Shown here one piece after another: positions 1 to 64,000 of a stretch of 64,000 bases of DNA. Both the position numbers and the translations under genes were made by a program. How positions within the stretch are numbered: the first letter of the stretch is position 1; every line of letters begins with the position of its first letter. Origin of the DNA: a virus; IMG/VR virus record IMGVR_UViG_3300047160_015156, positions 34,217 to 98,216 of that record. The stretch is one strand, 5' to 3'. The notes beneath the pieces are model-generated. The model ran no database searches. It was not told the origin of the DNA and was given only the letters and a program-made list of their open reading frames with translations.

Positions 1-252
1 GACGCGGAGCTCGCTTCGGGGCAGGAGGGCTCGGAGGTGCACGTGACGAAGGGGGAGGAGATGTATGGAAAGACGGGAACGTTCTCGTCTTATCGTGTCG
101 GTCCCTTCTCTCTCACGGCCAAGGTCGGTCCGGGACAGACCCGACTCGGGGTTTTCCGCCAGCTCCGTCAGGAGCTCGAGGTGATGGCGGATGAGGCCCG
201 GGAGGAGGCGAAGAAGAAGTTCCTCGCTCACTTCCCCACGGCGACTTCGTGA
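1..252 (+). CDS. hypothetical protein (probably 5'-truncated by the window)
   Basis: Open frame ending TGA 252, overlapping the GTG of the next gene. Confidence 0.5.
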   Translation, partial: DAELASGQEGSEVHVTKGEEMYGKTGTFSSYRVGPFSLTAKVGPGQTRLGVFRQLRQELEVMADEAREEAKKKFLAHFPTATS

Positions 253-806
253 GGTCGAAGGGGTCAAGCGAGCTCCTCTCGGACGCGGAGCTCCGCCAGC
301 TCCGCGGCTTGCCCCCGCTTCTATCCGCGGAGGAAGGACGGAAGATGGCCGCGGACTTCTGCGCGCCGGTATCGTCCAAGCGTGCGCCGAAGAAGTCCAA
401 GACGATGGGGGATGCGGCCTTCGAGAAGAAGCTCGAGGAGGTCGGGGACATGCTCAAGTCCGGGCGGTGGAACGAGGCGACCCCCATGCACTTCGTCGCC
501 TTGTACGTCGACCTCTACTATCGCGTCTACGGGATCTTGCCGGAAGATCTGGGGCCGAAGGAACGGGTCATCGCCGGGAAGATGGCGAGTGGGATGCTGG
601 ACCGGACGTTCGGCGGCGACCGGCAGAAGATGAGTCAGTTCATGGCCTGGACGTGGACACGAGAGAAGGAACGCGAGCAGTATCGCCGGGAAAACAACAA
701 GGACGGCCAGGTGATCGGGTGGGCGTTTCAGTTCGGGAACAAGTTGATCTCGAGCTACCGCATAGCGGAGGCTCGGAAGGCGTCGCATGGCCCGCCGTCG
801 CGTTGA
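249..806 (+). CDS. hypothetical protein, possibly replication-associated
   Basis: 185-aa ORF overlapping the helicase start. Confidence 0.6.
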   Translation: MRSKGSSELLSDAELRQLRGLPPLLSAEEGRKMAADFCAPVSSKRAPKKSKTMGDAAFEKKLEEVGDMLKSGRWNEATPMHFVALYVDLYYRVYGILPEDLGPKERVIAGKMASGMLDRTFGGDRQKMSQFMAWTWTREKEREQYRRENNKDGQVIGWAFQFGNKLISSYRIAEARKASHGPPSR

Positions 807-2295
807 GGCGGGATCGAAACCGGAGAATCCGCCGCCTGAGGCATCGAAGGTCACCCTTCCCTATGACACGGCGAACGAGTGTGCGATCATTGCCGCGTCG
901 TTCCTGAACGAGGAGGCCCGCGCTTACACCATTGTCCGTCTAGTTCCCGATCACTTCCAACAGAGGGAGCATCGCGAGCTCTGGACTGCGTTCCAAGAGA
1001 TCGAGCGCAGGAAGCTTGCCTTCGATCTCCCCCTGGTCGAGAACCTGACCAACCAACAGATCCGGGAGTACCTCGCCGAGCTCTGCGAGATTCGACCGGA
1101 GGCGCCGAAGAACCTCGAGTTCCACGTCCAGTGCATCCTATGGGATCACGCGCGGGTGTCCTCGGCGCGGGGACCGATTCCGGCGTTCATCGAGGCCCTG
1201 AGGGACCCGAAGTCCGAACCCGAGCGAGTTCGAGCTCTCGCGCGCGCGATCGCCACGTCCTTCGACGGCTACGAGGACCGAAAGTACCTACACGATCCGG
1301 AGGTCCTGGTTCGGGACCAGATGAAGGAGATCGAAGCGCGCGTAAACGGTCGCGCGACCTTCCCCTACGGCATCGACGGGCTCGACTTCCTCGACCGCGC
1401 GGGACCGCGGGAGGAGTGGCGCCGTCGGATGCTCCCGGGTGCGGCTCCCTCTCAGATCACGGTGGTCACGGGCGTCAGCGGCGGCGGGAAGACCACGTTC
1501 ACCGCTCACATTGTCCTCGGCATCGCGTTCCCGGGATGGCGGAAGAACGACTTCGAAAGCCTCGGGCGAAGCCTGCTTTACGGCTCGTGGGAGATGAGCG
1601 GAGGGATGACCCTCGAGCTCCTGTCCTGCATCTCTCTCGGGTGGTCCAGGTCCGAGCTCATGGAGGGCAGGGGACCGATCGCGACGCCGATGGGCCGGCA
1701 ACAGCTCCACGCGCGCATGGGCGTCCTCAACAAGCGGATCCGGTTCATGGGGAATCCCTTCCGCCGTCGGTCGGGGGAGAAAGCTTCGAACGAGAAAAAC
1801 CTCGACATCGTGCAGGGGTACATCGCGGATTCCGGATGTGAGGTTTTCGTGGGTGACCTCTGGAAACGGTGCCTTCGACACACCGACCCGGACGAGGAGG
1901 AGGACGCGCTCATCCGGCAACAAGCCATGGCGGAGGAGCTCAAGATCCATGCCATTCTCCTCCAACAACAGCGGCTCAAGGATGTGGAGATGCGCGCGGA
2001 CAAACGGCCGACGCGCGAGGGCATCAAGGGCTCAGGAGCTTGGGTCGAGGTTGCCGACACCATCTTAGGCGTTCATAACCCCTCGCTTTTCAAGCGAGTT
2101 CCTCCGGATACCCTCGAGGTTTTCGTTCTGAAACAGCGCTATGGTCGGTGGCCTACGGGCGTCGAGTTCCGGTGGGATGCGGATTCGGGGATGGTCACGG
2201 GAGGAGTGCCCATCGAGTACGATCGACCCGGAGAGCAGAACGAGATCGATGGTGGGACCTCGCTCGCGGCATTCCGGAGCAAGCGAGGGAAGTGA
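787..2295 (+). CDS. DnaB-like (SF4) replicative helicase
   Basis: DnaB-type N-terminal domain (E..IIAASF...PDHFQQREHRELW), Walker A GVSGGGKTT, SWEM, RPTREGIKGSGAWVEVADTILGVH, KQRYG. Confidence 0.9.
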   Translation: MARRRVEAGSKPENPPPEASKVTLPYDTANECAIIAASFLNEEARAYTIVRLVPDHFQQREHRELWTAFQEIERRKLAFDLPLVENLTNQQIREYLAELCEIRPEAPKNLEFHVQCILWDHARVSSARGPIPAFIEALRDPKSEPERVRALARAIATSFDGYEDRKYLHDPEVLVRDQMKEIEARVNGRATFPYGIDGLDFLDRAGPREEWRRRMLPGAAPSQITVVTGVSGGGKTTFTAHIVLGIAFPGWRKNDFESLGRSLLYGSWEMSGGMTLELLSCISLGWSRSELMEGRGPIATPMGRQQLHARMGVLNKRIRFMGNPFRRRSGEKASNEKNLDIVQGYIADSGCEVFVGDLWKRCLRHTDPDEEEDALIRQQAMAEELKIHAILLQQQRLKDVEMRADKRPTREGIKGSGAWVEVADTILGVHNPSLFKRVPPDTLEVFVLKQRYGRWPTGVEFRWDADSGMVTGGVPIEYDRPGEQNEIDGGTSLAAFRSKRGK

Positions 2296-3257
2296 GCATC
2301 GACCGCGTCGACATCGAGAAGGTTCTCAAGCGCCTTGGGATCGAGGCGAAAGCCCACGGGCGGGAATGGGTGGCCCTCTGTCCAAACCGAGAGCACAAGG
2401 ACCGCACGCCGTCGTGGCGAATCCGCGATGAGGTAGGTTCGAGTCGTCACGGGTACCACCACTGTTGGCCATGCGGATTCGGAGGCTCTGTCGTCTCCCT
2501 CATCCAACACGTTCTCCAACTTGAGGACTACGGGGACGCTCGCTCCTGGCTCGAACGCGAAGCCCCGGTGGATCAAAAGCCGATCGAGAGAGTAGAGGTG
2601 CAGATTCGACCTCCCTCCCTTCGATTCCGACTCCCTTCCGGTGTCGTCGAAGCCCCCATCGAGGAGTGGCCCGGACCCCCGCGGGAGTACTTCCTCGACA
2701 CCAGGAAGCTCGAGGCGTGGCAGGTAGATCGTTGGGGGGTGGGATATGCGATCGAGGGACGGCTCAAGGGACGGCTCGTCCTCGTCTCGCGTGACGCCCG
2801 CGGCCGACCCCTCAGGTACACCGCGCGCTCGTTCACGGGAGCTTTGAAGCGGTACCTCGAACCCGAACCCGAGGAGGGGGCGAAGATGAACGCGATGTTC
2901 GGGGAGCAGCATTGGCCGGCGCTCGAGGAGCGTCACACCCTCTTCCTGGTCGAGGGAGCGATCAACGGGCTCGCCCTCGAAGCCGAGCTCCCGGGCATCT
3001 ACTTCGCCGCGACGGCCGGGAGTGAGATGCGGGGTCTCTACGGTGCCAAGTTGGCGACGTGGAAACGGGTATTCACGATGTCGGACCCTGACAAGGCGGG
3101 TGACCGCCTTGGGGAGGAGATCGGGCTCGGGTGCGCGCGGCACACGACCATCCAACGTCTTCGACTCGAGGAAGGCTTCGACCCTGCCAAGATGAGGGAA
3201 AAGCGACCGGGCGAGCTCGGAGCTATCATCCGTTCGTGGCTACGAAAGTCCACGTAG
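2292..3257 (+). CDS. DNA primase (CHC2 zinc finger + TOPRIM)
   Basis: CPNREHKDRTPS...HCWPCG zinc finger; LVEGAING and DPDKAG TOPRIM motifs; GTG 2292 overlaps the helicase stop. Confidence 0.88.
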   Translation: MSIDRVDIEKVLKRLGIEAKAHGREWVALCPNREHKDRTPSWRIRDEVGSSRHGYHHCWPCGFGGSVVSLIQHVLQLEDYGDARSWLEREAPVDQKPIERVEVQIRPPSLRFRLPSGVVEAPIEEWPGPPREYFLDTRKLEAWQVDRWGVGYAIEGRLKGRLVLVSRDARGRPLRYTARSFTGALKRYLEPEPEEGAKMNAMFGEQHWPALEERHTLFLVEGAINGLALEAELPGIYFAATAGSEMRGLYGAKLATWKRVFTMSDPDKAGDRLGEEIGLGCARHTTIQRLRLEEGFDPAKMREKRPGELGAIIRSWLRKST

Positions 3258-3538
3258 TTGAAGCGTCACCGGAATTCGGTCTCCTCGCTCAGATCGATCG
3301 TCCGGCGGCAAAGAAGTCCCTAAAGAGGGCGTACGTGATCGCACGGTGTCATGCTGCTCGCGCGGCATTGTTCCTCGGTCTGACCCGACGTCGTTTCTAC
3401 AAGTGGGTGGTGAGACTGGGGCTCCTACATTGGATGCAGGAGACAACGAAGATCGCGCGGCGGCAGGGGTGGTTTCGTGACCACGTCACACCCGATCGGT
3501 TCGTCAGAAAGTTCACACCTTCTTTGACGCAGTCGTGA
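3131..3538 (+). CDS. small Fis-like HTH protein (true start probably near 3255)
   Basis: HAARAALFLGLTRRRFYKWVVRLGL resembles a Fis-type HTH; start uncertain. Confidence 0.45.
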   Translation: MRAAHDHPTSSTRGRLRPCQDEGKATGRARSYHPFVATKVHVVEASPEFGLLAQIDRPAAKKSLKRAYVIARCHAARAALFLGLTRRRFYKWVVRLGLLHWMQETTKIARRQGWFRDHVTPDRFVRKFTPSLTQS

Positions 3539-3661
3539 CGCATTGCCCCGGTGCTTTTTTCTGTTTTTGTCGTTTCGCTGCGGCATCTCTAGACATAGGA
3601 TCGACAGTGGAGAGTAGCGGGAGCCGCTCCGGTTCCCGAACAAGGAGGTCCTACTACCAGA

Positions 3662-5851
3662 ATGAGCAATCACACCGGGGATGCGGCGGCGGTGAAGCAC
3701 CTTTCGAAGTCTCGCCAGGACGCGAAAGAGATCTGGAATGGCCCCACGACTAGGGCGTGGGTGAAGACGAAGAAGGCCGGGGGCAAGGCGTGGGAGCGCT
3801 TTGACGAGCTCGCGACCAAGGTGGTCGCTCGAGAGATCACCTTCGAGGTCTTCGTGAAGGAGACGAAGGCGGAGTTCAGGGTCATGGCGCTCGCGGCGAC
3901 GCGCCGCCGCAGGCCTCCGTACTGGTTCGAGCTCGAGGACATCATCACCCTCCTCGTCTCGCACTTCTGGTACTACGCCTTCGTCCACGTCGGGCGCGAC
4001 GGTCAAGTGGGTTTCGTCCCTGGTAAGGGGACGACCGAAGGCGAGTACCTTCGGTGGAACATCATGCAACGGGTGCAGAAGGATCTCGGCCGCGCCCGCG
4101 GCGAGAACATGCACACGCAACGCATGTTCGGACCCTCACCGGAGGTGGTGACGTCGACGGGCGACTTCTCTCAGGTTCAGGTGTGGAAGGACCACGGGAC
4201 TGAGGGTGAGTCGTTCGAGATCGAGTTCGATGAGCATCGGCGGTGTGACGCCCTCGAGCGCCTCACGCGCGCCGCGCGCGAGTTCGTGGTTCAGAACGAG
4301 GTGGAGAAGCAGCTCTCCCAGACCCGGAATCGGAAGACGAGGCAAGGCGAGATCCGAGAGTTCATCCTCGGTTCGCACCCGAAGGACGTGCGGGAGTCGC
4401 TGAAGACTCTCGGGTTCAGGAAGGGTGACGAGCTCGAGGTGGTCGAGAACATGAGCGAGCTCATCGCACGCGGCATGATGACGGGCGCGGCATCCTCTTC
4501 TGAGCCAGCATCGTGCGAAGAGTCAGAGCTCACTCGCGGAGCGCACCGTCGCGGTCGAGTTTCTTGTCTCGGAAAGGTCGTTATGAGCATCGTGGGCGCC
4601 ACGCGGATCGATCGCGTGTGGGAAGGCAAACTTCGCGAAAACTACGCGTCGATCACCAATGACTTCGCTCTCGGGAAGACGAAGGAAGAGGTCGTTCGAG
4701 GTCTCGAACAGCACTTCGAGAAAAACACGCCGAAGGACAAGCTCGCCAACTGCAACATCTGCGGCGGCCATTCGGACGAGTCGCTTCCGGCGTGTCCCTA
4801 CTGCGAGGACCAGGGGCCGGAGGAGCTCGGCGCTCCCGTTCCCGCGGAGTCGGGCGTGGTTGCCACCGCGAAGGCATCGGCACCGGAGTCGGAGGCCCTA
4901 CCGGGCACGGAGATCGACGCCTCGAAGATGGAGGCGGAGACCCTCGAGCAGCCGAAGAAGAAGGGTGGACGGAAGAGCGCTCAGGAGAAGATGAACGCTC
5001 AGATGGAGGTCGCAGAGAAGAAGAAGGTCAAGGCGCCGAAGGCTTCACCGAAGCCGAGTACGCCGGTCCTCGACATCGCCGAAGCCAAACCGGTGGTGAC
5101 GGAGGCGGACCTCGATCGCGAGCTCATGAATTATCGGGAAGCCGGACGGCGGAATGCTGCCAGTTTCTGGCACATGGGCGTGGCGATCTCGAAGATCCAT
5201 CTCGGCTTGTGGGAACAGCGTCGGGATGGGGAGAAACGCAAGTACAAGTCGTGGAATCAGTTCGTGGAAGCGGAGTTGAAGATCGCGGTTCAGCATGCGA
5301 ACCGCCTTCGAAACGTGGCAGATCACTTCACCGAAGAGTCTGCGGCGAAGTACGGCGCCACCATTCTCATGGTCATCGATCGTGCTCCGAAGGAAGAGCA
5401 TTCTCGTTTGATGGAGAAGGTGGACAACGGAGATGCCTCTTCGGTGAGTGCCCTCGCGAAAGAGGTCAAGGAGATTCGCGAGGCGAAGGGCATCACGGTC
5501 CTCGATTCCGAGGAGAACAAGAAAAAGTCGGAGACGAAGACCAACGCGATGCCGTCGAAGGCGGCACGAGAGAAGGCCGCAGCCAAGCGGCTCGAGAAGA
5601 AGGCATCGATCACTTTTGGGCTCAAGTCGGAAACGGGCATGAGCGATCCTCTCATGGTCCGACCCGACGGTCCTCAGTCGGATCCGGTTCCCTTTATCTG
5701 CCCCCCGGAGTTGAGGGAGACTCTCGGGAAGTGTTACGCATCGATGTTCAAGAGCATCAACGGCATTACCATGCACCAAGCGTGTGTGGTGAATGACGAC
5801 GGCACCGTCCAGTTTCGGTGGACAGGCACTCGTGAGGCCGAAGACGACTGA
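3662..5851 (+). CDS. 729-aa ORF: sigma-factor-like N-terminal part plus a zinc-ribbon/Lys-rich DNA-binding C-terminal part (likely internal start at 4583)
   Basis: ELEDIITLLVSHFWYYAF...EYLRWNIMQRV weakly resembles sigma region 2; CNIC..CPYC; FWHMG...YKSWNQFVEAEL motif; GCGGCATC at 4487 and SD-like GGAAAGGT before in-frame ATG 4583. Confidence 0.55.
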   Translation: MSNHTGDAAAVKHLSKSRQDAKEIWNGPTTRAWVKTKKAGGKAWERFDELATKVVAREITFEVFVKETKAEFRVMALAATRRRRPPYWFELEDIITLLVSHFWYYAFVHVGRDGQVGFVPGKGTTEGEYLRWNIMQRVQKDLGRARGENMHTQRMFGPSPEVVTSTGDFSQVQVWKDHGTEGESFEIEFDEHRRCDALERLTRAAREFVVQNEVEKQLSQTRNRKTRQGEIREFILGSHPKDVRESLKTLGFRKGDELEVVENMSELIARGMMTGAASSSEPASCEESELTRGAHRRGRVSCLGKVVMSIVGATRIDRVWEGKLRENYASITNDFALGKTKEEVVRGLEQHFEKNTPKDKLANCNICGGHSDESLPACPYCEDQGPEELGAPVPAESGVVATAKASAPESEALPGTEIDASKMEAETLEQPKKKGGRKSAQEKMNAQMEVAEKKKVKAPKASPKPSTPVLDIAEAKPVVTEADLDRELMNYREAGRRNAASFWHMGVAISKIHLGLWEQRRDGEKRKYKSWNQFVEAELKIAVQHANRLRNVADHFTEESAAKYGATILMVIDRAPKEEHSRLMEKVDNGDASSVSALAKEVKEIREAKGITVLDSEENKKKSETKTNAMPSKAAREKAAAKRLEKKASITFGLKSETGMSDPLMVRPDGPQSDPVPFICPPELRETLGKCYASMFKSINGITMHQACVVNDDGTVQFRWTGTREAEDD

Positions 5852-5865
5852 GGAGGAGACCGCGG

Positions 5866-8505
5866 ATGGAGGTGGTCAATGCCTTCGTCGATGGTCCCGA
5901 CCTGATCATCCTCGAGCGCGAAGGCGATCGGATCGTCGAGCACAAGACTCGGCCGGAGTACTCGTTCTTTGTCGAGACCGAGCAACTTCAGGACGTGGAC
6001 TTTGCCCGTCAGATTCGGTCGGCCTCCGTCGTCCGCGCGATGGTCAGCGAGGGGCGGTGGACGAGAATCGTCTGGTCTGATGACTTCGTCCGGAAGGAGA
6101 TGCTCTACGGGCGCCTCATCCGGTCGAAGAATCCGGTCACGGGCGAGGAGGAGCGCCGGCGCAATCCATCCCCCTTCCAGACTCGTGGGATCACCACCTA
6201 CGAAGGGGACGTGGACCCGGTCCGACGGTGGTTCACGGACACGGGCGCGACGATCGCCAAGCCGCGTCGTGCCTACTTCGACCTCGAGACCGATTCAAGG
6301 GTGAACTTCGCTCATGCGAAGATGGGGCGATCGCGCATCATCTCGATCGCGGCGTGCACCGAGGACGAGTCGAAGAAGTTTCTCCAGGTCATCAACGCAT
6401 GGTCCGACTCCGAAGAGCGCCGGATCATCTCCGCGTTCTTCGACTGGATCGATGAGGTCGGTGCCGACCAGCTCATCGCCTGGAACGGGGATGGGTTCGA
6501 CTTCCTCGTGCTCCGGGAACGCATCGAGCGCTTGGGGCTCAACCTCGACATGCGCCGTAAAAACTGGCTCGACCACATGGTCCTGTTCCGGCGCATGAAC
6601 ATGAACTCCTCCGACTCGGGCGAGGAGAAACAGTCGATGGCCCTGAACGCGATCGCGTTCGCGCAGCTCGGCGAGGGGAAGGAGGAGATTCCGCCGGAGG
6701 TCGCAAAGCGGTGGCCCGGGCGCTCCCTCGGTTCGCTCTCGTATGAGCTCTGGGAAGCCGGCGGCGAGTTCCGGGAGCTCCTGACCCGGTACAACATGAA
6801 GGACACGCTCTTGATGCCTCGCATCGAGCGGAAAACGGGCTACATCGCTCTCTTCGACACCCTCGCGGACGTGTGCCGGGTGCTCCCGAACTCCGTCGGG
6901 CTTCAGCCGACGAAGCAGATGGACGGCTTCATGCTCCGCCTCGCCCTCGAGCGGAAACATCACTTCGCCACGAAGGTTTTCCGGGAGAAGGGGGAGGAGG
7001 AAGAGCGGGACCAGTTCGCCGGCGCGTTCGTGATGCAGCCTCGAACCGTGGGCTCCAAAAAGAAGGAGGACGACTGGACTCCGGACCAGGCGGAAGCGTG
7101 GCGCCTGAAGATGAAGCTCGAGAACGGCATCCTTCGGGATGTTCACGTCGCCGACTTCGCCTCGCTCTATCCCTCGATCATCATCACCTGGAACATGTCG
7201 CCGGAGACGAAGCTGCAAAACGCAGCCGTCAACGGGCCCATCGCCCCGGGTACCTGCAGATCGCCGCTCACGGGGGTGTGCTTCGATGTGACGGTCGAGG
7301 GCATTCTACCAGCGGCCCTGAAGACCATGATCGCGATGCGGAAGGTATGGTCCGACCGCGCGGCCAAGCTTCCACCGGGTACCCCGGAGGCCAAGGAGGC
7401 CCAGCGCCGGTCCATGGCGTACAAGGTGGCCGCCAACTCCTTCTATGGCGTCGTCGGTTCCCCCTTCTCCAGGTACTTCGATCGCGAGGTCGCAGAGTCT
7501 GTCACCCAAAACGGGGTGTGGCTGATCAAGCGCACGATTGCCGAAGCCGAGGAGCGGGGCATGGAGGTGCTCTACGGCGATACCGATTCGTTCTTTGCCA
7601 TGAACGTGACGCAGACCGAGTACGAGGCCTTCGTCTCGTGGTGCAATGATACCTTGTACCCAGACATCCTACAGAAGGTCGGGTGCACGGAGAACCGGAT
7701 CAAGCTCGCATACGAGAAGGCGTTCTCGTTGGTCATGTTCACGGCGAAGAAGCGATACGCCGGGTGTTTCCTCCACTATAAGGGCACGGCGGCAAAACCG
7801 GTGCCAGGTGAGGGAGAGGTCTTCGACAAGAAGCTCCATTCGAGGCCGGAGATCAAGGGGTTCGAGTACAAGCGCGGGGATGTGAGCGTGCTCGCGCGGA
7901 GACTGCAGGAAAAGGCGATCATGACGCTCATGCGCGGGGTGGTGAGGCCCGAGGCCTACCGTCAGCTCCTCAGCGAAGCCCTCACCCATGTCGCGACCGC
8001 GGAGCTCCCTCTCGAGGAGGTTCAGATCTCGAAGTCCCTGTCTCAGGAGACGAAGAAGTACCACCGGAAGACGGCCAAGGGCGCGGACCAAGCCGTACCC
8101 CCGCACGTGCGTGTGGCGGAGGTGCTCGAAGCGAAAGGCCTCGAGCTCGGCGAAGGTTCCCGCGTCTCCTACGTGGTCACGGACAGCTCCGACGGCATCA
8201 AGGCGATACCGGCGCAGGACTACAAGGGTCAGATCGATCGTTACTACTTGTGGGAGAGCATGGTCTATCCCCCGACGCAGCGGCTCCTACAGGCCGCGTT
8301 CCCGGCTCAGGATTGGGTGACAGGCCTCGAGCGCATTCGGCCGAAGCAGACTCGGGGGAAGCGCGTACTACCGGGGCAGGAGTCTCTCTTCGGGGACGCG
8401 GCCGACCCGATCGGGGAGCACGCGCGCAAGTTGCGGCATCTTGAAACCGCCTGGGTGAACGCGATGACGCGATCGCTTGAGGCGGAGGTCGCATGGCGCG
8501 GGTGA
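5866..8505 (+). CDS. family B DNA polymerase with 3'-5' exonuclease
   Basis: FDLETD, AWNGDGFDF, YNMKD (exonuclease); DFASLYPSII, YKVAANSFYG, YGDTDS, KKRYAG (polymerase). Confidence 0.96.
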   Translation: MEVVNAFVDGPDLIILEREGDRIVEHKTRPEYSFFVETEQLQDVDFARQIRSASVVRAMVSEGRWTRIVWSDDFVRKEMLYGRLIRSKNPVTGEEERRRNPSPFQTRGITTYEGDVDPVRRWFTDTGATIAKPRRAYFDLETDSRVNFAHAKMGRSRIISIAACTEDESKKFLQVINAWSDSEERRIISAFFDWIDEVGADQLIAWNGDGFDFLVLRERIERLGLNLDMRRKNWLDHMVLFRRMNMNSSDSGEEKQSMALNAIAFAQLGEGKEEIPPEVAKRWPGRSLGSLSYELWEAGGEFRELLTRYNMKDTLLMPRIERKTGYIALFDTLADVCRVLPNSVGLQPTKQMDGFMLRLALERKHHFATKVFREKGEEEERDQFAGAFVMQPRTVGSKKKEDDWTPDQAEAWRLKMKLENGILRDVHVADFASLYPSIIITWNMSPETKLQNAAVNGPIAPGTCRSPLTGVCFDVTVEGILPAALKTMIAMRKVWSDRAAKLPPGTPEAKEAQRRSMAYKVAANSFYGVVGSPFSRYFDREVAESVTQNGVWLIKRTIAEAEERGMEVLYGDTDSFFAMNVTQTEYEAFVSWCNDTLYPDILQKVGCTENRIKLAYEKAFSLVMFTAKKRYAGCFLHYKGTAAKPVPGEGEVFDKKLHSRPEIKGFEYKRGDVSVLARRLQEKAIMTLMRGVVRPEAYRQLLSEALTHVATAELPLEEVQISKSLSQETKKYHRKTAKGADQAVPPHVRVAEVLEAKGLELGEGSRVSYVVTDSSDGIKAIPAQDYKGQIDRYYLWESMVYPPTQRLLQAAFPAQDWVTGLERIRPKQTRGKRVLPGQESLFGDAADPIGEHARKLRHLETAWVNAMTRSLEAEVAWRG

Positions 8506-9173
8506 AGAAGGAGAGTGGTCAGAAACTCGAGGATGTGACGAAGACGATCGAGCTCGAAGGAGCAAAGCTGAACATCGATGTTCAGCAAAGCCGGGAGCTC
8601 CTCGACGCCCTCGAATCCGCCGACTCCCAAACCGACCTCGAAAGCGCCCGCGCCGGCCTCTTCGAATCGGCGAACGCGGCCGAGGAGCGGCCCATCGACC
8701 CCCGCATGGGGAAGCTCGTAGAGCGCACGTTCAAGCCTCTCGATTGGGAGAAGGTTCTCGATCGCTTCGAGGCTTGGATGAGCCTCGGAGACCGGCGCAC
8801 GGAGGAGCAGTTCATCCGCCGCGCGCACGAGGAGGGTCCGGAGATCGTCAAGGACATCTACGACGTCTTCATCCAAGTCCGGTTCGCGCGTGAGGCTTGG
8901 GAGCTCGAGAATCAGCTCATGCTCGGCGGCATGCGTGACGAGGCCCAAAAGGTCCTCGAGCGCGAGAAGGAGCGCAAGCTGAGGACGAAGGCGATCACCA
9001 TCGATGACGTCACCCACAAGGCGGCATCGATGTTCCCCGACGAATGGGCGGCGCAAGAGAAGCGCAGGCTTCAATACAAGCTTATCGAAGATCGCTCCAA
9101 GCATTGTGTGGAGATAGGTACCACACGATGTCGGGTGCTTGATTCGATGATGGCTCGACTCCGCGTGACGTAG
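8493..9173 (+). CDS. helical protein, possibly a UvsY-like recombination mediator
   Basis: Coiled-coil character and position between the polymerase and SSB/RecA; function is inferred. Confidence 0.5.
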   Translation: MARVKKESGQKLEDVTKTIELEGAKLNIDVQQSRELLDALESADSQTDLESARAGLFESANAAEERPIDPRMGKLVERTFKPLDWEKVLDRFEAWMSLGDRRTEEQFIRRAHEEGPEIVKDIYDVFIQVRFAREAWELENQLMLGGMRDEAQKVLEREKERKLRTKAITIDDVTHKAASMFPDEWAAQEKRRLQYKLIEDRSKHCVEIGTTRCRVLDSMMARLRVT

Positions 9174-9215
9174 TCGAACCTTCCCACCCCCCTAGAGAAC
9201 ATCCAAGAGGACGCC

Positions 9216-10424
9216 ATGGCTGAATTCCAGACGGTCGACGACTTTCTCAATCACAAGGGGAACGAACCCTTCGGACTGAAGAACCTGAAAGGGTGGGCCA
9301 AGTCACCTGGCTACCTACACGCGTGGCTTCACACCCGTCAGGTTCCGGTTGCGGTGTGGTTGCATCGGATCCCGGAGAAGGTGATTCGCAAGGACAAGGA
9401 CAACCGCGAGCGCGAGCTCGTGAACGTCTGGGGCCGCCAGCACGTGTGCTGGGAGGACGAGACGATCCTGAAGAAGCAGCGGATGCGGGTCGAGGGACGC
9501 CGCGAGTTCCCTCCCCAGCGCTGCGGGGTCTGTCGCCTGATCGAGAAGGTTCGCGAGCTCATGTTGAGCCACGACCTCGCCGACACGGACGTTCTCTTCA
9601 AGTTCGAGGGCTCCGACAAGCCGGAGGAGAACACCATCATCCATGCCGGCGGTCTCGCGAACGTGTGGAAGCGAGACATGAAGGAAGAGGACAAGGAGCG
9701 TCTCAAGAAGCACGGGATCTACATGGGGAACTCGGGCAACAAGATGGGCGCATGGTCCGAGAACATGCAGCCGAAGCTGAACTACGTCTTCGCCCTCGTG
9801 AATCACGACTCGGTGCAGGACGGTCTCCAGGTCGCCACCCAAACGGAGGTCCTCGGCAAGAAGGTGCAGAACCTCATCAAGGACGAGATCCTGTCCAAGG
9901 ACGACCTCGGAAACCCCTTCCTCCACCCCTACTGCATCCGGTTCCAACACAAGCCGGAGGAGAAGGCGTTCGACGACAAGTACCACGTCCTCCGCATGGA
10001 CAAGAACAAGCTCACACCGGAGATCGAGAAGATCATCCGGAGTGACAAGCCGGACATCCGGCGCTTCACCAAGCGGTACAACCAACGCCAGATGCGGGCG
10101 ACGCTCGAGGCGCACGCGACGGAACTCGGGAAGCGGTTGCCCTGGGATGAGATCTTCAACGTGCCGGGGTACAAGGAGGACGAGGAAGAGACCAAGCCTC
10201 AGGAGACCCGGACCCCAGAGGTTGGACACACCGCGGCCGCGCCTCCCAACACGATCCCCTGCGACGACTGCAAGCATCCGATGCTCGAGACGGAGACGGT
10301 GTGCGGCAAGTGCGGGGCGAAGTACGAGGACGACGGTGCAGCGCCGGCGGCATCTCCTCCCAAAGAGGAATCGTTCGGGGATGCCGTCTACGTCCAAGGC
10401 GGCGACTCGGACGTCCCCTTCTGA
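9216..10424 (+). CDS. putative single-stranded DNA-binding protein
   Basis: Acidic C-terminus ending DSDVPF, Cys/His motifs, located next to recA. Confidence 0.65.
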   Translation: MAEFQTVDDFLNHKGNEPFGLKNLKGWAKSPGYLHAWLHTRQVPVAVWLHRIPEKVIRKDKDNRERELVNVWGRQHVCWEDETILKKQRMRVEGRREFPPQRCGVCRLIEKVRELMLSHDLADTDVLFKFEGSDKPEENTIIHAGGLANVWKRDMKEEDKERLKKHGIYMGNSGNKMGAWSENMQPKLNYVFALVNHDSVQDGLQVATQTEVLGKKVQNLIKDEILSKDDLGNPFLHPYCIRFQHKPEEKAFDDKYHVLRMDKNKLTPEIEKIIRSDKPDIRRFTKRYNQRQMRATLEAHATELGKRLPWDEIFNVPGYKEDEEETKPQETRTPEVGHTAAAPPNTIPCDDCKHPMLETETVCGKCGAKYEDDGAAPAASPPKEESFGDAVYVQGGDSDVPF

Positions 10425-10433
10425 GGTGAGAAC

Positions 10434-11609
10434 ATGGCCAGGACGAAGCTCGAGGCAGGCACCGAAAAGGTGCCGAAGAAACCCCTATCTTCGCTCGCGA
10501 AGCGCTTCGGAGGCCTCGGGTTTCGTCCGGCGTCGCAAGTCCTCACATCCGTGCTCGCAGTACCGACCCGGTTCGTCCAGGTCGACTACGCGACGCGGGT
10601 GTGGGGATGGCCGATCCAACGTGCAGCCGTCATCCATGGCCCCTCCAACGAGGGGAAGACAGCATTCGCGATCGGTCTCTGCGGCTCGTTCATCGAAGCC
10701 GGCGGGATGGCTAAGTACGACGATGCCGAGCGGACGACCACGGGGGACTGGTGCCGGGACCTTCTCGGCAAGGAGGTGGCGGAGAGCGATCGCTTCATCG
10801 CCTCGCGCCCACCCTCCTATGAGAAGGCCGTCGACGAAGCGCGAAGTTTCCATCGCGCAGTCGCGGATGCTCGTCAGGAGGGGGATCTACCAGACCATGC
10901 CTCCGCCGTTCACATCATTGACAGTCTCAGGAAGCTCGTTCCCGAGGACATCTTGGAGAAGATCCGGAAGTCCGGGGCCTCGGGAAAGGAGGGCCACGTC
11001 GACGGTATGGGCGGGCGCGCGGCGCAGATTCGGGCAGCTCTGAACGCCGCTTGGCTCGACGAGCTCATACCGATCCTCGACACGTGTAAGACCGCGTGGG
11101 TCGCGATCGCGAGGGAGTCGGAAGACCCCGAAGCCGATGTCTGGGATCGGAAGTTCGGGAACGACTACAAGGTCCAAGGTGGGAAAGCCATCGTCTACGA
11201 CGCGGCGCTTCGGTGCCGGATCGAGCGCGCGGGTTGGATCTACATCGAGAGAGAAGGGAAGAAGGTGGTAGCGGGGGAGCGACACCGGGTAACGGTCCTG
11301 AAGACGAAGGTGGGTGTGAAGGAAGGGCGGGCAAGCGTCGCCTACTTCCACACCTCGAACGGTCTCCTTTGCCCCGCTGGCTACGACCGCGCCCGCGACG
11401 TCGCCGAGCTCGCGGTCCAGTTCGGAATCGTTTCTCAGGAAAGCTCGGGGACTTCGTGGAAGGGGCAGAAGTGGCGCTCCTTCGATCGGTTTCTCGAGGC
11501 TCTTCACGGAGCCGACGGGGAGCGGGAGACGCTCGAGGCCGAAGTTCGAGCTCAGTTCACCGCCAGGGCGGAGAAGGACGAGGAAGAGGATGGAAACGAC
11601 GAAGCCTAG
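10434..11609 (+). CDS. recA: RecA/UvsX-like recombinase
   Basis: Walker A GPSNEGKT, DAE, Walker B IIDSL, GGKAIVYDAALR, KTKVG. Confidence 0.9.
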   Translation: MARTKLEAGTEKVPKKPLSSLAKRFGGLGFRPASQVLTSVLAVPTRFVQVDYATRVWGWPIQRAAVIHGPSNEGKTAFAIGLCGSFIEAGGMAKYDDAERTTTGDWCRDLLGKEVAESDRFIASRPPSYEKAVDEARSFHRAVADARQEGDLPDHASAVHIIDSLRKLVPEDILEKIRKSGASGKEGHVDGMGGRAAQIRAALNAAWLDELIPILDTCKTAWVAIARESEDPEADVWDRKFGNDYKVQGGKAIVYDAALRCRIERAGWIYIEREGKKVVAGERHRVTVLKTKVGVKEGRASVAYFHTSNGLLCPAGYDRARDVAELAVQFGIVSQESSGTSWKGQKWRSFDRFLEALHGADGERETLEAEVRAQFTARAEKDEEEDGNDEA

Positions 11610-12270
11610 GATTCTGTTGGATTGTGACGGTGTCATGGCCGACTTTTGCGGGGGGTTTCTCGACGCGATCGAGGAGGAGACGGGGGAGCGCTTCGGTCAT
11701 GCCGTGATCACGGAGTGGAACATCACCGACTCGCCCTTCTTCAAGAAGCTGGCGCAGGAACACCGACATCTCAAGGAGCACGTCTGGGCGCGGGTCAACC
11801 GCATCGGGTGGTGCGCGGCGCTGAAGCCGATCGATCGAGCGCAGGAGTGCGTGGAGATTCTGCGAGGGATCGCCGACATCGAGGTAGTGACATCACCCCT
11901 CGACTCGTCGCCGACATGGATGCCGGAACGGAAGGAGTGGCTGAAGCGACACTTCGGCATCCACCCGAATGATGTGCACTTCGTCTCGAAGAAAGAGCGT
12001 GTGATCGGGGACATGCTCCTCGACGACAAGCCCTCTCACTGTCTCTCGTGGCGACGGGAGATGTTGGCGAAGAACATCCCTCACTACAACCCCGACTACC
12101 CACATCCGGCAGTGATCTTCCATCAACCCTACAATGAGATGCCGTCTGATGAGGTGATGCGGGAGACGTGGCGGGCGTGGGGATGGGATGTCGTTGTCGC
12201 CATGGTGGAGCGAATGCTCATTCAACCAGGAGACGCGAAAGAGACGACCACTCTCGAAACCCCGTGGTAG
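11590..12270 (+). CDS. 5'(3')-deoxyribonucleotidase (HAD family)
   Basis: LLDCDGVMADF, VTSP, LLDDKP, FHQPYN. Confidence 0.88.
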   Translation: METTKPRILLDCDGVMADFCGGFLDAIEEETGERFGHAVITEWNITDSPFFKKLAQEHRHLKEHVWARVNRIGWCAALKPIDRAQECVEILRGIADIEVVTSPLDSSPTWMPERKEWLKRHFGIHPNDVHFVSKKERVIGDMLLDDKPSHCLSWRREMLAKNIPHYNPDYPHPAVIFHQPYNEMPSDEVMRETWRAWGWDVVVAMVERMLIQPGDAKETTTLETPW

Positions 12271-12322
12271 CTTGAACCGTGTCGGGGCGAGGAGTCTCGA
12301 CACGGACCGGAGGACGGTGGCG
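12230..12322 (+). promoter_or_regulatory. outlying copy of the early promoter/hairpin/RBS module
   Basis: GAGACG-CGAAA-GAGACG; TAGCTT; hairpin GTGTCGGGGC-GAGGA-GTCTCGACAC; CGGAGGACG RBS. Confidence 0.75.
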
Positions 12323-14323
12323 ATGATCGATGACGTCTTTGGACCCGAGGGGATTCTGTCGAAGCAGTTCGAGGGATATGCCCCGAGAAAGGGGCAGGTC
12401 GACATGGCTCGCGCGGTGGCCGCGGGCATCACCGGCCGACGTCACGTCATCGCCGAAGGTCCCACGGGCACGGGAAAGAGCCTCGCCTATCTCGTACCCG
12501 CGATCGACTGGGCGACGCGACCGCGCGAAAACGAGCCCTCTCGTCACGAGCCACGTCGGGTCATCGTCGTCACCGGGAACATCGCTCTCCAGGAACAGCT
12601 CGTGACGAAGGATCTTCCCCTGCTTCAGGGTCTCCTTCCACGGGCTTTCAACTTCACCCTACAGAAGGGTCGCAACAACTACCTCTGTCACGATGCCGTC
12701 AACAAGTACCTCGCCGGCAACGCGGCCGCTCGCCACGAGCCTCAGATGGAGCGACTTTTGGCGTGGGCTCAGGAGACGAAGACGGGTGACGTTTCCGAGT
12801 TCCCGGAGACCCCCGCACCGATGCTCTGGAAACAACTCAGTGTCAGCTCCGACCAGTGCAAAGGTTCGTCCTGCAAGTACCACGAGCAGTGCTTCGCGGA
12901 GGTCGCTAAACGGAGCATGGTGTCGGCGAACGTGGTGGTGACGAACTACCACCTTTTCTTCGCTCACCTTCTCGTGCGGGCGAAGATGCGGGAGCTCCAG
13001 GCAAAGGGGGCGCCGGTGAATCTGGACATCGTCCTTCCCCCCGCGGGCGTGGTCGTTTTCGACGAAGCCCACAAGGCGGCGGACATTGCTCGCGACTTCC
13101 TCGGTTTCCAGATCTCGAAGGGTTCGATCGAGTGGCTGGTTCGGGGTTTTCGCCACGAGCTCGCGGACGAGATCCGGAGGGCATCGGACGCGTTCTTTGC
13201 CGATCTCCTCGAGCACAAACGCTCGAAGCTCTACAAGTCGCGGCTCAAGGCGGGACAACCGGTCCAGGGTCAAGCGTTGGCGGATCTCCTCCTTCGTGTT
13301 GGCGACGTCTACAAGCACCACGCGAACGCCGCGGCGTGGTCTCAGGATGAGCGTGCCGAGCTCGAGATGAGGGCACGACGGTCCTATACCCTCAGCGACC
13401 AGATTCTCACGGCGATGGCTCCGGAGAAGAACCCACAAGCGGTCTACTTCATCGAGGAGAGTTTCGGGGGAACGGGCTCCAAGGGGCCGGGGAACCTGAC
13501 CAAGTCCTCGTGTGTGCTCAAGAGCAAGCCGATCGAGGTCAACGACTGGCTCGAAAGGGAGCTTTTCAATGAGTATCCGACGGTCGTGGTGACGAGCGCG
13601 ACCTTGTCCACGGGCAACGGTTCGGGCTCGTTCGAGTTCGTGAAGAAAGACATCGGGTTGAAACAGGCGGACGAGATCATCGCGGAATCACCGTTCAAGT
13701 GGCGTGACCAGGTCTTGTTCGTGGTGCCGTCGACGATGGTGGACGCGAAGGATTACATGAACTTTGCCGGCGCAGCGGCCAACCACGTCGCCGACGTCGC
13801 GCGCGCGAGTCGTGGACGCATGCTGGGTCTATTCACCTCGTACAAGGGCATGGACGCGGCCGCGCAGGCTTGCCGCGGGCTCCCTTTCAAGGTCCTCACC
13901 CAGAAGGATGGACCGCGGACGCAGCTCGTTCAGAAGTTCAAGGCGGACGTGAGCTCGTGTCTCCTAGGGTGTGAGAGCTTCTGGGCCGGTGTGGACGTTC
14001 CCGGCGAATCTCTGTCCTGCGTGGTCATCGACCGCCTCCCGTTCCCGACCCCCGATGACCCAATCGTCGACGCCATCGCGGAGAAGGATTCGAAGTGGTT
14101 TTTCAACTACGCGATTCCACGCGCGATCATCCAACTGAAACAGGGGTTCGGGCGTCTCATCCGCACCACCTCGGACCGGGGTGTGGTGGTGTGCTTGGAT
14201 CGACGCATTACGGAATCTTCCTATGGGCGCTCGTTCATCGCCGCGCTCCCGCGTGGGATCGGGTTTTCGAAGAAGATGAAGTCGATCGACCGTTTCTTCT
14301 CGGCGGCATCTTCTCCGGCGTGA
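12323..14323 (+). CDS. DinG/YoaA-family SF2 helicase
   Basis: Q motif RKGQ, GPTGTGKS, KGRNNYLC and Fe-S cysteines, DEAH, SATL, QGFGRLIR. Confidence 0.93.
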   Translation: MIDDVFGPEGILSKQFEGYAPRKGQVDMARAVAAGITGRRHVIAEGPTGTGKSLAYLVPAIDWATRPRENEPSRHEPRRVIVVTGNIALQEQLVTKDLPLLQGLLPRAFNFTLQKGRNNYLCHDAVNKYLAGNAAARHEPQMERLLAWAQETKTGDVSEFPETPAPMLWKQLSVSSDQCKGSSCKYHEQCFAEVAKRSMVSANVVVTNYHLFFAHLLVRAKMRELQAKGAPVNLDIVLPPAGVVVFDEAHKAADIARDFLGFQISKGSIEWLVRGFRHELADEIRRASDAFFADLLEHKRSKLYKSRLKAGQPVQGQALADLLLRVGDVYKHHANAAAWSQDERAELEMRARRSYTLSDQILTAMAPEKNPQAVYFIEESFGGTGSKGPGNLTKSSCVLKSKPIEVNDWLERELFNEYPTVVVTSATLSTGNGSGSFEFVKKDIGLKQADEIIAESPFKWRDQVLFVVPSTMVDAKDYMNFAGAAANHVADVARASRGRMLGLFTSYKGMDAAAQACRGLPFKVLTQKDGPRTQLVQKFKADVSSCLLGCESFWAGVDVPGESLSCVVIDRLPFPTPDDPIVDAIAEKDSKWFFNYAIPRAIIQLKQGFGRLIRTTSDRGVVVCLDRRITESSYGRSFIAALPRGIGFSKKMKSIDRFFSAASSPA

Positions 14324-14802
14324 GCACACGAGAGTCGAGGATTACAGGCCTCCGTTCCGATGGGCACGTGAGGCCGTTTCGTTTGGCGGAGGACATGGGT
14401 ATCGCCCAAGGGACGCTGAAGCGCTGGCTCCATGAGGGTATGCCGGCGGAGCGGATCAACAAGCACGACGTCTGGATCGATCCAACGGCCGCTAAGGCTT
14501 GGATCGAGGAGCGCTTCAAGGGGAAGAAGACGATCGCGTTCGGGCGTCACGCGGTCGTGTACTTCGCCAAGCGCGAGGACGGGAAGATCAAGATCGGGTG
14601 GACCTCGGACGTCATGCGCCGGATCTTCGAGCTCCGGAAGTACATGCGATGCGCCGTGGAGCTCATGGCCTGCTTTCCGGGGAACAAGAGGACGGAAAAC
14701 AGTCTCCATCGGCGTTTCTCCACGGTTCCTCATGAGAGGGAATGGTACGAGCCGGATGCTGTCCTCCTGAGCTTCATCGAACAGATCGGGGGGATGTCAT
14801 GA
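14320..14802 (+). CDS. HTH + GIY-YIG (T5orf172-like) protein
   Basis: VYFAKREDGKIKIGWT...RRI..L...E..LH..F...EWY; N-terminal HTH; GTG 9 nt after GCGGCATC. Confidence 0.75.
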   Translation: MSTRESRITGLRSDGHVRPFRLAEDMGIAQGTLKRWLHEGMPAERINKHDVWIDPTAAKAWIEERFKGKKTIAFGRHAVVYFAKREDGKIKIGWTSDVMRRIFELRKYMRCAVELMACFPGNKRTENSLHRRFSTVPHEREWYEPDAVLLSFIEQIGGMS

Positions 14803-15518
14803 AGGTGACGGTCACATCAGATTGGCACCCTGATCACACCACACACGGTGTGCCTCGATTCAAGGACGTGGCGGAGGCGGTCCATGCCTCTGTGGACTAC
14901 GCGATCGCGGAGGACGCGGACGCTTACGTTTTTGCTGGTGACCTCTGCGACCCCGATGCAGGTTCGGTCGTGTTCCGGTGTGTGGAACTTGCGATCGCGG
15001 CCAGGACGAGGCTCGAGGAGCGAGGAATCTGGTCAATCTGGGTGGCCGGGAATCACGACGTCATCGAAGACGGTTCGGGGGATACGACGTTGTCCCCCCT
15101 TCGAGCTCTCGGTGGACGAACGAAGGTCTTCGAGTCGCCGGGCATTCTACGCATCCTCGATCGAGGAGATCTCACGATCATCGGGTTGCCGTTCACGGCG
15201 ACGACGCGGGGATATGACGTCAAGAAGGCGATCGAAACCCTCGGGACGCAGGCGGAGGGTCCGAAGCATACGCGCATGTGCGTTGCGCACTTGAATATTG
15301 AAGGTGTCGTTCCTGGGGAGGAATCTACGGAGATGCCGAGGGGACGAGAGGTGTTTCTTCCGGTTGCTGAGGCGAAAGCCATAGCGAGACACGTCGTGTG
15401 TGGTCACTACCATCGACAGCAACTGACAGAGGACAAGGTGTGGATCCCGGGTTCGCTCGCGCGGCTCACGTTCGGCGAGGAAGGGAACGTTCCCTCTTTC
15501 CTCTGCATGAGGTTCTGA
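14799..15518 (+). CDS. SbcD/Mre11-like nuclease, catalytic domain
   Basis: SDWH, AGDL, GNHD, AH, GHYH, PGS metallophosphoesterase motifs. Confidence 0.88.
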   Translation: MKVTVTSDWHPDHTTHGVPRFKDVAEAVHASVDYAIAEDADAYVFAGDLCDPDAGSVVFRCVELAIAARTRLEERGIWSIWVAGNHDVIEDGSGDTTLSPLRALGGRTKVFESPGILRILDRGDLTIIGLPFTATTRGYDVKKAIETLGTQAEGPKHTRMCVAHLNIEGVVPGEESTEMPRGREVFLPVAEAKAIARHVVCGHYHRQQLTEDKVWIPGSLARLTFGEEGNVPSFLCMRF

Positions 15519-15919
15519 TGGCAAGGTCGAAGGCGAATCCGCTCGCGGTCGTGACGCAGACGGAGGTGGATGTCATCCGCCTCAAGGATCCGCGCCTGCT
15601 CTTCTCGCCGGCGTTTCGGGAACCTCAGATCGACGTGAACTACCAAGGCGCGATCGTTCGGCTTCAGCCTCCAATCGACGCAACGGATGAGGACATCGCT
15701 CGTGTGACCCGTGCTTGGGCGCAAAGGGGGGTTGCGCGCGTCATCGTTCTCCCAAGGCCCAAGGCTGCACTCGTGCCTGAAAAGGCCGCGCGTGAGGCGC
15801 CTGCGCAGGCTTACGGGGCACGGGAAGCCGTACTCTCGCTCGTGGCCGAATCCAACTCCCGCGATCGCGACGCTCTTCAACGTCTCTGCGAGAAGATCAT
15901 GGGGGAGGCGGGTCTATGA
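15518..15919 (+). CDS. possible detached SbcD C-terminal domain
   Basis: TGATG-coupled ORF between sbcD and sbcC. Confidence 0.5.
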   Translation: MARSKANPLAVVTQTEVDVIRLKDPRLLFSPAFREPQIDVNYQGAIVRLQPPIDATDEDIARVTRAWAQRGVARVIVLPRPKAALVPEKAAREAPAQAYGAREAVLSLVAESNSRDRDALQRLCEKIMGEAGL

Positions 15920-17889
15920 GGTTGTCCTACCTGAAACTGAGGGACTTCGGATGCTTCCGCGGGGAGCATGTCCTCGAGCTCGGGAACAAGGCCTACGGCA
16001 TCTTTGCCCAGCTCCGCGGTGACGCCGAGCGTTCCAACTGGCTTGGGAAGAGCACGCTTTGCAAAAGCGTCTACTTCGCCCTCTACGGAGAGCATGATCA
16101 TCGGTACGATGACGACATCATCTCTCGCGGCGAACCCTCGGGAGAGGTGGAGCTCGGCTTTGATGAGGAGTACATCGTTCGGCGCTCGCGCCAGCGGGGG
16201 AAGCGGACGACCCTCTACTTCGAGGGACCGGAACGAGAGACGGCGATGCAGGACGAGGCCCAGCTCTGGATCGAAAAGGTCCTGGGGATGGGGAAGGAGG
16301 ACTTCCGCGCCACCTGCTACTTCGAGCAGCGACAGATGGCTCGTTTCATTCTCACGGAGCCGTCGACGCGGATGAAGATGGTGTCGGCCTGGTTCCGCCT
16401 CGGCCCGCTCGAGACCTGCGAAGCCCTCGTGAGAAAGCAAGGCACGATGTTCGAGGACGCAGCGATCAAGATCGAAGGTCACTTTGCGGCCATGGACCGG
16501 CGAGCTTGCGAGATTGCGCAGGCGTATGGGTGGGAGGAGCATCCACCCTCTCCTGAGGGGTTGCGAGCGGACCTCGAGCTCGCGATCGCGACGACGGCGA
16601 AGGAGCTCGAGGAGAAGATGGGACGCGTGGGCGCGCTTGAGGACAATCTTGAGAAAAACGCGAAGCTCATGGCGGGGAAGTCCAAGGTCCAGGACTTCGA
16701 CCAGATCGTAACGGACGGGAAGAAGACGAAGGAGGAGCTCGAGAAGTTCAAGCTCCCAGTGCTGAAGACGGCGTGGGAGGAGGCATCGAAGAAGGCGTCG
16801 ACGGCACTTGCGGATCTTCGCGTATGCACCGATGAGGCTCGAAAGAAGTCCGAACTCGCGCGCGGGCAGTTCGATGGCGCTTGCCCCGTGGCCCGCATTC
16901 AGTGTCCTGCCCGAGCGCAGATCAACGAGGACCGGAAGACGAACGTGGAGGTACACGCGGCTGCGGAGGAGGCGAGGAAGAAGAGTGTCGTCGAATACGA
17001 AACCCTGAACGCGGAGGCGACTTCGCTTCGGGGGAACCTGGACATGGGGACCAGGCTAGAGGCCCGACTCCTCGCCCTTAGGGATCAGGCGAAGAAGATG
17101 ACCGCGGACGTCAAGGCGGCGAAGGAAGCGCCCGAGCCGGCGGACCCGGCACATCTTCGAGCTCAACTCGAGCAAGCGCGGTCGGAGCTTCTCGAGGTGA
17201 AGGGGAAGCATGAGCGTTTGAAGGGATGGGCCGCGGAACTCGACGCTGCGGAAGTGACGAAGAAGACGCTCTCGGAGAAGCGAGAGGAGATCGCGCGCGC
17301 TCTCGGTGTCTGCCGCGAAGGCGCGGTCATCTTCGGCAAGGGTGGAGCGCAGCGGCGTGTCGCTGAGTCGGCGCTCACCCAGATTCAGGACATGGCAAAC
17401 GAGGCGCTTCGTGAGTGTGGAGCGAACCTTCGAGTCGACGCGCGGTGGTCGCGAGAGGGCAAGGACATTGCCTCAGCTTGCGATACATGCGGGAATCCCT
17501 TCCCCAAGTCCGCGCGCGTGAAGACGTGCGAGCGTTGCGGCGCCGCTCGAGGGAACAAGCTCGAGAACAAACTCGACATCGTCCTCAGCGATCGATCGGG
17601 CGCGGCGGAGGACCTCGCCGGCGGATTCCTTCAGCTCGCGGCGTCGCGGTGGCTGCGCGAGGAACGGGGGACGTCGTGGTCCATGGCGATGCTGGACGAG
17701 CCTTTCGGTGCCCTGGACGCCGCTCATCGCAAGGGCTTCGGCTCACACCTCGCGACCATGCTTTCTTCAAAGTATGGATTCGACCAATCGTTCGTTGTTG
17801 CTCATCATTCCAGTGTTTTGGATTCACTTCCTGGAAGGATTCTCATCGAAAGTGATGGTGGCTGGTCCGTGCCGAAGGTGATCGCGTAG
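15916..17889 (+). CDS. SbcC/Rad50-like SMC ATPase
   Basis: SNWLGKST Walker A, Q-loop, coiled coil with CPVARIQC hook, RSGA signature, LDEPFGALD, H-loop. Confidence 0.9.
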   Translation: MRLSYLKLRDFGCFRGEHVLELGNKAYGIFAQLRGDAERSNWLGKSTLCKSVYFALYGEHDHRYDDDIISRGEPSGEVELGFDEEYIVRRSRQRGKRTTLYFEGPERETAMQDEAQLWIEKVLGMGKEDFRATCYFEQRQMARFILTEPSTRMKMVSAWFRLGPLETCEALVRKQGTMFEDAAIKIEGHFAAMDRRACEIAQAYGWEEHPPSPEGLRADLELAIATTAKELEEKMGRVGALEDNLEKNAKLMAGKSKVQDFDQIVTDGKKTKEELEKFKLPVLKTAWEEASKKASTALADLRVCTDEARKKSELARGQFDGACPVARIQCPARAQINEDRKTNVEVHAAAEEARKKSVVEYETLNAEATSLRGNLDMGTRLEARLLALRDQAKKMTADVKAAKEAPEPADPAHLRAQLEQARSELLEVKGKHERLKGWAAELDAAEVTKKTLSEKREEIARALGVCREGAVIFGKGGAQRRVAESALTQIQDMANEALRECGANLRVDARWSREGKDIASACDTCGNPFPKSARVKTCERCGAARGNKLENKLDIVLSDRSGAAEDLAGGFLQLAASRWLREERGTSWSMAMLDEPFGALDAAHRKGFGSHLATMLSSKYGFDQSFVVAHHSSVLDSLPGRILIESDGGWSVPKVIA

Positions 17890-17932
17890 TGGCGCCTCCG
17901 AAGATTGTCTAAAGAAGCGGCATCCTCCGCTT

Positions 17933-18166
17933 ATGGACCAACAGACTGACCCGATCATGCAGTTTTTTGCGTACGAACATCTACCGGAGAAACTCCAGGC
18001 GATTTCGAAACCGTTCGGCGACCTCGCGAAGGCGCTCGTCGGAGTGAACGCGAACCCGGAGAACGGGATCCCGGCACTTGTGCCGCGCAATGCGGAGCGC
18101 ACTGTTGCTCTCCGCAAGCTTCTCGAGGCGAAAGACGCGGCCGTCCGCGCTTCGATCGCGAAGTAG
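17933..18166 (+). CDS. small helical-hairpin phage protein (possibly Acb2/Tad1-like)
   Basis: FFAYEHLP...PRNAERTVALRKLLEAKDAAVRA; family link is from memory. Confidence 0.6.
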   Translation: MDQQTDPIMQFFAYEHLPEKLQAISKPFGDLAKALVGVNANPENGIPALVPRNAERTVALRKLLEAKDAAVRASIAK

Positions 18167-18168
18167 CC

Positions 18169-18723
18169 GTGGGAGTCCAAGGCCGTCCCAAGGGAAACCG
18201 CGCTGAGATCGAGATCGCCAAGAGCCTCAAGGCGTGGTGGTCACCATTCGAGGCCGCGGAGTTCGTCCGTACCCCTCTGAGCGGGGGGTGGGGCGGCAAG
18301 GACCTACGAGCGGGCTTTCGGGCGAGCGGGGACGTGATGACGACCTCGCTCCGATTCCCGTTCACCGTCGAGATCAAGCGCCGCGAGGGATGGTCTTGGG
18401 TGAACCTGATGAGGGGGTGGCGTAGCCCTGTCTGGGGTTACTGGCGCCAGGCGATTGCGCAGGCGAAAGAGATGGGCGGGACACCCCTGCTCTTCCTCCG
18501 TCGGAACCGAGAGGAGTGGAGCGTCATGCTTCCCCTTCGTTCGGGCATCGATTCCACGGCTATCACCTCGGAGAAGTGGGTCGCGGTATGGCTCGAATCC
18601 GAGCTCAAGACCAAGGGTGTGGACATCGGCGGTCTCTTGCCGGGGATCGTGCGCGCGAAGGACTTCTTCAAGACGTCGCCGCACGTGTGGACCCTCGTGG
18701 CGCCGATCTTTCCCGCGCCCTAG
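18169..18723 (+). CDS. Holliday junction resolvase (PD-(D/E)xK)
   Basis: KGNRAEIEIA, RTPLSGG, GDV, VEIKRRE. Confidence 0.8.
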   Translation: MGVQGRPKGNRAEIEIAKSLKAWWSPFEAAEFVRTPLSGGWGGKDLRAGFRASGDVMTTSLRFPFTVEIKRREGWSWVNLMRGWRSPVWGYWRQAIAQAKEMGGTPLLFLRRNREEWSVMLPLRSGIDSTAITSEKWVAVWLESELKTKGVDIGGLLPGIVRAKDFFKTSPHVWTLVAPIFPAP

Positions 18724-18731
18724 GCTCGTGC

Positions 18732-19283
18732 ATGGCGCGAAAGAAGAACACCGCCGCGGCGCTCGCGCCGGCGGCGAATGACTCCGCACCGCTCGCGAAG
18801 ATCGCGAAGCAGTCCTACAAGATCGTCCCCATCGACTCGATCCAGAATCACCCCAAGAACTACAAGGAGGGTGATGTCGACGCGATCGGAGAATCTGTCG
18901 AGAGGAACGACTTCTACGGCGCGTGTGTGGTCCAGAAGAGCACGGGTTTCGTTCTCGTCGGAAACCATCGTCGAATCTCGGCGAAGGTGAAGGGAATGAA
19001 GGAGCTCCCGGTCATCATCATCGACTGCGACGATGCGACGGCGGAGCGGATCATGCTTGTGGACAACCGGACGGCCCAGCTCGGATCGAACAACACCCTC
19101 GCTCTCCACATGCTTCTCGAGGACCAGGCGAAACGGGATCGTGGGCTCGTCGGAACCGGGTATGACGAAGCCGACCTGAACCGCCTACGCGAACGAGCAA
19201 AGGCTCCGGTCGAAGTTCCGAAGCCACCGGAGAGTGTGATGAGACACACCTACACATGCCCCAAGTGCGGTCATCAGTCCTGA
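18732..19283 (+). CDS. ParB/Srx N-terminal domain protein with C-terminal zinc ribbon
   Basis: HPKNYKEGDVDAIGESV, LVGNHRR, DNR; CPKCG. Confidence 0.8.
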   Translation: MARKKNTAAALAPAANDSAPLAKIAKQSYKIVPIDSIQNHPKNYKEGDVDAIGESVERNDFYGACVVQKSTGFVLVGNHRRISAKVKGMKELPVIIIDCDDATAERIMLVDNRTAQLGSNNTLALHMLLEDQAKRDRGLVGTGYDEADLNRLRERAKAPVEVPKPPESVMRHTYTCPKCGHQS

Positions 19284-19302
19284 CGCGGCATCCTTCGATC
19301 AC

Positions 19303-19719
19303 ATGCTCTCAGACAGGGCGAAGAAGTGGGTTCGAGGGAAGCTCGAGAAGTGGGCCGGGACCTTCTATGATGGTCCGCGACCACCGGATCGACTTCGCGA
19401 CCAGGTCCTCATCTTCGCCAACATGAACCCACATGCGACCCGGCAGGACTGGGTGGACTTCGCATCGGGGTTCGCGGAGTCAGTCTTCGAGGCCGCTTAC
19501 ATCAGGGGCGTGGAATGGGCGGAGCGCGATCCTCAGGTGCAGGAGCAGGAGAACGTTCCCCCGGACGTCATCGCCGACCAGATCGACGGAGGCGCCTGGC
19601 GTTTCGGAGCCCCGGTCATCCTCGAGTTCCCTGATGGCATCGTGCCGGAGACGGTCGACGAAGCTCAGGTGATTCGAGACCAGATGGAAGAAGCGAACCG
19701 CCGTGGGAGGCTGCGATGA
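19303..19719 (+). CDS. hypothetical protein
   Basis: ATG 10 nt after GCGGCATC. Confidence 0.65.
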   Translation: MLSDRAKKWVRGKLEKWAGTFYDGPRPPDRLRDQVLIFANMNPHATRQDWVDFASGFAESVFEAAYIRGVEWAERDPQVQEQENVPPDVIADQIDGGAWRFGAPVILEFPDGIVPETVDEAQVIRDQMEEANRRGRLR

Positions 19720-20102
19720 ACGAGTACGATGATGATCTCTTTTTCCGGGATCTGGTCACGCGCAAGGCGGTGGTGCTGAACCACCCCTGTCAGGTCGTGG
19801 GCAAGGCGGAGAAGTACTGGGATGGGGAGGAGGACGTCTATTACTCCCCTACGAATCAGTCGCCGGTCAAACATCCGGTCCTCGAGCTCTCGAACGGGAA
19901 TGCGCTCCTCGCTCTCCGTGGAAACTGGCAAGAGCTCACGGGTGCCGGCGAACGGCTCTACTCCTCGATGGTGGTGGGGGTTGCTGCCCTCGTGAAGGTG
20001 TCGGCCCGGAACGCGTCAGCGCAGGGGATGGAGCTCGAGACAGGCATCGCGATCATGACTTCGATCCTTCGCGCGCAAGCGGCGGCATTGGAGAAGCGAT
20101 GA
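19716..20102 (+). CDS. hypothetical protein
   Basis: ATGA overlap chain. Confidence 0.6.
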   Translation: MNEYDDDLFFRDLVTRKAVVLNHPCQVVGKAEKYWDGEEDVYYSPTNQSPVKHPVLELSNGNALLALRGNWQELTGAGERLYSSMVVGVAALVKVSARNASAQGMELETGIAIMTSILRAQAAALEKR

Positions 20103-20383
20103 ACATCCCTCGTTCCCCCCACGTTGACCGGGCAATGGCCGTTCACAATGCGACTGCGAATCTCGTGGAGTCCTATGGGCGGTTGCTCACGGATCTCGCG
20201 GCGGAGAACCACGCCCTACGCGCCGAGCTCACGACGATGAAGGTCCAGGGAGAGCAGCTCCTCAAGAACAAGGACGAGCAGCTCCTTCGTTTGAAAGAGC
20301 AGATCGCGGCCCTCACTCCGATCGTCCCACCGGAGGCATCGGCCCCCGATTCCTTCCGCTCTCCCGGCAGTGAAGAAGCCTGA
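20099..20383 (+). CDS. hypothetical coiled-coil protein
   Basis: ATGA overlap chain. Confidence 0.55.
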   Translation: MNIPRSPHVDRAMAVHNATANLVESYGRLLTDLAAENHALRAELTTMKVQGEQLLKNKDEQLLRLKEQIAALTPIVPPEASAPDSFRSPGSEEA

Positions 20384-20717
20384 TCTTCCGGAGGTCGTCG
20401 AGCTCGACGACATGACGTCTGCGAACGTACGCGGTGCCTACGTCGTTCGATTCGGACCTAAGTGCGCGGCTTGGCTCTGCAAAGAGTTCAAGCACATCGT
20501 CAAGAAGTACGGTGCTTTCGCGCTTCACCGGGGACCGGAAGACGAAGTTCCGCCGTGGCTTCAGATCGCTCTCGACTACCTACGTGACTACGCTCGGAAG
20601 TGGACGGTCCTCAAGAAGACCGAGCCGGACGGTCATGTTCGCTACCGCGTGATCTGGCTTTGCCATCGGCCGTACCGCTGGCTTCCGGATTCGATTCGGC
20701 GCATCGGCAAGGCATGA
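20370..20717 (+). CDS. hypothetical protein
   Basis: Operon packing. Confidence 0.5.
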   Translation: MKKPDLPEVVELDDMTSANVRGAYVVRFGPKCAAWLCKEFKHIVKKYGAFALHRGPEDEVPPWLQIALDYLRDYARKWTVLKKTEPDGHVRYRVIWLCHRPYRWLPDSIRRIGKA

Positions 20718-20947
20718 CCACGTATTCGCCGCAGTGGGCGCCTCACATCGTGGGTGAGTTCGAACCTCCCACCACCGATGAGAGGGGCAGACCCGAGCCC
20801 AACAAGGTCCGCATGCGATGCGGCATTTGTAAGGCAACACATCAGACCACCTGCTATTCGGGCGCACCGAGGCAATGGGTGCTGAAGTTCGCGGTCGTCC
20901 ATGCACATCGTGACCCGCTCGCACTGGAAAAGGAGAAAAAGGGATGA
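20714..20947 (+). CDS. small zinc-finger-like protein
   Basis: CGIC...HAH; ATGA overlaps at both ends. Confidence 0.55.
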   Translation: MTTYSPQWAPHIVGEFEPPTTDERGRPEPNKVRMRCGICKATHQTTCYSGAPRQWVLKFAVVHAHRDPLALEKEKKG

Positions 20948-21588
20948 ACATCATCGGAGTCTGCGGACAAGCGGGAGCGGGCAAGGACACGATCGCGGAC
21001 TTCCTCGTGAAGGATCACAAGTTCGTGAAGCTCTCCTTCGCGGACCCTTTGAAACGGATCTGTCATGACGTCTTCGACTTCTCGGAGGAGCAGCTCTGGG
21101 GTCCGTCGTCGGCGAGGAACGCGGAGGACAAGCGATACCCGCGCTCCCCCTTTGGCTCGGAGAAGGTCACGGAGTTCCTGACCCCGCGCTACGCGCTTCA
21201 GCGGCTCGGCACGGAGTTTGGACGCGACTGCTACGCGCCGATATGGGTGGAGCTCGCGATCCGCCAGGCGAAGACGATTCTCGAACAGAACGTCTCCTAC
21301 GACCGTGTTCGAGGCATCATCCCGAACCTCATGGGACCGAAGCGCGGCGTCGTGATCCCCGACGTCAGGTTCCGAAACGAGCTTGAGGCCATCAAGGCGG
21401 CGGGAGGAAAGGTCGTGCGCGTCGTTCGGCCAGGTGCCGGGCTCGAGGGTGCGGCCGCACTTCACCCGAGTGAAGTGGAGATGCAGTCGATCCCGGATTC
21501 GGACTTCGACCGCGTGATCGTCAACAACGGTTCGCTTCAGGACCTCAAGACCAAGGTGCTCGTCACTCGCACCTATCTTTGTCCCTGA
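20944..21588 (+). CDS. deoxynucleoside monophosphate kinase
   Basis: GQAGAGKDT, FADPLK, TPRYALQRLGTEFGR, DVRFRNE, HPSE. Confidence 0.92.
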   Translation: MNIIGVCGQAGAGKDTIADFLVKDHKFVKLSFADPLKRICHDVFDFSEEQLWGPSSARNAEDKRYPRSPFGSEKVTEFLTPRYALQRLGTEFGRDCYAPIWVELAIRQAKTILEQNVSYDRVRGIIPNLMGPKRGVVIPDVRFRNELEAIKAAGGKVVRVVRPGAGLEGAAALHPSEVEMQSIPDSDFDRVIVNNGSLQDLKTKVLVTRTYLCP

Positions 21589-21599
21589 GTCGTTTTTCT

Positions 21600-21678
21600 C
21601 TTCACTCCATCAGGAAAAGGGACTACAAAAGAGGTGCAGCGGCGGTGCGGAACCGGCGCTGGAACCGAGGAGATTCCC
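21600..21678 (+). promoter_or_regulatory. degenerate early-type leader
   Basis: Hairpin CAGCGGCGGT-GCGGA-ACCGGCGCTG followed by GAGGAG RBS. Confidence 0.5.
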
Positions 21679-22809
21679 ATGACCACCATCCATGCCCACG
21701 CGTCGACCTCTGCCGAAGCCACCCGCGCCCGCGCCATTCTCGAGAAGAAGGTTCAGGACGGACGCGCCGGCGCCGCGGGTCTCTTCGAGCGCGTCTTCAA
21801 TCAGGCGCCCACGGACGCGATTGCAAAGGTCGACGCGTTGCGGTTCCACGGCTACGGTCACGGCCACATCGACCGTTTCGGCGAGGGTTTCCATGTCGAG
21901 ATCGGCGACAAGATCCAGACCATCCACCGTCACGCGCTTTCGCAGATCGCGAGCCGCGCCGACGCTCCGCCCGCCTACATCACCGAGCTCTCCGATGGTG
22001 ATTCTTGGAAGCGCGAGATGGCGGCGGAGATCCTGAACCGCTCCTTCCACCACGGGCACAAGGGAGAGCGCGCGCTCGTCCGGTCCGTCGGTTCCCAGGT
22101 CCGTGGCTTCCTCAGCGACCGCTACCGCCGTCTCGACTCGCGCCCCCTGCTCGAGGCGTTCGCGACCACGTGCCAGGATGTGGGTGCGGTTCCCGTCGAC
22201 GGCACGGTCACTGACCTCCGCGTGACGATGAAGGCACTCCTTCCGGTCGTCTTCGAGCCGGTCAAGGGCGAGGCTCTTTGCCTCGGGGTCGAATGGGGGA
22301 ACTCGGACTACGGCGCCGCGCGTCACTCGGTTCGCGCGTTCATCCTCCGCCTCTTGTGCCTCAACGGTGCCACGATGGAGGACGCCCTGTCCCAGGTTCA
22401 CCTTGGTGGTCGCCTCACCGACGACATCGAGTTCAGCAACAAGACCTACGAGCTCGACACGAAGGCATCCATCTCGGCCCTCAAGGATGTCGTGAAGGGG
22501 ACGCTCTCCGAGCCCAAGGTCAAGGCCCTGCTCGAAGGCATCAAGGCGGCGGATGAGAAGAAGGTCGATTGGAAGCGGGTGAAGACGTCGCTCGCGAAGA
22601 AGCTCCTCGCCTCGGAGATCAAGGCCGTCGAGCAGAGCTTTCAGAGCGAGGACGTCGTGATGCTCCCCCAGGGCGCCAGCGTGTGGCGGGTGAGCAACGC
22701 GATCTCGTGGCTCGCGGGTTCGACCGCGGATGCGGATCGCAAACTCGAGCTCCAACGCCTCGCCGGCGAGGTCATCAACGGAAAGTCGGACGCGGCAATC
22801 GCGGCCTAA
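21679..22809 (+). CDS. DUF932-like phage protein
   Basis: VRGFLSDRYRRLD, NSDYG, RLLCLNG, HLG. Confidence 0.7.
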   Translation: MTTIHAHASTSAEATRARAILEKKVQDGRAGAAGLFERVFNQAPTDAIAKVDALRFHGYGHGHIDRFGEGFHVEIGDKIQTIHRHALSQIASRADAPPAYITELSDGDSWKREMAAEILNRSFHHGHKGERALVRSVGSQVRGFLSDRYRRLDSRPLLEAFATTCQDVGAVPVDGTVTDLRVTMKALLPVVFEPVKGEALCLGVEWGNSDYGAARHSVRAFILRLLCLNGATMEDALSQVHLGGRLTDDIEFSNKTYELDTKASISALKDVVKGTLSEPKVKALLEGIKAADEKKVDWKRVKTSLAKKLLASEIKAVEQSFQSEDVVMLPQGASVWRVSNAISWLAGSTADADRKLELQRLAGEVINGKSDAAIAA

Positions 22810-23013
22810 GGAGACTGAGGAAGGGCAGCGCGAGCGAGGGGGCTTCGGGCCCCCACCCTTCCTCGACTGCGGGCGTGCAGGTTGAACATCGCGCCACTCT
22901 GCCGTCGGAGTCCTAGGCTCCGCCGTCGGGGGATGCCCCCGAGAACGACCCCTCGCCGAGAAGCCCGGGTCAGAGCTCGAAGGCATCCCCCGGCGTATGC
23001 CGAGGAGGACTTT

Positions 23014-23514
23014 ATGGGACGCCGCGAAAGACACCCGACGCAGCTTGACGAGAACCGGTATGTGGGGGAGGGTGCGCTCGACGCCTTTCGGCAGCTATCC
23101 GAGGCCGTCACGCAAGGGGGGCAGAGAATGGAACAGGCCTACATCGACGAGCGGGCGATCGCGACGAAACTCCTCGGAGACCTCCGCGAAGCCATCAAGG
23201 GGTGCCTTCCGACGATCTCATCCAAAACCGGACTTCCCCCACCTTTCGACACCGGTGTCTTCCTTGTCGAGCGCAAGGGCGTGAAGCTCTACCTCCTCGA
23301 AGAGGGGGGATTCGTCGTCAACGAGTTCGGGACGGTGTCCATGCTGAACCATCGGGAGGTGGTCGAGGCGCGGTGGTCCATTCGGGAGATCGCTCTCGCA
23401 CTCGCCGAGGAGATGAGCGCGAATGTGGACGGGCAGGATCGGAAGGTCCGTTTCGTTGAGAGGATGGCACGAAAGATGAAAGCAGTCGCCGAGCTCCTGG
23501 ACCCGGAAAAGTAA
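23014..23514 (+). CDS. hypothetical protein
   Basis: GAGGAGG RBS before ATG 23014. Confidence 0.6.
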   Translation: MGRRERHPTQLDENRYVGEGALDAFRQLSEAVTQGGQRMEQAYIDERAIATKLLGDLREAIKGCLPTISSKTGLPPPFDTGVFLVERKGVKLYLLEEGGFVVNEFGTVSMLNHREVVEARWSIREIALALAEEMSANVDGQDRKVRFVERMARKMKAVAELLDPEK

Positions 23515-23570
23515 CAGACTTTCCACAAGATTCACGTATCATCAAAGCATCGGGCGGGGAGGAATACCGG

Positions 23571-23846
23571 ATGCGAATGATGTCTAGGAAGCTCCTTCTT
23601 GGGGCGATCAACGAAGCAGTTGCGGCAAAGTCACTCAAGGAACGACTGCGCGATGTTACGATCGCCTTGATGGCGGCGTTTCCGGAGGGCTATCGGTTCG
23701 TCATCGTCGTGGAGGATGGTCAAGATCTGACCTTCACCTCCGGTGAGACTAGTCGAGAGCAAGCGATCCGGATGCTCGAGGAGACGTTGTCGATGATGAA
23801 GCGGCATCCTCCCGAGCGTGGACAACCCGCTCGTTCTCGAGGGTGA
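23571..23846 (+). CDS. hypothetical protein
   Basis: GGAGGA RBS. Confidence 0.55.
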   Translation: MRMMSRKLLLGAINEAVAAKSLKERLRDVTIALMAAFPEGYRFVIVVEDGQDLTFTSGETSREQAIRMLEETLSMMKRHPPERGQPARSRG

Positions 23847-24648
23847 CAACTTCGACGGCATGCAGAAGCTTCTCCGGGACATAGGCCCGGAGTTCGCGCT
23901 CATCTACATGGACCCGCCGTTCTATACGCAGCGGGAACACACGATGACCTCGGGAGAGCATGCGTTCTCCGACGTGTGGCCGTCGCGTCGAGCGTTTCTC
24001 AACAACCTCTCGAGTCGATTGAAGCTCGCGCGAGAGCTCCTCGATGATCGAGGGTCGCTCGTCCTCCACCTGAATTGGCGAACCTCGCATTACGCGAAGC
24101 TGCTCGGAGACGAGATCTTCGGCGAGGACGCGTTCGTGAGCGAGATCGTGTGGAGGTACCGGAGATGGCCGACGGCGACGCCGAACTTTCAGAGGATGCA
24201 CGATGTTCTCCTTCGCTGGGTGAAGAACCCGAAGGCGGAGCCGCGGTGGACGCAGCTCTACGAACCCTTGGCGCCGTCGACGCAAAAGGTGTGGAAGGGC
24301 AAGCGGCAGAAAGCGGTCACCAACGAGTGGGGCAAGCGCAAGAGGAGTTCCGTATCCGAAGAGCCTTCGCCCGGAGCTCCTATGGGCGACGTCTGGGACA
24401 TCAGCGTCGTTGCGCCGAGCTCGCGCGAGCGCACGGGCTACCCTACGCAAAAGCCAACGGAATTGACCACCCGGCTCATCCTCGCCCTCACGGAGGAGAA
24501 CGACCGAGTCTTGGACCCGTACGCGGGCTCGGGGACGACGCTCATGTCAGCGAACGCGCTTCACCGCCAAGCCTACGGGATCGATTCGAGTCCGGTTGCA
24601 TGTCGGGTGATGGCGGAGCGGATGACCATCGACCGGGTCATAATCTGA
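23818..24648 (+). CDS. beta-class N6-adenine/N4-cytosine DNA methyltransferase
   Basis: LIYMDPPF, YPTQKP, VLDPYAGSGTT. Confidence 0.92.
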   Translation: MDNPLVLEGDNFDGMQKLLRDIGPEFALIYMDPPFYTQREHTMTSGEHAFSDVWPSRRAFLNNLSSRLKLARELLDDRGSLVLHLNWRTSHYAKLLGDEIFGEDAFVSEIVWRYRRWPTATPNFQRMHDVLLRWVKNPKAEPRWTQLYEPLAPSTQKVWKGKRQKAVTNEWGKRKRSSVSEEPSPGAPMGDVWDISVVAPSSRERTGYPTQKPTELTTRLILALTEENDRVLDPYAGSGTTLMSANALHRQAYGIDSSPVACRVMAERMTIDRVII

Positions 24649-24836
24649 ACGTGGTCTATTCCCTCGACATGGTGTTTTCTGAGAACGATTCCGGGACCGT
24701 GGAGGTCCTCGCGCCTTGGATGGACGAGCCGATTCAGGCCAAGTCCTTCGAGGAGGCGTATTGGGCCGCGCTCGCTCTCCGGAGCCAACCCCGAAAGGTG
24801 ATCGCGGACGCAGAATGACGCGGCATCTTCTCCACC

Positions 24837-25535
24837 ATGGAGAAGGTGAACGTCCTGGATCACGGCTACGTCGGCCTCGTGGAGGCGTGGGGCTCCGATG
24901 AGCGAATCATCGAGGCCGCGCGGATGTCTACGAGCGGGGGCTTCGTGTCCTGGGATGCCTATGAAGGGCATCCCAAGGGAGACGCTGGCCTCCTCTCGTA
25001 CCTCTGGAAGAACGAGCACGCGACGCCGTTCGAGATGGTGGGTCTGACCTTTGAGGTCCTGGCCCCCATCTTCGTTCTCCGGGAGTGGCATCGTCACCGC
25101 GTCCCCTTCGGCTACAACGAGGCCAGCGCTCGCTACGCCCCGCTCCCCGACGTCAACTACCGGCCTTCGGTGGAGCGTCTCTTCATGTCCGCAGGCGCGA
25201 ACAAGCAAGCGGCTTCCACCGGCCTCGAGCTAACGCTCGAGAACGCGGCGACGTGGGATGAGCGTGTGGAGCACTTCTACGATCTCGCGCAAGAGCTCTA
25301 CGAGTTCGGCCTCACGGTTGGAATTCCGAAGGAGCTCGCGCGCATCGTCCTTCCCGTAGGTCGCTACTCGAAGATGCGGGCGACGGGCAATCTCCGTGGC
25401 TGGCTCGCGTTCATGAAGCTCCGAGCGCACCCGAGGGCGCAGTACGAGATCCGCGTTTACGCTGACGCGATCGGAAAGTTCATCGCCGAGAAGTTTCCGA
25501 GGACATGGCACCTCTATCAAGAGGGGAAGGGATGA
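24837..25535 (+). CDS. thyX: FAD-dependent thymidylate synthase
   Basis: HATPFE, REWHRHR...YNEASARY, ELARIVLP, AQYEIR. Confidence 0.95.
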   Translation: MEKVNVLDHGYVGLVEAWGSDERIIEAARMSTSGGFVSWDAYEGHPKGDAGLLSYLWKNEHATPFEMVGLTFEVLAPIFVLREWHRHRVPFGYNEASARYAPLPDVNYRPSVERLFMSAGANKQAASTGLELTLENAATWDERVEHFYDLAQELYEFGLTVGIPKELARIVLPVGRYSKMRATGNLRGWLAFMKLRAHPRAQYEIRVYADAIGKFIAEKFPRTWHLYQEGKG

Positions 25536-25538
25536 GAG

Positions 25539-25973
25539 ATGCGGAAGAGCTGGGCCGACTACTTCTTGGGGATCGCGCAGGCGGTCTCGGAGCGGGCAAC
25601 CTGCGATCGACTCCATGTCGGTTGCGTACTCGTGGAAACGGACACCAAGGTCATTCTCGCGACCGGGTACAACGGGAGCGTCCGCGGCGCTCCCCACTGC
25701 GACGATGTCGGGCACGACATGGATCACGGCCACTGCGTGCGCACTGTTCACGCCGAGGGCAATGCTATCGCTCAAGCCGCGTCTCGTGGCATATCTGTTG
25801 CCGGCGCTACCGCCTACCTCACGGCGCGACCGTGTTGGCCCTGTTGCAAGTTGCTCCTCAACTCGGGGATCGTTCGCATCGTCTACGCGGCATCGTATCG
25901 GGATGATGAGCGGGTCACGAATGCGTGCATGCAAGCGCGCGTCGATCTCGTGCATCACCCGGTGACACCATGA
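25539..25973 (+). CDS. dCMP deaminase
   Basis: TGYNG, HAE, PCWPC. Confidence 0.92.
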   Translation: MRKSWADYFLGIAQAVSERATCDRLHVGCVLVETDTKVILATGYNGSVRGAPHCDDVGHDMDHGHCVRTVHAEGNAIAQAASRGISVAGATAYLTARPCWPCCKLLLNSGIVRIVYAASYRDDERVTNACMQARVDLVHHPVTP

Positions 25974-26500
25974 CGCTCGAGAATCTCCCTGATCCGCCGG
26001 AGTCCGAAGTCCTGCGAAAGATGCCCCTGCAGAAGCCGGGGAAGTCCAAGCAAGACTATGCGACGCCGATGGAGTTCATCCGCGCGGTCGAGGGTCGCTT
26101 CGGGACGCTGCGCCACGACCTTGCCGCACATGAAGGAAACCATCGATGCGAAACGTTTTTCAGCCCGGAGCAGAATTCGTTGGTCCAGCCGTGGGCCCAA
26201 CTGTTCCCGGAGGGGAATCTCTGGCTCAATCCGCCCTACTCGGACATCGGGCCGTGGGCGAAGAAGTGCGCGGAGGAGTCGATCAAGAGAGGCGGACTGA
26301 TCCTCTTCCTCACGCCTGCGAGCATCGGATCGGAGTGGTTCGCGGACCATGTGGAGGGGAAGGCGCTGGTCCTCGGTCTCAGACCACGCCTTTCATTCGA
26401 CGGGAAGAACCCGTACCCGAAGGACTGCATCCTGAGTGTGTACGGGATCGATGTACTCCACCGCCCCCTCCGCGGATTCGAGACGTGGAGGTGGAAGTGA
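25970..26500 (+). CDS. phage N6-adenine methyltransferase (Dam-like)
   Basis: YATP, DLAA, WLNPPYS, RLSF. Confidence 0.85.
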   Translation: MTLENLPDPPESEVLRKMPLQKPGKSKQDYATPMEFIRAVEGRFGTLRHDLAAHEGNHRCETFFSPEQNSLVQPWAQLFPEGNLWLNPPYSDIGPWAKKCAEESIKRGGLILFLTPASIGSEWFADHVEGKALVLGLRPRLSFDGKNPYPKDCILSVYGIDVLHRPLRGFETWRWK

Positions 26501-27018
26501 GCTCGAGGTCCCCTCTTCCGAACGACTTCGACATCGCGCCGGCGAAGTTCTACGCCCCCGCGGCGACGTCCAAGCCCACGGAGCCACCTGACTCTGATCG
26601 GGGTCGCAAAAGCGCGCTGGATAGTCTCCTGGGCGCGGCGCGGAGGGTTGAGGAGGCGCTCCTCAGGGCGCGGCTTCAGCGTGAGGTCACTCCCGAGCTC
26701 GACGCAGAGATCGCGACGATGACGAAGGCGCGGTACGTGTTCGAGCGCGCACTGGGGCCGGTCGTGCACCAACTCAAGTGCGATCCCGAGCCTTTCAACG
26801 CGGTCAAGCGGGGGCTCAAGTTCTGCGAGGTCCGGAAGTTCGACCGAGACTTCCGTGTGGGTGACATCCTCATCCTGTCCTCCTATGACCGAGAGAAGAA
26901 AGTCTTCACGGGGGAGCGGCTCAGGGTCGAGGTCACCCACATCGTGCCGCCCGGGGAATACGGTTTGCCGGAGGACGTGGGAGTTCTGAGCATCGAGGTC
27001 ACCATCGAGACGATCTGA
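26497..27018 (+). CDS. ASCH/DUF3850-domain protein
   Basis: HQLKCDPEPFNAVKRGLKFCEVRKFDRDFRVGDILIL. Confidence 0.8.
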   Translation: MSSRSPLPNDFDIAPAKFYAPAATSKPTEPPDSDRGRKSALDSLLGAARRVEEALLRARLQREVTPELDAEIATMTKARYVFERALGPVVHQLKCDPEPFNAVKRGLKFCEVRKFDRDFRVGDILILSSYDREKKVFTGERLRVEVTHIVPPGEYGLPEDVGVLSIEVTIETI

Positions 27019-27058
27019 TCTCTGAACATCGATGTTCAGGCGGGAAGGGGGAGCGGGA

Positions 27059-27322
27059 ATGGATTCCAAGATGGTCGACGCTATGAAAGTGCTCGAGGGC
27101 TTCCGACAGAACGTCATCGCGGCCCAAGCGGAGGTCACGCGCCGCCAAGCCGACCTCGCGCGCGCCGAAAAGGATCTAGAGGGCAAGCGCGCCGCCTACC
27201 GCAAGGCCCATCGCGAGATGACGGACATCCTCTCCGGTCATCTCAAGGAGCTCGCGCCGGAGAAGGCGGCGGAGTTCGAGGACCCTCGCGGCTACCACCT
27301 CGACAACCCGACGACGGAATGA
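27059..27322 (+). CDS. hypothetical coiled-coil protein
   Basis: ORF with RBS. Confidence 0.55.
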   Translation: MDSKMVDAMKVLEGFRQNVIAAQAEVTRRQADLARAEKDLEGKRAAYRKAHREMTDILSGHLKELAPEKAAEFEDPRGYHLDNPTTE

Positions 27323-27594
27323 GGAAGCCCTACTTCGTCATCCGCGCCGGCTACTTCCTCCGTCTCGATGGGCCGTTTGCGTACCCGAGGTGGATGGCTC
27401 AGGTCGCCGACGCGACTCCGCTCCTGAAGTGCCACGCGGCGGCGTGGGCGGAGGTCTACCGGGGTCGCTTCGTGCCGGTGACCGCGTTCATGGCGACGGA
27501 CGAGGATGACGTTCATGTGAACAAGGCGCCGATTACAGAGCGCGTACCCGCAACCAAACCCGAGGGATCCGCAGGACCACGCGGCATCTTCTGA
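27319..27594 (+). CDS. hypothetical protein
   Basis: ATGA overlap. Confidence 0.5.
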   Translation: MRKPYFVIRAGYFLRLDGPFAYPRWMAQVADATPLLKCHAAAWAEVYRGRFVPVTAFMATDEDDVHVNKAPITERVPATKPEGSAGPRGIF

Positions 27595-27596
27595 GC

Positions 27597-28145
27597 ATGA
27601 TCGACGGCATCATCAAGTTCGCCCTCGCCTACGTCGTGACCGCGCTCCGACTCCCCCACCGCTGCATCACCCGCGACGACGGAGATCCCTACCTCCACCG
27701 CTGGTACCTCTGCGGCGAAGACGGAGGCCTGAAGTACTTCCCTGAGGGACAGCGGGCTAAGCGGTGGTGGCAATACCTCATGACGTGGATGCCGTGCGTC
27801 TACGTTCATCGGTTCGTGTCTTCAGACATCGATCCCGAGCTCCACAACCATCCATGGACCGCGGTCTCGCTCGTCTTGGTCGGCGGGTATGACGAGGAGC
27901 GTCGCGTCGACTCCATCTCGGCGAAGGGTGGCTTCAAGGTGGTCCTGCAACGGATCAAGCCGTTCATGCTGAACCGTCTGAACGCCGACACCTTCCACCG
28001 TGTCCTTCTCATCGGCGACCAAGAGGCGTGGTCGATCATCAAGTGCGGAGAGAAGGTGCAGACATGGGGCTTCTGGTCGGCGGAGACGGGCGAGTTCGTG
28101 CATCACAAGGTGCACGCTGCGCGGAAGAACCGAGCCGCGGCTTGA
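27597..28145 (+). CDS. cupin-like phage protein
   Basis: HRF..SD.D.ELHNHPW...GGYDE...FHRV; ATG 8 nt after GCGGCATC. Confidence 0.65.
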   Translation: MIDGIIKFALAYVVTALRLPHRCITRDDGDPYLHRWYLCGEDGGLKYFPEGQRAKRWWQYLMTWMPCVYVHRFVSSDIDPELHNHPWTAVSLVLVGGYDEERRVDSISAKGGFKVVLQRIKPFMLNRLNADTFHRVLLIGDQEAWSIIKCGEKVQTWGFWSAETGEFVHHKVHAARKNRAAA

Positions 28146-28150
28146 AGACC

Positions 28151-28504
28151 ATGATCTTTTGCGAGCACGCGAACGAGTGTCCTCAGCGGTGTCCCTGTCC
28201 TGAGGACTGCGCGTGTAAAGAGATCATGTGCGCGCCGACGACGCAGCGCGAAGCCCAAGTCTTCGAGCTCCACGATGAGGCGAAGGCACGAATCCAACGT
28301 CAGGTCGCGCGCCGCAAGATCGACATGGGGGAAGAGCTCCTTCGCGAGGCCTTCGACACCTTCGGCCGCCCGCTCCCCCAAGACGTGTTCCGGCGGATGC
28401 GTCGGCTCTTCCTCGACTACGATCTCTTCCTCAAGCTTCCGCTCATCCCCCGGCCCAAACCCGTCGACTCCGCTGATCCGGCGGAGGAGGAAACGCTTCC
28501 ATGA
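28151..28504 (+). CDS. hypothetical protein with Cys-rich N-terminus
   Basis: CEHANECPQRCPCPEDCAC. Confidence 0.5.
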   Translation: MIFCEHANECPQRCPCPEDCACKEIMCAPTTQREAQVFELHDEAKARIQRQVARRKIDMGEELLREAFDTFGRPLPQDVFRRMRRLFLDYDLFLKLPLIPRPKPVDSADPAEEETLP

Positions 28505-28800
28505 GCTCGTGGTGGGAAGCCGTACTTGGCAAGAAGAAGGGTCCCTCGTACGAGGAGCTCCAGGAAAAGATCAAGGACCTCGAGTCAGTCGTCGACCAAC
28601 AGCAGGGGGAGAACAAGGACACGCGCCGGCGCCTCCTCGCTTACCTTGCCGAGGAGGCAGCGATCAGGAAGAAGCTCGGAGATGCCCTCGAGTTCTACGC
28701 AGACCGCGATAACTGGGCGTGGAAACTGGTCACGCCAGCGGACCCGGCCGCGGTACGCGACCGTGGGCGTCGCGCGAGACGAGCTCTCGGTAAAGACTGA
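28501..28800 (+). CDS. hypothetical protein
   Basis: ALEFYAD..NW pattern common in phage proteins. Confidence 0.6.
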   Translation: MSSWWEAVLGKKKGPSYEELQEKIKDLESVVDQQQGENKDTRRRLLAYLAEEAAIRKKLGDALEFYADRDNWAWKLVTPADPAAVRDRGRRARRALGKD

Positions 28801-29012
28801 GGACGTGGGCCAGCGGATCCAATACTTCTCGGACAGGCACGGGTGGTGCACATCGATGTACCCGCCCTCCCGTTGGGATTACGTCATCGCGACCGAGGGT
28901 GAGCACATGGCTTACCGCATCATCGATGAGAAGGGGAACGTTCTGAGAGAGTGGCACCCGATCAAACCTTTGGTCATTCCGTAGGCGGCATCCTCGGACT
29001 GAGGTGAATCGG

Positions 29013-29279
29013 ATGAGTGAGAAGGAAGAGAGCTCGAAGTCTGCGGCGTCGGGCGGGATCGGTACGATCGGTCTCTTGGGAGTGCTGTTCGTTGGGCTGA
29101 AGCTCACGCACCAGATCGATTGGTCATGGTGGTGGGTCACGCTTCCGTTCTGGGGAGCGATCGGTCTCGTCCTCAGCATCCTCGTCCTCGCCGTCACTGG
29201 AGCCGGCGTCATCCTGCTCGTGGATAAGGTCACCGCTCTTTTCGCCCGGCGATCCATCAAGCGCATGGGAGGTCAGTGA
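29013..29279 (+). CDS. two-TM membrane protein
   Basis: GLLGVLFVGLKLTHQIDWSWWWVTLPFW. Confidence 0.75.
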   Translation: MSEKEESSKSAASGGIGTIGLLGVLFVGLKLTHQIDWSWWWVTLPFWGAIGLVLSILVLAVTGAGVILLVDKVTALFARRSIKRMGGQ

Positions 29280-29530
29280 TGCTGCGTCGATACCTGTCCA
29301 CGTTCCTCGTTCTCGTTGCCTTGCTCGTGGCGTGCACCGATGACGTGAGGACCAAGTCAACCCTCGATCAAGCCGGCTACACCGACGTGCAGACGACGGG
29401 GTACGCGATGGCAGCGTGTTCGGACGATGACCAGTATCACACGGGGTTCGTTGCCACGAACCCGCTAGGGAACCGCGTCCACGGCGTGGTCTGTTGCGGG
29501 GTGTGGAAGAGCTGCACGATTCGTTTCTGA
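29276..29530 (+). CDS. small lipoprotein
   Basis: Signal peptide with LVAC lipobox; C-terminal VCCG..K.CTIRF. Confidence 0.7.
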   Translation: MMLRRYLSTFLVLVALLVACTDDVRTKSTLDQAGYTDVQTTGYAMAACSDDDQYHTGFVATNPLGNRVHGVVCCGVWKSCTIRF

Positions 29531-29568
29531 GGCACCTGAACACATCGAAACGGTGAAGGGAAAAGACA

Positions 29569-29811
29569 ATGCACTATCGCAACGGACGTGAAGCGAAGAA
29601 TGGGGACAAGGTCGTCCAGCTCTCTTACGAGGGCGGCAAGATCGTAGGCACCGGCATCCTGTACGACGCGGTGGCTGGCAACGACTACTGCAATGGCATG
29701 GTGGCGCCGATCGCGTCGTCCGCCGCATGCCTGATCGACTGCATCCACGCTGACGATCTCGCCGCGATCCTCGCTGAGAAGGGCTTGGACAAGCGGCCTG
29801 CGGGCAAGTGA
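29569..29811 (+). CDS. hypothetical protein
   Basis: MHYRNGREAKNGDKVV; RBS. Confidence 0.65.
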   Translation: MHYRNGREAKNGDKVVQLSYEGGKIVGTGILYDAVAGNDYCNGMVAPIASSAACLIDCIHADDLAAILAEKGLDKRPAGK

Positions 29812-29820
29812 CACCACGCC

Positions 29821-30789
29821 ATGAATCACCTGGTCCAGCATGTGACGAAGCCGGAGCTTCGAAGCGACAACACGCTCCATGTCATCGGCGTGACCTCGAA
29901 CCTCGAGCGCTGGAACAGTCGCTATCGCCTCGCCAGGGAGTGGATTGACCGCATGCGCGCGACGCCTTGCGTGTCTCTGCACCTGGTCGAGGCCGCGTAC
30001 GGTGATCGTCAACACGAGCTCGTGGAGGAGAAGGAGCACGGTCTCAGGCTCCGCGTCGACACCAACGCGTGGATCAAGGAGAACATGATCAACGTCGGGG
30101 TGAGGCACCTCCTCCCGTGCGATTGGCGGTACGTGGCCTGGATCGACACCGACATCGAGTTCCGGAATCCGTCGTGGGCTCAGGAGACGCTCCACCAACT
30201 CCAACACTTCGCCGTGGTTCAGCCGTGGAGTCATTGCGTTGACGTCGGGCACCGAGGCGCGGTCCTCGACACCCACGTCTCTTTCGGTTACTCGGATTGC
30301 ACGGGTGAGCGCCGGCGGAAGGGAACCTTCAACCCGAACGGCTACACCTACGGGCACACGGGCTATGCATGGGCGGCGACGCGGGGATGGTGGGAACAGG
30401 TCGAGGGTCTGATGGACTTCTGCATCCTCGGTTCCGCCGATCACCACATGGCGCTCGCGTGCGTGGGCGAGTCGGAGAAGACGATCCACTCCAAGATGAT
30501 CCCCTCGTTTTTCCGCCGGATCCTCGAGTGGGAGACGAGGGCTATGCGCGTTACCCACGGCGAGGTTGGCTTCGTCGAAGGCCGCATCGAGCATCACTTC
30601 CACGGCCCAAAGAAGCGTAGATACTACAAGGAGCGGTGGAAGATCCTGGTCGATGCCGGTTTCGATCCGGACAAGGATCTCATGCGTGATGAGCAAGGGG
30701 TCTTCAAGATCGTCGGAAAGCCCGCCCTCGAGCGGGCGATCAGGCAGTACAACAGGTCGAGGCTCGAGGACTCGATCGAGGAGACGTGA
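29821..30789 (+). CDS. GT-A-fold glycosyltransferase-like protein
   Basis: WIKENMIN, YVAWIDTD (DxD), GYAWA, ILGSADHHMA, HHFHG. Confidence 0.65.
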   Translation: MNHLVQHVTKPELRSDNTLHVIGVTSNLERWNSRYRLAREWIDRMRATPCVSLHLVEAAYGDRQHELVEEKEHGLRLRVDTNAWIKENMINVGVRHLLPCDWRYVAWIDTDIEFRNPSWAQETLHQLQHFAVVQPWSHCVDVGHRGAVLDTHVSFGYSDCTGERRRKGTFNPNGYTYGHTGYAWAATRGWWEQVEGLMDFCILGSADHHMALACVGESEKTIHSKMIPSFFRRILEWETRAMRVTHGEVGFVEGRIEHHFHGPKKRRYYKERWKILVDAGFDPDKDLMRDEQGVFKIVGKPALERAIRQYNRSRLEDSIEET

Positions 30790-31106
30790 GCGTGATGAAC
30801 AAGTTGAGTTTTGAGGAAAAGCTTTTGGTGATCGGCGACATCTACAGCCGTCTCTACATCACCGATCCGGCGACGTTCGTGACGCTCACCTACGACGTCA
30901 AGGCGAAGGCGGACGAGCGCTGGCGCTGTTCGGTATGGCTCGAGGGCATGGGGATCGATGCCTCCTACCAGGCGTCGACCGCGGACGCAGCCATCGAACA
31001 GGTGGCGGCGTTCACGGCGAAGAAAGCGACCTCCCTCCTTGCCCAACTCCCCGATCATCGCTCCATGAAAGAAGTTCGTGTCAGCCTCGCCAAGCTCGGA
31101 GCCTGA
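30786..31106 (+). CDS. hypothetical protein
   Basis: GTGA overlap. Confidence 0.5.
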   Translation: MSVMNKLSFEEKLLVIGDIYSRLYITDPATFVTLTYDVKAKADERWRCSVWLEGMGIDASYQASTADAAIEQVAAFTAKKATSLLAQLPDHRSMKEVRVSLAKLGA

Positions 31107-31416
31107 TTATTGCCGGCGAGCCCTCGCCCTCAAGCAAGAGCTCGCGACGTGGCCACCCCAAATCGGAGACATTCTCTCCTACAACTCGGGGTGGCCGGAG
31201 ACGTCGTGGGAGGGTGAGGTGAAGGCGGTCATCGACGACAAAGTCACTGTTGTCCTACAGCGATACGGGTCGGAGGACATGCTCGGTTTCGAGGTTCGTA
31301 CGCGTTACGAGTTCGACACATGGACGCAGTTCCTGGTTTGGGGACGGCAAGGGGTCATCGACCCTACACCGGCGCCGCTGAGGAAGGGGCCGTTGCCCGA
31401 GGAGTTCTTTTTCTGA
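31078..31416 (+). CDS. hypothetical protein
   Basis: ORF fills the gap in the operon. Confidence 0.45.
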   Translation: MSASPSSEPDYCRRALALKQELATWPPQIGDILSYNSGWPETSWEGEVKAVIDDKVTVVLQRYGSEDMLGFEVRTRYEFDTWTQFLVWGRQGVIDPTPAPLRKGPLPEEFFF

Positions 31417-31499
31417 TTCGATGACCGAAACGGCGGCATCTTTGGTTTGTTTTTGAAGCTTCTTCACAACTTCAAAACGAAAGAAAGCTGGGTTCAAAC

Positions 31500-32351
31500 A
31501 TGGGTTTTGGAAAAAAGTCTGCGGAGTCATTCGATTCCAACAAGGTTTACGATCTCGCCGCGAAGGCAATGCGCGAGCGCCGCTCCTCCGTGGTGCGTCT
31601 CGCATTCCGTCTTCACCTTGGCTCGTGTTTGATGAATCACTTCTCGAACAAGGCTATCTGTCAGATGCTCGAGAAGATGGTGGGTATTTCGAAGCCGAAG
31701 GAGCAGAAGGACCTCACGAAGTCCTACCTCGACTCTCACTATCGCAATATCAACGATGACCTCGTTGTTCCTTGTCGCATCATCAAGGCAGCGATCGTCG
31801 AGGGTGCGATCTCGACGGGGAAGGCGGTGTCGAAGGCGGAGTTGAAACGCGATCTTCGCGTCATCGGCTTCACCGCCCCCATCACGCTCCCGAAGGGCGT
31901 CAAGAGCACGACGATGGACGTGCGCTTGGTCCGCAACATGACCGGAGTTCCCGACGTGCGCGCCCGCGCCCTCATTCCCGAGGGCTCCACCGTGGACTTC
32001 GTCGTTCAGTTCCCGACGACACTGTCACCGGACAAGGTCATTGCCGCGCTAGAGGGTGCGGGTCAGTCCATCGGGATCTTCGACTTCCGCCCGGAGAAGG
32101 GCGGTGATCAGGGTACGTTTGAGGTCGAACTCCTCTCCGAGGACAAGATCGACGCTATCGTCCAGTCGTGCATGGCCCCGGAGAAGCCGTATCTGCTTCC
32201 GACCGAGCTCCTCCAGGCCTATAACTCCAACCTCACTGAGAACCAGGAGAAGATGGTGAAGGATCTCAGTGACGCGGAGAAGAAGGCGAAGAGCCTTGTC
32301 GAGCACGTCAACGGTCAGGGGAAGACGAAGCGCTCTCAAGTGGAGGTGTAG
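31500..32351 (+). CDS. solitary Cas7/RAMP-like protein, candidate RNA-guided effector
   Basis: N-terminal strand RLAFRLHLGSCLMNHF, VPCRIIKAAIVEGA helix, VR...PDVRARA thumb, C-terminal Gly-rich loop AGQSIGIFDFRPEKGGDQGTFEV; no cas1/2/3/5/6 in the window. Confidence 0.75.
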   Translation: MGFGKKSAESFDSNKVYDLAAKAMRERRSSVVRLAFRLHLGSCLMNHFSNKAICQMLEKMVGISKPKEQKDLTKSYLDSHYRNINDDLVVPCRIIKAAIVEGAISTGKAVSKAELKRDLRVIGFTAPITLPKGVKSTTMDVRLVRNMTGVPDVRARALIPEGSTVDFVVQFPTTLSPDKVIAALEGAGQSIGIFDFRPEKGGDQGTFEVELLSEDKIDAIVQSCMAPEKPYLLPTELLQAYNSNLTENQEKMVKDLSDAEKKAKSLVEHVNGQGKTKRSQVEV

Positions 32352-32358
32352 GAACTTT

Positions 32359-32405
32359 GGGAGACGCGCGAGGGTCCTAACCCACCCCTCGCGCAAGGTT
32401 CTCCC
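32359..32405 (+). other. leader stem-loop of the pentamer array
   Basis: GGGAGA/TCTCCC outer and GCGCGAGGG/CCCTCGCGC inner inverted repeats. Confidence 0.7.
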
Positions 32406-32413
32406 TCAGTCGA

Positions 32414-32900
32414 GGCATGGCTGGTGAGACATGGAGTGGTTTGCTCAGGCATCGTTCACATCGGTTGGGTACGGCGCGAGTGGTAAGGCAGGCAGCGTAA
32501 GCAAGGGTCCGGTCGTGAAGTGGTCCGGTAAGGTTGGGTAGGTCGTTCAAGGCAGGTGGGGCGCGGTGAGAACTGGCGGGGTCCGGCGGGTCGAGTTCCG
32601 ATCCGGTATGGCAGGCTAGGTTAGGTTTGTCGTGAAGGGGTCCGGTACGGTTGGGTAAGGCAGGCTAGGTATGGCGCGCGACGTCATCGTTGGGTGCGTT
32701 AGGTGCGCCTCGGTAGGTCAAGGCAGGCGCGGTTTGGAATAGGTCCGGTAGTCGAAGGGCACGGTACGTGAAGTCCACGACCGGTGTGGCGAGGCAGGCT
32801 CGGAGGGGCGAATTATTCCCCGGTTCGGCTGCGTAGGGCAAGGACAGGCAACGCAGGCAAGGAACGTTAGGGCAGGGCAAGGCTAGCCCGGCCGGTACGA
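32414..32900 (+). ncRNA. non-coding GGY-NN pentamer array, ~8 units delimited by GGCAGG; putative guide-RNA array
   Basis: GGCAGG at 32487, 32551, 32610, 32659, 32722, 32793 (variant 32852); e.g. GGCA GGCTA GGTTA GGTTT GTCGT GAAGG GGTCC GGTAC GGTTG GGTAA; no + strand ORF in the track. Confidence 0.75.
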
Positions 32901-32915
32901 CAGGAAAGGTGTAAG

Positions 32916-33503
32916 ATGTCAAAGAAAAACGAGAAAACGGAGATCAAGTACGAGGTAAAAGGCTACCTCGCCGAGGATGCGAAAGTCATCGGTGAAGAGC
33001 TTTGCAAGATGGCCAAAGGAGGTGACATCCAAGCCCTGGACAAGCGCGAGGTTTTCGAGACCATACGCGATAATCCTCGTCACCCTCTTCGTCGTTTTTT
33101 CAACTGGGATGAGAGTGAAGCTGCGTACCAGCATTGGATCTCGCAGACGGCGAATCTCATTCGAAGCGTTCGCGTCTTCTACGTTCCCGTGCGTTCCTTC
33201 GAGAAGCAGCTGCCTCCAACCGTGACCAAGCTTGGTCCTGAATACCGACGCGCGAAGCTCGAGAACGGGAACCAGGGCTACGTCAACGTCCAGAATGCGG
33301 CGGCGGCAAAGAACCCGCGTGTTTTCGACTCCATGATCGCACTCCAGGTCAACAGCGTCCGTAACGCCGTCCGTACTCTCACGCAGACGGCCGAGCACAA
33401 GCCGGGGGAGGGGCCTCTTTCGACTCTCATCCGGGAGCTCCAAGTTGCGATCTCGAAGTACGAGGACGCGACCACCACCATCGACGCAGCCGCCGAGGAA
33501 TGA
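32916..33503 (+). CDS. accessory protein of the RAMP/array locus
   Basis: DAKVIGEEL...HPLRRFFNWDESEAAYQHWISQTANLIRSV; RBS AGGAAAGGT at the array end. Confidence 0.7.
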   Translation: MSKKNEKTEIKYEVKGYLAEDAKVIGEELCKMAKGGDIQALDKREVFETIRDNPRHPLRRFFNWDESEAAYQHWISQTANLIRSVRVFYVPVRSFEKQLPPTVTKLGPEYRRAKLENGNQGYVNVQNAAAAKNPRVFDSMIALQVNSVRNAVRTLTQTAEHKPGEGPLSTLIRELQVAISKYEDATTTIDAAAEE

Positions 33504-33515
33504 AGAGAAGAACGA

Positions 33516-33779
33516 ATGAAAGATCTCGAAGTCCTCACCCCACCACCGACCCGCCTCCAAAAGGATTTGGAGAGGGCTCAGAAGGAGCTACAGGAGCTTT
33601 TCACCTGCGTCGCCTGCTCTTCCATCTCCGAACCGGGACAGCTCACGTACGAGGGCTCTGAGCTCCGCCGCTACCTCAGGTGCTTCGAGGAGAAGGCTAT
33701 CGGGACTGGCTCAATCGCATCACGCACACGGCCACGGGGGTTACCGCCGCCACCCACAACGCGGCCATCGAATTGCTGA
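33516..33779 (+). CDS. hypothetical protein
   Basis: ORF in operon. Confidence 0.4.
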   Translation: MKDLEVLTPPPTRLQKDLERAQKELQELFTCVACSSISEPGQLTYEGSELRRYLRCFEEKAIGTGSIASRTRPRGLPPPPTTRPSNC

Positions 33780-33819
33780 ACGTTCTCAACTTCCCACAAG
33801 AGTGGAAGGGTCCTAAGCC

Positions 33820-34386
33820 TTGAAGCCGAAGAAGAAGCCGAAGCCGCAGTACCAGCCGGCAAAAGTCGTACCAGTCCTCGAAGCCGCGATCGCGTATTGG
33901 ACGGGACAGCTCGTCCCCCAGGACAAGCGCGAAGACTTCAGGAACGAGCTCTCGAAGCTCCTCTACCGCGAAGCCGAGAAGGACCCCGCCCTCGTCTTCT
34001 ACGACCACGACGGCCAAGCGGGGCAACCCCTACGCCTCAACGTCGACTACGACCCGCAAGGCATCCTCCTGACCGCGATCAGGAACGTGGGCATCGAGTG
34101 CCAGGGCGTGTTCTTCTCCGCCCAAGGTCTCTTCCCCTATAAGACCAGAACCTACATCCGTGCAGGAAGGTTTTGGGTGAGCGAGGGTTACGGGTCGAAG
34201 CACTTCCAAGTCCACCCCAAGCTCCCATCCCAAACCTCCACCATTCCGGGCCCACGGTCTCTTTGCGACGCCTGCTATGAGCAGGAGCAGATCCAAGCCG
34301 ATAACTGCAGACGGCAGACACGAGGCGAGTGTACATGCCCCCCGGTCATCTGCGAACACGAGCACGCGGCATCTTCGAGGACATGA
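33820..34386 (+). CDS. hypothetical protein
   Basis: LNVDYDPQGILLTA...FPYKT. Confidence 0.6.
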   Translation: MKPKKKPKPQYQPAKVVPVLEAAIAYWTGQLVPQDKREDFRNELSKLLYREAEKDPALVFYDHDGQAGQPLRLNVDYDPQGILLTAIRNVGIECQGVFFSAQGLFPYKTRTYIRAGRFWVSEGYGSKHFQVHPKLPSQTSTIPGPRSLCDACYEQEQIQADNCRRQTRGECTCPPVICEHEHAASSRT

Positions 34387-34661
34387 AGTTCGACAAGCAA
34401 GGAAAGAGGGCCTCGGACATCATCAAGGTCACGATCCGCGAGTTCATCAAAGACAACCTCGGTACTTCCCTCACCGAAGCCAAGGAAGCCCAGCTCCGCG
34501 AAGAGCTCGCGACGAAGATCGAGCTCGCCCTCAAGAAGGAGATGGATGTGCAGGAGGATGAGCGTGAGTGGCTCTTCGACAGCGAGTGTGAGCTGATCGC
34601 AGCCGTCATCGTCCACGTCTCCTCCTTCTACGGTCACGTAGTCCCCAAGAGCGCGTCGTGA
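34383..34661 (+). CDS. hypothetical protein
   Basis: ATG 9 nt after GCGGCATC. Confidence 0.6.
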   Translation: MKFDKQGKRASDIIKVTIREFIKDNLGTSLTEAKEAQLREELATKIELALKKEMDVQEDEREWLFDSECELIAAVIVHVSSFYGHVVPKSAS

Positions 34662-35053
34662 AGTACAAGGGAACCGCCGTCAACATCACCTTAGTCGTCG
34701 ACGGTGTCACGATCTCCCTCGGACCCGGAGAGTGGGAAGCGGAGAGAACGGAGGCGGTGTGCGACTGCCACGCCTACGGAAACGAGATCGTCCCCCACAA
34801 CGACTGGTGCGCGACGAAGCAGAAGAACCGTGTCGACCATGTCGTCCTCAAGCCGACGAGCCAGGGCCTCATCCAAAGACCGAAGCACCCCATGTACGGC
34901 GGTCTCGGATTCGGTCCCGTCCCCCTCACGAAGTGGACGTGCAGAAGGTGCCTCACCTTCGGGCATCGAGTCCCCACCGACTCCCCGATAGACCAACGTC
35001 CATGTCCGCACCGGAGGTGCGAGGGCCCCCACGATTGGATCAAGGAGCTATGA
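34658..35053 (+). CDS. hypothetical Cys-containing protein
   Basis: GTGA overlap. Confidence 0.5.
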   Translation: MKYKGTAVNITLVVDGVTISLGPGEWEAERTEAVCDCHAYGNEIVPHNDWCATKQKNRVDHVVLKPTSQGLIQRPKHPMYGGLGFGPVPLTKWTCRRCLTFGHRVPTDSPIDQRPCPHRRCEGPHDWIKEL

Positions 35054-35247
35054 CCCCACACGAAGCACAAGGACGATACGGCGACTACCGGAAGGGATGG
35101 CTCGCCGGCGTGAGGAACGATCGAGCTCCCTTCGACGCCATGTACCGGGACGAGTACCAACGTGGTCTCGAGGACGGGAAGAAAGCCTACTCCGAGGCGA
35201 TGGTGAAGGAACACGAGAGACTCCTGGTCATCGTCAACAACTTGTAA
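35050..35247 (+). CDS. hypothetical protein
   Basis: YRKGWLAG...YQRGLEDG; ATGA overlap. Confidence 0.55.
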   Translation: MTPHEAQGRYGDYRKGWLAGVRNDRAPFDAMYRDEYQRGLEDGKKAYSEAMVKEHERLLVIVNNL

Positions 35248-35287
35248 TCACTTGCACTTACGCTAGGGCACACCGCAAACTGAAGGC

Positions 35288-35917
35288 ATGGCTCGGCATC
35301 GAACATCGCCTAAGTTGGTGAAAGCACGAAGGGAAGCGGCGAAGGCTCTGCACGATGACCGGGCGTCGGAGAAGCAGGAGCGAGAGGTCGCTCACCTGGC
35401 CGCGGGGATCATCTCGCAGGTGGAGCTCGAGAGGGAGCGCCGGAACCAGCTCATCGAACAGCTCATCATCGAGGGGACGGATTCGTACACGATCTGGCGA
35501 GTAGGTCGGGAACGATTCCCCACGCTCACCCATGATCAAGTCCGGCACCAGATGGAGAAGATCCGGATCAAGTGGCGCGAGGAGAACCGGTTCGAGCTCG
35601 AGGTCCAACGCTACGCCTCCCTCGAGCGCCTCCACATGCTCCGCCGTGGAGCTTTGGGAGAGCAGCCACCGAACCGAGCCCTCGCCCTCAAGTGCGAGAA
35701 GGAGATCAACCGACTCCTGGGTGTGGTCCAGCCTCCGAAGCAACAGGGCAACGAAGTCCACATCCACTCCCACGCCCTCATGGCCGTCATCGGCGGCATC
35801 GACCCCGAACAGGCGGCCGCTCTACTCGAGGAGCAGAAGGAGCAGGAGAGACTCGCGCAGGTGGCGAGGACGCTACTCCCGGCCGTCGTGACAGTGGAGC
35901 CGGAGAAGAAAGGCTGA
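35288..35917 (+). CDS. putative terminase small subunit
   Basis: HTH-like region then LERL..L...A...ALALKCEKEINRLLGVVQP and a beta tail, typical TerS layout. Confidence 0.55.
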   Translation: MARHRTSPKLVKARREAAKALHDDRASEKQEREVAHLAAGIISQVELERERRNQLIEQLIIEGTDSYTIWRVGRERFPTLTHDQVRHQMEKIRIKWREENRFELEVQRYASLERLHMLRRGALGEQPPNRALALKCEKEINRLLGVVQPPKQQGNEVHIHSHALMAVIGGIDPEQAAALLEEQKEQERLAQVARTLLPAVVTVEPEKKG

Positions 35918-35958
35918 ACATCGATGTTCAGGCGCCGCATATTGATCTCGTGAAGATC

Positions 35959-36390
35959 ATGCGTTCGTGTTCGCATTGTGGGAGTCGGGAGAGGATTCGC
36001 ATCGCTGGGAAGGTGTGGACTTGCGCCTGCTACTTGGGGCGTGTTTGGCCTGAACGTATTCTCGCGAGTTTGAAGCATCGCGCGAAGGGCAAGGGCCTCG
36101 AGTTCACCATCACGGCGGAGTGGATTCGAGCGGAGTTCGAGAAGCGTCCTTTCTGCTTCTACACGCACGTACCTTTGGTTCCTCGCAGCGGACCGGGACA
36201 TCGAAGGCCCGATTCTCCGTCTCTCGACCGCATCGACAACGCCAAGGGTTACACCCCTGACAACGTACGCTTGACGAGCTGGTTTTGGAACGCGGCACGC
36301 GGGGGAAGCGTCCGTGGAAGAGACGTTGACGATGCTTCGCGAGATCGGCACGAATCTCCTCATCGGAACCGCGGCATCTTCCCCGCATGA
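35959..36390 (+). CDS. HNH-type endonuclease, C-terminus possibly frameshifted
   Basis: RAKGKGLEFTIT, CFYT, SPSLDRIDNAKGYTPDNV...N; G5 run at 36301-36305; start uncertain. Confidence 0.7.
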   Translation: MRSCSHCGSRERIRIAGKVWTCACYLGRVWPERILASLKHRAKGKGLEFTITAEWIRAEFEKRPFCFYTHVPLVPRSGPGHRRPDSPSLDRIDNAKGYTPDNVRLTSWFWNAARGGSVRGRDVDDASRDRHESPHRNRGIFPA

Positions 36391-36659
36391 AGTCGAAGCT
36401 CCAAGCCATCTACCGCGAAGAGAAGCTCACGAGTTGGGAAGGACCGGAGACGGACCAGAAGGCCACCATCTCCGACAGTGACCCCAACTTCGTCGAGCTC
36501 CGCATCAAGGGCCTCGACCCCGACACCGCGCTCACGTTCGAGGACAGGTGCATCCACGCCACCATCCTCGTGGACAAGAAGGGACTCGCCGAGCTCTTCG
36601 AGGTCATCTCCCTGGCCATGGTGCACCAGGCGCAGCGGGAGAAGGAGCTGAGCCGATGA
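36387..36659 (+). CDS. hypothetical protein
   Basis: ATG 8 nt after GCGGCATC. Confidence 0.6.
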   Translation: MKSKLQAIYREEKLTSWEGPETDQKATISDSDPNFVELRIKGLDPDTALTFEDRCIHATILVDKKGLAELFEVISLAMVHQAQREKELSR

Positions 36660-36955
36660 AGTACGAGTACGTGATGGGTACGAAACCGGTGGAAGTGAAA
36701 CCAATCGTGGAAGTGCGAACCACTTTCCAGATGCTCGGCTCCTATCACGAGATCACGGTCTCGGACAAGAGCCCACACGCGACGCTTCGTGTTTCCTCCT
36801 TCGTCGACTCGAAAGAGTCGTTCGAGTGCAGGATTACGAGGGGGAGCCTCCACGATCTGCGAAAGGTCATCGACCAAGCCCTGGAGCACATGGACAAGGC
36901 CGAAGCCGAACGTGTGAACAAGCTCTCGCGGGAGCTCGAGGAGCGGATGAAGTGA
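36656..36955 (+). CDS. hypothetical protein
   Basis: ATGA overlap. Confidence 0.55.
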   Translation: MKYEYVMGTKPVEVKPIVEVRTTFQMLGSYHEITVSDKSPHATLRVSSFVDSKESFECRITRGSLHDLRKVIDQALEHMDKAEAERVNKLSRELEERMK

Positions 36956-37200
36956 TGGGCAAGCCGGATTGGCCCGTACGTCCGGTCATCGCCGAAGCCG
37001 TGAAGGACGCAGCCGAGAATCCCGGACGTGATCTCACGGTCACGGCTGACCCCGACACCGTCATCATCGCCCTCGTCCGCAGACTCGGTGGACGATCGGC
37101 GACGTTCACGGCCGACGAGCTCGCGCGCGCGAAACAGCTCACCCTCGACCTCCGCAGCGACGGCCACACTCTTCAACTGCGGGTTTTCGACGACACGTGA
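36955..37200 (+). CDS. hypothetical protein
   Basis: TGATG coupling. Confidence 0.55.
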   Translation: MGKPDWPVRPVIAEAVKDAAENPGRDLTVTADPDTVIIALVRRLGGRSATFTADELARAKQLTLDLRSDGHTLQLRVFDDT

Positions 37201-37613
37201 GGGAGCCGCTGATCGTGTGGGTCCCGACGGCACTTCAAGGCGTCATCAGACAGGTGAGGGAGGAGCGGATGAAGAACGTGCAGTTTTGGTGGGACGAACT
37301 CCAGGACGGGGACCGAACCGATGTCCTCGTTCACCAGGTGTCGCGGGTGGGCGATCGCTTCCATATCTTCGGCAACGACCGAATGTTCATCGTTCCTCCG
37401 CGTAGGCGCCTCGTGGACGCGTTTATCGCCCTGGTCCCTCATGGCAGGTACCCCCTGCCCGAAGGTCGCGTGGACGTCCTCCTACGTGACGGGACGCCGC
37501 TCGAGGTCGGGCAGGTCCTTCCCCCCGAGGTCTACATCGTTCGCGTCGAAACTCCGTTGTCCAAGGGACAGAGCAACTGGGCCGGGATCGAGCTCGTCTT
37601 CGAGAACACATGA
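37197..37613 (+). CDS. hypothetical protein
   Basis: GTGA overlap. Confidence 0.5.
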   Translation: MREPLIVWVPTALQGVIRQVREERMKNVQFWWDELQDGDRTDVLVHQVSRVGDRFHIFGNDRMFIVPPRRRLVDAFIALVPHGRYPLPEGRVDVLLRDGTPLEVGQVLPPEVYIVRVETPLSKGQSNWAGIELVFENT

Positions 37614-37900
37614 CCGTCTACGTCGACGAGCTCGAGGTCTATCCGAACGCATGGGGGCCGTTTCTCAAGGGAAGCTGTCACATGTACGTGGAGCCGGGAA
37701 CGGACATCGAGGAGCTTCATCGCATGGCGGTGAAGATCGGGATGAAGCGCGCTTGGTTCCAACAGGACCGAACGCTTCCCCATTACGACCTCGTGCCGTC
37801 GAAGCGGGCGAAGGCTGTACGCGAGGGAGCGAAAGAACATGGGAGGCAAGAGATGGTCGAGGTCATGAGAGCGTGGCGCGCACATTGGGGAGCCCGATGA
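37610..37900 (+). CDS. DUF4031-like protein
   Basis: MTVYVD...CHM...EELHRMAVKIGMKRAWFQ...HYDL...RAKAVREGA. Confidence 0.85.
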   Translation: MTVYVDELEVYPNAWGPFLKGSCHMYVEPGTDIEELHRMAVKIGMKRAWFQQDRTLPHYDLVPSKRAKAVREGAKEHGRQEMVEVMRAWRAHWGAR

Positions 37901-38151
37901 CCCCCTTCGTCAGCGAGTGCATCGGCATGGCCGGATTCGCCACCAACGTCCTTGGGAACATGCTGCTTACGCGCAAGAACAAGCACGGGTGGTGGATTCG
38001 CATCGTCTCGAACCTTCTCTGGACCGTGTACGCGGGCACGACCGCGGCATTCTCCGTCAACGTCAACCACGCCGTCTTCTTCCTCATCAACATCTACGGG
38101 TGGTGGAAGTGGGTGAAGACGAGCGAGAGGGAAGGGGTAGCACCGGAATGA
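37897..38151 (+). CDS. PnuC-like half-transporter (3 TM)
   Basis: LLTRKNKHGWW...INIYGWWKW. Confidence 0.65.
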   Translation: MTPFVSECIGMAGFATNVLGNMLLTRKNKHGWWIRIVSNLLWTVYAGTTAAFSVNVNHAVFFLINIYGWWKWVKTSEREGVAPE

Positions 38152-38462
38152 ATGATCTGAACTCGAAGATGGATGAGGTCAGGAAAGAAGCGGCTCGAGT
38201 GGATCTCTGTTTTTGTCCCGACAATTACGCCGTTCTTTTAGAACAGATCTGTCTCGACTACGGAATCTTCGAACCCGGTGGAAGTATGGATGGGTTAGCT
38301 GATCTTCGAAAGGGTTGGCGTGCGTCCGTCTCGCATCGCGAGAACAGCCGCGATGATGTGATCGAGGAGACGTACGACGCTAGGAATACGCCGGAGGAGG
38401 CTTTGGAGCTGTTGCTTCAGCAACTTCGAGAACTCCCCACTGTTCGTGACATGGAACCTTGA
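38148..38462 (+). CDS. hypothetical protein
   Basis: ATGA overlap. Confidence 0.5.
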   Translation: MNDLNSKMDEVRKEAARVDLCFCPDNYAVLLEQICLDYGIFEPGGSMDGLADLRKGWRASVSHRENSRDDVIEETYDARNTPEEALELLLQQLRELPTVRDMEP

Positions 38463-38495
38463 TCGCCTCTGTCGCGGTGATTCTAGGAGGAGACG

Positions 38496-38711
38496 ATGAG
38501 CGTCAAGATCACACACGTGTGCGATGAGTGCGGTTTCGAGCGAACACACCCGTTCGAGTTCTCGGTTGCGGGAACTGAGAAGCATGCGCCCGTCGCATTC
38601 TCCGCATGTACCGCTGCATGCATGGCCGCGCTCTACCGCAAGCGCGCCGAGCTCCTGGCACCCGAGCACGAGGGGACGAAGAAGCCGTTCAAGCTGAAGG
38701 ACCAGCCGTGA
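38496..38711 (+). CDS. small zinc-finger protein
   Basis: CDEC...CTAAC; AGGAGG RBS. Confidence 0.6.
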   Translation: MSVKITHVCDECGFERTHPFEFSVAGTEKHAPVAFSACTAACMAALYRKRAELLAPEHEGTKKPFKLKDQP

Positions 38712-39119
38712 AGCGCTTCGTGTCCTGGGTCATCGTCCTGGCGGTTGCTGAGTTGATGCTCGACGCCATCACGTTCGGGATCGCCAAGGACGACCCGCAT
38801 GGGTTCGCGTGGAAGTGGGCATGTGGTCACCTCATCGTCCTCGCCTTCCTCGCGTTCATGTGGGCATCAAACAATCTCCTCACCCACGATCGAGGCAGGT
38901 GGTGAAGCCGTTCACGCGCGAGGAGCTCCTTCGCATCGCCCAACGCTGCGATCGTCAGCGCATCAACCAAGGCTTCGAGATGCCTCAACCCCTGCTCGCC
39001 GATCGCTCCTATATCTGCGGCGGTGAGTACGTGAGGCCGGAGGAGATGGTGCATCGCCTCGCTGTCGCGCTCGCGGCTATGCGTGTGGCCGTGGGTTTGG
39101 ATGAGGTCGGGGAGCTCGA

Positions 39120-39929
39120 ATGATCGCTCACCTCCTTGCTGCAATCGCGAGCGCCCTCGTCTTCGGCGTCATCGTTTGGCAGGACGGATTCCAACTCTCG
39201 AACGATGGCCGGCGCTACACGGGTCAGTGGTCGCATCCACCGCCCTTCCATCGGCGCTTTCACCATTGGACGCCTCGAGCCCTGCGCATCGCCACTGTCC
39301 TCGCCTTCGTCGTCATAGGTGCCACCTTTGATGACTGGCGAGCTGCGGTCATGGTCGCCACGTGCTCCGGAGCGATCTTCTGCGCCTCGTATCTGACCGT
39401 GGACGCGCCCGCGATTGCCCTGGCATGGACCGCTGCCCTTGCCTGGCACGCCGATGGGTGGTGGCGAGCGCTCGCCATCATCCTGACCTTTGCCTCGGGC
39501 GTCCTACATGAACGTGGGCCCGTCTTTGCCGCCGTCTACGCCTGGCACCCAATCCTCCTCATCGGGCTCGCGGGCGTGGCTTGGGACGCGGACACGGACC
39601 CTCGCGACGGTGATCCCTACGTCGGACATCCGACGATCAGGGAAGCGATCAAGTTTCATCGCGACGTCAAGGCCCAAGACCTCCTCGACATAAAGTCAGT
39701 TTTTATTCCCTTGCGCTCGCTCGTCATGGCACCCGCTGTTTTTGGGGCAGAGCCAAGGACGTGGGCAGCGCTGGCCCTCGCTTACGCCTCGCGCATCCTC
39801 GGCACCGACCCTGGACGATTCATGTGGTGGGCGGCGCCTCCGCTTGCCTATGACTTCGCGCATCGCGGCGGCTACTACATCCCGATCGCGCTCGCGCTCC
39901 ACATTGCCACCATGAAGCGAATGCCATGA
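39120..39929 (+). CDS. multi-pass membrane protein, possibly a GT-C-like glycosyltransferase
   Basis: Many hydrophobic segments; NDGRRY and PFHRR loop after TM1. Confidence 0.55.
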   Translation: MIAHLLAAIASALVFGVIVWQDGFQLSNDGRRYTGQWSHPPPFHRRFHHWTPRALRIATVLAFVVIGATFDDWRAAVMVATCSGAIFCASYLTVDAPAIALAWTAALAWHADGWWRALAIILTFASGVLHERGPVFAAVYAWHPILLIGLAGVAWDADTDPRDGDPYVGHPTIREAIKFHRDVKAQDLLDIKSVFIPLRSLVMAPAVFGAEPRTWAALALAYASRILGTDPGRFMWWAAPPLAYDFAHRGGYYIPIALALHIATMKRMP

Positions 39930-40519
39930 CGGAGCCGGAAGAGGAGGACGAGAGCAACGCCGTGGAGTGGGAGACGCCTCCGCACTTCGGCGAATGGTTC
40001 GATTCGGAATGGGATGATCTGGAGGTTGATGCGTGACGAGACGTGGTGGACGTGAGGTCGAAGGCAACAAGGGCAGGCGCTACACGCGAGCGCCGTACGA
40101 GCGCAGGGATGGCGGAGGACGAAACGGCATGTTCGTTCCCGAGTACCGCTGGGATCATCTCGCCTTCTTCTTCCCACGGGATAGCTCGCGGCATCTGCCC
40201 CTAGGCGTCAGGATCGACAGACCGAGCACGCGCAGGGAGTGGAAGCACCCCGGGCGAAGGAATCGCGAGCGAGCTCGGATCAGGCGTAGGAGGCGAGCTC
40301 GGCTATGTGGACTCATGGGATGATCATCGTCGTTGGCGGTGAGGTGACGGCGGAAGTCTATGACCCGAAGTGGTGGAACCTCTGGGCCAAGCTGCGGTGG
40401 TGGCGGGCAAAGCGTAGGCACCTCGACCTCCACCTCGACCTCGCCGGCGGTCAGCACATCAACGCCATCGTCCTCGGCAGAGCCCAGCGCGTCATGCTGG
40501 GGGGAAGGAAGAGCCGGTC

Positions 40520-41308
40520 ATGATCTCGTTCTTCATGCGAGCGCGTGACGAGGAGCGGGTCATCGGCGGATGTCTGAGCTCCCTCGAGCGGGTGACGGGA
40601 GCGCAGATCGTGGTGTGCTTGGACCGGTGCCAGGACTGGACCACCAACATCGTCCGCGAGCGGCAACAGAAGCTCCCCGAGCGATACAAGGTCTTCGAGA
40701 ATCACGACCCGGTCTCGCGCGCGGGACTCGAGACACTCTGCACGCCGGCGCAGTCCCCTCGCTCTCTCGCGACCTTCATGACGAACATCCACAACGTCTG
40801 CGATCAGCCGTGGTCGTTTCATGTGGGTGCGGACTTCATCCTCTCCGCCGAGCTCATCGACTTCCTCAACTCGGGCGCGCTCAAGGCCTTCAAGGGTAAG
40901 CTGACCGCGCTCCGCATTCCCTGCGTCGCCCCGATCGACGGTATCCGAAACTGCGAGCTCTACCTCTCGAATTGCTTGGTCGCGTTCGGCAAGCACGTGT
41001 TTTGGGAAGTGCCTCTTTTCCCGGGACATATGAAGGAGTTCCCGATCCGCGAAGAGATCCGGCACATGTCGAGACTGGCGGTGATGAAACCGTACTGGAA
41101 CGACAAGCCTTGGTTTCAGTACCCCATCGCCATCAACGACACCGAGGCCCTCTCGATCCGGGCGAAGTACGACTACGCCTCCACCATCCTCGGCCCCGAG
41201 CCCAGAGGTGTTGCGCGTGGCTCGAACCCCGAGTGCACGCCCTATGAGAGACGGGTGCACGAAAGCAGGGAATTGCTCGAGTCGCGCGGCATCTCTTTCT
41301 TTGCATGA
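40520..41308 (+). CDS. glycosyltransferase family 2
   Basis: ARDEERVIGGCLSSL, LDRCQDWT, degenerate DxD (GADF). Confidence 0.7.
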   Translation: MISFFMRARDEERVIGGCLSSLERVTGAQIVVCLDRCQDWTTNIVRERQQKLPERYKVFENHDPVSRAGLETLCTPAQSPRSLATFMTNIHNVCDQPWSFHVGADFILSAELIDFLNSGALKAFKGKLTALRIPCVAPIDGIRNCELYLSNCLVAFGKHVFWEVPLFPGHMKEFPIREEIRHMSRLAVMKPYWNDKPWFQYPIAINDTEALSIRAKYDYASTILGPEPRGVARGSNPECTPYERRVHESRELLESRGISFFA

Positions 41309-41335
41309 AACCGATCGAGTCGAGAGGAGCCGGAA

Positions 41336-41566
41336 GTGAGTGAGGGGCAGCTACCGTCCTGGTTCCACGCCCCAACCCTTAGACGCTCCAAGGACGAGCC
41401 CTGGCGTGATGTCGCCGCACGCTACGCCAAGCCGCATGGACAGGCGGTCGTGGATGAAGTCCTCGAAGTCTATGACCGTATCCTCCTCGAGCTCGGCGAC
41501 GAGTATCGAGCGGCCTGGACAGCGCTCCACGACTGCAACGCTCTTGAGTTCCCGAGGAGATCATGA
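41336..41566 (+). CDS. hypothetical protein
   Basis: ORF in operon. Confidence 0.5.
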   Translation: MSEGQLPSWFHAPTLRRSKDEPWRDVAARYAKPHGQAVVDEVLEVYDRILLELGDEYRAAWTALHDCNALEFPRRS

Positions 41567-42177
41567 ACCACACCGAGCTCTGTCACATGGCGGCGAAGTG
41601 GGTGCGTAAGCGCCGCGGATGCTCGGTCGTCCTCGTGGACGTGAAGACGATCTCGACGAACGAGCAACCTGACGTCATCGGCTGGACCAACGGCGGTCAC
41701 TCGGTGCTCGTGGAGGTCAAGGTCAGCGTCTCCGACTACCTCCGCGACCACAAGAAACGGTTCCGGAAGCTGGGCAGGGGCATGGGGCGCGAGCGTTGGT
41801 ACGCGTTCCCCAAGGGCATGTGGGAGAAGGTGCCGGAGAAGGATCGCAAGCTCCTTCCGACCTCTCTCGAGAATGTACTCGTGGGGCAGTGGGGTGTCAT
41901 CGAGTTCGCCGAGAACAAGCGTACGAACATCATCTCCAAAGCCCACTGTTACAGCGAGTGTGCGACGTACGAGGAGAAGCGTCTTCTCATCACGAGCGTG
42001 CGACGAGTCACCGAGGGATGGGGTAGGGGCATGATCGAAGGCGTCCCCTCGGACCTCATGGCCTACGGGGACAAGCATCCTGCCAACCGCATCCGTGAGC
42101 TTGAGGCTGAAGCGCGCAGGCTGACGAACGAGCTCGCGAAGTTCAACGCCTACAACGGGACTGGCGTCCCGACATGA
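41563..42177 (+). CDS. PD-(D/E)xK (MmcB-like) nuclease
   Basis: EQPDVIGW, VEVKVSVSDYLRD..K. Confidence 0.7.
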   Translation: MNHTELCHMAAKWVRKRRGCSVVLVDVKTISTNEQPDVIGWTNGGHSVLVEVKVSVSDYLRDHKKRFRKLGRGMGRERWYAFPKGMWEKVPEKDRKLLPTSLENVLVGQWGVIEFAENKRTNIISKAHCYSECATYEEKRLLITSVRRVTEGWGRGMIEGVPSDLMAYGDKHPANRIRELEAEARRLTNELAKFNAYNGTGVPT

Positions 42178-42196
42178 GACGGACAACGCTGAGCGC

Positions 42197-42373
42197 ATGC
42201 CCTACAAGAGCGACAAGCAACGGCGCTATATGCACGCGGCCGCGGAGCGGGGCGACATCTCTGAGTCAGTTGTCGACGAATTCGACAAGGCCAGCAAGGG
42301 CAAGAAGCTCCCCGAATCCGCTCCCAGCGCCAAGGGCAAGGCGGCATCCGTGAAGCGATGGGCGAGCTCGTAA
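42197..42373 (+). CDS. small basic phage protein (58 aa, below the ORF-track cutoff)
   Basis: MPYKSDKQRRYMHA...EFDKASKGKKLPE, translated by hand. Confidence 0.7.
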   Translation: MPYKSDKQRRYMHAAAERGDISESVVDEFDKASKGKKLPESAPSAKGKAASVKRWASS

Positions 42374-42747
42374 AGGGTAAGGAGCGGGGCTTTTTCTGCG
42401 AGGTCTGCGGTTCGTTCTCGCACGACGTGTTCTACTGCATCATGTGCGAACCCCCGGACACGCTCCGGGAACCGCCGGGCCCGAAGTGGTGGGGACAGCC
42501 GCGAAGGGGTGTTCTCGCGCGCAGGCACCTCACGGACGAGGCGATTGCTGCCCTACCGCCACCCCAACCCAGGGCGAAGCGCGGAGAGCAGGAAGAGGCA
42601 CCCTCGCCCTCGGAAACGAGGATCCTTCATCGGATGATGGACGCGATTCGAGAGATGCTGGACCTCGAGCCGCTCTACAACAAGAAGCCAAGGGGTCCGA
42701 ATCCACCGTCCTTCTACGATGAGAAAGAGGGCGCGTGGAAGCAGTGA
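42358..42747 (+). CDS. hypothetical protein
   Basis: ATG 9 nt after GCGGCATC; CEVC/CIMC. Confidence 0.55.
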   Translation: MGELVKGKERGFFCEVCGSFSHDVFYCIMCEPPDTLREPPGPKWWGQPRRGVLARRHLTDEAIAALPPPQPRAKRGEQEEAPSPSETRILHRMMDAIREMLDLEPLYNKKPRGPNPPSFYDEKEGAWKQ

Positions 42748-42912
42748 GGAGAATGCGGCATCCTGTAGTTGCCTTGGCGTCACCAGGGAAGTGTCGCGTA
42801 CCCCCGAGGTAGCCGAGGGGTCCCTGTCTCCGCTCCCCTCTCCAAGTCCGGGGATCAGTAGGAAGAAGGGGGTACGCGATGCGCTTTTACCCACACCGCG
42901 TCATGGTAGGGC

Positions 42913-44556
42913 ATGTCCCTTACCGCGCTGATCCAGTTCACGCAGGGCGCGACTGTTGGGCTTCCTGGACAAGCTCTCGTCGGGAGTGACGGGAGCTCTG
43001 TCACTGCTACGGCGATCATCGGCGGCGGTTCGAGCTCGGGTCTCACCTACCGATGGACGTGGGTTGACACTCCGCCGGGCTCTTCGATCCCGGTCGGCGA
43101 GATTGTCGAGGGCGCGGTCTCCTCGGTCTCGTTCACGCCGGACATCCACGGTGACTTCCTCCTAAGGCTCGAGGTCTTCGGGCCGGGTGGTGTCTCGGCC
43201 AAAGACAACCGAGTCTTCCGCGTCATCCGTGTCACCGGTCGTGCGATCCCGGCTTTCAATGCCGACGCCACCTCGCTCAACTTCGGCGGTCAGCTCCGTG
43301 GGTGGGCGCCGGACATGGAGGTTTGGCTCAACTTTCTGGACATGCTCGTCGCCGGAGGTGTCATCCTCTCGGGGTCGGGCGTGCCGAGCTCGGGCCTCGG
43401 GAACGATGGCGACTTCTACATCCGAACCTCGACCTTCGATCTCTACAAGAAGGTGACGGGCGCGTGGGTGCTTCAGACGAGCCTCATCGGTGCCACGGGC
43501 GCAACAGGTCCCGCGGGGGCCACGGGCGCAACTGGTTCCAAAGGAAACACGGGGTCAACGGGATCGACTGGATCTACGGGTGCTACAGGAACTCAGGGTT
43601 CGACGGGAGCAACGGGATCGGGAACTACGGGTGCGACTGGAGCTTCGGGTCAAGGAGCGACCGGTTCTACGGGTGCGGGCACTACGGGTGCCACCGGCGC
43701 CACGGGTTCGGTGGGCGCATCGGGTTCGCCGGGAGGAGCCACGGGTGCCACGGGTTCTTCTGGAGCTACCGGGGCTACGGGAGCGGGAGCTACCGGCGCG
43801 ACCGGCGCCTCCGTTACGGATAACACCTACGACACTTACGCGAATCTTCCGGCGGCGGGTTCCACGGGAAAGCTCTACATCGTCAGCGACGGCGGGCGGA
43901 TGCTTGTCGACACCGGATCGGTGTGGCGCCCGATGATCAACGGCATCCCCGGATATCTGCCCCCGACCGCATCGAACTTCACGGTGCGCTCCCACGGCGG
44001 GATCGCGACGACTCTCACCGACGACCACGGTGCGCTGACCATGACGTTCAGCAACTCCGGCGCCGCGGCCGAGGAAGTCCGAATCGCATCGAAGGCGGCG
44101 CCGGGTACGCCTTACCGCGTCGAGGTGCATCTTCGACCGCTCTACGCCAGTCGCGGGACGCTGCTCGCGGGTATTGGGTTCCGCAACTCCACAAGCGGAA
44201 GCGTGGAGCTTTGGGCACTCGAATCCGCGGCTGGTGCAGTGGCACACGTGGCCAGGCACAGGGCGACCGCGAATAACAACGGCACGAGCCCGACGTACAC
44301 GTTCAGCGCGGAAACCTCTGGCGTCATCGCGCCGGGCCTTGGCGAATCCGTGTGGCTCGCGATCTCCAACGACGCGTCCGGCAACCGAGGGTTCGAGTGG
44401 TCCCCCGACGGCCTCAACTGGACGGTTTGCAGCCAAGTCGCCGTGGCGACGAACGCGTTCATCACGCCGGATGAGATCTGCCTCACCTCGTGGGTGTCGT
44501 CGGGCACCAACGGCGACAAGCAAGGCGCGATCTTCGACTCCTACCGGACGGCCTAA
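42913..44556 (+). CDS. fibre-like structural protein: Ig/PKD-like N-domain, collagen-like repeats, beta-rich C-domain
   Basis: [12 protein letters not shown]...FTPDIHGDF; [14 protein letters not shown]; G-A-T/G-S-T triplets. Confidence 0.75.
43489..43810 (+). repeat. collagen-like Gly-X-Thr/Ser coding repeats
   Basis: [17 protein letters not shown]... in the 42913 ORF. Confidence 0.85.
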
Positions 44557-45107
44557 TGCCCTACCTCCTCGGCGCGCCCTTCCTCGCGGTGGCCCCCATC
44601 ACCCCGGCGCTGACGGGCCTGCAGTTTCTGCTGCCTTCCACCGGCATCGTCGACGCGAACACGTGGACGTGCCCCGCGAGCTACTCGCAGTCGACGACTA
44701 TGACCGGGTCGTCGAGCAGCATCTACAACGTCACGATGCGAGTCGTCGGCGTCGTCGAGATCGCCAAGTACACCGGCGGGACGACAACCGGGTTTCTGAA
44801 CGTCGACGGCACCCCGGTCACGACCGGACTCTGGACCGGATCGAATATCTACAAGATCACCGTCTCGGACCCGGCGCACACGTACTACTTGAACCAAGGG
44901 CCGTGGGACGGATCGCAGCCCACGCCGATCGGGGTCGAGGACTACGACATCACGATCCCCATCCGCGGTGGTGCCACCGTGACCCTCAGCGCCGATTCTG
45001 GAGACAGCAAAGAGCGGCGGCACACACTTTCCGTGTCGGGGATCACCAACCCCGCGCAGCCCTATGTCGGTCAGTGGATCGACCTGATCGTGCTCAGCAT
45101 CACCTGA
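44556..45107 (+). CDS. Thr/Ser-rich beta protein, probably virion-associated
   Basis: TAATG coupling to the fibre gene; composition. Confidence 0.55.
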   Translation: MPYLLGAPFLAVAPITPALTGLQFLLPSTGIVDANTWTCPASYSQSTTMTGSSSSIYNVTMRVVGVVEIAKYTGGTTTGFLNVDGTPVTTGLWTGSNIYKITVSDPAHTYYLNQGPWDGSQPTPIGVEDYDITIPIRGGATVTLSADSGDSKERRHTLSVSGITNPAQPYVGQWIDLIVLSIT

Positions 45108-45153
45108 AGCGGAAAAGCGGTAAAACCATCGGGGTGTGACAAGGTAAGGGACG

Positions 45154-46122
45154 ATGAGCGTTCAAGCCTTGGTGCAGTTCAAGCAGGGCATGAGCACGGG
45201 TGTGCCGGGACAGGCCTACATCGGCGTCCTGACTACGCCGGTCACGATTGTAAACTCAGGTGCAGGTGACCCCATCCTCCACTACACGTGGACGTGGGTG
45301 GACGTTCCCCACACCTCCGCCATCCCCCGCGGTATCATCACGCAAGGCAACGTTCCTCAGGTCACGTTCGTACCGGATGTGGTCGGGGACTACCACATCG
45401 AGCTCCATGTCATCGGGATCGACGGTGCCTTCTCCACCGATCGCCGTGTCTTCCGTGTCGTGAGGGTGAGTGGTCGTGCCATTCCCGCTTTCGACGCTGA
45501 AGCGCCCGCGATGAACTTCGGTGGCCGAGCTCGAGGATGGGCGGTCGATCTCGAGGTGTGGCTGGAGTACCTCGACTCCCTCGTGCTCCCGACTCCGGGG
45601 GGAATGGCGGGCTACGTCCAATTCGACGATTCGGGAAGTTTTGGTGGGACGTCACTCCTTACGGTTACGGGTTCGCCGGCCTTCCTCACGTTCACGGGCA
45701 AGAGCCTACATGAGGAGGACTACAATCGTTTCGTGGTCAACGGTGCCTCGGGTTCAGAGGCGCGCTCGTACTGGTTCGACACCCAGACCACGGACGCGAG
45801 CGCGCATGTCCTCGGAGCCATCTCGCTCCCGGCGGCGACGTACGGGGATTGCATCATTACGCTCGTGTGCGAGGCCAGCGTAAGGCACTCGGGCGGCGGC
45901 GGGAACAGGGCGCTCAAGGCGAGCTACCGACGCGCTTCGGGGACGCTGACGAAGATTGGAGAGACCGACCTCTCTTCGAGCACGCACTGGACGGGTACAG
46001 TGGTCGCCGACATGTCGACGTCGAATCCGGACAACGACACGATCGACATCAACGGAACCGGGATCGCGGTTACGAACGTGCGCTGGTTCCCGTCAGTGCA
46101 CGTGATCTTGGCCAAGTCCTGA
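45154..46122 (+). CDS. structural protein whose N-domain is paralogous to 42913
   Basis: AL.QF.QG...G.PGQA, WTWVD.P, RVFRV.RV.GRAIPAF.A.A...NFGG..RGWA.D.EVWL shared. Confidence 0.75.
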   Translation: MSVQALVQFKQGMSTGVPGQAYIGVLTTPVTIVNSGAGDPILHYTWTWVDVPHTSAIPRGIITQGNVPQVTFVPDVVGDYHIELHVIGIDGAFSTDRRVFRVVRVSGRAIPAFDAEAPAMNFGGRARGWAVDLEVWLEYLDSLVLPTPGGMAGYVQFDDSGSFGGTSLLTVTGSPAFLTFTGKSLHEEDYNRFVVNGASGSEARSYWFDTQTTDASAHVLGAISLPAATYGDCIITLVCEASVRHSGGGGNRALKASYRRASGTLTKIGETDLSSSTHWTGTVVADMSTSNPDNDTIDINGTGIAVTNVRWFPSVHVILAKS

Positions 46123-46159
46123 ACATCGATGTTCAGGGATCCGCGGCATTCTCTCCCCT

Positions 46160-46459
46160 ATGGGAAAGCACCGCAAAAAGGAGCCGGGTACTCGTCACCT
46201 CTCGGAAGTGGTGATCTCCATCCTCAACCTCCCGGGGAGTCAGTGCGAGATCTCCCTCAAGGACAAGAGCTCCTTTTTCGCCTGCGTGGGCGAGCGCTGC
46301 GACGATGAGGTCAGCGTCTACCTGACCCCCTGGGGCTACTCTCGCCCCATCAAGGTCGCGCTCGAGGACATCTCCAACGCCGTCATCCGCGACGTCCCGA
46401 TGTGGAGCATGTACCGCGAGATCTGCAAGAAGCAGCGCGAGCGGCGCCTTGGAGGGTGA
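46160..46459 (+). CDS. hypothetical protein
   Basis: ATG 9 nt after GCGGCATT. Confidence 0.55.
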   Translation: MGKHRKKEPGTRHLSEVVISILNLPGSQCEISLKDKSSFFACVGERCDDEVSVYLTPWGYSRPIKVALEDISNAVIRDVPMWSMYREICKKQRERRLGG

Positions 46460-46477
46460 TGCAGCATCATCCCCCGC

Positions 46478-47596
46478 ATGAGGCTGCATCTACTCGCTCT
46501 CCCACACACCCGACTCGATGAAGACCACCTCTCATGCGCGTACACGCAGAAAGTGGTCAAGTTCCTGAACATGATGGCCGGGCTCCATGAGATCTATCTC
46601 TACGGCCCGGAGATCATCCCCCTCGCGAACGGCCACACTGACCACATCGTGTGCGTGCAAGAGAGCGAGCGTGCGGCGTGGTTTGGCGCTCAACCCTTCA
46701 ACACCGTGAACTCGGGTGCGTTCAATTGGGATGGGCGTTCGGCGTGGTGGCAGAAGTTCGCCGAACGCGCGATCCCGGCTATCAAGGAGCGGGCACAACA
46801 AGGGGACATCGTCCTCGTCACGAGCGGCGGTGACACCCAGATGATGATCGCGAATGCAGTCGCCGACCGATGCAAGATCGTGGAATGGGCGGTCGGGTAT
46901 GAGGGTGTGGTCGCCGACTTCTGCGCGTTCGAAAGCTATGCGTGGATGCACCACGTATACGGGCTGAGGCAGTGGAGGAACGGGCGCGTTTTCGATCAGG
47001 TCATCCCGAACTACTTCGACGAAGCCGACTTCCTCCCACCTCGTGAGCCGGACTCGAAGCCGTACCTCCTCTTCCTCGGCCGCGTGCTTGCCCGCAAAGG
47101 CCCTCACATCGCCGCGCAGATCGCAGCGCGCTTGGGGATGAAGCTTGTGGTAGCTGGTCCGGGAGCCATCCAAGCGGGCACGGGCGGTCGCATCTACGGC
47201 GAGGGCGTCGTTCTCGAGGATGGGGAGCTCGAGTACGTGGGCGAGGTCGGCAAGGCCCAACGTGCCGAGCTCATCGCCGGCGCGGCGTGCATGCTCTCAC
47301 CGACGGTCTACGTGGAGCCGTTCGGGGGATCGGCGGTCGAGGCGATGATGGGCGGTTGCCCCGTCGTGGGCTCGGACTGGGGCGCGTTCACGGAGACGGT
47401 GACGAAGGAGACGGGGCGAACCTTCCGCACGATGCGCCAGGCGTGTATGGCCGTGATCGAGGCCATGACCTTGGACCGCAACGAGGTCGCTCGCGTCGCC
47501 CGCGCGAAGTACTCCCTCGATGCCGTGCGGCCGCGATTCGAGCGTTGGTTCGAGCAGATTCAAACGCTCTGGGGACCGGGATACTACGCGAAGTGA
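46478..47596 (+). CDS. GT4 (GT-B) glycosyltransferase
   Basis: LFLGRVLARKG, EPFGGSAVEAMMGGCPVVGSDWGAFTE. Confidence 0.9.
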   Translation: MRLHLLALPHTRLDEDHLSCAYTQKVVKFLNMMAGLHEIYLYGPEIIPLANGHTDHIVCVQESERAAWFGAQPFNTVNSGAFNWDGRSAWWQKFAERAIPAIKERAQQGDIVLVTSGGDTQMMIANAVADRCKIVEWAVGYEGVVADFCAFESYAWMHHVYGLRQWRNGRVFDQVIPNYFDEADFLPPREPDSKPYLLFLGRVLARKGPHIAAQIAARLGMKLVVAGPGAIQAGTGGRIYGEGVVLEDGELEYVGEVGKAQRAELIAGAACMLSPTVYVEPFGGSAVEAMMGGCPVVGSDWGAFTETVTKETGRTFRTMRQACMAVIEAMTLDRNEVARVARAKYSLDAVRPRFERWFEQIQTLWGPGYYAK

Positions 47597-47624
47597 GCGG
47601 CATCTTTCACCCGCGAGGACACGA

Positions 47625-47858
47625 ATGAAAAAGGCAGAGTATGAGCACAAGGTCCATGAGCTCATCGACTTGGACCCGGAGAAGGAACAGTCATGGCTCA
47701 ACGCCCTCGGCCTCCTCGGGTGGCAACTCGTCGCCATGACCCCGACCGGGAGCATCCGGCGGCGCTTCTACCTCAAGAGGCGCAAGGTGTCGCTTCCGGA
47801 GCCGAAGGTGAAGCCTCCGCTCCCTCCACCGCCCCCACCCCGGAGGACCCGAGGATGA
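47625..47858 (+). CDS. DUF4177-like small protein
   Basis: YEHKV...LNALGLLGWQLV...YLKR. Confidence 0.65.
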   Translation: MKKAEYEHKVHELIDLDPEKEQSWLNALGLLGWQLVAMTPTGSIRRRFYLKRRKVSLPEPKVKPPLPPPPPPRRTRG

Positions 47859-48058
47859 GCAAGGAGCTCGAACGTCTTCTCCTGTCCCTGCCCAATTGCG
47901 CTGTTCGTCGCGCTTGGATGCCTGATGGGATGACTCCGATCGAGGGTGCCTACTTCGTCGTGAAGGGAAACCCGGAGACGGGGGGCGTGGACTACATCGC
48001 GCAGTGTCTCTCAGAGGAAGCTGCGTGCGCGGTGCTCCGCCTGCAGTGCATCCGGTGA
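47855..48058 (+). CDS. hypothetical protein
   Basis: ATGA overlap. Confidence 0.5.
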   Translation: MSKELERLLLSLPNCAVRRAWMPDGMTPIEGAYFVVKGNPETGGVDYIAQCLSEEAACAVLRLQCIR

Positions 48059-48253
48059 GCTTGCCTACGACGCATGTATTCACGTGGAAGCTACCGGAGC
48101 AATTCGGATTCCACGAGCGACTTTGCACGGATCCGGACCGGGGTGAGGAGCGGATCTACCACGCGAAGCCGACGCGCTTTCTCTGCGGAGATTGCGTGTG
48201 CTTTGCCTGCGGTTCTCTCTGCGCCCCTCGGGGAAAACGAAAGGAGGCGTGAG

Positions 48254-48448
48254 ATGGGATACGCATGGAAGGTTTTGCTGTTTTTCGGGTCGAATGGAGC
48301 GGTGTGCGCCATCGCTTCCTACGCCTACGTGCGCGGGGGATGGGAGGTTTGGCTCGGAGCTCTCCTCTGTCTCTCGATCATCCGCGTCGATCAGATGGTC
48401 ACGCTCCGGGAGCGCCTCGAGCTCGAAAACAATCAGCGTCTACGGTAA
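48254..48448 (+). CDS. small membrane protein
   Basis: Two hydrophobic segments; AAGGAGG RBS. Confidence 0.5.
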   Translation: MGYAWKVLLFFGSNGAVCAIASYAYVRGGWEVWLGALLCLSIIRVDQMVTLRERLELENNQRLR

Positions 48449-48469
48449 AAGCCGCGGCATCTTCGAGGT

Positions 48470-48799
48470 ATGACGAACGGTTATCTCAAGGTGGTCGGGT
48501 CGACGTTGGTGCAGAGCAAGATCGTGTCGGTGGATCCGGCGGCGACGGAAGACGGGAGCGGTGAGAAGAGCGTCGCGATCCCTGGCTTCATCAAGTACCA
48601 GGAGGTTTTCTTCTTCGACAATCGCAACCCGGAGTCGGTCAAGCGCGCACTCACGGCGGCGCAGGAGTACATCGCGAAGCACCAACGGAACAAGATGCTC
48701 GCGCGTCTCTCCGTCTTCAATCCCCCGGCGTTCGATGGCCTATGGTCCGGCATCTCCCATGTCGGCCAGGGCATCGGCTTCGGCGGTGACGCCTCGTGA
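48470..48799 (+). CDS. hypothetical protein
   Basis: ATG 8 nt after GCGGCATC. Confidence 0.6.
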   Translation: MTNGYLKVVGSTLVQSKIVSVDPAATEDGSGEKSVAIPGFIKYQEVFFFDNRNPESVKRALTAAQEYIAKHQRNKMLARLSVFNPPAFDGLWSGISHVGQGIGFGGDAS

Positions 48800-49410
48800 A
48801 GAGCTGGTTCAACCCGGAAGCGCTGGATGTCGTACGGCGCGAATCCGCGGAATGGAAGAAGCGGGCTCTCATCGCGGAGGGGAAGCTCGCGGGCTACCAG
48901 CGCCTCCGCGCGATCAGCGAAACCATCATCGCCGCGGTTGTCCAAGGCGATCCGAAGAAGCGCATCGCGGCAACGAACGAGCTCTCCGACGAGCTCGCGG
49001 CCCTCGATGTCGTCGACGTCCCGCACGACTTCTATAACCAGATCGTGGAGCTCTCCGATGAGCTTCAGATCCGGGTGCGGTCGCGCGCGGGACTCGGCCA
49101 CTGCTCAACCCTGGACGTCGAAAACAGCATCATCGAGGTCGAGGCACTCCAGCCGGAAGACGGCAAGGCCATCGGCCTCATGTACCAGTGCTTTCAGGTC
49201 GCCGACATCATCACGGCCCAACTGAACGAGACGGAGCCGCAGCTCCAATCCGACTACCTCCACATCCTCGTGCCGATGTTCCTGTCCCTGACCTCGGCGC
49301 TCGGACTCCTTCACGAGCGCATGAACATCACCCCCGCGAGCATCGAGGCCTACGTGACCACGCTCCCGAACGAGGAAGACAGGGAAGCGGCATCGTACGC
49401 GGATGACTGA
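48796..49410 (+). CDS. hypothetical protein
   Basis: GTGA overlap. Confidence 0.55.
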   Translation: MKSWFNPEALDVVRRESAEWKKRALIAEGKLAGYQRLRAISETIIAAVVQGDPKKRIAATNELSDELAALDVVDVPHDFYNQIVELSDELQIRVRSRAGLGHCSTLDVENSIIEVEALQPEDGKAIGLMYQCFQVADIITAQLNETEPQLQSDYLHILVPMFLSLTSALGLLHERMNITPASIEAYVTTLPNEEDREAASYADD

Positions 49411-49834
49411 GATGGAGCAGCGAGTCTTCTCGAAGACCGAGCTCGCGTTCTTCGCCGTCCCCCGCACCTGGCGGGAGATAGAGATGCGGTTCGGTCAGGA
49501 AGCAAAAACGGAGCCCTTCCGGGACACGATCATCCTCGCCGACGACGAAGGCGGGAGCGGGATGCTGCATTACATGTACCCGGAAGGGCAGTGGGTGCTC
49601 ACGGACCAGGGGAAGAAAGAGTGTGGAGCTCGAGTCATCGCGAGGGAGCTCCGCATCTACCCCGATTCCCGCGAGCAGGAGGCCGCAGGCGAGACTTTCA
49701 ACGAGGCGATGATGGTCGATGCCTTCTCCTCTCTTCTCGAGGCTCCTGGCCCGATTCGCGCGCCGGCGGTCGAGACTGAGGATGACGAACTCGCGCGGCT
49801 CATTGCCGAGCAAGAGGATGACGATGATTCCTGA
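49403..49834 (+). CDS. hypothetical acidic protein
   Basis: ATG 8 nt after GCGGCATC. Confidence 0.55.
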   Translation: MTEMEQRVFSKTELAFFAVPRTWREIEMRFGQEAKTEPFRDTIILADDEGGSGMLHYMYPEGQWVLTDQGKKECGARVIARELRIYPDSREQEAAGETFNEAMMVDAFSSLLEAPGPIRAPAVETEDDELARLIAEQEDDDDS

Positions 49835-49852
49835 CAATGGCATGCTACGCGC

Positions 49853-50311
49853 ATGTCCTGTTGCTCGTCGTGCGGGAACGATCCGTGTCCGGGGACCTTC
49901 GGTTGTCCTCCGCTCGAGGACTGCGATGACGTGGACGCGAAGCGGGGCTTTCGGAAGCATCGCCCCTTCACGCGCGGGGACACGATCACCATCGACTTCG
50001 ACCTCCGCGACCCCTTCTCCGGACAGGCGCCGGATGTCGGGAGCTCTCAGGTGTGGTTCACGATCAAGGCGAATCTCGCCGATGCCGACCTGAACGCGGT
50101 CTTTCAAGGCACCATCCTCAGCGCAGACATCACCCCTCTCGGGGGACCTCGCGTGCGGGTGACGGTGCCGGCGACGGTGACGGCGATGGCGTGTCTCGAT
50201 GGGAAGACCAGGCTCTACTACGACCTCCAAGTGTCCTATGCCGGCCGGGTGTGGACTCAGGAGAAGGGGATCTTCGTCATCGATCCCGATGTGACCCGAG
50301 CCACGTCGTGA
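49853..50311 (+). CDS. BppU-N-like structural/adaptor protein
   Basis: RGDT...VWFTIK...YYDLQV...G.F.I.PDVTR. Confidence 0.7.
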   Translation: MSCCSSCGNDPCPGTFGCPPLEDCDDVDAKRGFRKHRPFTRGDTITIDFDLRDPFSGQAPDVGSSQVWFTIKANLADADLNAVFQGTILSADITPLGGPRVRVTVPATVTAMACLDGKTRLYYDLQVSYAGRVWTQEKGIFVIDPDVTRATS

Positions 50312-50507
50312 GCTGCAAGCACTTCGTTTGCCCTGACTGCGGGCGGAAGTGCATCCGCATCGAAAAACACGAGGCCCACGCGTGCTTCGTCTGCGATCGC
50401 TGGCTCGAGGGCGTGTGTCCTGACCCCTGGTGCCCGCGCTGTACAACACGTCCCGAGCGCCCTTCGAAGGTTGGCACGTTCGACTGACCGCGGTCCATCC
50501 TCGTGGG

Positions 50508-52250
50508 ATGATGTCCTACAACCCTAACGATCCCGAGCATGTCCAGGCGCTCGGGAAGATCATGCTCCTGAAAGCGGAGAAGGCGCGGCTTCATCCGGCG
50601 GACTTCATCGAATTCGTGATGCGCGAGGAAACGACGCGTCGCCCCGTTCGCTGCGCCCCCCACCAACGCATCGGGTTGGACTTCGTTCTCGCTCACTCGA
50701 GCTCGGTCCTCATCTGGCCCGCGGGCGCGGCGAAAACCTACACCATCGTCGCCCTCATCCTCTGGCTCCTCGGCAAGAATCCGACGAAGCGGTGGGTCAT
50801 CTTCAGCAAGACTCAGGCGCAGTCGAAGAAGATCCTTGCGGCGGTGAAGGACTACATCGAGACCTCGGCGGAGCTCCGCCTCGTGTTCCCGAACCTCAAG
50901 CCGTCCGACCACGACTCTTGGCGCCAGGACCGCATCATCATCGAACGCCCCCGCGGCATCCGAGACGCCTCGGTTCAGGCATGTGGACTCGACCACGCGA
51001 TCCAGGGGTCGCGACTCGACGGCATCATCATCGACGACTGCGTCGATGACGAGAACACCCAGACCATCGACCGGCGGAAGAGCACCATCGACACGATCGA
51101 AGCCGCTCTCTCACGTGTCGAGGCGGGCGGCATGTCGTGTGCCATGAACACGGCCTGGCATCCGGAGGACGCGATTCACTACCTCGCCGACCCCAAGAAA
51201 AAGGGGTGGGCGACGCTGAAGATGCACATCACCGGGGACATCCTCATCGATGATGACGCGCGCCGTCTCGCGGCGGGGATCCCACCTTGGGATCACGAGC
51301 TCCTTCGCCCCAAGTACGAGAGTGGCGCCGACTTGGCATGTCGCATCCTCCGCGCCGGCATCGCTGACCCCAACAACGATGTCCCCCTCTTTCCCGAACG
51401 CTTCTTCTACTCGGAGGTGGAGATGCCGGACGGGACCAAGCGCGGCCCGGCGAAGACCATGGACGAGGCCATCGAGCTCGCGCGCATCGACATCGAAAAC
51501 AAGATCTACAAGTACCGCGCGGCCCCTGGCATGTTCGCGAAGTTCTTCATGGCGAACCCGCGCTCGAACGATGACGCGTGGTGCAAGGACGAGTGGATCG
51601 AGAAGTGCAAGCGCGCGGCGCGCGATCTCGGGTTCTTCGAGCTCGTGGAGCGCACCAGGATGGTCAGTGCCACGGGGCAGCGGCCGCGCGGGAATCCCAC
51701 GTTCACGGGCGTCGACTTGGCCGTGTCACCGAACGAGACCTCGGACGATACGTGCTTCTTCACCTTCGAAGTTCTGCAAGATGGCCGGCGGCGGATCCTC
51801 GACATCGACGTGGGGAAGTTCGATGCCGCGCAGATCATCCGGAAGTGCATTGAGAAGCACGAAAAGTACGACTCGGTGATCCGCATTGAGAGCAACGCGG
51901 CTCAGGACTACATCCGGCAGATCACTCTCCAGGTGGACCAGCTCATCCCCATCAAACCGCACATGACGGGACGGGCGAAGGCGCATCCCGAGCACGGCAT
52001 TCCCGCGGGCTTTGCCGAGATGGAGAACGGGGCATGGCTCATCCCGAACGACCGCTTCGGGAACGTGCACCCGAACGTCCAGCGCTGGATCGACGAATGC
52101 CGATACTACACGCCGGCGAAGCACACCGGTGACTGTCTCATGGCCTGGTACTTCGCCCGCGAGCAAGCGAAGGAATGGGGTCTGTTGGCGCCTCGCAAAG
52201 GCAGCGATCGGAGCGACGTCGGGTTCGCGGCATCATTGATGTCACGGTGA
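50508..52250 (+). CDS. terL: terminase large subunit
   Basis: APHQ, Walker-A-like PAGAAKT, IQGSRLDGIIIDD, NTAWHPED, RNase H GVDLA, IESNAAQ, HTGDCLMA. Confidence 0.9.
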   Translation: MMSYNPNDPEHVQALGKIMLLKAEKARLHPADFIEFVMREETTRRPVRCAPHQRIGLDFVLAHSSSVLIWPAGAAKTYTIVALILWLLGKNPTKRWVIFSKTQAQSKKILAAVKDYIETSAELRLVFPNLKPSDHDSWRQDRIIIERPRGIRDASVQACGLDHAIQGSRLDGIIIDDCVDDENTQTIDRRKSTIDTIEAALSRVEAGGMSCAMNTAWHPEDAIHYLADPKKKGWATLKMHITGDILIDDDARRLAAGIPPWDHELLRPKYESGADLACRILRAGIADPNNDVPLFPERFFYSEVEMPDGTKRGPAKTMDEAIELARIDIENKIYKYRAAPGMFAKFFMANPRSNDDAWCKDEWIEKCKRAARDLGFFELVERTRMVSATGQRPRGNPTFTGVDLAVSPNETSDDTCFFTFEVLQDGRRRILDIDVGKFDAAQIIRKCIEKHEKYDSVIRIESNAAQDYIRQITLQVDQLIPIKPHMTGRAKAHPEHGIPAGFAEMENGAWLIPNDRFGNVHPNVQRWIDECRYYTPAKHTGDCLMAWYFAREQAKEWGLLAPRKGSDRSDVGFAASLMSR

Positions 52251-52328
52251 TCGTTGGGCTGACACCGCGCGTCATGGCACGGTTATCCACACCCGAGCAG
52301 GATCCTACGTATAGGAGGACGTCCCCTC

Positions 52329-52781
52329 ATGGCTGCTCGTTCCGTGCGCGCGAACCGTGAGATCGATGTCCGGTACGCGTTCAAGCGCGTGAAGGGGAAG
52401 AAGCAACCCGATCGCTCCTGGGTGTGGATCCCGCGGCTCAAGGTCTGCGGACAGGTCTACCGCGTCGTGGTCGATCCGGACCTCGAGCTCGAGGGGTCGT
52501 GCGAGTACATCACTGGCGAGATCAGGCTTCGTGAGATGCCTGCGACACGGCGCATGCTGGACACGCTCGTGCACGAGATCATCCATGCCATCCTCGATGC
52601 CTGTGGGATGGGATGGCAGATCCGGCAGCGGCTCAAGATGACGCAAGCTCAGTGGCGGGCATTCGAGGAAGACTTCATCGTTCGCCCTATGACGCCCGCA
52701 CTTTTGGTGACGTTGGAGGAGGCGGGTTGGCTCGCTCTCCCCAAGTTGCCCACAAGGCGCGCGGGAAAGCGGCATCGGTAG
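52329..52781 (+). CDS. HExxH metallopeptidase-like protein
   Basis: DTLVHEIIHAI. Confidence 0.7.
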   Translation: MAARSVRANREIDVRYAFKRVKGKKQPDRSWVWIPRLKVCGQVYRVVVDPDLELEGSCEYITGEIRLREMPATRRMLDTLVHEIIHAILDACGMGWQIRQRLKMTQAQWRAFEEDFIVRPMTPALLVTLEEAGWLALPKLPTRRAGKRHR

Positions 52782-52785
52782 TTCC

Positions 52786-53994
52786 ATGAGCCACAACCGT
52801 TGGCGGAACGTCCCTTGGTCAGAGGCGGATGAGAAGAAGCTCGTACGAGCTGTGGACAAGGCGTCGTCGAAGGAAGAGGCGTTGCGGCTCGTCCAGCTCG
52901 CGATCCCGGATCGAAAGCCCACTCTCTGCGCCATCAACAACGTCCTCCGTCGCTTGAATCTGCCCTCGCTCCACACCCGTCTGAGCGCGAAAGAGCGGGC
53001 CGTGGGCAAGTCCGACCAGGATGCCGAGCTCGCTCAGTTCGTTTCGATCGCGAAAAACGGGTACACGCTCGAGGAGCTCTGCGACAAGGTCGACGCCTCG
53101 CCCAAGAAGGTCCGGGCGATGGTCGAGGCCGCGAAGGCGAGCGGCTACCGGATCGACTTCAAGGCGGGGAGCATCGGCTACGTCCCCCACCAACCGCTGC
53201 GCTCGGAGAAGAAGCTCATTGCGCAGCCGGGAGACCCGGAGTGTTTCGGCGTCATCTCCGATCTCCACATCGGGTCGAAGTTCTGTCTCGAGGATCAACT
53301 CCGGGACTTCATCATCCGCGCGCACAAGGAGGACGGTGTCCGGCAATTCTTCCTCCCGGGGGACAACCTCGATGGGTGCTACCGGCACTCGAAGTGGGAG
53401 GAGGCCCAACATGGGTTCACGCCGCAGGCGGAACGCATGGCGAAGGTACTCCCGAGCAAAAAACAGGACGGAGTGGATGTCCGATACGCGGGGATTATCG
53501 GCAACCACGATGAGACTTTCGAAAAGGATTCAGGCCTCGATGTCTGCCGAGCCACGGAAGATGTCTTTCGGCGCGCCGGCCGTGACGATCTTCAGCTCTA
53601 CGGAGCTCGAGGAGCCTATCTCCGATACGCGCCTAAGGGTGGTCGCGGCGTCCTCGTAGAGCTCTGGCACCCCCTTGGCGGCGGCGCATATGCCGTTTCC
53701 TACAAGCTTCAACGACACGTAGAAGAGTACGGCATCGGACAGAAGGCAGACATCTTGCTGACTGGACATTGGCACCAACAGTGTTACATCGTGAGGCGAG
53801 GAGTTCACGCTTTCTCGTGTGGGACTTTCCACGGCGGTGGCTCCTCTTTCGGGAAAGCATTGGGAGGCGCGCAGGCGATTGGCGGATGGGTGATCCGGTA
53901 CAGGCAAACCAAGGAGGGGACAATTCGGGATCTGACCCCGACTTGGAGGGGGTATTACGAGACGGAGAGAATCCGCAACATGGGATTGGGCTGA
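52786..53994 (+). CDS. HTH + calcineurin-like metallophosphoesterase
   Basis: SDLHIGS, GDNLDG, GNHD, HP, GHWH. Confidence 0.85.
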   Translation: MSHNRWRNVPWSEADEKKLVRAVDKASSKEEALRLVQLAIPDRKPTLCAINNVLRRLNLPSLHTRLSAKERAVGKSDQDAELAQFVSIAKNGYTLEELCDKVDASPKKVRAMVEAAKASGYRIDFKAGSIGYVPHQPLRSEKKLIAQPGDPECFGVISDLHIGSKFCLEDQLRDFIIRAHKEDGVRQFFLPGDNLDGCYRHSKWEEAQHGFTPQAERMAKVLPSKKQDGVDVRYAGIIGNHDETFEKDSGLDVCRATEDVFRRAGRDDLQLYGARGAYLRYAPKGGRGVLVELWHPLGGGAYAVSYKLQRHVEEYGIGQKADILLTGHWHQQCYIVRRGVHAFSCGTFHGGGSSFGKALGGAQAIGGWVIRYRQTKEGTIRDLTPTWRGYYETERIRNMGLG

Positions 53995-54566
53995 AGGTCT
54001 GTAGGACCTGCGGGAGAGGTCTTGAACGTTCGGCCTTCGTCGCTGCTTTGAGGTCGAATGATGGCCTCCGGGGTTCATGCAAGGAGTGTCACGCGGCGAA
54101 GATGAGGGAACGGTATCGCACCGTTCCTGGCGTCAAGGAGCGGTTGAGGCAAACGTGTTCAGCATGGCGCAAAGCGAATCCCGAACGTCGCAAAGAGACC
54201 GATCGCGAGCGGTATTACAGCGACTACCAGAAGACGAAGTTTCGGCAGATTCGAAGGAAGTGCATGTACGAGGGCATTCCGTTCGACTTGGAACTCGAGG
54301 ACTTCGAGATTCCGAAACGATGTCCCGTGCTCGGAATTCCATTGGTGGTGAATCGGCAACGGGGGAGGCGACCGGACGGTATACCCTCGGTGGATCGCAT
54401 CGATCCGACGAAGGGCTACGTGAAGGGGAATGTGAAGATCATCTCCGAGCGAGCGAATCGCTTGAAACAGGATGCTTCGCTCGAGGAACTCGAGGCGTTG
54501 GTTCGTTACGTCTCTGGCTCTTCGGGGACGCGGATCCGTGGGACGAAGCGGCGACTGCGTTCATGA
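53991..54566 (+). CDS. HNH-type endonuclease (start uncertain)
   Basis: CRTC...CKEC; CPVLGIPL...PSVDRIDPTKGYVKGNVKIISERANRLK. Confidence 0.75.
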   Translation: MKVCRTCGRGLERSAFVAALRSNDGLRGSCKECHAAKMRERYRTVPGVKERLRQTCSAWRKANPERRKETDRERYYSDYQKTKFRQIRRKCMYEGIPFDLELEDFEIPKRCPVLGIPLVVNRQRGRRPDGIPSVDRIDPTKGYVKGNVKIISERANRLKQDASLEELEALVRYVSGSSGTRIRGTKRRLRS

Positions 54567-54643
54567 CGATGATGGTCGGGATATGTGTGATGGAGATCGC
54601 GTTTCGGATCATCTTCGGTCTCTGACGCGGCATCCTCGGGGGC

Positions 54644-55153
54644 ATGGACATTCTGAAGAAGTTGCTACGCTCCTCCACTCCTACACCGGCGGTCGCTTCG
54701 ACGATGGCAAAGTCCGCGACGGATGACGTCAAGGAGCTCACGCCGGACGAAGCCAAGGCCCTTCTCACGAAGCACAAGCGCAAGGCCGCTGACATCCTGA
54801 ACACGCTCTCGTCGGAGGCGCGCGAAGAGATCAAGCGCCTCGTGCTCTCGAGGGGGCAGAACCGTTACACGCGGCGGGCGACGCAAGCTATCATCCGCCG
54901 CGACTACCGCGACCAGGCTCGGCAACAGCTCCGATGGACCATCAGGTCCGAGGCGAGGGAGGCGCGCGAGGAGGAGCTCTGGCTTCGCTTCGAGAAGCGC
55001 CACGAACGGGGTATCTATCGCCCCCTACCAGGGATGCCCTTCCTCGCCTATCAGCGCATCCTCGGGCTCTACGGGCGCGCGGAATCGGTGAAGTTGGGGG
55101 GAGAGGTGATCGAGGGTTCGGAGGGCGCGCTCGTTCGCGTCTCCCCTCGATGA
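54644..55153 (+). CDS. hypothetical protein
   Basis: ATG 9 nt after GCGGCATC. Confidence 0.6.
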   Translation: MDILKKLLRSSTPTPAVASTMAKSATDDVKELTPDEAKALLTKHKRKAADILNTLSSEAREEIKRLVLSRGQNRYTRRATQAIIRRDYRDQARQQLRWTIRSEAREAREEELWLRFEKRHERGIYRPLPGMPFLAYQRILGLYGRAESVKLGGEVIEGSEGALVRVSPR

Positions 55154-55431
55154 CGCCGTCTGACGAGCACATCCTGAAAGAAGCGATCGAGGTCGAGGCT
55201 CAACGCGCGAACATGGCGACGCTCGAAGCTGAGAGGTGGAAGCGGACAGCGGCGAAGACGGAGGACCTCCTCGCGCGTTGCCGTGACGCCATCGACTTCC
55301 ACCGGAAGCGCGCGTTCGATCTCGAGTGCGAAAAGGACGAGCTCACCCACAAGTATTGCGACCTCGTGAACCAACGCGACGACCTCCTCTCACAAGTGGT
55401 GTGGTTGGAACAGACAATCCTCGGACCGTAG
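55150..55431 (+). CDS. hypothetical coiled-coil protein
   Basis: ATGA overlap. Confidence 0.55.
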   Translation: MTPSDEHILKEAIEVEAQRANMATLEAERWKRTAAKTEDLLARCRDAIDFHRKRAFDLECEKDELTHKYCDLVNQRDDLLSQVVWLEQTILGP

Positions 55432-55440
55432 ACTCCGGGC

Positions 55441-55701
55441 ATGAGCGTCAAGAGCTGGGCACGCGGCGGCGACGGCATTCCTGAGGACAAGCTGATTGCC
55501 CCGGGAGCGCTCCTTCCCAAGGGCCATCGTCCTGGGATGAAGGTTCCCGAGGGGGGAGCGTCGTGCGCCACGTGCCGGCATCGCCGGGGGAACGATTGCG
55601 ACGAGCCGAACTTTCAACGGTGGAACGGTTCCGAGGCAATCCCCGGCGGTGACCCCGCTCGATACTGTTCCGATTGGTATGAACCCGAAGAAAAAGAATG
55701 A
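55441..55701 (+). CDS. small four-Cys protein (HiPIP-like spacing)
   Basis: CATC...C...YCSDWY. Confidence 0.55.
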   Translation: MSVKSWARGGDGIPEDKLIAPGALLPKGHRPGMKVPEGGASCATCRHRRGNDCDEPNFQRWNGSEAIPGGDPARYCSDWYEPEEKE

Positions 55702-55777
55702 TCAGAGACGCAGATGAGACCTGACTCCTCTTCGAAAAGGAGTAACTTGATGAGTGTCGGGAGTGAGGAACTCCCGG

Positions 55778-55875
55778 GGAGTGGGTCTGGAAGAAGGGCG
55801 TCCCTTTGGGGATTGCGGGCGAGAAGCCCGGAGGTTTGCAGCCTGCCCCCGCGGTTCGATTCCGTGGTCACTCTA
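55778..55875 (+). ncRNA. aberrant tRNA-like element (possible anticodon TGC) with an expanded D region
   Basis: GGAGTGG/TCACTCT acceptor-like stem; T arm CGCGG-TTCGATT-CCGTG; AGG-TTTGCAG-CCT. Confidence 0.4.
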
Positions 55876-55876
55876 T

Positions 55877-55946
55877 CTCCTCGGCAGTGGATGCACGCGG
55901 GTCTACGAAACCCGCTGACCAGGTTCGACCCCTGGCGGGGAGACTA
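55877..55946 (+). tRNA. tRNA-Arg(ACG)-like with reduced D arm
   Basis: Acceptor CTCCTCG/CGGGGAG; anticodon arm GCGGGT-CTACGAA-ACCCGC; T arm CCAGG-TTCGACC-CCTGG. Confidence 0.65.
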
Positions 55947-55982
55947 AGGGGAGCGCGGAGCTCCCGGGGAGCGGAGGACGCG

Positions 55983-56405
55983 ATGGGTACGACGATCAGG
56001 ACCGCGACGGGTTGGCAAGCCAAGTTCGCCGGCGCGCTCTACGCCGCTGCCACCAAGGCCGGCGTCGGCGGTCTCGAGGACCTCGAGTGGGAGGGGGTCA
56101 CCACTGATGCCACCTGGGGCGACCGCTGCGGTCTCGTCTTCTTCGGAGCGACCCCCGAGGTCAACGAGCGCGCGGCCATGTTCTTCGTGGCTTGGGCGGG
56201 GAAGAACCTTCGGAAGCTCGGCATCGTCGGCGGCTACCAGACTCAGGAATCGATCTCCTTTGCCGGCGAGTTCACGTTCACCCGCTTCGCCAACGGAGCC
56301 AAGGGATGGCACCGAACCCGCGGGGAATACACCGGATCGACGGAGCTCCTCGAGACCTTCAAGGGCTTCGCGACCTCCTACGTCTACTACCCTTGCGCGG
56401 ACTGA
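55983..56405 (+). CDS. early hypothetical protein
   Basis: Follows the module hairpin and GGAGGAC RBS. Confidence 0.7.
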   Translation: MGTTIRTATGWQAKFAGALYAAATKAGVGGLEDLEWEGVTTDATWGDRCGLVFFGATPEVNERAAMFFVAWAGKNLRKLGIVGGYQTQESISFAGEFTFTRFANGAKGWHRTRGEYTGSTELLETFKGFATSYVYYPCAD

Positions 56406-56407
56406 CC

Positions 56408-56527
56408 GTGAGCAAGGTCAGGAAACTCGAGGAACGGTACGCGGCTGCAGTGGCCGCTCGCGATTGGGAGCTTGCGAAAAAGCTCCTTCGGAAGTATCTC
56501 CGGGCCCAAGCAAAAAAGTATCGCTGA
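56408..56527 (+). CDS. 39-aa basic peptide
   Basis: GTG after the upstream stop; UVR-like helix. Confidence 0.4.
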   Translation: MSKVRKLEERYAAAVAARDWELAKKLLRKYLRAQAKKYR

Positions 56528-56615
56528 GACGCTCATGAGACGTGATCCCTCCTGAGAAAGGACTAGGATGATGAGTGTCGGGAGTGAGGAACTCCCGGGG
56601 AGCCGGAGGACGGTC

Positions 56616-56699
56616 ATGAAGAAGCAGGCTTGGCAGGTGCGGTGGGAGCTCGAGGTTGCGGCTAAGAAGTTCGCCGCTGCGCGCGGTTGGGAGGTGTGA
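56616..56699 (+). CDS. 27-aa peptide directly behind a module RBS
   Basis: GGAGGACGGTC-ATG; MKKQAWQVRWELEVAAKKFAAARGWEV. Confidence 0.55.
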   Translation: MKKQAWQVRWELEVAAKKFAAARGWEV

Positions 56700-56700
56700 G

Positions 56701-56940
56701 ATGGGGGAGGAGAAGGAGAAGGAGATGGTGACGTTCGAGGAGCTTCGTCCGGGGATGAAGCTCGAAAACAAGGCGTGCCGGTGGGAGATATTGGGAGTTC
56801 CCAAGCTCCATTCCGTGCATCCGCAGTGGGGAGTGCAGCTCTCGGTGCGAGCTCGCTGCGAGTTCAAGGCGGCATCGTACCCCGCCAAGGAAGTGGATCT
56901 GAAGGGGTACGTTTCGGAGGAGTTGGAGGTATCGCTATGA
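56701..56940 (+). CDS. early hypothetical protein
   Basis: GGAGGT RBS. Confidence 0.55.
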   Translation: MGEEKEKEMVTFEELRPGMKLENKACRWEILGVPKLHSVHPQWGVQLSVRARCEFKAASYPAKEVDLKGYVSEELEVSL

Positions 56941-57215
56941 GTGTCGAAGGGAAGACCGAATTCGAAACCGAGCTCGAGGCCATCGTCCAAGACAGGACGG
57001 TGCGCGTCGAGATCGAGCAGGGAGGAGCGATGCTTCGTCGCCTCGAGCGTGGAGACGAGCTCGCGCGTGGTCGGTTCAAGTCGAAGACGTTCCCGTGCGT
57101 CGGGCGTGGTCGTTTTCGCGATCGTTGAGACGCACAAGAGACGTGATCCGTCCTTCGGAAGTGCTACTTTCAAGGTGTGTCGGGCGAGGAGCCCGGCGGA
57201 ACCGGAGGACGGGTC

Positions 57216-57464
57216 ATGGCGAGCAAGCGTGAGGCGGTGGCGGTCGAGGTGCTCCAGGCCGGTGGGTACTTTCGCAAGGCCCTCGAGCAGACCTACATGG
57301 GGGAGAAGTTCTGCGTTCGGCTTCGCACCGCGACGGGCGGGGTCGTGAAGGGGGTGGGTTTCGCGACCCTCGAGAAGTTCCTCCAGGAGGGGAAGCTCGT
57401 TCGTCGGGAGGTCCCGAGGAGCTCCGCGTGGGGCCAGGAGTGGGGTTGGAAGGAGGCGGCGTGA
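57216..57464 (+). CDS. early hypothetical protein
   Basis: Module RBS. Confidence 0.65.
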   Translation: MASKREAVAVEVLQAGGYFRKALEQTYMGEKFCVRLRTATGGVVKGVGFATLEKFLQEGKLVRREVPRSSAWGQEWGWKEAA

Positions 57465-57724
57465 AGTACTCCGGCAAGCCAGCGAGGCGCACCCCCGGGT
57501 GGCCAACGAAGGACGGGAAGCCGGCGACGGAGGTGGAGATCCGGGAGTTCATCGCCAAGGTCGAGGCCCACTACATGGGACCGATCGAGCCGACACGTCC
57601 CCACTTCTGCCACCGTTGCACCATGCCTCTGGAGTTCGAGCCCTGCCCCGTGTGTTGGGGCTGTCACTTCAAGGGCAAGATCGCCGACCTCAGAATTCTT
57701 CTCGGAGACGTCAAAGAGACGTGA
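57461..57724 (+). CDS. small zinc-finger protein
   Basis: CHRC...CPVC; GTGA overlap. Confidence 0.55.
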   Translation: MKYSGKPARRTPGWPTKDGKPATEVEIREFIAKVEAHYMGPIEPTRPHFCHRCTMPLEFEPCPVCWGCHFKGKIADLRILLGDVKET

Positions 57725-57793
57725 TCCGTTCGAGGGATGAGCTACTTTGAGAATCGTGGGAGCGAGGAGCTCCCCGGAAAGACGGAGGACGTC

Positions 57794-58243
57794 GTGAAAA
57801 AGGCCGTGAGCATCGAGATCGACCGGTGGGAGGGGACGGAGACTCAGGTGGGTGCGCAGACCGTCACGGGTCTGAAGGTGTGGCAGAAGGCAAACAACGT
57901 TCTCTTCGCGATCGCGCTCACGGTCGAGGGTGGGTACGACAAGTGCGGGTTCACCGTGACCTTCGACGACGGCGACACCTACGAGGGTCGGATCGACGTC
58001 TACCCCTGCGGTGAGGGGAAGAACGAGACGCTCGAGGAGCACATTCGCTTACACTGTCTCTTTCACACGGGCCAGGCGTCGGCACCGTGGATGGGGAAGA
58101 AGCGGTACCGCGAGTTTCTCAAAGCCGTTGTGAAGCCTGCGCAACATGAGGCGCTCATGGCGATCCTCGAGACGTGCAAGCTCGGTGACGACTTGGAAGA
58201 GGTAAGCGCACAAGAGGCTTGGATCAAGGCGATGGGAGGGTGA
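57794..58243 (+). CDS. LPD25-like early protein
   Basis: GGYDKCGFTVTFDDGDTYEGRIDV. Confidence 0.6.
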   Translation: MKKAVSIEIDRWEGTETQVGAQTVTGLKVWQKANNVLFAIALTVEGGYDKCGFTVTFDDGDTYEGRIDVYPCGEGKNETLEEHIRLHCLFHTGQASAPWMGKKRYREFLKAVVKPAQHEALMAILETCKLGDDLEEVSAQEAWIKAMGG

Positions 58244-58247
58244 GGCG

Positions 58248-58763
58248 ATGAAGATGATGACGATGTGGGCGATGCTGTTGCTCGGAACCGCGGCGTGTAC
58301 GCATCAAGTCTCGGGGGAGGGGGAGAGACCACCGGCGGAACCAACGGTTGCCGGTGAAACCGAACCCTCTCCCCCCGCGGCAAACCCCTCACCGAGCTCG
58401 CCGGCGCCTCACCAGGAGGCTCCGACGACCGCCCCCACCCCAACCCCCCAAGCGCTCACCCCACCCCCGCAGCCGGCTCCTACGAGCTCGGCGCCCGCCC
58501 CCGTTCCGGATGACTCCCTCAAGGAGAACGGTTTCGCGGCTCAGAACGCATGGTGTGCGTGCAAGATCACGGCTCAGGACTACTTCGAGGAGAACAAGGC
58601 GGGGTATTATCAAACCGACTTGAAGGCGTGCATCGGGACCGTCGCGACCTCGAAGGAGTGTGCCGCTGACAAGTCCCACGATTGCATTCTCGCCCTTGAT
58701 GCCCCGAGCACCTACTGCACGATCAAGGCGCTCCCACCGAGCTGCGTCTATTGCGTCAACTGA
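58248..58763 (+). CDS. lipoprotein with Pro-rich linker and Cys-rich domain
   Basis: LLGTAAC lipobox; P/T/S linker; 8 further Cys. Confidence 0.7.
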   Translation: MKMMTMWAMLLLGTAACTHQVSGEGERPPAEPTVAGETEPSPPAANPSPSSPAPHQEAPTTAPTPTPQALTPPPQPAPTSSAPAPVPDDSLKENGFAAQNAWCACKITAQDYFEENKAGYYQTDLKACIGTVATSKECAADKSHDCILALDAPSTYCTIKALPPSCVYCVN

Positions 58764-58852
58764 GACGCACAGGAGACGTGACCTCGTTTCTGGATGCGCT
58801 ATCTTCAAAGGGTCGGGAGCGAGGAGCTCCTGGGAAACCCGGAGGACGGCGA

Positions 58853-59206
58853 ATGAAAACGGTCATGCTCACCAAGAAGTTCAAGCGCGTGCCCGCGAAG
58901 GAGAAGGGTCTCGTCCGCTGCCCCGGAGAAGCCCACACGAACCCCTACATCGACCACTGCATGCTCTGTCTGCGGTCGAAGTGGGGATGGATGAAGGAGT
59001 ACGAGGTGATCACGCCGGCGGAGTGCATGACGGGGAAGGCCGTTGCCTACACCGACTCGGACGTTCCCGCGTTCATCGCCGCGCATGCGGTCGGGAAGGT
59101 CGCGCTCGTCCACATGACGCAGAAGTTCCGGGGTGGGACATCCAACTTTCTTGCCTGGATCCTGGCCTCGGAGGTCGAGGAAGAAAACGTTGTCCCGGTC
59201 GTTTGA
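58853..59206 (+). CDS. early hypothetical protein
   Basis: Module RBS; CPGEAH.NPYIDHCMLC. Confidence 0.65.
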   Translation: MKTVMLTKKFKRVPAKEKGLVRCPGEAHTNPYIDHCMLCLRSKWGWMKEYEVITPAECMTGKAVAYTDSDVPAFIAAHAVGKVALVHMTQKFRGGTSNFLAWILASEVEEENVVPVV

Positions 59207-59296
59207 GACTCACTGGAGACGTGATCGAGCTCGAGAAGGTGCTAGTTTCATGGAGTCGGGAGCGCGAGGAGCGCTCCCCGGGAGACGGAGGACGTC

Positions 59297-59545
59297 ATGT
59301 TCGATGCCACCAAGAACACCGCCACGGAAGCTCAGGCCTACGAGGCCATGCGCCAGGCGCAATGCAACGAGCACAAGGGCGCGATGCGAAGTTCCGCGAA
59401 GCACTGCGCGGAAGAGTCTGCGCGCTTCTTCAATGCGGGGATGTTTGGATATGCCCACGAGTGGGCGTGTGAGAGCCTCCGCTACAGCGTCGGGATCCTC
59501 CACCCCGCCTACCAAGCGGCCGTGAAGGAAGGGAGGAAGTCATGA
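59297..59545 (+). CDS. early hypothetical protein
   Basis: Module RBS; SLRYSVGILHPAY. Confidence 0.65.
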   Translation: MFDATKNTATEAQAYEAMRQAQCNEHKGAMRSSAKHCAEESARFFNAGMFGYAHEWACESLRYSVGILHPAYQAAVKEGRKS

Positions 59546-59796
59546 AGATCATCGCAGTCATTCCGTCGCGCCGATGGCGCCACAAGTCTGGGCGAAGCGC
59601 GAGCCTCTATGGCGCGATCCCCTGGACGGGAGCTCCCGGGAACACTCAAGCGGATTGGATGCTCGAGACGAGCGGATGGACCTGGGAATGCTCGAACGGA
59701 ACCATCGGCCTTGGGCGGTTCCCCGCGGAGACGAAGGAGGAGGCCGAGGAGGTCATGAAGAATCACAACGCACGATTCGGAGGCTGTCATGAATGA
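59542..59796 (+). CDS. early hypothetical protein
   Basis: ATGA overlap. Confidence 0.6.
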   Translation: MKIIAVIPSRRWRHKSGRSASLYGAIPWTGAPGNTQADWMLETSGWTWECSNGTIGLGRFPAETKEEAEEVMKNHNARFGGCHE

Positions 59797-60115
59797 GAAG
59801 ATCGCCAAAAACTGGACGCCGCAGGTGTGGGCGGACTGGCATACCAACTCCTTCGCCGCGCGCGACCCCTCCCACTACCACGCCCTCGCCCGTCGTCTCG
59901 CCGCCGCGATCTTTCACCTTCGCGCGCACGCCGGGCTCTACACCACGCGCGAGACGAACCTGATGGGAGCGACGATCTACGTCCTTCACCTTGATGCCTC
60001 CCGCTACGATTGGAATCTCATCTGGGGAGCGGTCGGAGGGTTCGAACACTGGGCGGGGAAGAAGGGCGTACTCACCGAGGCGCAGACGGAGCAGGCGCTT
60101 CGGGGGGCCGCGTAG
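59789..60115 (+). CDS. early hypothetical protein
   Basis: GGAGG RBS. Confidence 0.6.
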   Translation: MNEKIAKNWTPQVWADWHTNSFAARDPSHYHALARRLAAAIFHLRAHAGLYTTRETNLMGATIYVLHLDASRYDWNLIWGAVGGFEHWAGKKGVLTEAQTEQALRGAA

Positions 60116-60337
60116 ATGCCTGGGAAGCGCTCGGGCCCGGGATACCCTCCTCCGCCTCCCACGTGCCCCATCTGTCGCACCGAGGACCGTCCTTCCGCGA
60201 TCGCGTGGGAGCTTGGCTTCATTGCCGGCGCGGCCGCGAAGAACGAGGAGCTCGAAGTGCTCGTAAACCAGATCTGCGACCACCACGCGACGTCACTCGC
60301 ACGCATCCTCAAGAATCAACTTCGGAGACGCACATGA
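60116..60337 (+). CDS. early hypothetical protein
   Basis: TAGATG coupling. Confidence 0.5.
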   Translation: MPGKRSGPGYPPPPPTCPICRTEDRPSAIAWELGFIAGAAAKNEELEVLVNQICDHHATSLARILKNQLRRRT

Positions 60338-60415
60338 GACGTGATCCCTCCTGAAAAAGGAGTAGTTTGATGAGTGTCGGGAGCGCGGAGCTTCCGGGGA
60401 AAGACGGAGGACGTC

Positions 60416-60727
60416 ATGGGCAAGTCGATTTTTCAGGGGTTCGCGACGCGCAAGGTCGCGTTCACCGAGAAGGAAGGCGTCTGGATCCATCGTCCCTATG
60501 ACAACAGCTCCTACCAACACTCGGAGTGGTGGTTGGCACAGGTGTGGGTCCCCCGTCAGGGGACGGGGTGGAACGTGCGCGTCGATGCCATGAACGCACG
60601 CTTCGTCGAAGGTGTGGACAATTCTCGCCGGATCACCGATGAATTCGGCAAGACCCGCAACTTCCCCACGGAGAAGGAAGCGAAGGATCACGCGGAGTTG
60701 TGCTTGCGCCTCCAGCGCATGTCCTGA
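60416..60727 (+). CDS. early hypothetical protein
   Basis: Module RBS. Confidence 0.65.
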   Translation: MGKSIFQGFATRKVAFTEKEGVWIHRPYDNSSYQHSEWWLAQVWVPRQGTGWNVRVDAMNARFVEGVDNSRRITDEFGKTRNFPTEKEAKDHAELCLRLQRMS

Positions 60728-60817
60728 GACGTAGAAGAGACGTGACTCGATCACGTTTGATGCTAGTTTGATGAGGGTCGGGAGCGAGGAGCTCCCGGGA
60801 AGGAAGCGGAGGACGCG

Positions 60818-61090
60818 ATGGACACTCTCGGCACCCAGGAGACGATGGACAAGGCTTTCAAGCTCGTGGACCCCACGGACCGCGGGGCGAAGGACTGGCG
60901 CGAGCCGATTCGCGCGTGGGTGACGGAGGAGACGCTCACGGCCGCGGGGGTGACCATCACCGAGGTCGAGGACGCGATTCGCTTCTACACCGCGACGGAA
61001 CCGAAGACGGAGCGTCTCGAGATCTTCGGCGGTGGCCATGGGTACTACCTGATGGCGAAGGGGTACCGGATGGGCCCCGCGGGCCCGTGA
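60818..61090 (+). CDS. early hypothetical protein
   Basis: Module RBS; DWREPI...AIRFYTAT...GYRMGPAG. Confidence 0.7.
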   Translation: MDTLGTQETMDKAFKLVDPTDRGAKDWREPIRAWVTEETLTAAGVTITEVEDAIRFYTATEPKTERLEIFGGGHGYYLMAKGYRMGPAGP

Positions 61091-61194
61091 GGGAGACGCA
61101 GAAGAGACGAAGATAGTTCTCGACGGTTTCTGAAAAAGTACTAGGATGATGAGTGTCGGGGCCGCGAGGAGCGGCTCCGGAAGCGGAGGACGCG

Positions 61195-61437
61195 ATGGAC
61201 ATGCACCCGATGATGGTGGACTGGTTCGAAGAGCTCGCGGATGGCGCTTGGAGCGACCGAAAGTCCGAGGCCGCTCGCTTCCTCGATGTCGTGAACCGCG
61301 GTGGGCGCGACCCCTGGTCTGCTCGCCACCACCGCGAGTGGATGGCGCTCCCCGGGTTCGACCGCGTGAAGAAGCTCGCTCTCGCGATCGTCCGCGGCGA
61401 AGTGACGAAGGATTCTCTCGTGAAAGGGGTGTTCTGA
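61195..61437 (+). CDS. early hypothetical protein
   Basis: Module RBS. Confidence 0.6.
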   Translation: MDMHPMMVDWFEELADGAWSDRKSEAARFLDVVNRGGRDPWSARHHREWMALPGFDRVKKLALAIVRGEVTKDSLVKGVF

Positions 61438-61862
61438 TGGAACGGGTTACGCTCTACTTCCGGTCGGAGTTCGGTTTCGGAATCACAAAGGTGGAGGCGA
61501 AGGTCGCCACGGTGTCCGTGAAGCCTTACGCGCAGTACGAGCGGGGGATCTTCGTCGAGTTCAAGCGGGCGCGGGAGCGGAGGATGCGGGGCTTCGTCCA
61601 GGCCTACGGGCCGTCGCTCGTGGTGCTCGAGGGGTGGGGTCACCTGAACCCTGATGGCATGTGGGTGGAGGAGCGGGTCATGGGCGACGTCACCACGAGT
61701 GAGTCGCGGTACTCCTCGTGTGATCCGCGGTGGCAGAGTGACTTCGACTCGAAGCTCGAGGCCTACCTCGCCGACAAGCCGGCGACAGTCGTGCTCCACG
61801 ACTTTCGGAAGCATCAACCCGGATGTCGGGGGATGATCTCGTCCTGTCCGTGCTGCTCGTGA
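61437..61862 (+). CDS. early hypothetical protein
   Basis: TGATG coupling; PYAQY...LEGWGH. Confidence 0.65.
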   Translation: MERVTLYFRSEFGFGITKVEAKVATVSVKPYAQYERGIFVEFKRARERRMRGFVQAYGPSLVVLEGWGHLNPDGMWVEERVMGDVTTSESRYSSCDPRWQSDFDSKLEAYLADKPATVVLHDFRKHQPGCRGMISSCPCCS

Positions 61863-61949
61863 GACGCACTGGAGACGTGATCGAGCTCGAGAAGATGCTA
61901 GTTTGATGAGTGTCGGGAGTGAGGAACTCCCGGGGACCGGAGGACGGTG

Positions 61950-62144
61950 ATGGAGCTCAAGGGGATGCAGCGGTTGATGATGGCGATGGCGGAGAACGCC
62001 GGCGGCGAGGAAGTCCACGTCGCGTGGCCGAAGGAGAAGCGTGCGGTCGTCGCCCTCGAGCAAAAAGGGCTCGTCACGGTCCGCCGGACCACGGTGAAGT
62101 GCGCGGAGTTCACGGAGTGGTACTACCGGGCGGTGACGCCGTGA
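61950..62144 (+). CDS. early hypothetical protein
   Basis: Module RBS. Confidence 0.6.
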   Translation: MELKGMQRLMMAMAENAGGEEVHVAWPKEKRAVVALEQKGLVTVRRTTVKCAEFTEWYYRAVTP

Positions 62145-62523
62145 TGACCCCGGAGAAGCTCGCGCGGCTCCTTCGGGAGCTGCAATCCGACCTTGACGAC
62201 TTGGTGCGTCAAGGTGCTATGACGCCGGCGGAGGCCAACGAGTGGACGAACGCGAAGGCCGATTACTGGACGGCGGAGAGCGAAGCTCAGGGATGAAACT
62301 TGCGATCCGGAAGATCGGGAACGGGTGGCAGGTCTACAGCGTGAGCTCGAGGTGGAAGTCCAGCGTTACGTGGGCGACGTTCGAGCAGGCACAAGGGCAT
62401 CTCCTGACGGTCGAAAGATCTTCCAAGGGAGACGCAGATGAGACGTGATTCGAGCTCGGAATGAGCTAGTTTCATAGTGTCGGGACGGCGCGGAGCCGGC
62501 CCGGGACCCGGAGGACGGGAGCC

Positions 62524-62697
62524 ATGACGAGCCAGTTTTTCATCGCGCCTGCCACGACCCCCGCCGCTGAGGAAGTGATCCTTCCCCGGCCCCCTCGGGT
62601 GCCTTCGACCACGAAGCTCGAGATCGCAGCGGTCCGAGCTCTTCAGGAGACGCAGCGGGCGACTGTCCCGCCGCCGTCGCGGGGAGGTGTGCGATGA
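62524..62697 (+). CDS. 57-aa Pro-rich peptide (missed by the ORF track)
   Basis: Module RBS; MTSQFFIAPA...PRPPRVPS; stop overlaps the next ATG. Confidence 0.55.
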   Translation: MTSQFFIAPATTPAAEEVILPRPPRVPSTTKLEIAAVRALQETQRATVPPPSRGGVR

Positions 62698-63125
62698 CTC
62701 AGATGACCGAAGTACAGGCGATCGAGGCGTTCGTGACCGCGGGGAATGCGACGTTCACCCTTCTGAGCTCGAAGACGGGCCAGCGTTTCACCTTCCTCGT
62801 GCGGAAGAAGGAGGAATCGGAGGTCGGTCCCTGGTTCGTGTCGGTCCTCACCGGCCCGAACAACTCCGAAGACTTCGAGTTTCTCGGCACGATCTTCTCC
62901 CCCGATGCCTTCCGTCATGGGAAGAAGTCTCGGGTCTCCACCGACGCCCCGAGCGCGAAGGCGTTCGCGTGGTTCTGGGGTCAACTGGCGAAGTCCGTGC
63001 TCCCGTCCGTGTGCTCGTTCTATCACGAGGGGCGGTGTGGTCGGTGTGGGAGGAAGCTGACCACGCCGGAATCGGTTCAAAGAGGCTTAGGCCCAGTGTG
63101 TGCTTCGATGTACGATGCTGCCTGA
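62694..63125 (+). CDS. DUF6011-like zinc-finger protein
   Basis: AGNATFTLLS.KTG.RFTF...LTGPNN...CGRCGRKLTTPESVQRGLGPVC. Confidence 0.8.
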   Translation: MTQMTEVQAIEAFVTAGNATFTLLSSKTGQRFTFLVRKKEESEVGPWFVSVLTGPNNSEDFEFLGTIFSPDAFRHGKKSRVSTDAPSAKAFAWFWGQLAKSVLPSVCSFYHEGRCGRCGRKLTTPESVQRGLGPVCASMYDAA

Positions 63126-63637
63126 CGAAGGGCTTCGGGGGACTCGTAAAAGAGTCCCAAACCGAAGTTGCAGGCCTCGCAGAGAAGGCCTCGGAAGAGG
63201 CCTGAACGATGGTCATGGTCGATCGCGAGGCGCTTGGAAGATCCGCTGCAGATTGAACAAGATTTTTGGGTTTGGAGAAGATGTAGGATATGGTTCATCT
63301 CTGACTCTAGACCGAGAACACGAATCTTCCGTCGCTGCTTCTGAAGTAAGTGCTTCTCGGGATTCTTGCGTTCCCATTCTCGGGTTGCTCGTTTGCGTGT
63401 CGCGGGAGGGCGCGACTCGTACCGTTCGCGTTCCTTCTTTGATTCGCATTCCTTGCACCAAGACCTTGGTTTCGGTGTCGCTCGAGTGCGGATTCGAAAG
63501 CAGTCCATTGGAAGTGCGCGGAGACATAACCGACACTCTCGTTCTGTTCCGGTCTTGTACCGACATGTACGACATAGCGTCGCGATCAGTCTTTTAGGTT
63601 CGCCGCATCCGGGACAGGAATCGTAGCCGCGACGCAT
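63077..63637 (-). CDS. endonuclease VII-like HNH nuclease (only clear minus-strand gene)
   Basis: CSIC...LAIDHDHRSGLFRGLLCEACNFGLGLF...ALRQAASYI. Confidence 0.88.
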   Translation of the reverse strand: MRRGYDSCPGCGEPKRLIATLCRTCRYKTGTERECRLCLRALPMDCFRIRTRATPKPRSWCKECESKKERERYESRPPATRKRATREWERKNPEKHLLQKQRRKIRVLGLESEMNHILHLLQTQKSCSICSGSSKRLAIDHDHRSGLFRGLLCEACNFGLGLFYESPEALRQAASYIEAHTGPKPL

Positions 63638-63661
63638 TCACTTCATCTAAACGGAATAGGT

Positions 63662-63724
63662 CCGCCGTGCACGCGTTGTGCACGGCGGCATGACCCTACC
63701 ATCGTCCACTATAATCGGGAGACG
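63662..63724 (+). promoter_or_regulatory. 11-bp inverted repeat plus TATAAT -10 element in a divergent intergenic region
   Basis: CCGCCGTGCAC-GCGTT-GTGCACGGCGG; TATAAT 63710-63715, 9 nt before ATG 63725. Confidence 0.55.
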
Positions 63725-64000
63725 ATGGCGAAATTCGACGAAGACTCGCATCCGAGGGATGAGCGCGGTCGGTTTTCGTCCGGAGGCGGCGGCGGTGGTC
63801 CGAAGGAGTGGGCACGCGCGGGAGGCGCGGGAGCTCTCGCGGGCTCTGGCGCTGGAAAACCGTCGTTGAAGGAGTGGGCATCGGGCAAGCGCGCTGATGC
63901 TGCTCCCGGAAAGCTCACGGACATGCAACGTACCCAGATGAAGCAAACGGTAGATGCTCTGAAGAAGAGCATCGCAGCCGGGAAGCTCAAGGAAGGCGTT
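63725..64000 (+). CDS. HPRD..GRF-motif protein, probably head-associated (3'-truncated)
   Basis: MAKFDEDSHPRDERGRFSSGGGGGG, translated by hand; frame open to the window end. Confidence 0.65.
   Translation, partial: MAKFDEDSHPRDERGRFSSGGGGGGPKEWARAGGAGALAGSGAGKPSLKEWASGKRADAAPGKLTDMQRTQMKQTVDALKKSIAAGKLKEGV

What the first reader, a model, noticed from the sequence alone, without database searches (positions are those of the whole stretch)
31433..33503. Candidate CRISPR-independent RNA-guided system: solitary Cas7/RAMP-like gene + GGY-NN pentamer array + accessory gene
Seen: GCGGCATC at 31433, a 283-aa ORF with RAMP-type motifs and a terminal Gly-rich loop (AGQSIGIFDFRPEKGGDQGTFEV), a leader hairpin (32359-32405), ~490 nt of non-coding G-rich DNA with 5-nt periodicity, and a 195-aa ORF whose RBS ends the array. 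No cas1/2/3/5/6 and no repeat-spacer CRISPR are in the window. Established: Cas7/RAMP proteins polymerise along guide RNAs with a fixed nucleotide step. Inference: the protein coats array-derived RNAs at one subunit per pentamer, with constant GGY bound by the protein and variable NN specifying a target, perhaps to silence rival phages or host genes. From memory (verify), this resembles recently reported viral 'VIPR'-type RAMP/GGY-NN systems; standard annotation would miss it entirely.
Basis: partly seen in the sequence, partly recalled or inferred. Interest (0 to 1): 0.97.

Follow-up and report, generated by a model that had tools for sequence, protein, structure and literature searches.

The report
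Phage VIPR guide-RNA silencing locus
This is a real example, in a new 98-kb phage, of the VIPR system described in 2026: a lone Cas7-like protein, an array of five-letter-repeat guide RNAs and an accessory gene. It belongs to a known class, and its targets are still unknown.

Summary

**Protein.** ORF 31500-32351 (283 aa, no Pfam) folds with confidence (pLDDT 89.5) as a Cas7/Csm3-type RAMP (Z 11.9). Its family profile's only significant match (E 8e-4) among PDB sequences is the SUSP1 Vipr protein. hhalign against SUSP1 Vipr gives 96% probability. The G-loop triad that grips GGY (D-W-R in SUSP1) is kept as D195-F196-R197.

**Array.** The 564-nt gap (32352-32915) is the only 5-nt G-periodic stretch in the whole 98,216-bp phage genome. 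It reads as units of one GGCA 4-mer plus 9-13 GGYNN pentamers. Register-anchored counts over 25 related arrays give G 88%, G 77%, Y 85%, then two uninformative positions.

**Context.** In 36 related loci a same-strand array adjoins the homologue in 27, almost all those with enough flank. A homologue of ORF 32916-33503 is present in 29. This accessory protein is unrelated to SUSP1 vap1 and has no clear known fold.

**Limits.**
- There is no Cas1, no CRISPR array and no hammerhead.
- No targets were found: none in the phage itself and no exact match in public collections.
- The array lacks type II tails and fits the published "staggered array" description.

The scan has met VIPR loci many times on other DNA. 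This is a new member of a known kind.

The parts
31433..31440 (+). GCGGCATC motif, a candidate phage promoter element 60 nt upstream of vipr
   Evidence: 30 copies in the window, 29 on the + strand, against 4.8 expected. There is none inside 31441-34365, so vipr, the array and vap may form one transcription unit (inference).
31500..32351 (+). vipr: 283-aa stand-alone RAMP (Cas7-like) protein, P0001
   Evidence: AF2 pLDDT 89.5. Csm3/Cas7 are the top matches: Foldseek E 3e-7 and VIA Z 11.9. The only significant PDB sequence hit (E 8e-4) is the SUSP1 Vipr protein. hhalign against SUSP1 Vipr gives 96.2% probability, E 2e-9, 169 columns. The G-loop triad is D195-F196-R197.
32359..32405 (+). Strong hairpin just after the vipr stop codon and before the array
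   Evidence: Folds at -32.3 kcal/mol, z -2.4. No T-run follows it, so it is not scored as an intrinsic terminator. Its role is unknown.
32414..32486 (+). First array unit (U0), with no leading GGCA; 10 pentamers in register from 32423
   Evidence: Segmentation.
32487..32550 (+). Array unit U1: GGCA plus 60 nt (12 pentamer equivalents, with an internal +1/-1 slip)
   Evidence: GGCAGG anchors are spaced 64 nt apart.
32551..32609 (+). Array unit U2: GGCA plus 11 pentamers, all in register
   Evidence: Anchor spacing is 59 nt.
32610..32658 (+). Array unit U3: GGCA plus 9 pentamers, all in register
   Evidence: Anchor spacing is 49 nt. It contains the only strict YNNGG x4 run in the window.
32659..32721 (+). 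Array unit U4: GGCA plus 59 nt (one internal 4-mer)
   Evidence: Anchor spacing is 63 nt.
32722..32792 (+). Array unit U5: GGCA plus 67 nt (two 6-mers)
   Evidence: Anchor spacing is 71 nt.
32793..32915 (+). Last, less regular part of the array (U6 and remnants). It ends in the vap ribosome-binding site.
   Evidence: Anchors lie at 32793 and 32871, with a GGACAGGC variant at 32842.
32916..33503 (+). Conserved accessory gene (vap-like), 195 aa, P0002
   Evidence: Homologues lie next to vipr in 29 of 36 related loci. Its three database homologues list the same longest-contig lengths as three Vipr homologues. It matches PHROG 15946, of unknown function. It is not homologous to SUSP1 vap1. AF2 pLDDT is 85.5, with no clear PDB fold match.

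Best explanation
The locus is a VIPR (Viral Interference Programmable Repeat) system of a 98-kb tailed phage.

**Proposed mechanism.** The vipr gene, the array and the accessory gene are probably transcribed together on the + strand. The array transcript yields about seven guide RNAs (vrRNAs), each of 9-13 GGYNN pentamers. They are laid head to tail, with a single GGCA 4-mer at each junction that shifts the pentamer register by -1. Vipr protomers polymerise along each vrRNA, one per pentamer. The G-loop (D195-F196-R197) and the thumb arginines (R154/R156) hold the GGY bases away from pairing and present the NN dinucleotides. The concatenated NN then read double-stranded DNA with one skipped base per dinucleotide (NNx). 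The bound filament represses transcription of the target, most likely in a competing phage, satellite or other mobile element. The conserved downstream protein assists in this.

**Shown here.** The RAMP fold, homology to SUSP1 Vipr, the conserved G-loop triad, the GGY/NN composition, the unit grammar, and the conserved three-part module.

**Inferred from the SUSP1 experiments.** Transcription, RNP assembly, the 1-nt-skip DNA reading, and silencing.

**Unknown.** The targets and the role of the accessory protein.
For: **Protein.**
- AF2 model pLDDT 89.5.
- The best structural matches are all Cas7-type RAMPs: Foldseek E 3e-7 and VIA Z 11.9, 156 residues, rmsd 3.7.
- The family profile's only significant hit (E 8e-4) among 177,635 PDB sequences is 'SUSP1 Vipr protein' 36pp_D.
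- hhalign of the family against SUSP1 Vipr gives 96.2% probability, E 2.2e-9, 169 columns.
- SUSP1 residues G174/D177/W178/R179, which bind G1, G2 and Y3 (paper .720927), align to G192/D195/F196/R197. G192 and R197 are invariant in 51 homologues.

**Array.**
- It is the only 5-nt G-periodic region in the genome, and it is strand-specific.
- Anchor-registered pentamers in 82 units from 25 arrays give G .88, G .77, Y .85, then 0.04 and 0.01 bits.
- 87 of 156 GGCAGG spacings are 4 mod 5, with modes at 49, 54, 59 and 64 nt.

**Association.**
- The top periodicity lies next to the homologue, on the same strand, in about 19 of 22 viral loci.
- An array was detected in 27 of 36 loci and a vap homologue in 29 of 36 loci.

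**Context.**
- This is a complete phage genome with TerL, a tail fibre, PolB and DnaB.
- It has no Cas1 and no CRISPR array.
- No guide matches the phage itself under the 1-nt-skip rule, as the paper reports for its own systems.
Against: - No expression or binding data exist for this locus.
- The window's array is more degenerate than those of its relatives. 64 of 104 units are canonical GGY, and units U1, U4, U5 and U6 carry indels.
- There is no conserved 3' tail or pseudoknot as in the characterised type II vrRNAs.
- No target was found. Exact 1-nt-skip scans of IMG/VR for four guides and of GTDB genomes for one guide were empty. A 16-base seed gave only chance-level extensions.
- SUSP1 H17 and K33 have no clear counterpart in the alignment.
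- The accessory protein is unrelated to vap1.
Confidence: 0.9

Rival explanations
1. It is a VIPR-derived locus whose array is decaying. The protein may still bind RNA, but several units no longer make usable guides because register slips and non-GG pentamers break the filament register.
For: Only 64 of 104 segmented units are GGY, and U1, U4, U5 and U6 contain 4-mers or 6-mers. There is only one strict YNNGG x4 run. No targets were found.
Against: - The vipr ORF is intact and keeps the invariant family residues.
- Validated SUSP1 vrRNAs also contain GT- or TG-type degenerate pentamers in register.
- GT is the commonest non-GG start across all the arrays (80 of 768).
- U2 and U3 keep perfect register between anchors.
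- The published pipeline itself notes 'frequently observed internal degeneracy'.
Confidence: 0.06
2. The protein-RNA filament acts on RNA, or has another role such as regulating the phage's own genes, rather than silencing foreign double-stranded DNA.
For: The closest solved CRISPR folds are RNA-targeting type III Csm3/Cmr4. The protein is only distantly related to SUSP1 Vipr (24% identity over the aligned columns), and the accessory gene differs.
Against: No guide matches the phage's own genome above scrambled controls under any skip rule except the array itself. The GGY-holding residues and the pentamer code are the same as in the DNA-binding SUSP1 system.
Confidence: 0.03
3. The G-rich periodic stretch works as DNA rather than as RNA. 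It could be a G-quadruplex-prone region or an iterated binding-site array for the neighbouring proteins.
For: GG every 5 nt on one strand could form two-tetrad quadruplexes (inference). Weak structural likeness of the accessory protein's N-terminal part to iteron-binding Rep/TrfA winged helices (TM 0.31-0.37).
Against: Positions 4-5 carry no information, which is unlike a binding-site array. The orientation is always that of vipr. The composition equals that of RNAs shown to be transcribed and bound in SUSP1. The TM scores are below 0.5.
Confidence: 0.01

Closest known systems
VIPR systems with 'staggered' vrRNA arrays (bioRxiv 10.64898/2026.04.26.720920, fig. S18 legend)
   Same: - A stand-alone Vipr RAMP, one accessory gene and viral context.
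- GGY/NN pentamers, with units laid head to tail and no spacer or tail.
- GGCA|GGC can be read as two pentamers sharing one G, which matches the legend's '1 nt overlapping positions'.
   Different: The figure and the type tables are not held, so identity of architecture and the VIPR type (I-VII) could not be checked. Whether this vap family is one of vap2-6 is unknown.
Type II VIPR of Escherichia phage SUSP1 (Vipr, vap1, four vrRNAs; cryo-EM 36pp/36PK)
   Same: - The Vipr proteins are homologous (hhalign 96%).
- The G-loop D-[W/F]-R-P is shared.
- Both use 9-13 GGYNN repeats per guide, tolerate degenerate GT pentamers and sit in a phage.
   Different: - SUSP1 Vipr is 195 aa. P0001 is 283 aa, with extra N- and C-terminal helices.
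- SUSP1 vrRNAs are separate genes, each ending in a conserved pseudoknot tail. Here there is no tail.
- vap1 is unrelated to P0002.
- The gene order also differs.
Cas7 backbone subunits of class 1 CRISPR effectors (Csm3, Cmr4, Cas7 of Cascade)
   Same: The RRM/RAMP fold with a G-loop and a thumb (Z 9-12). They also polymerise on a guide RNA with a fixed step (established knowledge).
   Different: - The step is 6 nt, on a contiguous spacer.
- They need Cas5, Cas6 or a large subunit, together with CRISPR repeats.
- None of these is present here.
Homologous loci in cultured phages: Gordonia phages Ecliptus, ODay, Pipp and UmaThurman; Pseudomonas phage LESphi2
   Same: P0001 homologues at 28-30% identity. 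Adjacent GGYNN tracts are present, with GGCA punctuation in Ecliptus.
   Different: The proteins are shorter (about 195-210 aa). LESphi2 carries short upstream tracts separated by non-repeat sequence, more like type II. All of them are annotated only as hypothetical proteins.

Membership tests
VIPR system | Vipr protein with a RAMP fold (RRM core, G-loop, thumb) | tested here: met
   The AF2 model has pLDDT 89.5. Csm3, Cmr4 and gRAMP are the top matches, with Z up to 11.9.
VIPR system | Sequence homology to an experimentally characterised Vipr | tested here: met
   The profile's only significant PDB hit (E 8e-4) is SUSP1 Vipr. hhalign gives 96.2% probability, E 2.2e-9.
VIPR system | Residues that hold GGY (SUSP1 D177, W178, R179, thumb R138, H17) | tested here: inconclusive
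   D195-F196-R197 align to D177-W178-R179, and R197 is invariant. The invariant R154/R156 lie within one or two positions of R138. H17 aligns to N46, next to H47, so no clear match. K33 falls in a gap.
VIPR system | Adjacent non-coding array of GGY/NN pentamers, about 9-16 per guide | tested here: met
   Period 4.9. Registered composition is G .79, G .72, Y .73, NN flat in the window, and G .88, G .77, Y .85 in 25 arrays. Units hold 9-13 pentamers.
VIPR system | Minimal locus with no CRISPR array or other cas genes | tested here: met
   There is no Cas1 in the genome, and the controls for that search were positive. There are no tandem arrays. Other cas families were not searched one by one.
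VIPR system | Conserved accessory gene (vap) beside vipr | tested here: met
   P0002 homologues are adjacent in 29 of 36 loci. It is not vap1. Identity with vap2-6 is not testable because no sequences are held.
VIPR system | vrRNAs transcribed, bound by Vipr, and reading dsDNA with a 1-nt skip | not testable with these tools
   This needs RNA-seq, pull-down and binding assays. In silico there is no self-target and no exact external target.
VIPR type II (SUSP1 / P. fulva clade) | Each vrRNA ends in a conserved structured 3' tail (pseudoknot); vap1 accessory | tested here: not met
   Units abut through GGCA only, with no conserved tail (compare SUSP1). vap1 is unrelated.
Ribozyme-interspersed VIPR arrays (types I/V examples) | Hammerhead ribozymes between vrRNAs | tested here: not met
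   An Rfam scan at E <= 10 over 31300-33100 finds no hammerhead.
CRISPR-Cas class 1 effector | Cas7 together with a repeat-spacer array and partner Cas proteins | tested here: not met
   There is no CRISPR-like array and no Cas1. The locus consists of two genes plus the pentamer array.

The most novel reading that the evidence does not exclude
In this clade the GGCA 4-mer itself sets the guide boundaries. A -1 slip in the pentamer register would end one Vipr filament and start the next on a single transcript, so no structured tail, ribozyme or dedicated nuclease is needed. The P0002-family accessory protein, which is unrelated to vap1 and has no recognisable fold, would be a new partner class. 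If neither point is covered by the published type tables, this would be a distinct VIPR variant.
Probability: 0.2. Interest if true: 0.5.

Novelty: new member of a known kind. Interest (0 to 1): 0.3.

Why it matters
VIPR is a very recent class of RNA-guided DNA silencers, proposed as the ancestor of CRISPR RAMPs. Three points give this example some value.

- **Host phage.** It lies in a complete 98-kb phage whose DNA polymerase and terminase, the two proteins compared, are only about 25% identical to any catalogued phage.
- **Clade.** It belongs to a long-form Vipr clade of about 280 aa. The profile search finds 36 cluster representatives at E <= 1e-30 and 2,498 at E <= 1e-3.
- **Array grammar.** The grammar is quantified here as GGCA plus 9-13 pentamers. 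This can be used to annotate guides automatically and to design end-mapping experiments.

It does not change what is known about the class. The scan has met VIPR loci in hundreds of genomes.

Tried and rejected
- The contigs of the closest homologues (74% and 69% identity) could not be fetched, so NN turnover between near relatives was not measured.
- **Locus scans that found nothing.** The genome-contig scan with the family alignment found nothing. So did the first metagenome scan with the single protein.
- **Target search.**
  - No self-target stands above scrambled controls. The skip-3 hits are the array itself.
  - Exact 1-nt-skip patterns for U3, U2, U0 and U6 in IMG/VR gave 0 hits.
  - U2 in GTDB genomes gave 0 hits.
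  - A 16-base U2 seed hit 120 or more viral stretches. The pattern reads like GC-rich Gly/Ala/Pro codons, and extension was at chance: best 20/22, two cases where about 4-5 were expected.
  - No guide matches the related VIPR loci above scrambled controls. The best is U0 at 16/20, p about 0.16.
  - These scans need exact matches, so they do not exclude targets at the 80% level used in the paper.
- **Accessory protein fold.** Foldseek gave nothing at E <= 0.001. VIA matched only the C-terminal helical hairpin, a common arrangement. The Atlas gives viral hypothetical clusters and weak Rep/TrfA-like rows with TM below 0.4.
- **Promoters and terminators.** The sigma-70 promoter and terminator scan of 31200-33700 found nothing useful.
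- **Supplementary tables.** The VIPR paper's supplementary tables are not held, so the VIPR type and whether this family was already listed could not be checked.
Full report
**What is there.** The window is the right 64 kb of a single 98,216-bp virus record rated 100% complete. It encodes a DnaB-like helicase, a family B DNA polymerase, a helicase, an SbcC-like protein, a tail fibre and a large terminase. Its polymerase and terminase are only about 25% identical to anything in the phage collection, so the host is unknown. GC content is 62%.

The finding spans these features:
- a GCGGCATC motif at 31433;
- ORF 31500-32351 (P0001, 283 aa);
- a hairpin at 32359-32405;
- a 564-nt gap;
- ORF 32916-33503 (P0002, 195 aa).

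**Checking the observation.**
- The gap is 41% G, and its G signal peaks at period 4.9.
- It holds the strongest 5-nt G periodicity in the window (7.0 against a median of 0.35).
- It is the only region above threshold on either strand of the whole genome.
- GCGGCATC occurs 30 times (29 on +) against 4.8 expected. It is therefore a genome-wide signal, plausibly a promoter element, and not specific to this locus.
- The next copy downstream is at 34366, which fits co-transcription of vipr, array and accessory gene. This is an inference.
- The hairpin is strong (-32.3 kcal/mol, z -2.4) but has no T-run, and the terminator scan reports no terminator-like site there.

**The protein.**
- P0001 has no Pfam match. 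It matches PHROG 4652, of unknown function.
- The word-index search found 58 homologues, all 'hypothetical'.
- With 51 of them as the alignment, AlphaFold2 gives pLDDT 89.5 and pTM 0.81.
- Foldseek against the PDB lists Csm3 and other Cas7 proteins first (E 3e-7).
- An independent all-against-all structural search gives Csm3 at Z 11.9, followed by Cmr4, gRAMP/Cas7-11 and type IV and I Cas7 proteins.
- By sequence, the family profile has one significant hit (E 8e-4) in the whole PDB, named 'SUSP1 Vipr protein'.
- I located phage SUSP1 in the phage collection. hhalign of the family against its Vipr gives 96.2% probability, E 2.2e-9, over 169 columns.
- The cryo-EM paper names D177, W178 and R179 of the G-loop, R138 of the thumb and H17 as the GGY contacts. 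In the alignment G174-x-x-D177-W178-R179-P corresponds to G192-I-F-D195-F196-R197-P. G192 and R197 are invariant in the family, and the family consensus has W at 196.
- The invariant R154 and R156 lie within one or two positions of R138. H17 and K33 have no clear counterpart.
- P0001 is about 90 residues longer than SUSP1 Vipr, with extra helices at both ends.
- A full HMMER search finds 2,498 cluster representatives at E <= 1e-3 but only 36 at E <= 1e-30. The long form is therefore a small clade of a large family.

**The array.**
- Splitting at GG runs, followed by a register-aware segmentation, shows units that begin with GGCA followed by GGC. The anchors lie at 32487, 32551, 32610, 32659, 32722 and 32793, spaced 64, 59, 49, 63 and 71 nt apart.
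- A spacing of 5k+4 means one 4-mer plus k pentamers.
- The same grammar holds in relatives. Over 27 arrays, 87 of 156 anchor spacings are 4 mod 5 (20% expected), with modes at 54, 59, 49 and 64 nt.
- To avoid circularity I took only units with 5k+4 spacing, cut pentamers from the anchor, and left out the first one. Over 768 pentamers from 25 arrays the composition is G .88, G .77 (T .13), C+T .85 (G .02), then 0.04 and 0.01 bits at positions 4 and 5. In the window's three clean units it is G .79, G .72, Y .73, then flat. This is the published GGY/NN code.
- The commonest departure is GT-Y. GT pentamers also occur in register inside the validated SUSP1 guides.
- Around the anchors the register runs cleanly on both sides, with a -1 slip at GGCA. 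The consensus is GGY-A-W | GGCA | GGC.
- There is no conserved tail, no hammerhead and no other Rfam family.
- This fits the paper's description of 'staggered arrays' in which neighbouring vrRNAs overlap by 1 nt: GGCAG and GGCNN share one G. The figure itself is not held, so this match rests on the legend only.

**Conservation of the module.**
- I fetched 22 viral and 14 metagenomic loci that encode homologues.
- In about 19 of the 22 viral loci the strongest 5-nt G periodicity of the roughly 8-kb locus lies beside the gene and on its strand.
- With all 36 loci, 27 show an array. Those without one are, with three exceptions (L006, L022, L027), cut off close to the gene.
- P0002 homologues are adjacent in 29 of 36 loci. 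The order is either vipr-array-vap, as here, or vipr-vap-array.
- The three database homologues of P0002 list the same longest-contig lengths as three Vipr homologues, which suggests shared contigs.
- Cultured phages carry the same module. In Gordonia phage Ecliptus the array fills the unannotated gap after gene 19. In Gordonia phage Pipp the array lies under an annotated 'hypothetical protein' (gene 43). Pseudomonas phage LESphi2 has short tracts upstream of its homologue.

**The accessory protein.**
- It has no Pfam match and matches PHROG 15946.
- Its family shares a motif around residues 55-85, of the form F-x-W-D-x-x-x-A-A.
- The AF2 model has pLDDT 85.5 and pTM 0.46.
- Foldseek and VIA give no informative match. 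Only the C-terminal helical hairpin aligns, and that is a common arrangement.
- The Atlas places it among viral hypothetical clusters, with weak Rep3/TrfA-like rows (TM 0.31-0.37), which are leads only.
- It is not homologous to SUSP1 vap1.
- In SUSP1 both Vipr and Vap1 are needed to fend off a satellite, so a helper role is the reasonable inference here.

**Targets.**
- I applied the published rule, in which the NN dinucleotides are read with one skipped base.
- No guide matches the phage's own genome above scrambled controls. This is what the paper reports for its own systems.
- Exact scans of IMG/VR for U0, U2, U3 and U6, and of GTDB genomes for U2, found nothing.
- A 16-base seed of U2 gave 120 or more hits, but only chance-level extension.
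- Related VIPR loci are not targeted above chance.
- These scans need exact matches, so the targets remain unknown rather than absent.

**Verdict.** The locus is a member of the VIPR class, described in three 2026 preprints: 10.64898/2026.04.26.720920, 10.64898/2026.04.26.720927 and 10.64898/2026.10.15.759431. It is not type II, because it has no tails and no vap1. It matches the 'staggered array' description. The type could not be assigned, because the paper's tables are not held. Earlier notes of this scan report VIPR loci in at least 285 genomes, so it is a new member of a known kind.

Noticed in passing
window, 30 sites including 31433, 34366 and 36371: GCGGCATC occurs 30 times, 29 of them on the + strand, against 4.8 expected. 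It is probably a phage-specific promoter element. None lies between vipr and the gene after the accessory gene.
   Followed up: partly
L158:2051-2320 (Gordonia phage Pipp, MN234179.1 33093-33362): The annotated CDS 'gene 43, hypothetical protein' coincides with the strongest 5-nt G-periodic stretch right after the Vipr homologue (gene 42). It is probably a pentamer guide array mis-called as a gene.
   Followed up: partly
L018:4700-5790: A very regular array of about 18 units in a 112-kb viral contig. Each unit ends in the constant GGCAATCAC followed by GGCA. The spacings of 53 or 58 nt imply two 4-mers per unit, a tidier variant of the same grammar.
   Followed up: partly
L001:4821-5069: A small ORF (82 aa) lies between the Vipr homologue and its array. 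Its N-terminus looks like a ribbon-helix-helix DNA-binding protein by eye. This could be an extra regulator in that locus.
   Followed up: no
L160:900-1375 (Pseudomonas phage LESphi2, OQ594955.1): The Vipr homologue of this P. aeruginosa LES prophage sits near the CI repressor gene. Three short GGYNN tracts separated by non-repeat sequence lie upstream of it, an architecture more like type II.
   Followed up: no
window 33516-33779: A small ORF (87 aa) starts 13 nt after the accessory gene's stop and contains a C-x-x-C motif. It may belong to the same transcription unit.
   Followed up: no
window 32512-32563 and 32629-32680: Two array units share a 52-nt near-duplicate (75% identity). Within the best-conserved 30 nt, the substitutions fall at NN positions. 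This fits new guides arising by duplication followed by change at the coding positions.
   Followed up: partly

Follow-up and report, generated by a model that had tools for sequence, protein, structure and literature searches.

Viral Interference Programmable Repeat (VIPR) is a CRISPR-like phage system described in 2026 preprints (bioRxiv 10.64898/2026.04.26.720920,.720927 and 10.64898/2026.10.15.759431). Its components are a stand-alone RAMP protein (Vipr), in most cases a single accessory gene (vap), and vrRNAs, which are made of 9-16 YNNGG repeats, at least four to a run, whose GGY is conserved and whose NN is hypervariable (bioRxiv 10.64898/2026.04.26.720920). Each repeat is occupied by one Vipr protomer that sequesters the GGY, and the NN dinucleotides pair with double-stranded DNA with every third target base skipped, i.e., in an NNxNNx pattern (bioRxiv 10.64898/2026.04.26.720920,.720927). 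Competing phages and satellites are thereby silenced at the level of transcription; natural targets were called at an NN identity of at least 80%, no self-targeting was reported, and VIPR was proposed as an ancestor of CRISPR RAMP proteins (2026 VIPR preprints). Cryo-EM of the SUSP1 system placed R138 of the thumb and D177, W178 and R179 of the G-loop in contact with the two guanines and the pyrimidine (2026 VIPR preprints).

In bioRxiv 10.64898/2026.04.26.720920, seven VIPR types are distinguished, and the array architectures include separate vrRNAs with a tail (type II, SUSP1), arrays interspersed with ribozymes, single vrRNAs, and staggered arrays whose vrRNAs overlap. According to the legend of its fig. 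S18, adjacent vrRNAs of staggered arrays overlap by 1 nt.

A pentamer tract in a 98-kb phage genome

We analysed a 64,000-nt stretch of DNA, hereafter the window, which covers positions 34,217 to 98,216 of the IMG/VR virus record IMGVR_UViG_3300047160_015156 (98,216 bp); coordinates are those of the window unless stated otherwise. Two plus-strand genes, at 31500-32351 (283 aa) and 32916-33503 (195 aa), bound a region of 564 nt (32352-32915) without a plus-strand ORF of at least 60 aa, whose base counts are 230 G, 122 C, 106 A and 106 T, with a GC skew of up to +0.43. Within this region, 32414-32910 on the plus strand reads as ~100 GGY-NN pentamer steps; this G-rich, C-poor and ORF-free tract is the candidate vrRNA array. 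In the genome at large, the locus sits between a replication and recombination module and the large terminase gene (50430-52250). The module, within 787-17889, includes a DnaB-like helicase, a DNA polymerase, a UvsX-like recombinase, a 711-aa helicase and an SbcC-like protein; the helicase lies 17 kb from the 283-aa gene and is not adjacent to it. A 547-aa ORF at 42913-44556 carries a collagen triple-helix repeat (Pfam PF01391, E 6.5e-8), and probably encodes a fibre protein.

To gauge the periodicity of the tract, we compared 32414-32900 with 300 dinucleotide-preserving shuffles. The autocorrelation at lag 5, where a first-pass annotation of this DNA had predicted a peak, reached z = +7.5, and lags 10, 15 and 20 gave z = 3.7-4.6. 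At longer lags the peaks drifted to 5n+4 (34, 39, 44, 54 and 59), as expected of a pentamer register that slips by -1 once per unit, through 4-nt steps. When the tract was parsed into pentamers by dynamic programming, with 4- and 6-nt steps penalised, 63 of the 99 steps were GGY pentamers, as compared with 23.9 +/- 3.8 in the shuffles (score z = 14.8). The hexamer GGCAGG occurred seven times, against 1.06 +/- 0.96 (maximum 5) across the 300 dinucleotide shuffles; 7 of the 24 plus-strand copies in the whole window fall within 0.9% of its length.

The composition of the pentamers bore out much of what had been claimed for them in the first-pass annotation, namely that positions 1-3 are mostly GGY and positions 4 and 5 vary freely. 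G occupies position 1 in 84% and position 2 in 76% of the pentamers, a pyrimidine occupies position 3 in 84%, and the entropy of positions 4 and 5 is near its maximum of 2 bits (1.93 and 1.97 bits, respectively, versus 0.84 and 1.15 bits for the two guanines). However, canonical GGY accounts for only some two thirds of the pentamers, the non-GGY remainder (~1/3 of them) including GTCGA, GTTCC and GATCC, and NN strings recur between units, so NN is not fully free.

Across the 98,216-bp record, the tract is the sole strong period-5 signal (0.24, compared with a genome mean of -0.014 and a standard deviation of 0.029), and GGYNN runs were found nowhere else in the genome. Weaker period-5 peaks (0.07-0.09, versus 0.24 at the array) lie at window positions ~25985-26235, 45185 and 63385 (genome positions 60201, 79401 and 97601); they hold no GGYNN run and are therefore probably not solo vrRNAs. 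An Rfam search of the tract matched no family, and a DNA search against GenBank phages gave no match.

Flanking genes and conservation of the module

The protein of the upstream gene (31500-32351, plus strand, 283 aa) matched no Pfam family, and its only PHROG match is unnamed. It has 58 metagenomic homologues, the closest of which share 74% identity with it and lie on long metagenomic contigs. An AlphaFold2 model built from the homologue alignment (pLDDT 87.7) presents a predicted RRM-based RAMP fold with a glycine-rich G-loop and a thumb hairpin, followed by an extra helical region at the C-terminus (residues ~214-275). When this model was searched against the PDB with Foldseek, the top match was Csm3/Cas7 (E 1.7e-7, probability 1.00). 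With VIA-align, the best matches were all Cas7-type RAMP proteins, i.e., Csm3, Cmr4, gRAMP and the Cas7 proteins of types VII and IV (Z from 11.6 down to about 8), the alignment to Csm3 (9g9a_D) reaching Z 11.6 over 154 residues with an rmsd of 3.7.

A more specific assignment came from a family profile run against PDB sequences with hmmsearch. The sole significant chain was 36pp_D, the 'SUSP1 Vipr protein', at E 9.8e-4 with alignment A1 and at E 5.5e-7 with the broader alignment A3; in the latter, profile positions 38-220 matched residues 5-196 of 202. In this profile alignment, which is not a structural superposition, the GGY-contacting residues R138, D177, W178 and R179 of SUSP1 Vipr align to R156, D195, F196 and R197. 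Within the family, R156 is kept in 22 of 22 sequences, D or E at position 195 in 22 of 22, an aromatic residue (W, F or Y) at position 196 in 19 of 22, and R197 in 22 of 22. The family is large, given that the vipr profile retrieved 5,079 cluster representatives at E <= 1e-3 among 1.84 billion proteins. On this profile match, the predicted fold and the conserved residues, we assign the product of the upstream gene to the Vipr family of stand-alone RAMP proteins, and refer to the gene as vipr.

The SUSP1 type II system (PDB 36pp) offers a direct comparison. The locus resembles it in having a homologous Vipr (E 5.5e-7), with the D-aromatic-R motif of the G-loop and the thumb arginine, and in the GGY/NN grammar of its guides. 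SUSP1 Vipr is nonetheless shorter (~200 aa versus 283 aa), and the extra C-terminal helical region belongs to the protein described here.

A wider comparison is with the Cas7/Csm3 backbone proteins of CRISPR types III, VII, IV and I, with which the predicted protein shares its RRM-based RAMP fold, glycine-rich loop and thumb hairpin (Z 7-11.6); a filament along the guide RNA may be inferred for both. Unlike Cas7/Csm3 systems, the locus lacks a CRISPR repeat-spacer array, and neither Cas5 nor Cas6 nor Cas10 was recognised in its vicinity. The guide grammar also differs: class 1 CRISPR guides have a 6-nt period of free sequence, whereas here the period is 5 nt with a conserved GGY, and the guide would be read with gaps. 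Class 1 CRISPR-Cas was rejected as a candidate, there being no identical direct repeats and no cas match (Pfam/PHROG) among the 25 neighbouring and large ORFs scanned.

Downstream of the tract, the 195-aa gene (32916-33503, plus strand) is a candidate vap, i.e., a vipr-accessory gene. Its product is predicted to be mostly helical (model pLDDT 78.9); it had no Pfam match and only a weak match to phrog_15946, and fold searches yielded nothing beyond generic helical hairpins (Z <= 6.7) and non-significant matches.

Single-protein searches of IMG/VR with either flanking protein found no relatives, and a profile search of the same collection found eight loci with a vipr homologue (27-49% identity). 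The vipr homologue is adjoined in each of the eight by a homologue of the 195-aa protein. In seven of them it is followed, 0-700 nt downstream, by a period-5 peak comparable to that of the tract, whereas the eighth contig stops immediately after the partner gene. Among GenBank phages, tblastn detected homologues of ~29% identity in the Gordonia phages Pipp, UmaThurman, Ecliptus and ODay and in Pseudomonas phage LESphi2, and pentamer arrays stand beside the vipr homologue in all three of the GenBank loci checked (Pipp, Ecliptus and LESphi2). Vipr profile patterns yielded no relative in GTDB species genomes. In every related phage locus in which a pentamer array could be looked for, it was present together with the vipr gene and the partner gene.

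Several of these loci have features of their own. In Gordonia phage Pipp, the CDS annotated as 'gene 43, hypothetical protein' (MN234179.1, 33093-33362; L011:3551-3820) coincides with the strongest period-5 GGY-NN signal of the locus and immediately follows the vipr homologue (gene 42); what was annotated here as a protein gene is probably a vrRNA array. In LESphi2 (OQ594955.1; L012:2420-2800), three blocks of pentamers are situated upstream of the vipr homologue, each closed by a short GGGCTG...CAGC hairpin, and their arrangement resembles that of tailed vrRNAs and not a staggered array; this locus adjoins a CI/Cro switch and a sigma factor gene. In L003, a small ribbon-helix-helix-like ORF (INFRVSEDEAARFDRVAEHYGL...; L003:4821-5069), absent from the locus in the window, lies between vipr and the array, and its 3' end overlaps the first pentamers. 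The array of L010 ends in a clear intrinsic terminator (GGGCGACTTCGGTCGCCC and then a T-run; L010:2300-2480).

Two of these loci bear on an alternative explanation, namely that the tract is a double-stranded DNA element to which proteins bind at repeated sites, as they do at iterons, partition centromeres and packaging sites. Elements of this kind typically consist of short repeat arrays, the small ORF of L003 abuts its array, and the L010 array just precedes a gene whose N-terminus recalls a large terminase, which we presume it may encode. However, a 5-bp period with 4-bp slips holds no helical phase, and the terminase gene of the 98-kb phage lies 17 kb from its array. The tract is also strongly asymmetric between strands (G 41%, C 22%), and its G-rich strand is always the coding strand of the flanking genes, here and in the relatives. 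Furthermore, a RAMP protein of RNA-binding type is tied to the array in every locus. We thus consider a DNA element very improbable.

The order of the genes likewise informs a second alternative, in which the tract is a leader that regulates the 195-aa gene, either as a structured or G-quadruplex RNA or as the site of a TRAP-like ring protein that binds a triplet followed by a 2-nt spacer. The tract does end at the ribosome-binding site of the 195-aa gene, and the recurrence of GG at 5-nt intervals would allow two-tier quadruplexes to form. A 5-nt period is likewise seen in TRAP sites, with a conserved triplet, a 2-nt spacer and runs of ~11, but the likeness is one of spacing only: the TRAP triplet is G/UAG as opposed to GGY here, no gene for a TRAP-like protein was found, and the partner conserved beside the array is a RAMP protein. 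Quadruplexes, for their part, do not need the pyrimidine that is conserved at position 3, and no Rfam family matched the tract. Most relatives, moreover, have the order vipr-partner-array (L004, L006, L007, L008 and L010), in contrast to the vipr-array-partner order of the 98-kb phage, L003 and L005; in those five relatives the array follows the partner gene instead of preceding it, and hence is not its leader. A leader of either sort is scarcely credible. The TRAP-like ring site, the G-quadruplex leader, the iterons or pac site, and a Shine-Dalgarno-like sponge were all dropped as candidates given the RAMP fold and the VIPR literature.

The predicted RAMP fold, the profile match to SUSP1 Vipr with its GGY-contacting residues, the GGY/NN grammar and the conserved three-part module together identify the region as a putative VIPR locus. 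We conclude that the tract is very probably the vrRNA (guide-RNA) array of a VIPR system carried by the phage, with the tail-less staggered architecture.

Guide units and their GGCA junctions

The tract parses into about eight units on the plus strand. Unit 0 (32414-32486, 73 nt) is a degenerate first unit, and unit 1 (32487-32550, 64 nt) opens with a GGCA 4-mer and contains an internal 6-mer and an internal 4-mer. Unit 2 (32551-32609, 59 nt) consists of GGCA and 11 pentamers (NN = GG GC GA CT GG CC GG GA CC CC AT), and unit 3 (32610-32658, 49 nt) of GGCA and nine pentamers (NN = TA TA TT GT GG CC AC TG AA). Unit 4 (32659-32721, 63 nt) carries an internal 4-mer, GGTG, at 32693, and unit 5 (32722-32792, 71 nt) carries two internal 6-mers. 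Unit 6 (32793-32851, 59 nt) again consists of GGCA and 11 pentamers (NN = TC GG GA AT CC TC TG AG AA CA AA). Unit 7 (32852-32910), a degenerate last unit that opens with CGCA, runs into the ribosome-binding site of the next gene. The units that begin at 32551, 32610 and 32793 are clean, i.e., free of internal slips.

This layout agrees with the first-pass annotation, which had placed GGCAGG at 32487, 32551, 32610, 32659, 32722 and 32793 and CGCAGG at 32852, and had parsed the units at 32551 and 32793 as the sequence reads, letter for letter; a further GGCAGG, at 32871, was absent from its list. The spacings it gave (64, 59, 49, 63, 71 and 59) are correct, with four of the six equal to 4+5n; 63 and 71 depart from this rule because the units at 32487, 32659 and 32722 carry internal 4- or 6-nt steps. 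The units indeed hold 9-13 pentamers each, as had been proposed, a number encompassed by the published 9-16 pentamers per vrRNA.

Six of the junctions between units consist of a GGCA four-base step followed by GG, and the seventh is CGCA. To place this step in a broader context, we examined ten arrays from distant phages. GGCA accounted for 64 of the 106 four-base steps, the consensus of the junction across the ten arrays was GG(C/T)(A/G)(A/T)-GGCA-GGC(A/G)N-GG, and the spacing from GGCA to GGCA had a median of 58.5 nt and was congruent to 4 mod 5 in 65% of cases. The motif GG(C/T)(A/G)(A/T)-GGCA-GGC is common to the 98-kb phage and to Gordonia phages whose Vipr is less than 30% identical. The earlier suggestion that GGCA is a register site is thereby strengthened: it is the dominant register slip in these arrays, and as such fits staggered ones.

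Relative to the described architectures, SUSP1 vrRNAs are separate, ~100 nt long, and end in a conserved pseudoknot tail of ~40 nt, whereas the units here are contiguous, span 49-73 nt, and have no tail or significant fold. RNA folding of the units detected no conserved hairpin tail, and they folded no better than shuffles (z -0.5 to -1.7), as expected of a protein-bound single strand. A SUSP1-like type II vrRNA is excluded, the units being contiguous, 49-73 nt long and devoid of a conserved tail. The staggered arrays described in bioRxiv 10.64898/2026.04.26.720920 are similar to the locus in their stand-alone Vipr RAMP gene, adjacent accessory gene (here a candidate one), GGY/NN pentamers and carriage by phages. 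Their guides abut with a 1-nt overlap, the counterpart of which here appears to be the four-base step of GGCA-GGC. The six GGCA-GG steps at the junctions fit such a 1-nt overlap of neighbouring guides, and hence an array of the staggered type.

Some of the sequence is repeated between units. GGTCC-GGTA recurs in five of them, and the 3' parts of units 1 and 3 (32512-32563 and 32629-32680) are identical at 39 of 52 positions (75%). This near-duplication and the recurrent GGTCC-GGTA suggest either growth of the array through duplication of units or a constant 3' segment common to the units.

Upstream of the array, just 3' of the vipr stop codon, lies a plus-strand stem-loop (32359-32405, core GCGCGAGGG / CCCTCGCGC). 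Its predicted energy is -32.5 kcal/mol, with a z of only -1.3 relative to shuffles, which is not significant. As a candidate terminator it has no T-run, and a terminator scan made no call.

The irregular units raise the possibility of decay, i.e., that the tract is of VIPR origin and that most units have become non-functional through loss of GGY and frame slips. The array is more degenerate than those of its relatives: GGY makes up 64% of its steps, versus 85% (82 of 97 steps) in L006, whose grammar is near-perfect, and units 1, 4 and 5 carry internal 4- or 6-nt steps. Against this stand an intact vipr gene that keeps all of its key residues and a boundary motif retained at six junctions, and a largely dead array is accordingly improbable. 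Given the non-GGY steps and the internal slips in three units, some units of the putative VIPR array may nevertheless have decayed, or may be read differently.

Target searches and reading of the guides

In search of targets, we converted clean runs into NNxNNx patterns (the 1-nt-skip rule), following the methods of the VIPR preprints. Exact patterns of the runs at 32555 and 32797 (22 informative bases each) had no target in viral or metagenome contigs, nor did that of run 32555 in genome contigs or that of run 32614 (18 informative bases) in viral contigs. When up to three mismatches were allowed, runs 32555 and 32797 had no match in five related phage records, and two clean L006 guides, searched as 1-nt-skip patterns, had no target in viral contigs. 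These missing targets are uninformative, since the large collections were searched for exact patterns only and published targets were called at 80% identity or above.

We also compared 33 guides from eight arrays with the 98-kb genome and eight loci. The best identities ranged from 64 to 88%, and 32 of the 33 guides scored no better than shuffled ones. The remaining one, a 14-unit guide of L007, matched G000 at 21 of 28 positions (75%), above all 60 of its shuffles, but below the published 80% and uncorrected for the 33 guides tried. In the phage's own genome, no self-target rose above the shuffled-guide null, in agreement with the lack of self-targeting in the VIPR paper. Read as codons, the guides gave degenerate peptides, such as G-A-[DE]-L-G-P-G-[DE]-P-P-[IM].

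The proposal, made from the DNA alone, that each unit is one guide with a non-contiguous NN code coincides with the published VIPR mechanism and gains support by analogy, through membership of the family. By extension from the SUSP1 and P. fulva work, the array would be transcribed together with the flanking plus-strand genes, and one Vipr protomer would bind each pentamer of the RNA, sequestering its GGY and presenting its NN. The resulting filament would then read double-stranded DNA, each NN pairing with two bases and every third base being skipped (NNxNNx), and this reading would repress transcription of a competing mobile element or another target.

At each junction, one pentamer is shortened to four bases, corresponding to a 1-nt overlap of adjacent guides. 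We infer that this -1 slip of the register could end one Vipr filament and start the next, and could thereby set the boundaries of the guides. That the GGCA step itself is the guide delimiter in tail-less staggered arrays, with the -1 slip stopping one filament and nucleating another, is a tentative proposal, which we regard as possible but on balance doubtful.

VIPR is a very recent class, known from 2026 preprints only, of RNA-guided DNA binding in which the guide is read with gaps. The locus leaves the picture of this class unchanged; it adds one clearly bounded example of the tail-less staggered array, a less studied architecture, from a phage genome that is complete at 98 kb. The incremental novelty lies in the cross-phage consensus of the GGCA unit junction in tail-less arrays, which bears on how guides are delimited without a tail or a ribozyme. 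If the GGCA step does act as the delimiter, the boundaries of the guides, and perhaps the trimming of the RNA, would be set by the phasing of the protein on the RNA, with no dedicated handle, ribozyme or Cas6-like nuclease setting them.

Follow-up and report, generated by a model that had tools for sequence, protein, structure and literature searches.

A near-duplicate segment in two guide units of a staggered VIPR array from a soil phage, probably copied between units

VIPR systems were described in 2026 in three bioRxiv preprints (10.64898/2026.04.26.720920, 10.64898/2026.04.26.720927 and 10.64898/2026.10.15.759431). The Cas7-like protein Vipr forms a polymer along a vrRNA that consists of GGY-NN pentamers, one pentamer per protomer. 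The NN pairs read out double-stranded DNA, skipping one base after each pair; binding leads to gene silencing in competing elements (phages, satellites), and the published arrays frequently carry many guides against one element (same three preprints). In the published structures each Vipr protomer holds G, G and Y base-specifically, and in the Vipr of Escherichia phage SUSP1 an aromatic residue and an Arg of the G-loop hold G2 and the pyrimidine (10.64898/2026.04.26.720927). SUSP1 carries a type II system (Vipr, vap1 and vrRNA1-4), in which the vrRNAs are encoded by separate genes of ~100 nt with a conserved pseudoknot tail (10.64898/2026.04.26.720927). In another arrangement, named the 'staggered' array in the legend of fig. 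S18 of 10.64898/2026.04.26.720920, adjacent vrRNAs share 1 nt.

We analysed a stretch of 64,000 nt (the window), positions 34,217 to 98,216 of the IMG/VR record IMGVR_UViG_3300047160_015156, which is a complete 98-kb phage genome from soil. The genome contains a VIPR system composed of vipr, a GGY-NN array and a vap neighbour (Table 1). An earlier reading of the letters alone (the sequence-only reading) had taken this stretch for a guide array written in a GGY-NN pentamer code, and this was borne out; the profile and the fold of Vipr identify the system as VIPR. By profile, model and fold, Vipr is a minimal RAMP protein (RRM core, G-loop and thumb) related to the described Viprs; at least four tandem YNNGG (GGY-NN) pentamers lie in the adjacent non-coding tract, on the vipr strand; and the locus is minimal, with a vap accessory gene, on a virus genome. 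It is a further member of the VIPR class already described, with a staggered array. Like the staggered VIPR of the fig. S18 legend, it is phage-encoded and combines a single Cas7-like gene, vipr, with an accessory gene next to it and a GGY-NN array, with the same 1-nt overlap of units at GGCA-GGC and a register that steps by one at each boundary. It differs in that the array here contains many degenerate pentamers and irregular unit lengths in U4-U6. The comparison with SUSP1 shows a Vipr core alignable over 143 residues and an identical pentamer scaffold. Vipr, however, has 283 aa here and 202 aa in SUSP1, and the separate vrRNA genes of SUSP1 are replaced by a continuous staggered array.

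Table 1. Features of the VIPR locus, in positions of the window
Feature	Position	Strand	Remark
GCGGCATC motif	31433..31440	+	67 nt upstream of vipr; candidate phage promoter for vipr-array-vap
vipr	31500..32351	+	283-aa Cas7-like RAMP protein, expected to coat the guide RNA
Stable hairpin between vipr and array	32359..32405	+	predicted by folding of 32352-32420
vrRNA array	32414..32900	+	~490 nt, GGY-NN pentamers, ~7 units separated by GGCAGG
Third GGTTGGGTA copy	32463..32471	+	in U0
U1	32491..32555	+	65 nt, 13 pentamers including 1-nt overlap; contains copy 1
Copy 1	32512..32540	+	in U1
U2	32555..32614	+	60 nt
U3	32614..32663	+	50 nt, 10 pentamers, single register; contains copy 2
Copy 2	32629..32657	+	in U3
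vap-like accessory gene	32916..33503	+	195 aa; conserved beside vipr in relatives

The assignment of Vipr rests on several comparisons. Its open reading frame has no Pfam match. A profile built from 25 Vipr homologues, however, matches the solved SUSP1 Vipr (PDB 36pp_D; E 1.4e-4) in an alignment that takes in the G-loop signature D-aromatic-R-P, with D-F-R-P-E-K-G-G (D-F-R-P-x3-G-G) opposite the SUSP1 G-loop. R197, G201, G202 and G205 are invariant across the family. The AlphaFold model (pLDDT 86) finds its best PDB matches by Foldseek in the Csm3/Cas7 subunits of type III CRISPR complexes (E 3e-7). The closest relatives by identity are P0002 (74%), P0003 (69%) and P0004-6 (~60%). In a phage collection the locus has no DNA match, and at the protein level only matches of ~29% identity were found, to Gordonia phages and one Pseudomonas phage. 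Hypothetical proteins of Gordonia phages Pipp, UmaThurman, Ecliptus and ODay and of Pseudomonas phage LESphi2 align with the Vipr core at ~29-30% identity, with E values from 1e-9 to 6e-6, and these phages may carry VIPR systems that have gone unannotated.

The vap-like protein has no Pfam match and no detectable sequence match to any solved protein in the PDB; its Atlas neighbours are viral hypothetical proteins. Its structural resemblance to winged-helix Rep/TrfA proteins is weak (TM 0.33-0.37) and may serve as a lead only. The gene is a conserved neighbour of vipr: tblastn placed it there at 25-49% identity in the related loci L002-L005, L008 and L010, and a count of seven such loci includes L009, which is the same contig as L002. 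The order vipr-array-vap is found in the window, L001 and L003, and vipr-vap-array in L002, L004, L005 and L010; in L001 a small ribbon-helix-helix-like ORF lies between vipr and the array. In L008 (3930-4300) the vap frame, judged by eye, ends after ~90 codons, past an IEWKIGK stretch common with L002, and is followed by a short pentamer array, a junction that looks like a deletion fusing the gene to the array.

The GCGGCATC motif upstream of vipr shows a strong strand bias in the window, with 29 exact copies on the plus strand, spanning 3580-56869, and 1 on the minus strand. We infer from this distribution that the motif is a candidate promoter, consistent with the phage-specific promoter suggested earlier for this genome. 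Since the copy in Table 1 lies shortly before vipr and the next one downstream only at 34366, vipr, the array and vap may be carried on one transcript. Between vipr and the array, the segment 32352-32420 folds into a stable predicted hairpin (MFE -29.2 kcal/mol, z = -2.7, 1 of 200 shuffles folding equally well), which is not followed by a T-run.

The region between the two genes (32352-32915) is non-coding and 41% G. Within the array, the autocorrelation of G reaches 0.35 at lag 5, with weaker peaks at 10, 15 and 20, and GG pairs recur at 5-nt spacing 30 times. GGCAGG is found at 32487, 32551, 32610, 32659, 32722, 32793 and 32871, and the GGY phase makes a -1 step at every unit boundary. Across the family, 36 of 67 boundary spacings are 4 mod 5 (p = 1e-9). 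Because of this spacing, the -1 phase steps and the agreement with the fig. S18 legend, we assign the array to the staggered type, with units of 5n nt that would overlap by one G at GGCA-GGC; the unit lengths in Table 1 count this shared G. Units U4-U6 are less regular. U4 (32663-32726) is predicted to form a stable hairpin (z = -2.1, 6 of 200 shuffles folding equally well) and U6 contains GGGG-CGAATTATT-CCCC (32803-32821); as the lengths of U4-U6 are irregular too, the 3' part of the array may be decaying or may have another role. As a whole the array folds no better than shuffled sequences (z = +1.0), as would be expected of a protein-coated single strand. The 98-kb genome has no other array of this kind; a candidate second array on the minus strand, at ~58421-58480, proved to be only a G-run-rich stretch.

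The same boundary, GG(C/T)A(A/T)-GGCA-GGC (GGCAGGC), is present in the six related delimited arrays (L001-L005 and L010), and is the only motif that these six have in common. The available relatives are distant enough (flanking genes at most ~75% identical, mostly 66-72%) that their arrays align neither with the one described here nor with each other. A more remote VIPR locus in IMG/VR, L013 (1090-2090, minus strand), encodes a short Vipr of roughly 200 aa, judged by eye, ending in GDFRPTYGRF... The L013 array starts with GTCGTGAAG, contains TGAGACATGG, as does U0 of the window (32425), and has a hairpin and then a T-run at its end. The motifs common to L013 and the array of the window may be due to chance, or part of the block discussed below may be a signal.

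The locus is not a CRISPR-Cas system: no long direct-repeat array was found, and Cas1 and Cas2 profiles, to which control genomes respond, have no match in the phage genome. The earlier proposal that the guides of this array did not come from acquisition by Cas1-Cas2 agrees with the gene content of the phage, which has neither gene. A search of Rfam gave 0 family matches and 0 hammerheads.

We then turn to the near-duplicate that is the main subject of this analysis. The sequence-only reading had pointed out that a 29-nt segment is repeated, nearly unchanged, in two units. The two copies (Table 1) are indeed identical at 27 of 29 positions, and GGTTGGGTA recurs a third time in U0. The mismatches, T at 32521 against G at 32638 and A at 32531 against C at 32648, both fall at NN positions, as had also been claimed; in the local GG register each is the fifth letter of its pentamer (GAAGT/GAAGG and GGTAA/GGTAC). 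This pair is the best ungapped 29-nt self-match of the array. When the array was shuffled as GG-delimited tokens, which preserves the scaffold, the best self-match was 20.6 on average and 24 at most, and 0 of 300 shuffles reached 27; among Markov nulls, 0 of 300 first-order and 1 of 300 fourth-order sequences did so. Unrelated windows of this array, compared in phase, agree at an average of only 40% of positions. When units were aligned locally with gaps, the pair U1 and U3 gave z = 5.1 (0 of 300 shuffles), to which no other pair of units is comparable; the local score of U0 against U3 is marginal (z = 2.5, P = 0.02 among 21 tests). An alternating two-unit module (U0/U2/U4 and U1/U3/U5) was also considered. 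The alignments were suggestive, but only U1-U3 was significant against shuffles, and the module was rejected.

The similarity of the copies breaks off abruptly at both ends, and the flanks within U1 and U3 are unrelated. The 5' flanks measure 21 and 15 nt and the 3' flanks 10 and 1 nt, in U1 and U3 respectively, giving differences of 6 and 9 and a sum of 15. U3 can be read in one register throughout (GGCTA GGTTA GGTTT GTCGT GAAGG GGTCC GGTAC GGTTG GGTAA GGCAG). In U1, however, the GGYs of the block (32522-32541) are in phase 2 within a phase-1 unit, that is, one base out of register, and the slips, at 32511/32512 and 32540/32541, are the edges of the shared block. Because the register slips of U1 coincide with the block ends, a pasted or converted segment is suggested. 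Both copies, in addition, contain the non-GGY pentamers GTCGT and GAAG-. As the GTC and GAA letters of these degenerate pentamers are fixed neither by the scaffold nor by target matching, their identity argues for common descent.

Taken together, the two 29-mers are probably copies by descent, a short patch having been duplicated or converted between units and having then undergone two changes. In the mechanism that we propose, a patch of about six pentamers would have been duplicated or converted between U1 and U3, probably by slippage or template switching on dense GGY microhomology, for example at GGTCCGGT (32506, 32522, 32639 and 32742), and two point changes would have followed. We only infer the mechanism and the direction of copying, the maturation of both units into guides, and an effect of the two changes on targeting. 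Set against descent is the observation that this is the only such pair in the array, and that related arrays have at most weak internal duplicates. Near-duplicate guides are thus not general in the related arrays examined, nor was a family-wide excess of guides with common NN strings found there, in a test that the boundary motif confounds.

The main rival to descent by copying assigns a function in the RNA to the block, or to its left half GTCGTGAAG, which would act as a nucleation, start or processing signal for some vrRNAs and would have been kept by selection. This would account for the fact that GTCGT and GAAG- depart from the GGY rule identically in both units, and CGTGAAG does occur a third time, at 32767. 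The motif is, however, present in only 2 of the ~7 units here and in 0 of 6 arrays of the closest available relatives, and the identity of the copies continues through four ordinary pentamers, NN letters included. The start of the distant L013 array, where GTCGTGAAG is followed by GGT pentamers, also fits a signal, but one such GTCGTGAAG-GGT match in IMG/VR is near chance (~0.4 expected, in a rough estimate made by hand), as viral GGT runs are many. Nor does the block have any predicted structure. The U3 RNA is predicted to be unstructured (open centroid, z = +1.6), as is U1, and the block is, therefore, not likely to be a folded element. We regard a selectively kept motif as unlikely. It is less credible still that U1 and U3 are independent in origin and converged through selection to match one conserved target site that two variant competitors share. 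Published VIPR arrays do often direct many guides at one element, and the copies have 9 of 11 NN letters in common, but matching to a target limits the NN letters only and leaves the identical positions 1-3 of two degenerate pentamers unexplained, and the target searches described below found none. Finally, a chance resemblance, arising from the common GGY scaffold, which constrains 3 of every 5 letters in canonical pentamers, and from the G-rich composition, is effectively refuted by the token shuffles, the low identity of unrelated in-phase pairs and the gapped alignment of U1 with U3.

Whether the copies would also encode similar guides depends on how Vipr keeps its register. Read in the local GG register, copy 1 gives GTnGTnCCnAAnTG and copy 2 gives GTnGGnCCnACnTG. 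Under strict counting from the unit end, the read-out of the U1 block would change from GT-GT-CC-AA-TG to CG-AG-TC-TA-TT-TA; the copies would then not encode similar guides, the block in U1 being one base out, and the two units would be unrelated guides. Since the protomers hold G, G and Y base-specifically, we favour reading in the local register, in which the filament would have to pass across a 6-nt or 4-nt step. In the U3 version the core read-out GTnGGnCCnAC (32629-32648) equals its own reverse complement, and the U1 version, GTnGTnCCnAA, does not. A palindromic target for U3, for example an operator, is possible, though a four-pair palindrome is expected by chance about once in 256.

The sequence-only reading went on to propose that units evolve by slippage or recombination combined with point change at coding positions, possibly tracking target variants. 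The duplication itself is well supported as descent. The part concerning coding positions is not supported, as it depends on two substitutions (p ~0.14): the chance that both differences fall within the 11 NN positions is 0.135, which is not significant with n=2. For position 5 alone the corresponding chance is 0.025, in a test picked post hoc, and in unrelated in-phase pairs 47% of mismatches are at positions 4-5 anyway. Moreover, the pattern would look no different if only GGY were under purifying selection, without adaptive retuning. Two differences are too few to show how VIPR guides diversify; neither change at coding positions as a mode of diversification nor a tracking of target variants is supported. 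The accompanying expectation that indels come in multiples of 5 holds for the whole units (65 against 50 nt) and fails for the flanks of the patch (differences of 6 and 9).

Searches for targets and for sequence variation bear on the same question. Searched exactly, with the 1-nt skip, the 18 letters of the U3 pattern have 0 matches in IMG/VR. Guide matches in the phage's own genome are equal to the shuffled-guide null, and those in related loci are no better than shuffled guides, one doubtful match of U2 aside. In that match, 20 of 24 read letters of U2 agree with positions 680-714 of L002, where a contig of a related phage encodes the N-terminal part of an SNF2-family helicase. The match is probably due to chance, because the base that is skipped is the first of each codon instead of the wobble base. 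Four runs from other soil samples (X2, X3, X4 and X5) were compared with the window. X2 covers the array in one contig (32172-32781) and X4 covers most of it in three pieces, both with 0 differences; X5 covers only the 3' end of the array, again with 0 differences, and X3 gave one exact piece outside the array (33293-33459). The array is identical across the covering pieces, which leaves no polymorphism to analyse.

The proposed copying of a patch between units has a counterpart in CRISPR arrays with duplicated or hybrid spacers, where the repertoire can likewise be reshuffled by recombination within the array without acquisition machinery. Unlike those arrays, the one described here is without direct repeats and unique spacers and without Cas1 or Cas2, and its guide letters alternate with scaffold at a period of 5 nt, so that recombination at any point would place its junction inside a guide. 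A gapped VIPR guide, unlike a CRISPR spacer, cannot simply be excised from its target. As a tentative and rather doubtful extension of these results, VIPR repertoires might grow and change without acquisition enzymes, through copying of patches on GGY microhomology with junctions in any register, selection restoring the 5n length, and retuning of read positions to a variant target; U1 and U3 would then be an intermediate caught in this process. The origin of guides in VIPR is not addressed in the main texts of 10.64898/2026.04.26.720920, 10.64898/2026.04.26.720927 and 10.64898/2026.10.15.759431. If a patch could be clearly shown to have been duplicated and then altered at its read positions, this would give a first indication of the route by which guides originate; the U1/U3 pair, a single case with two differences, only suggests such a route. 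The block that is in register in U3 and one base out in U1 also poses a testable puzzle, namely, whether Vipr recognizes GG locally or counts from the unit end.
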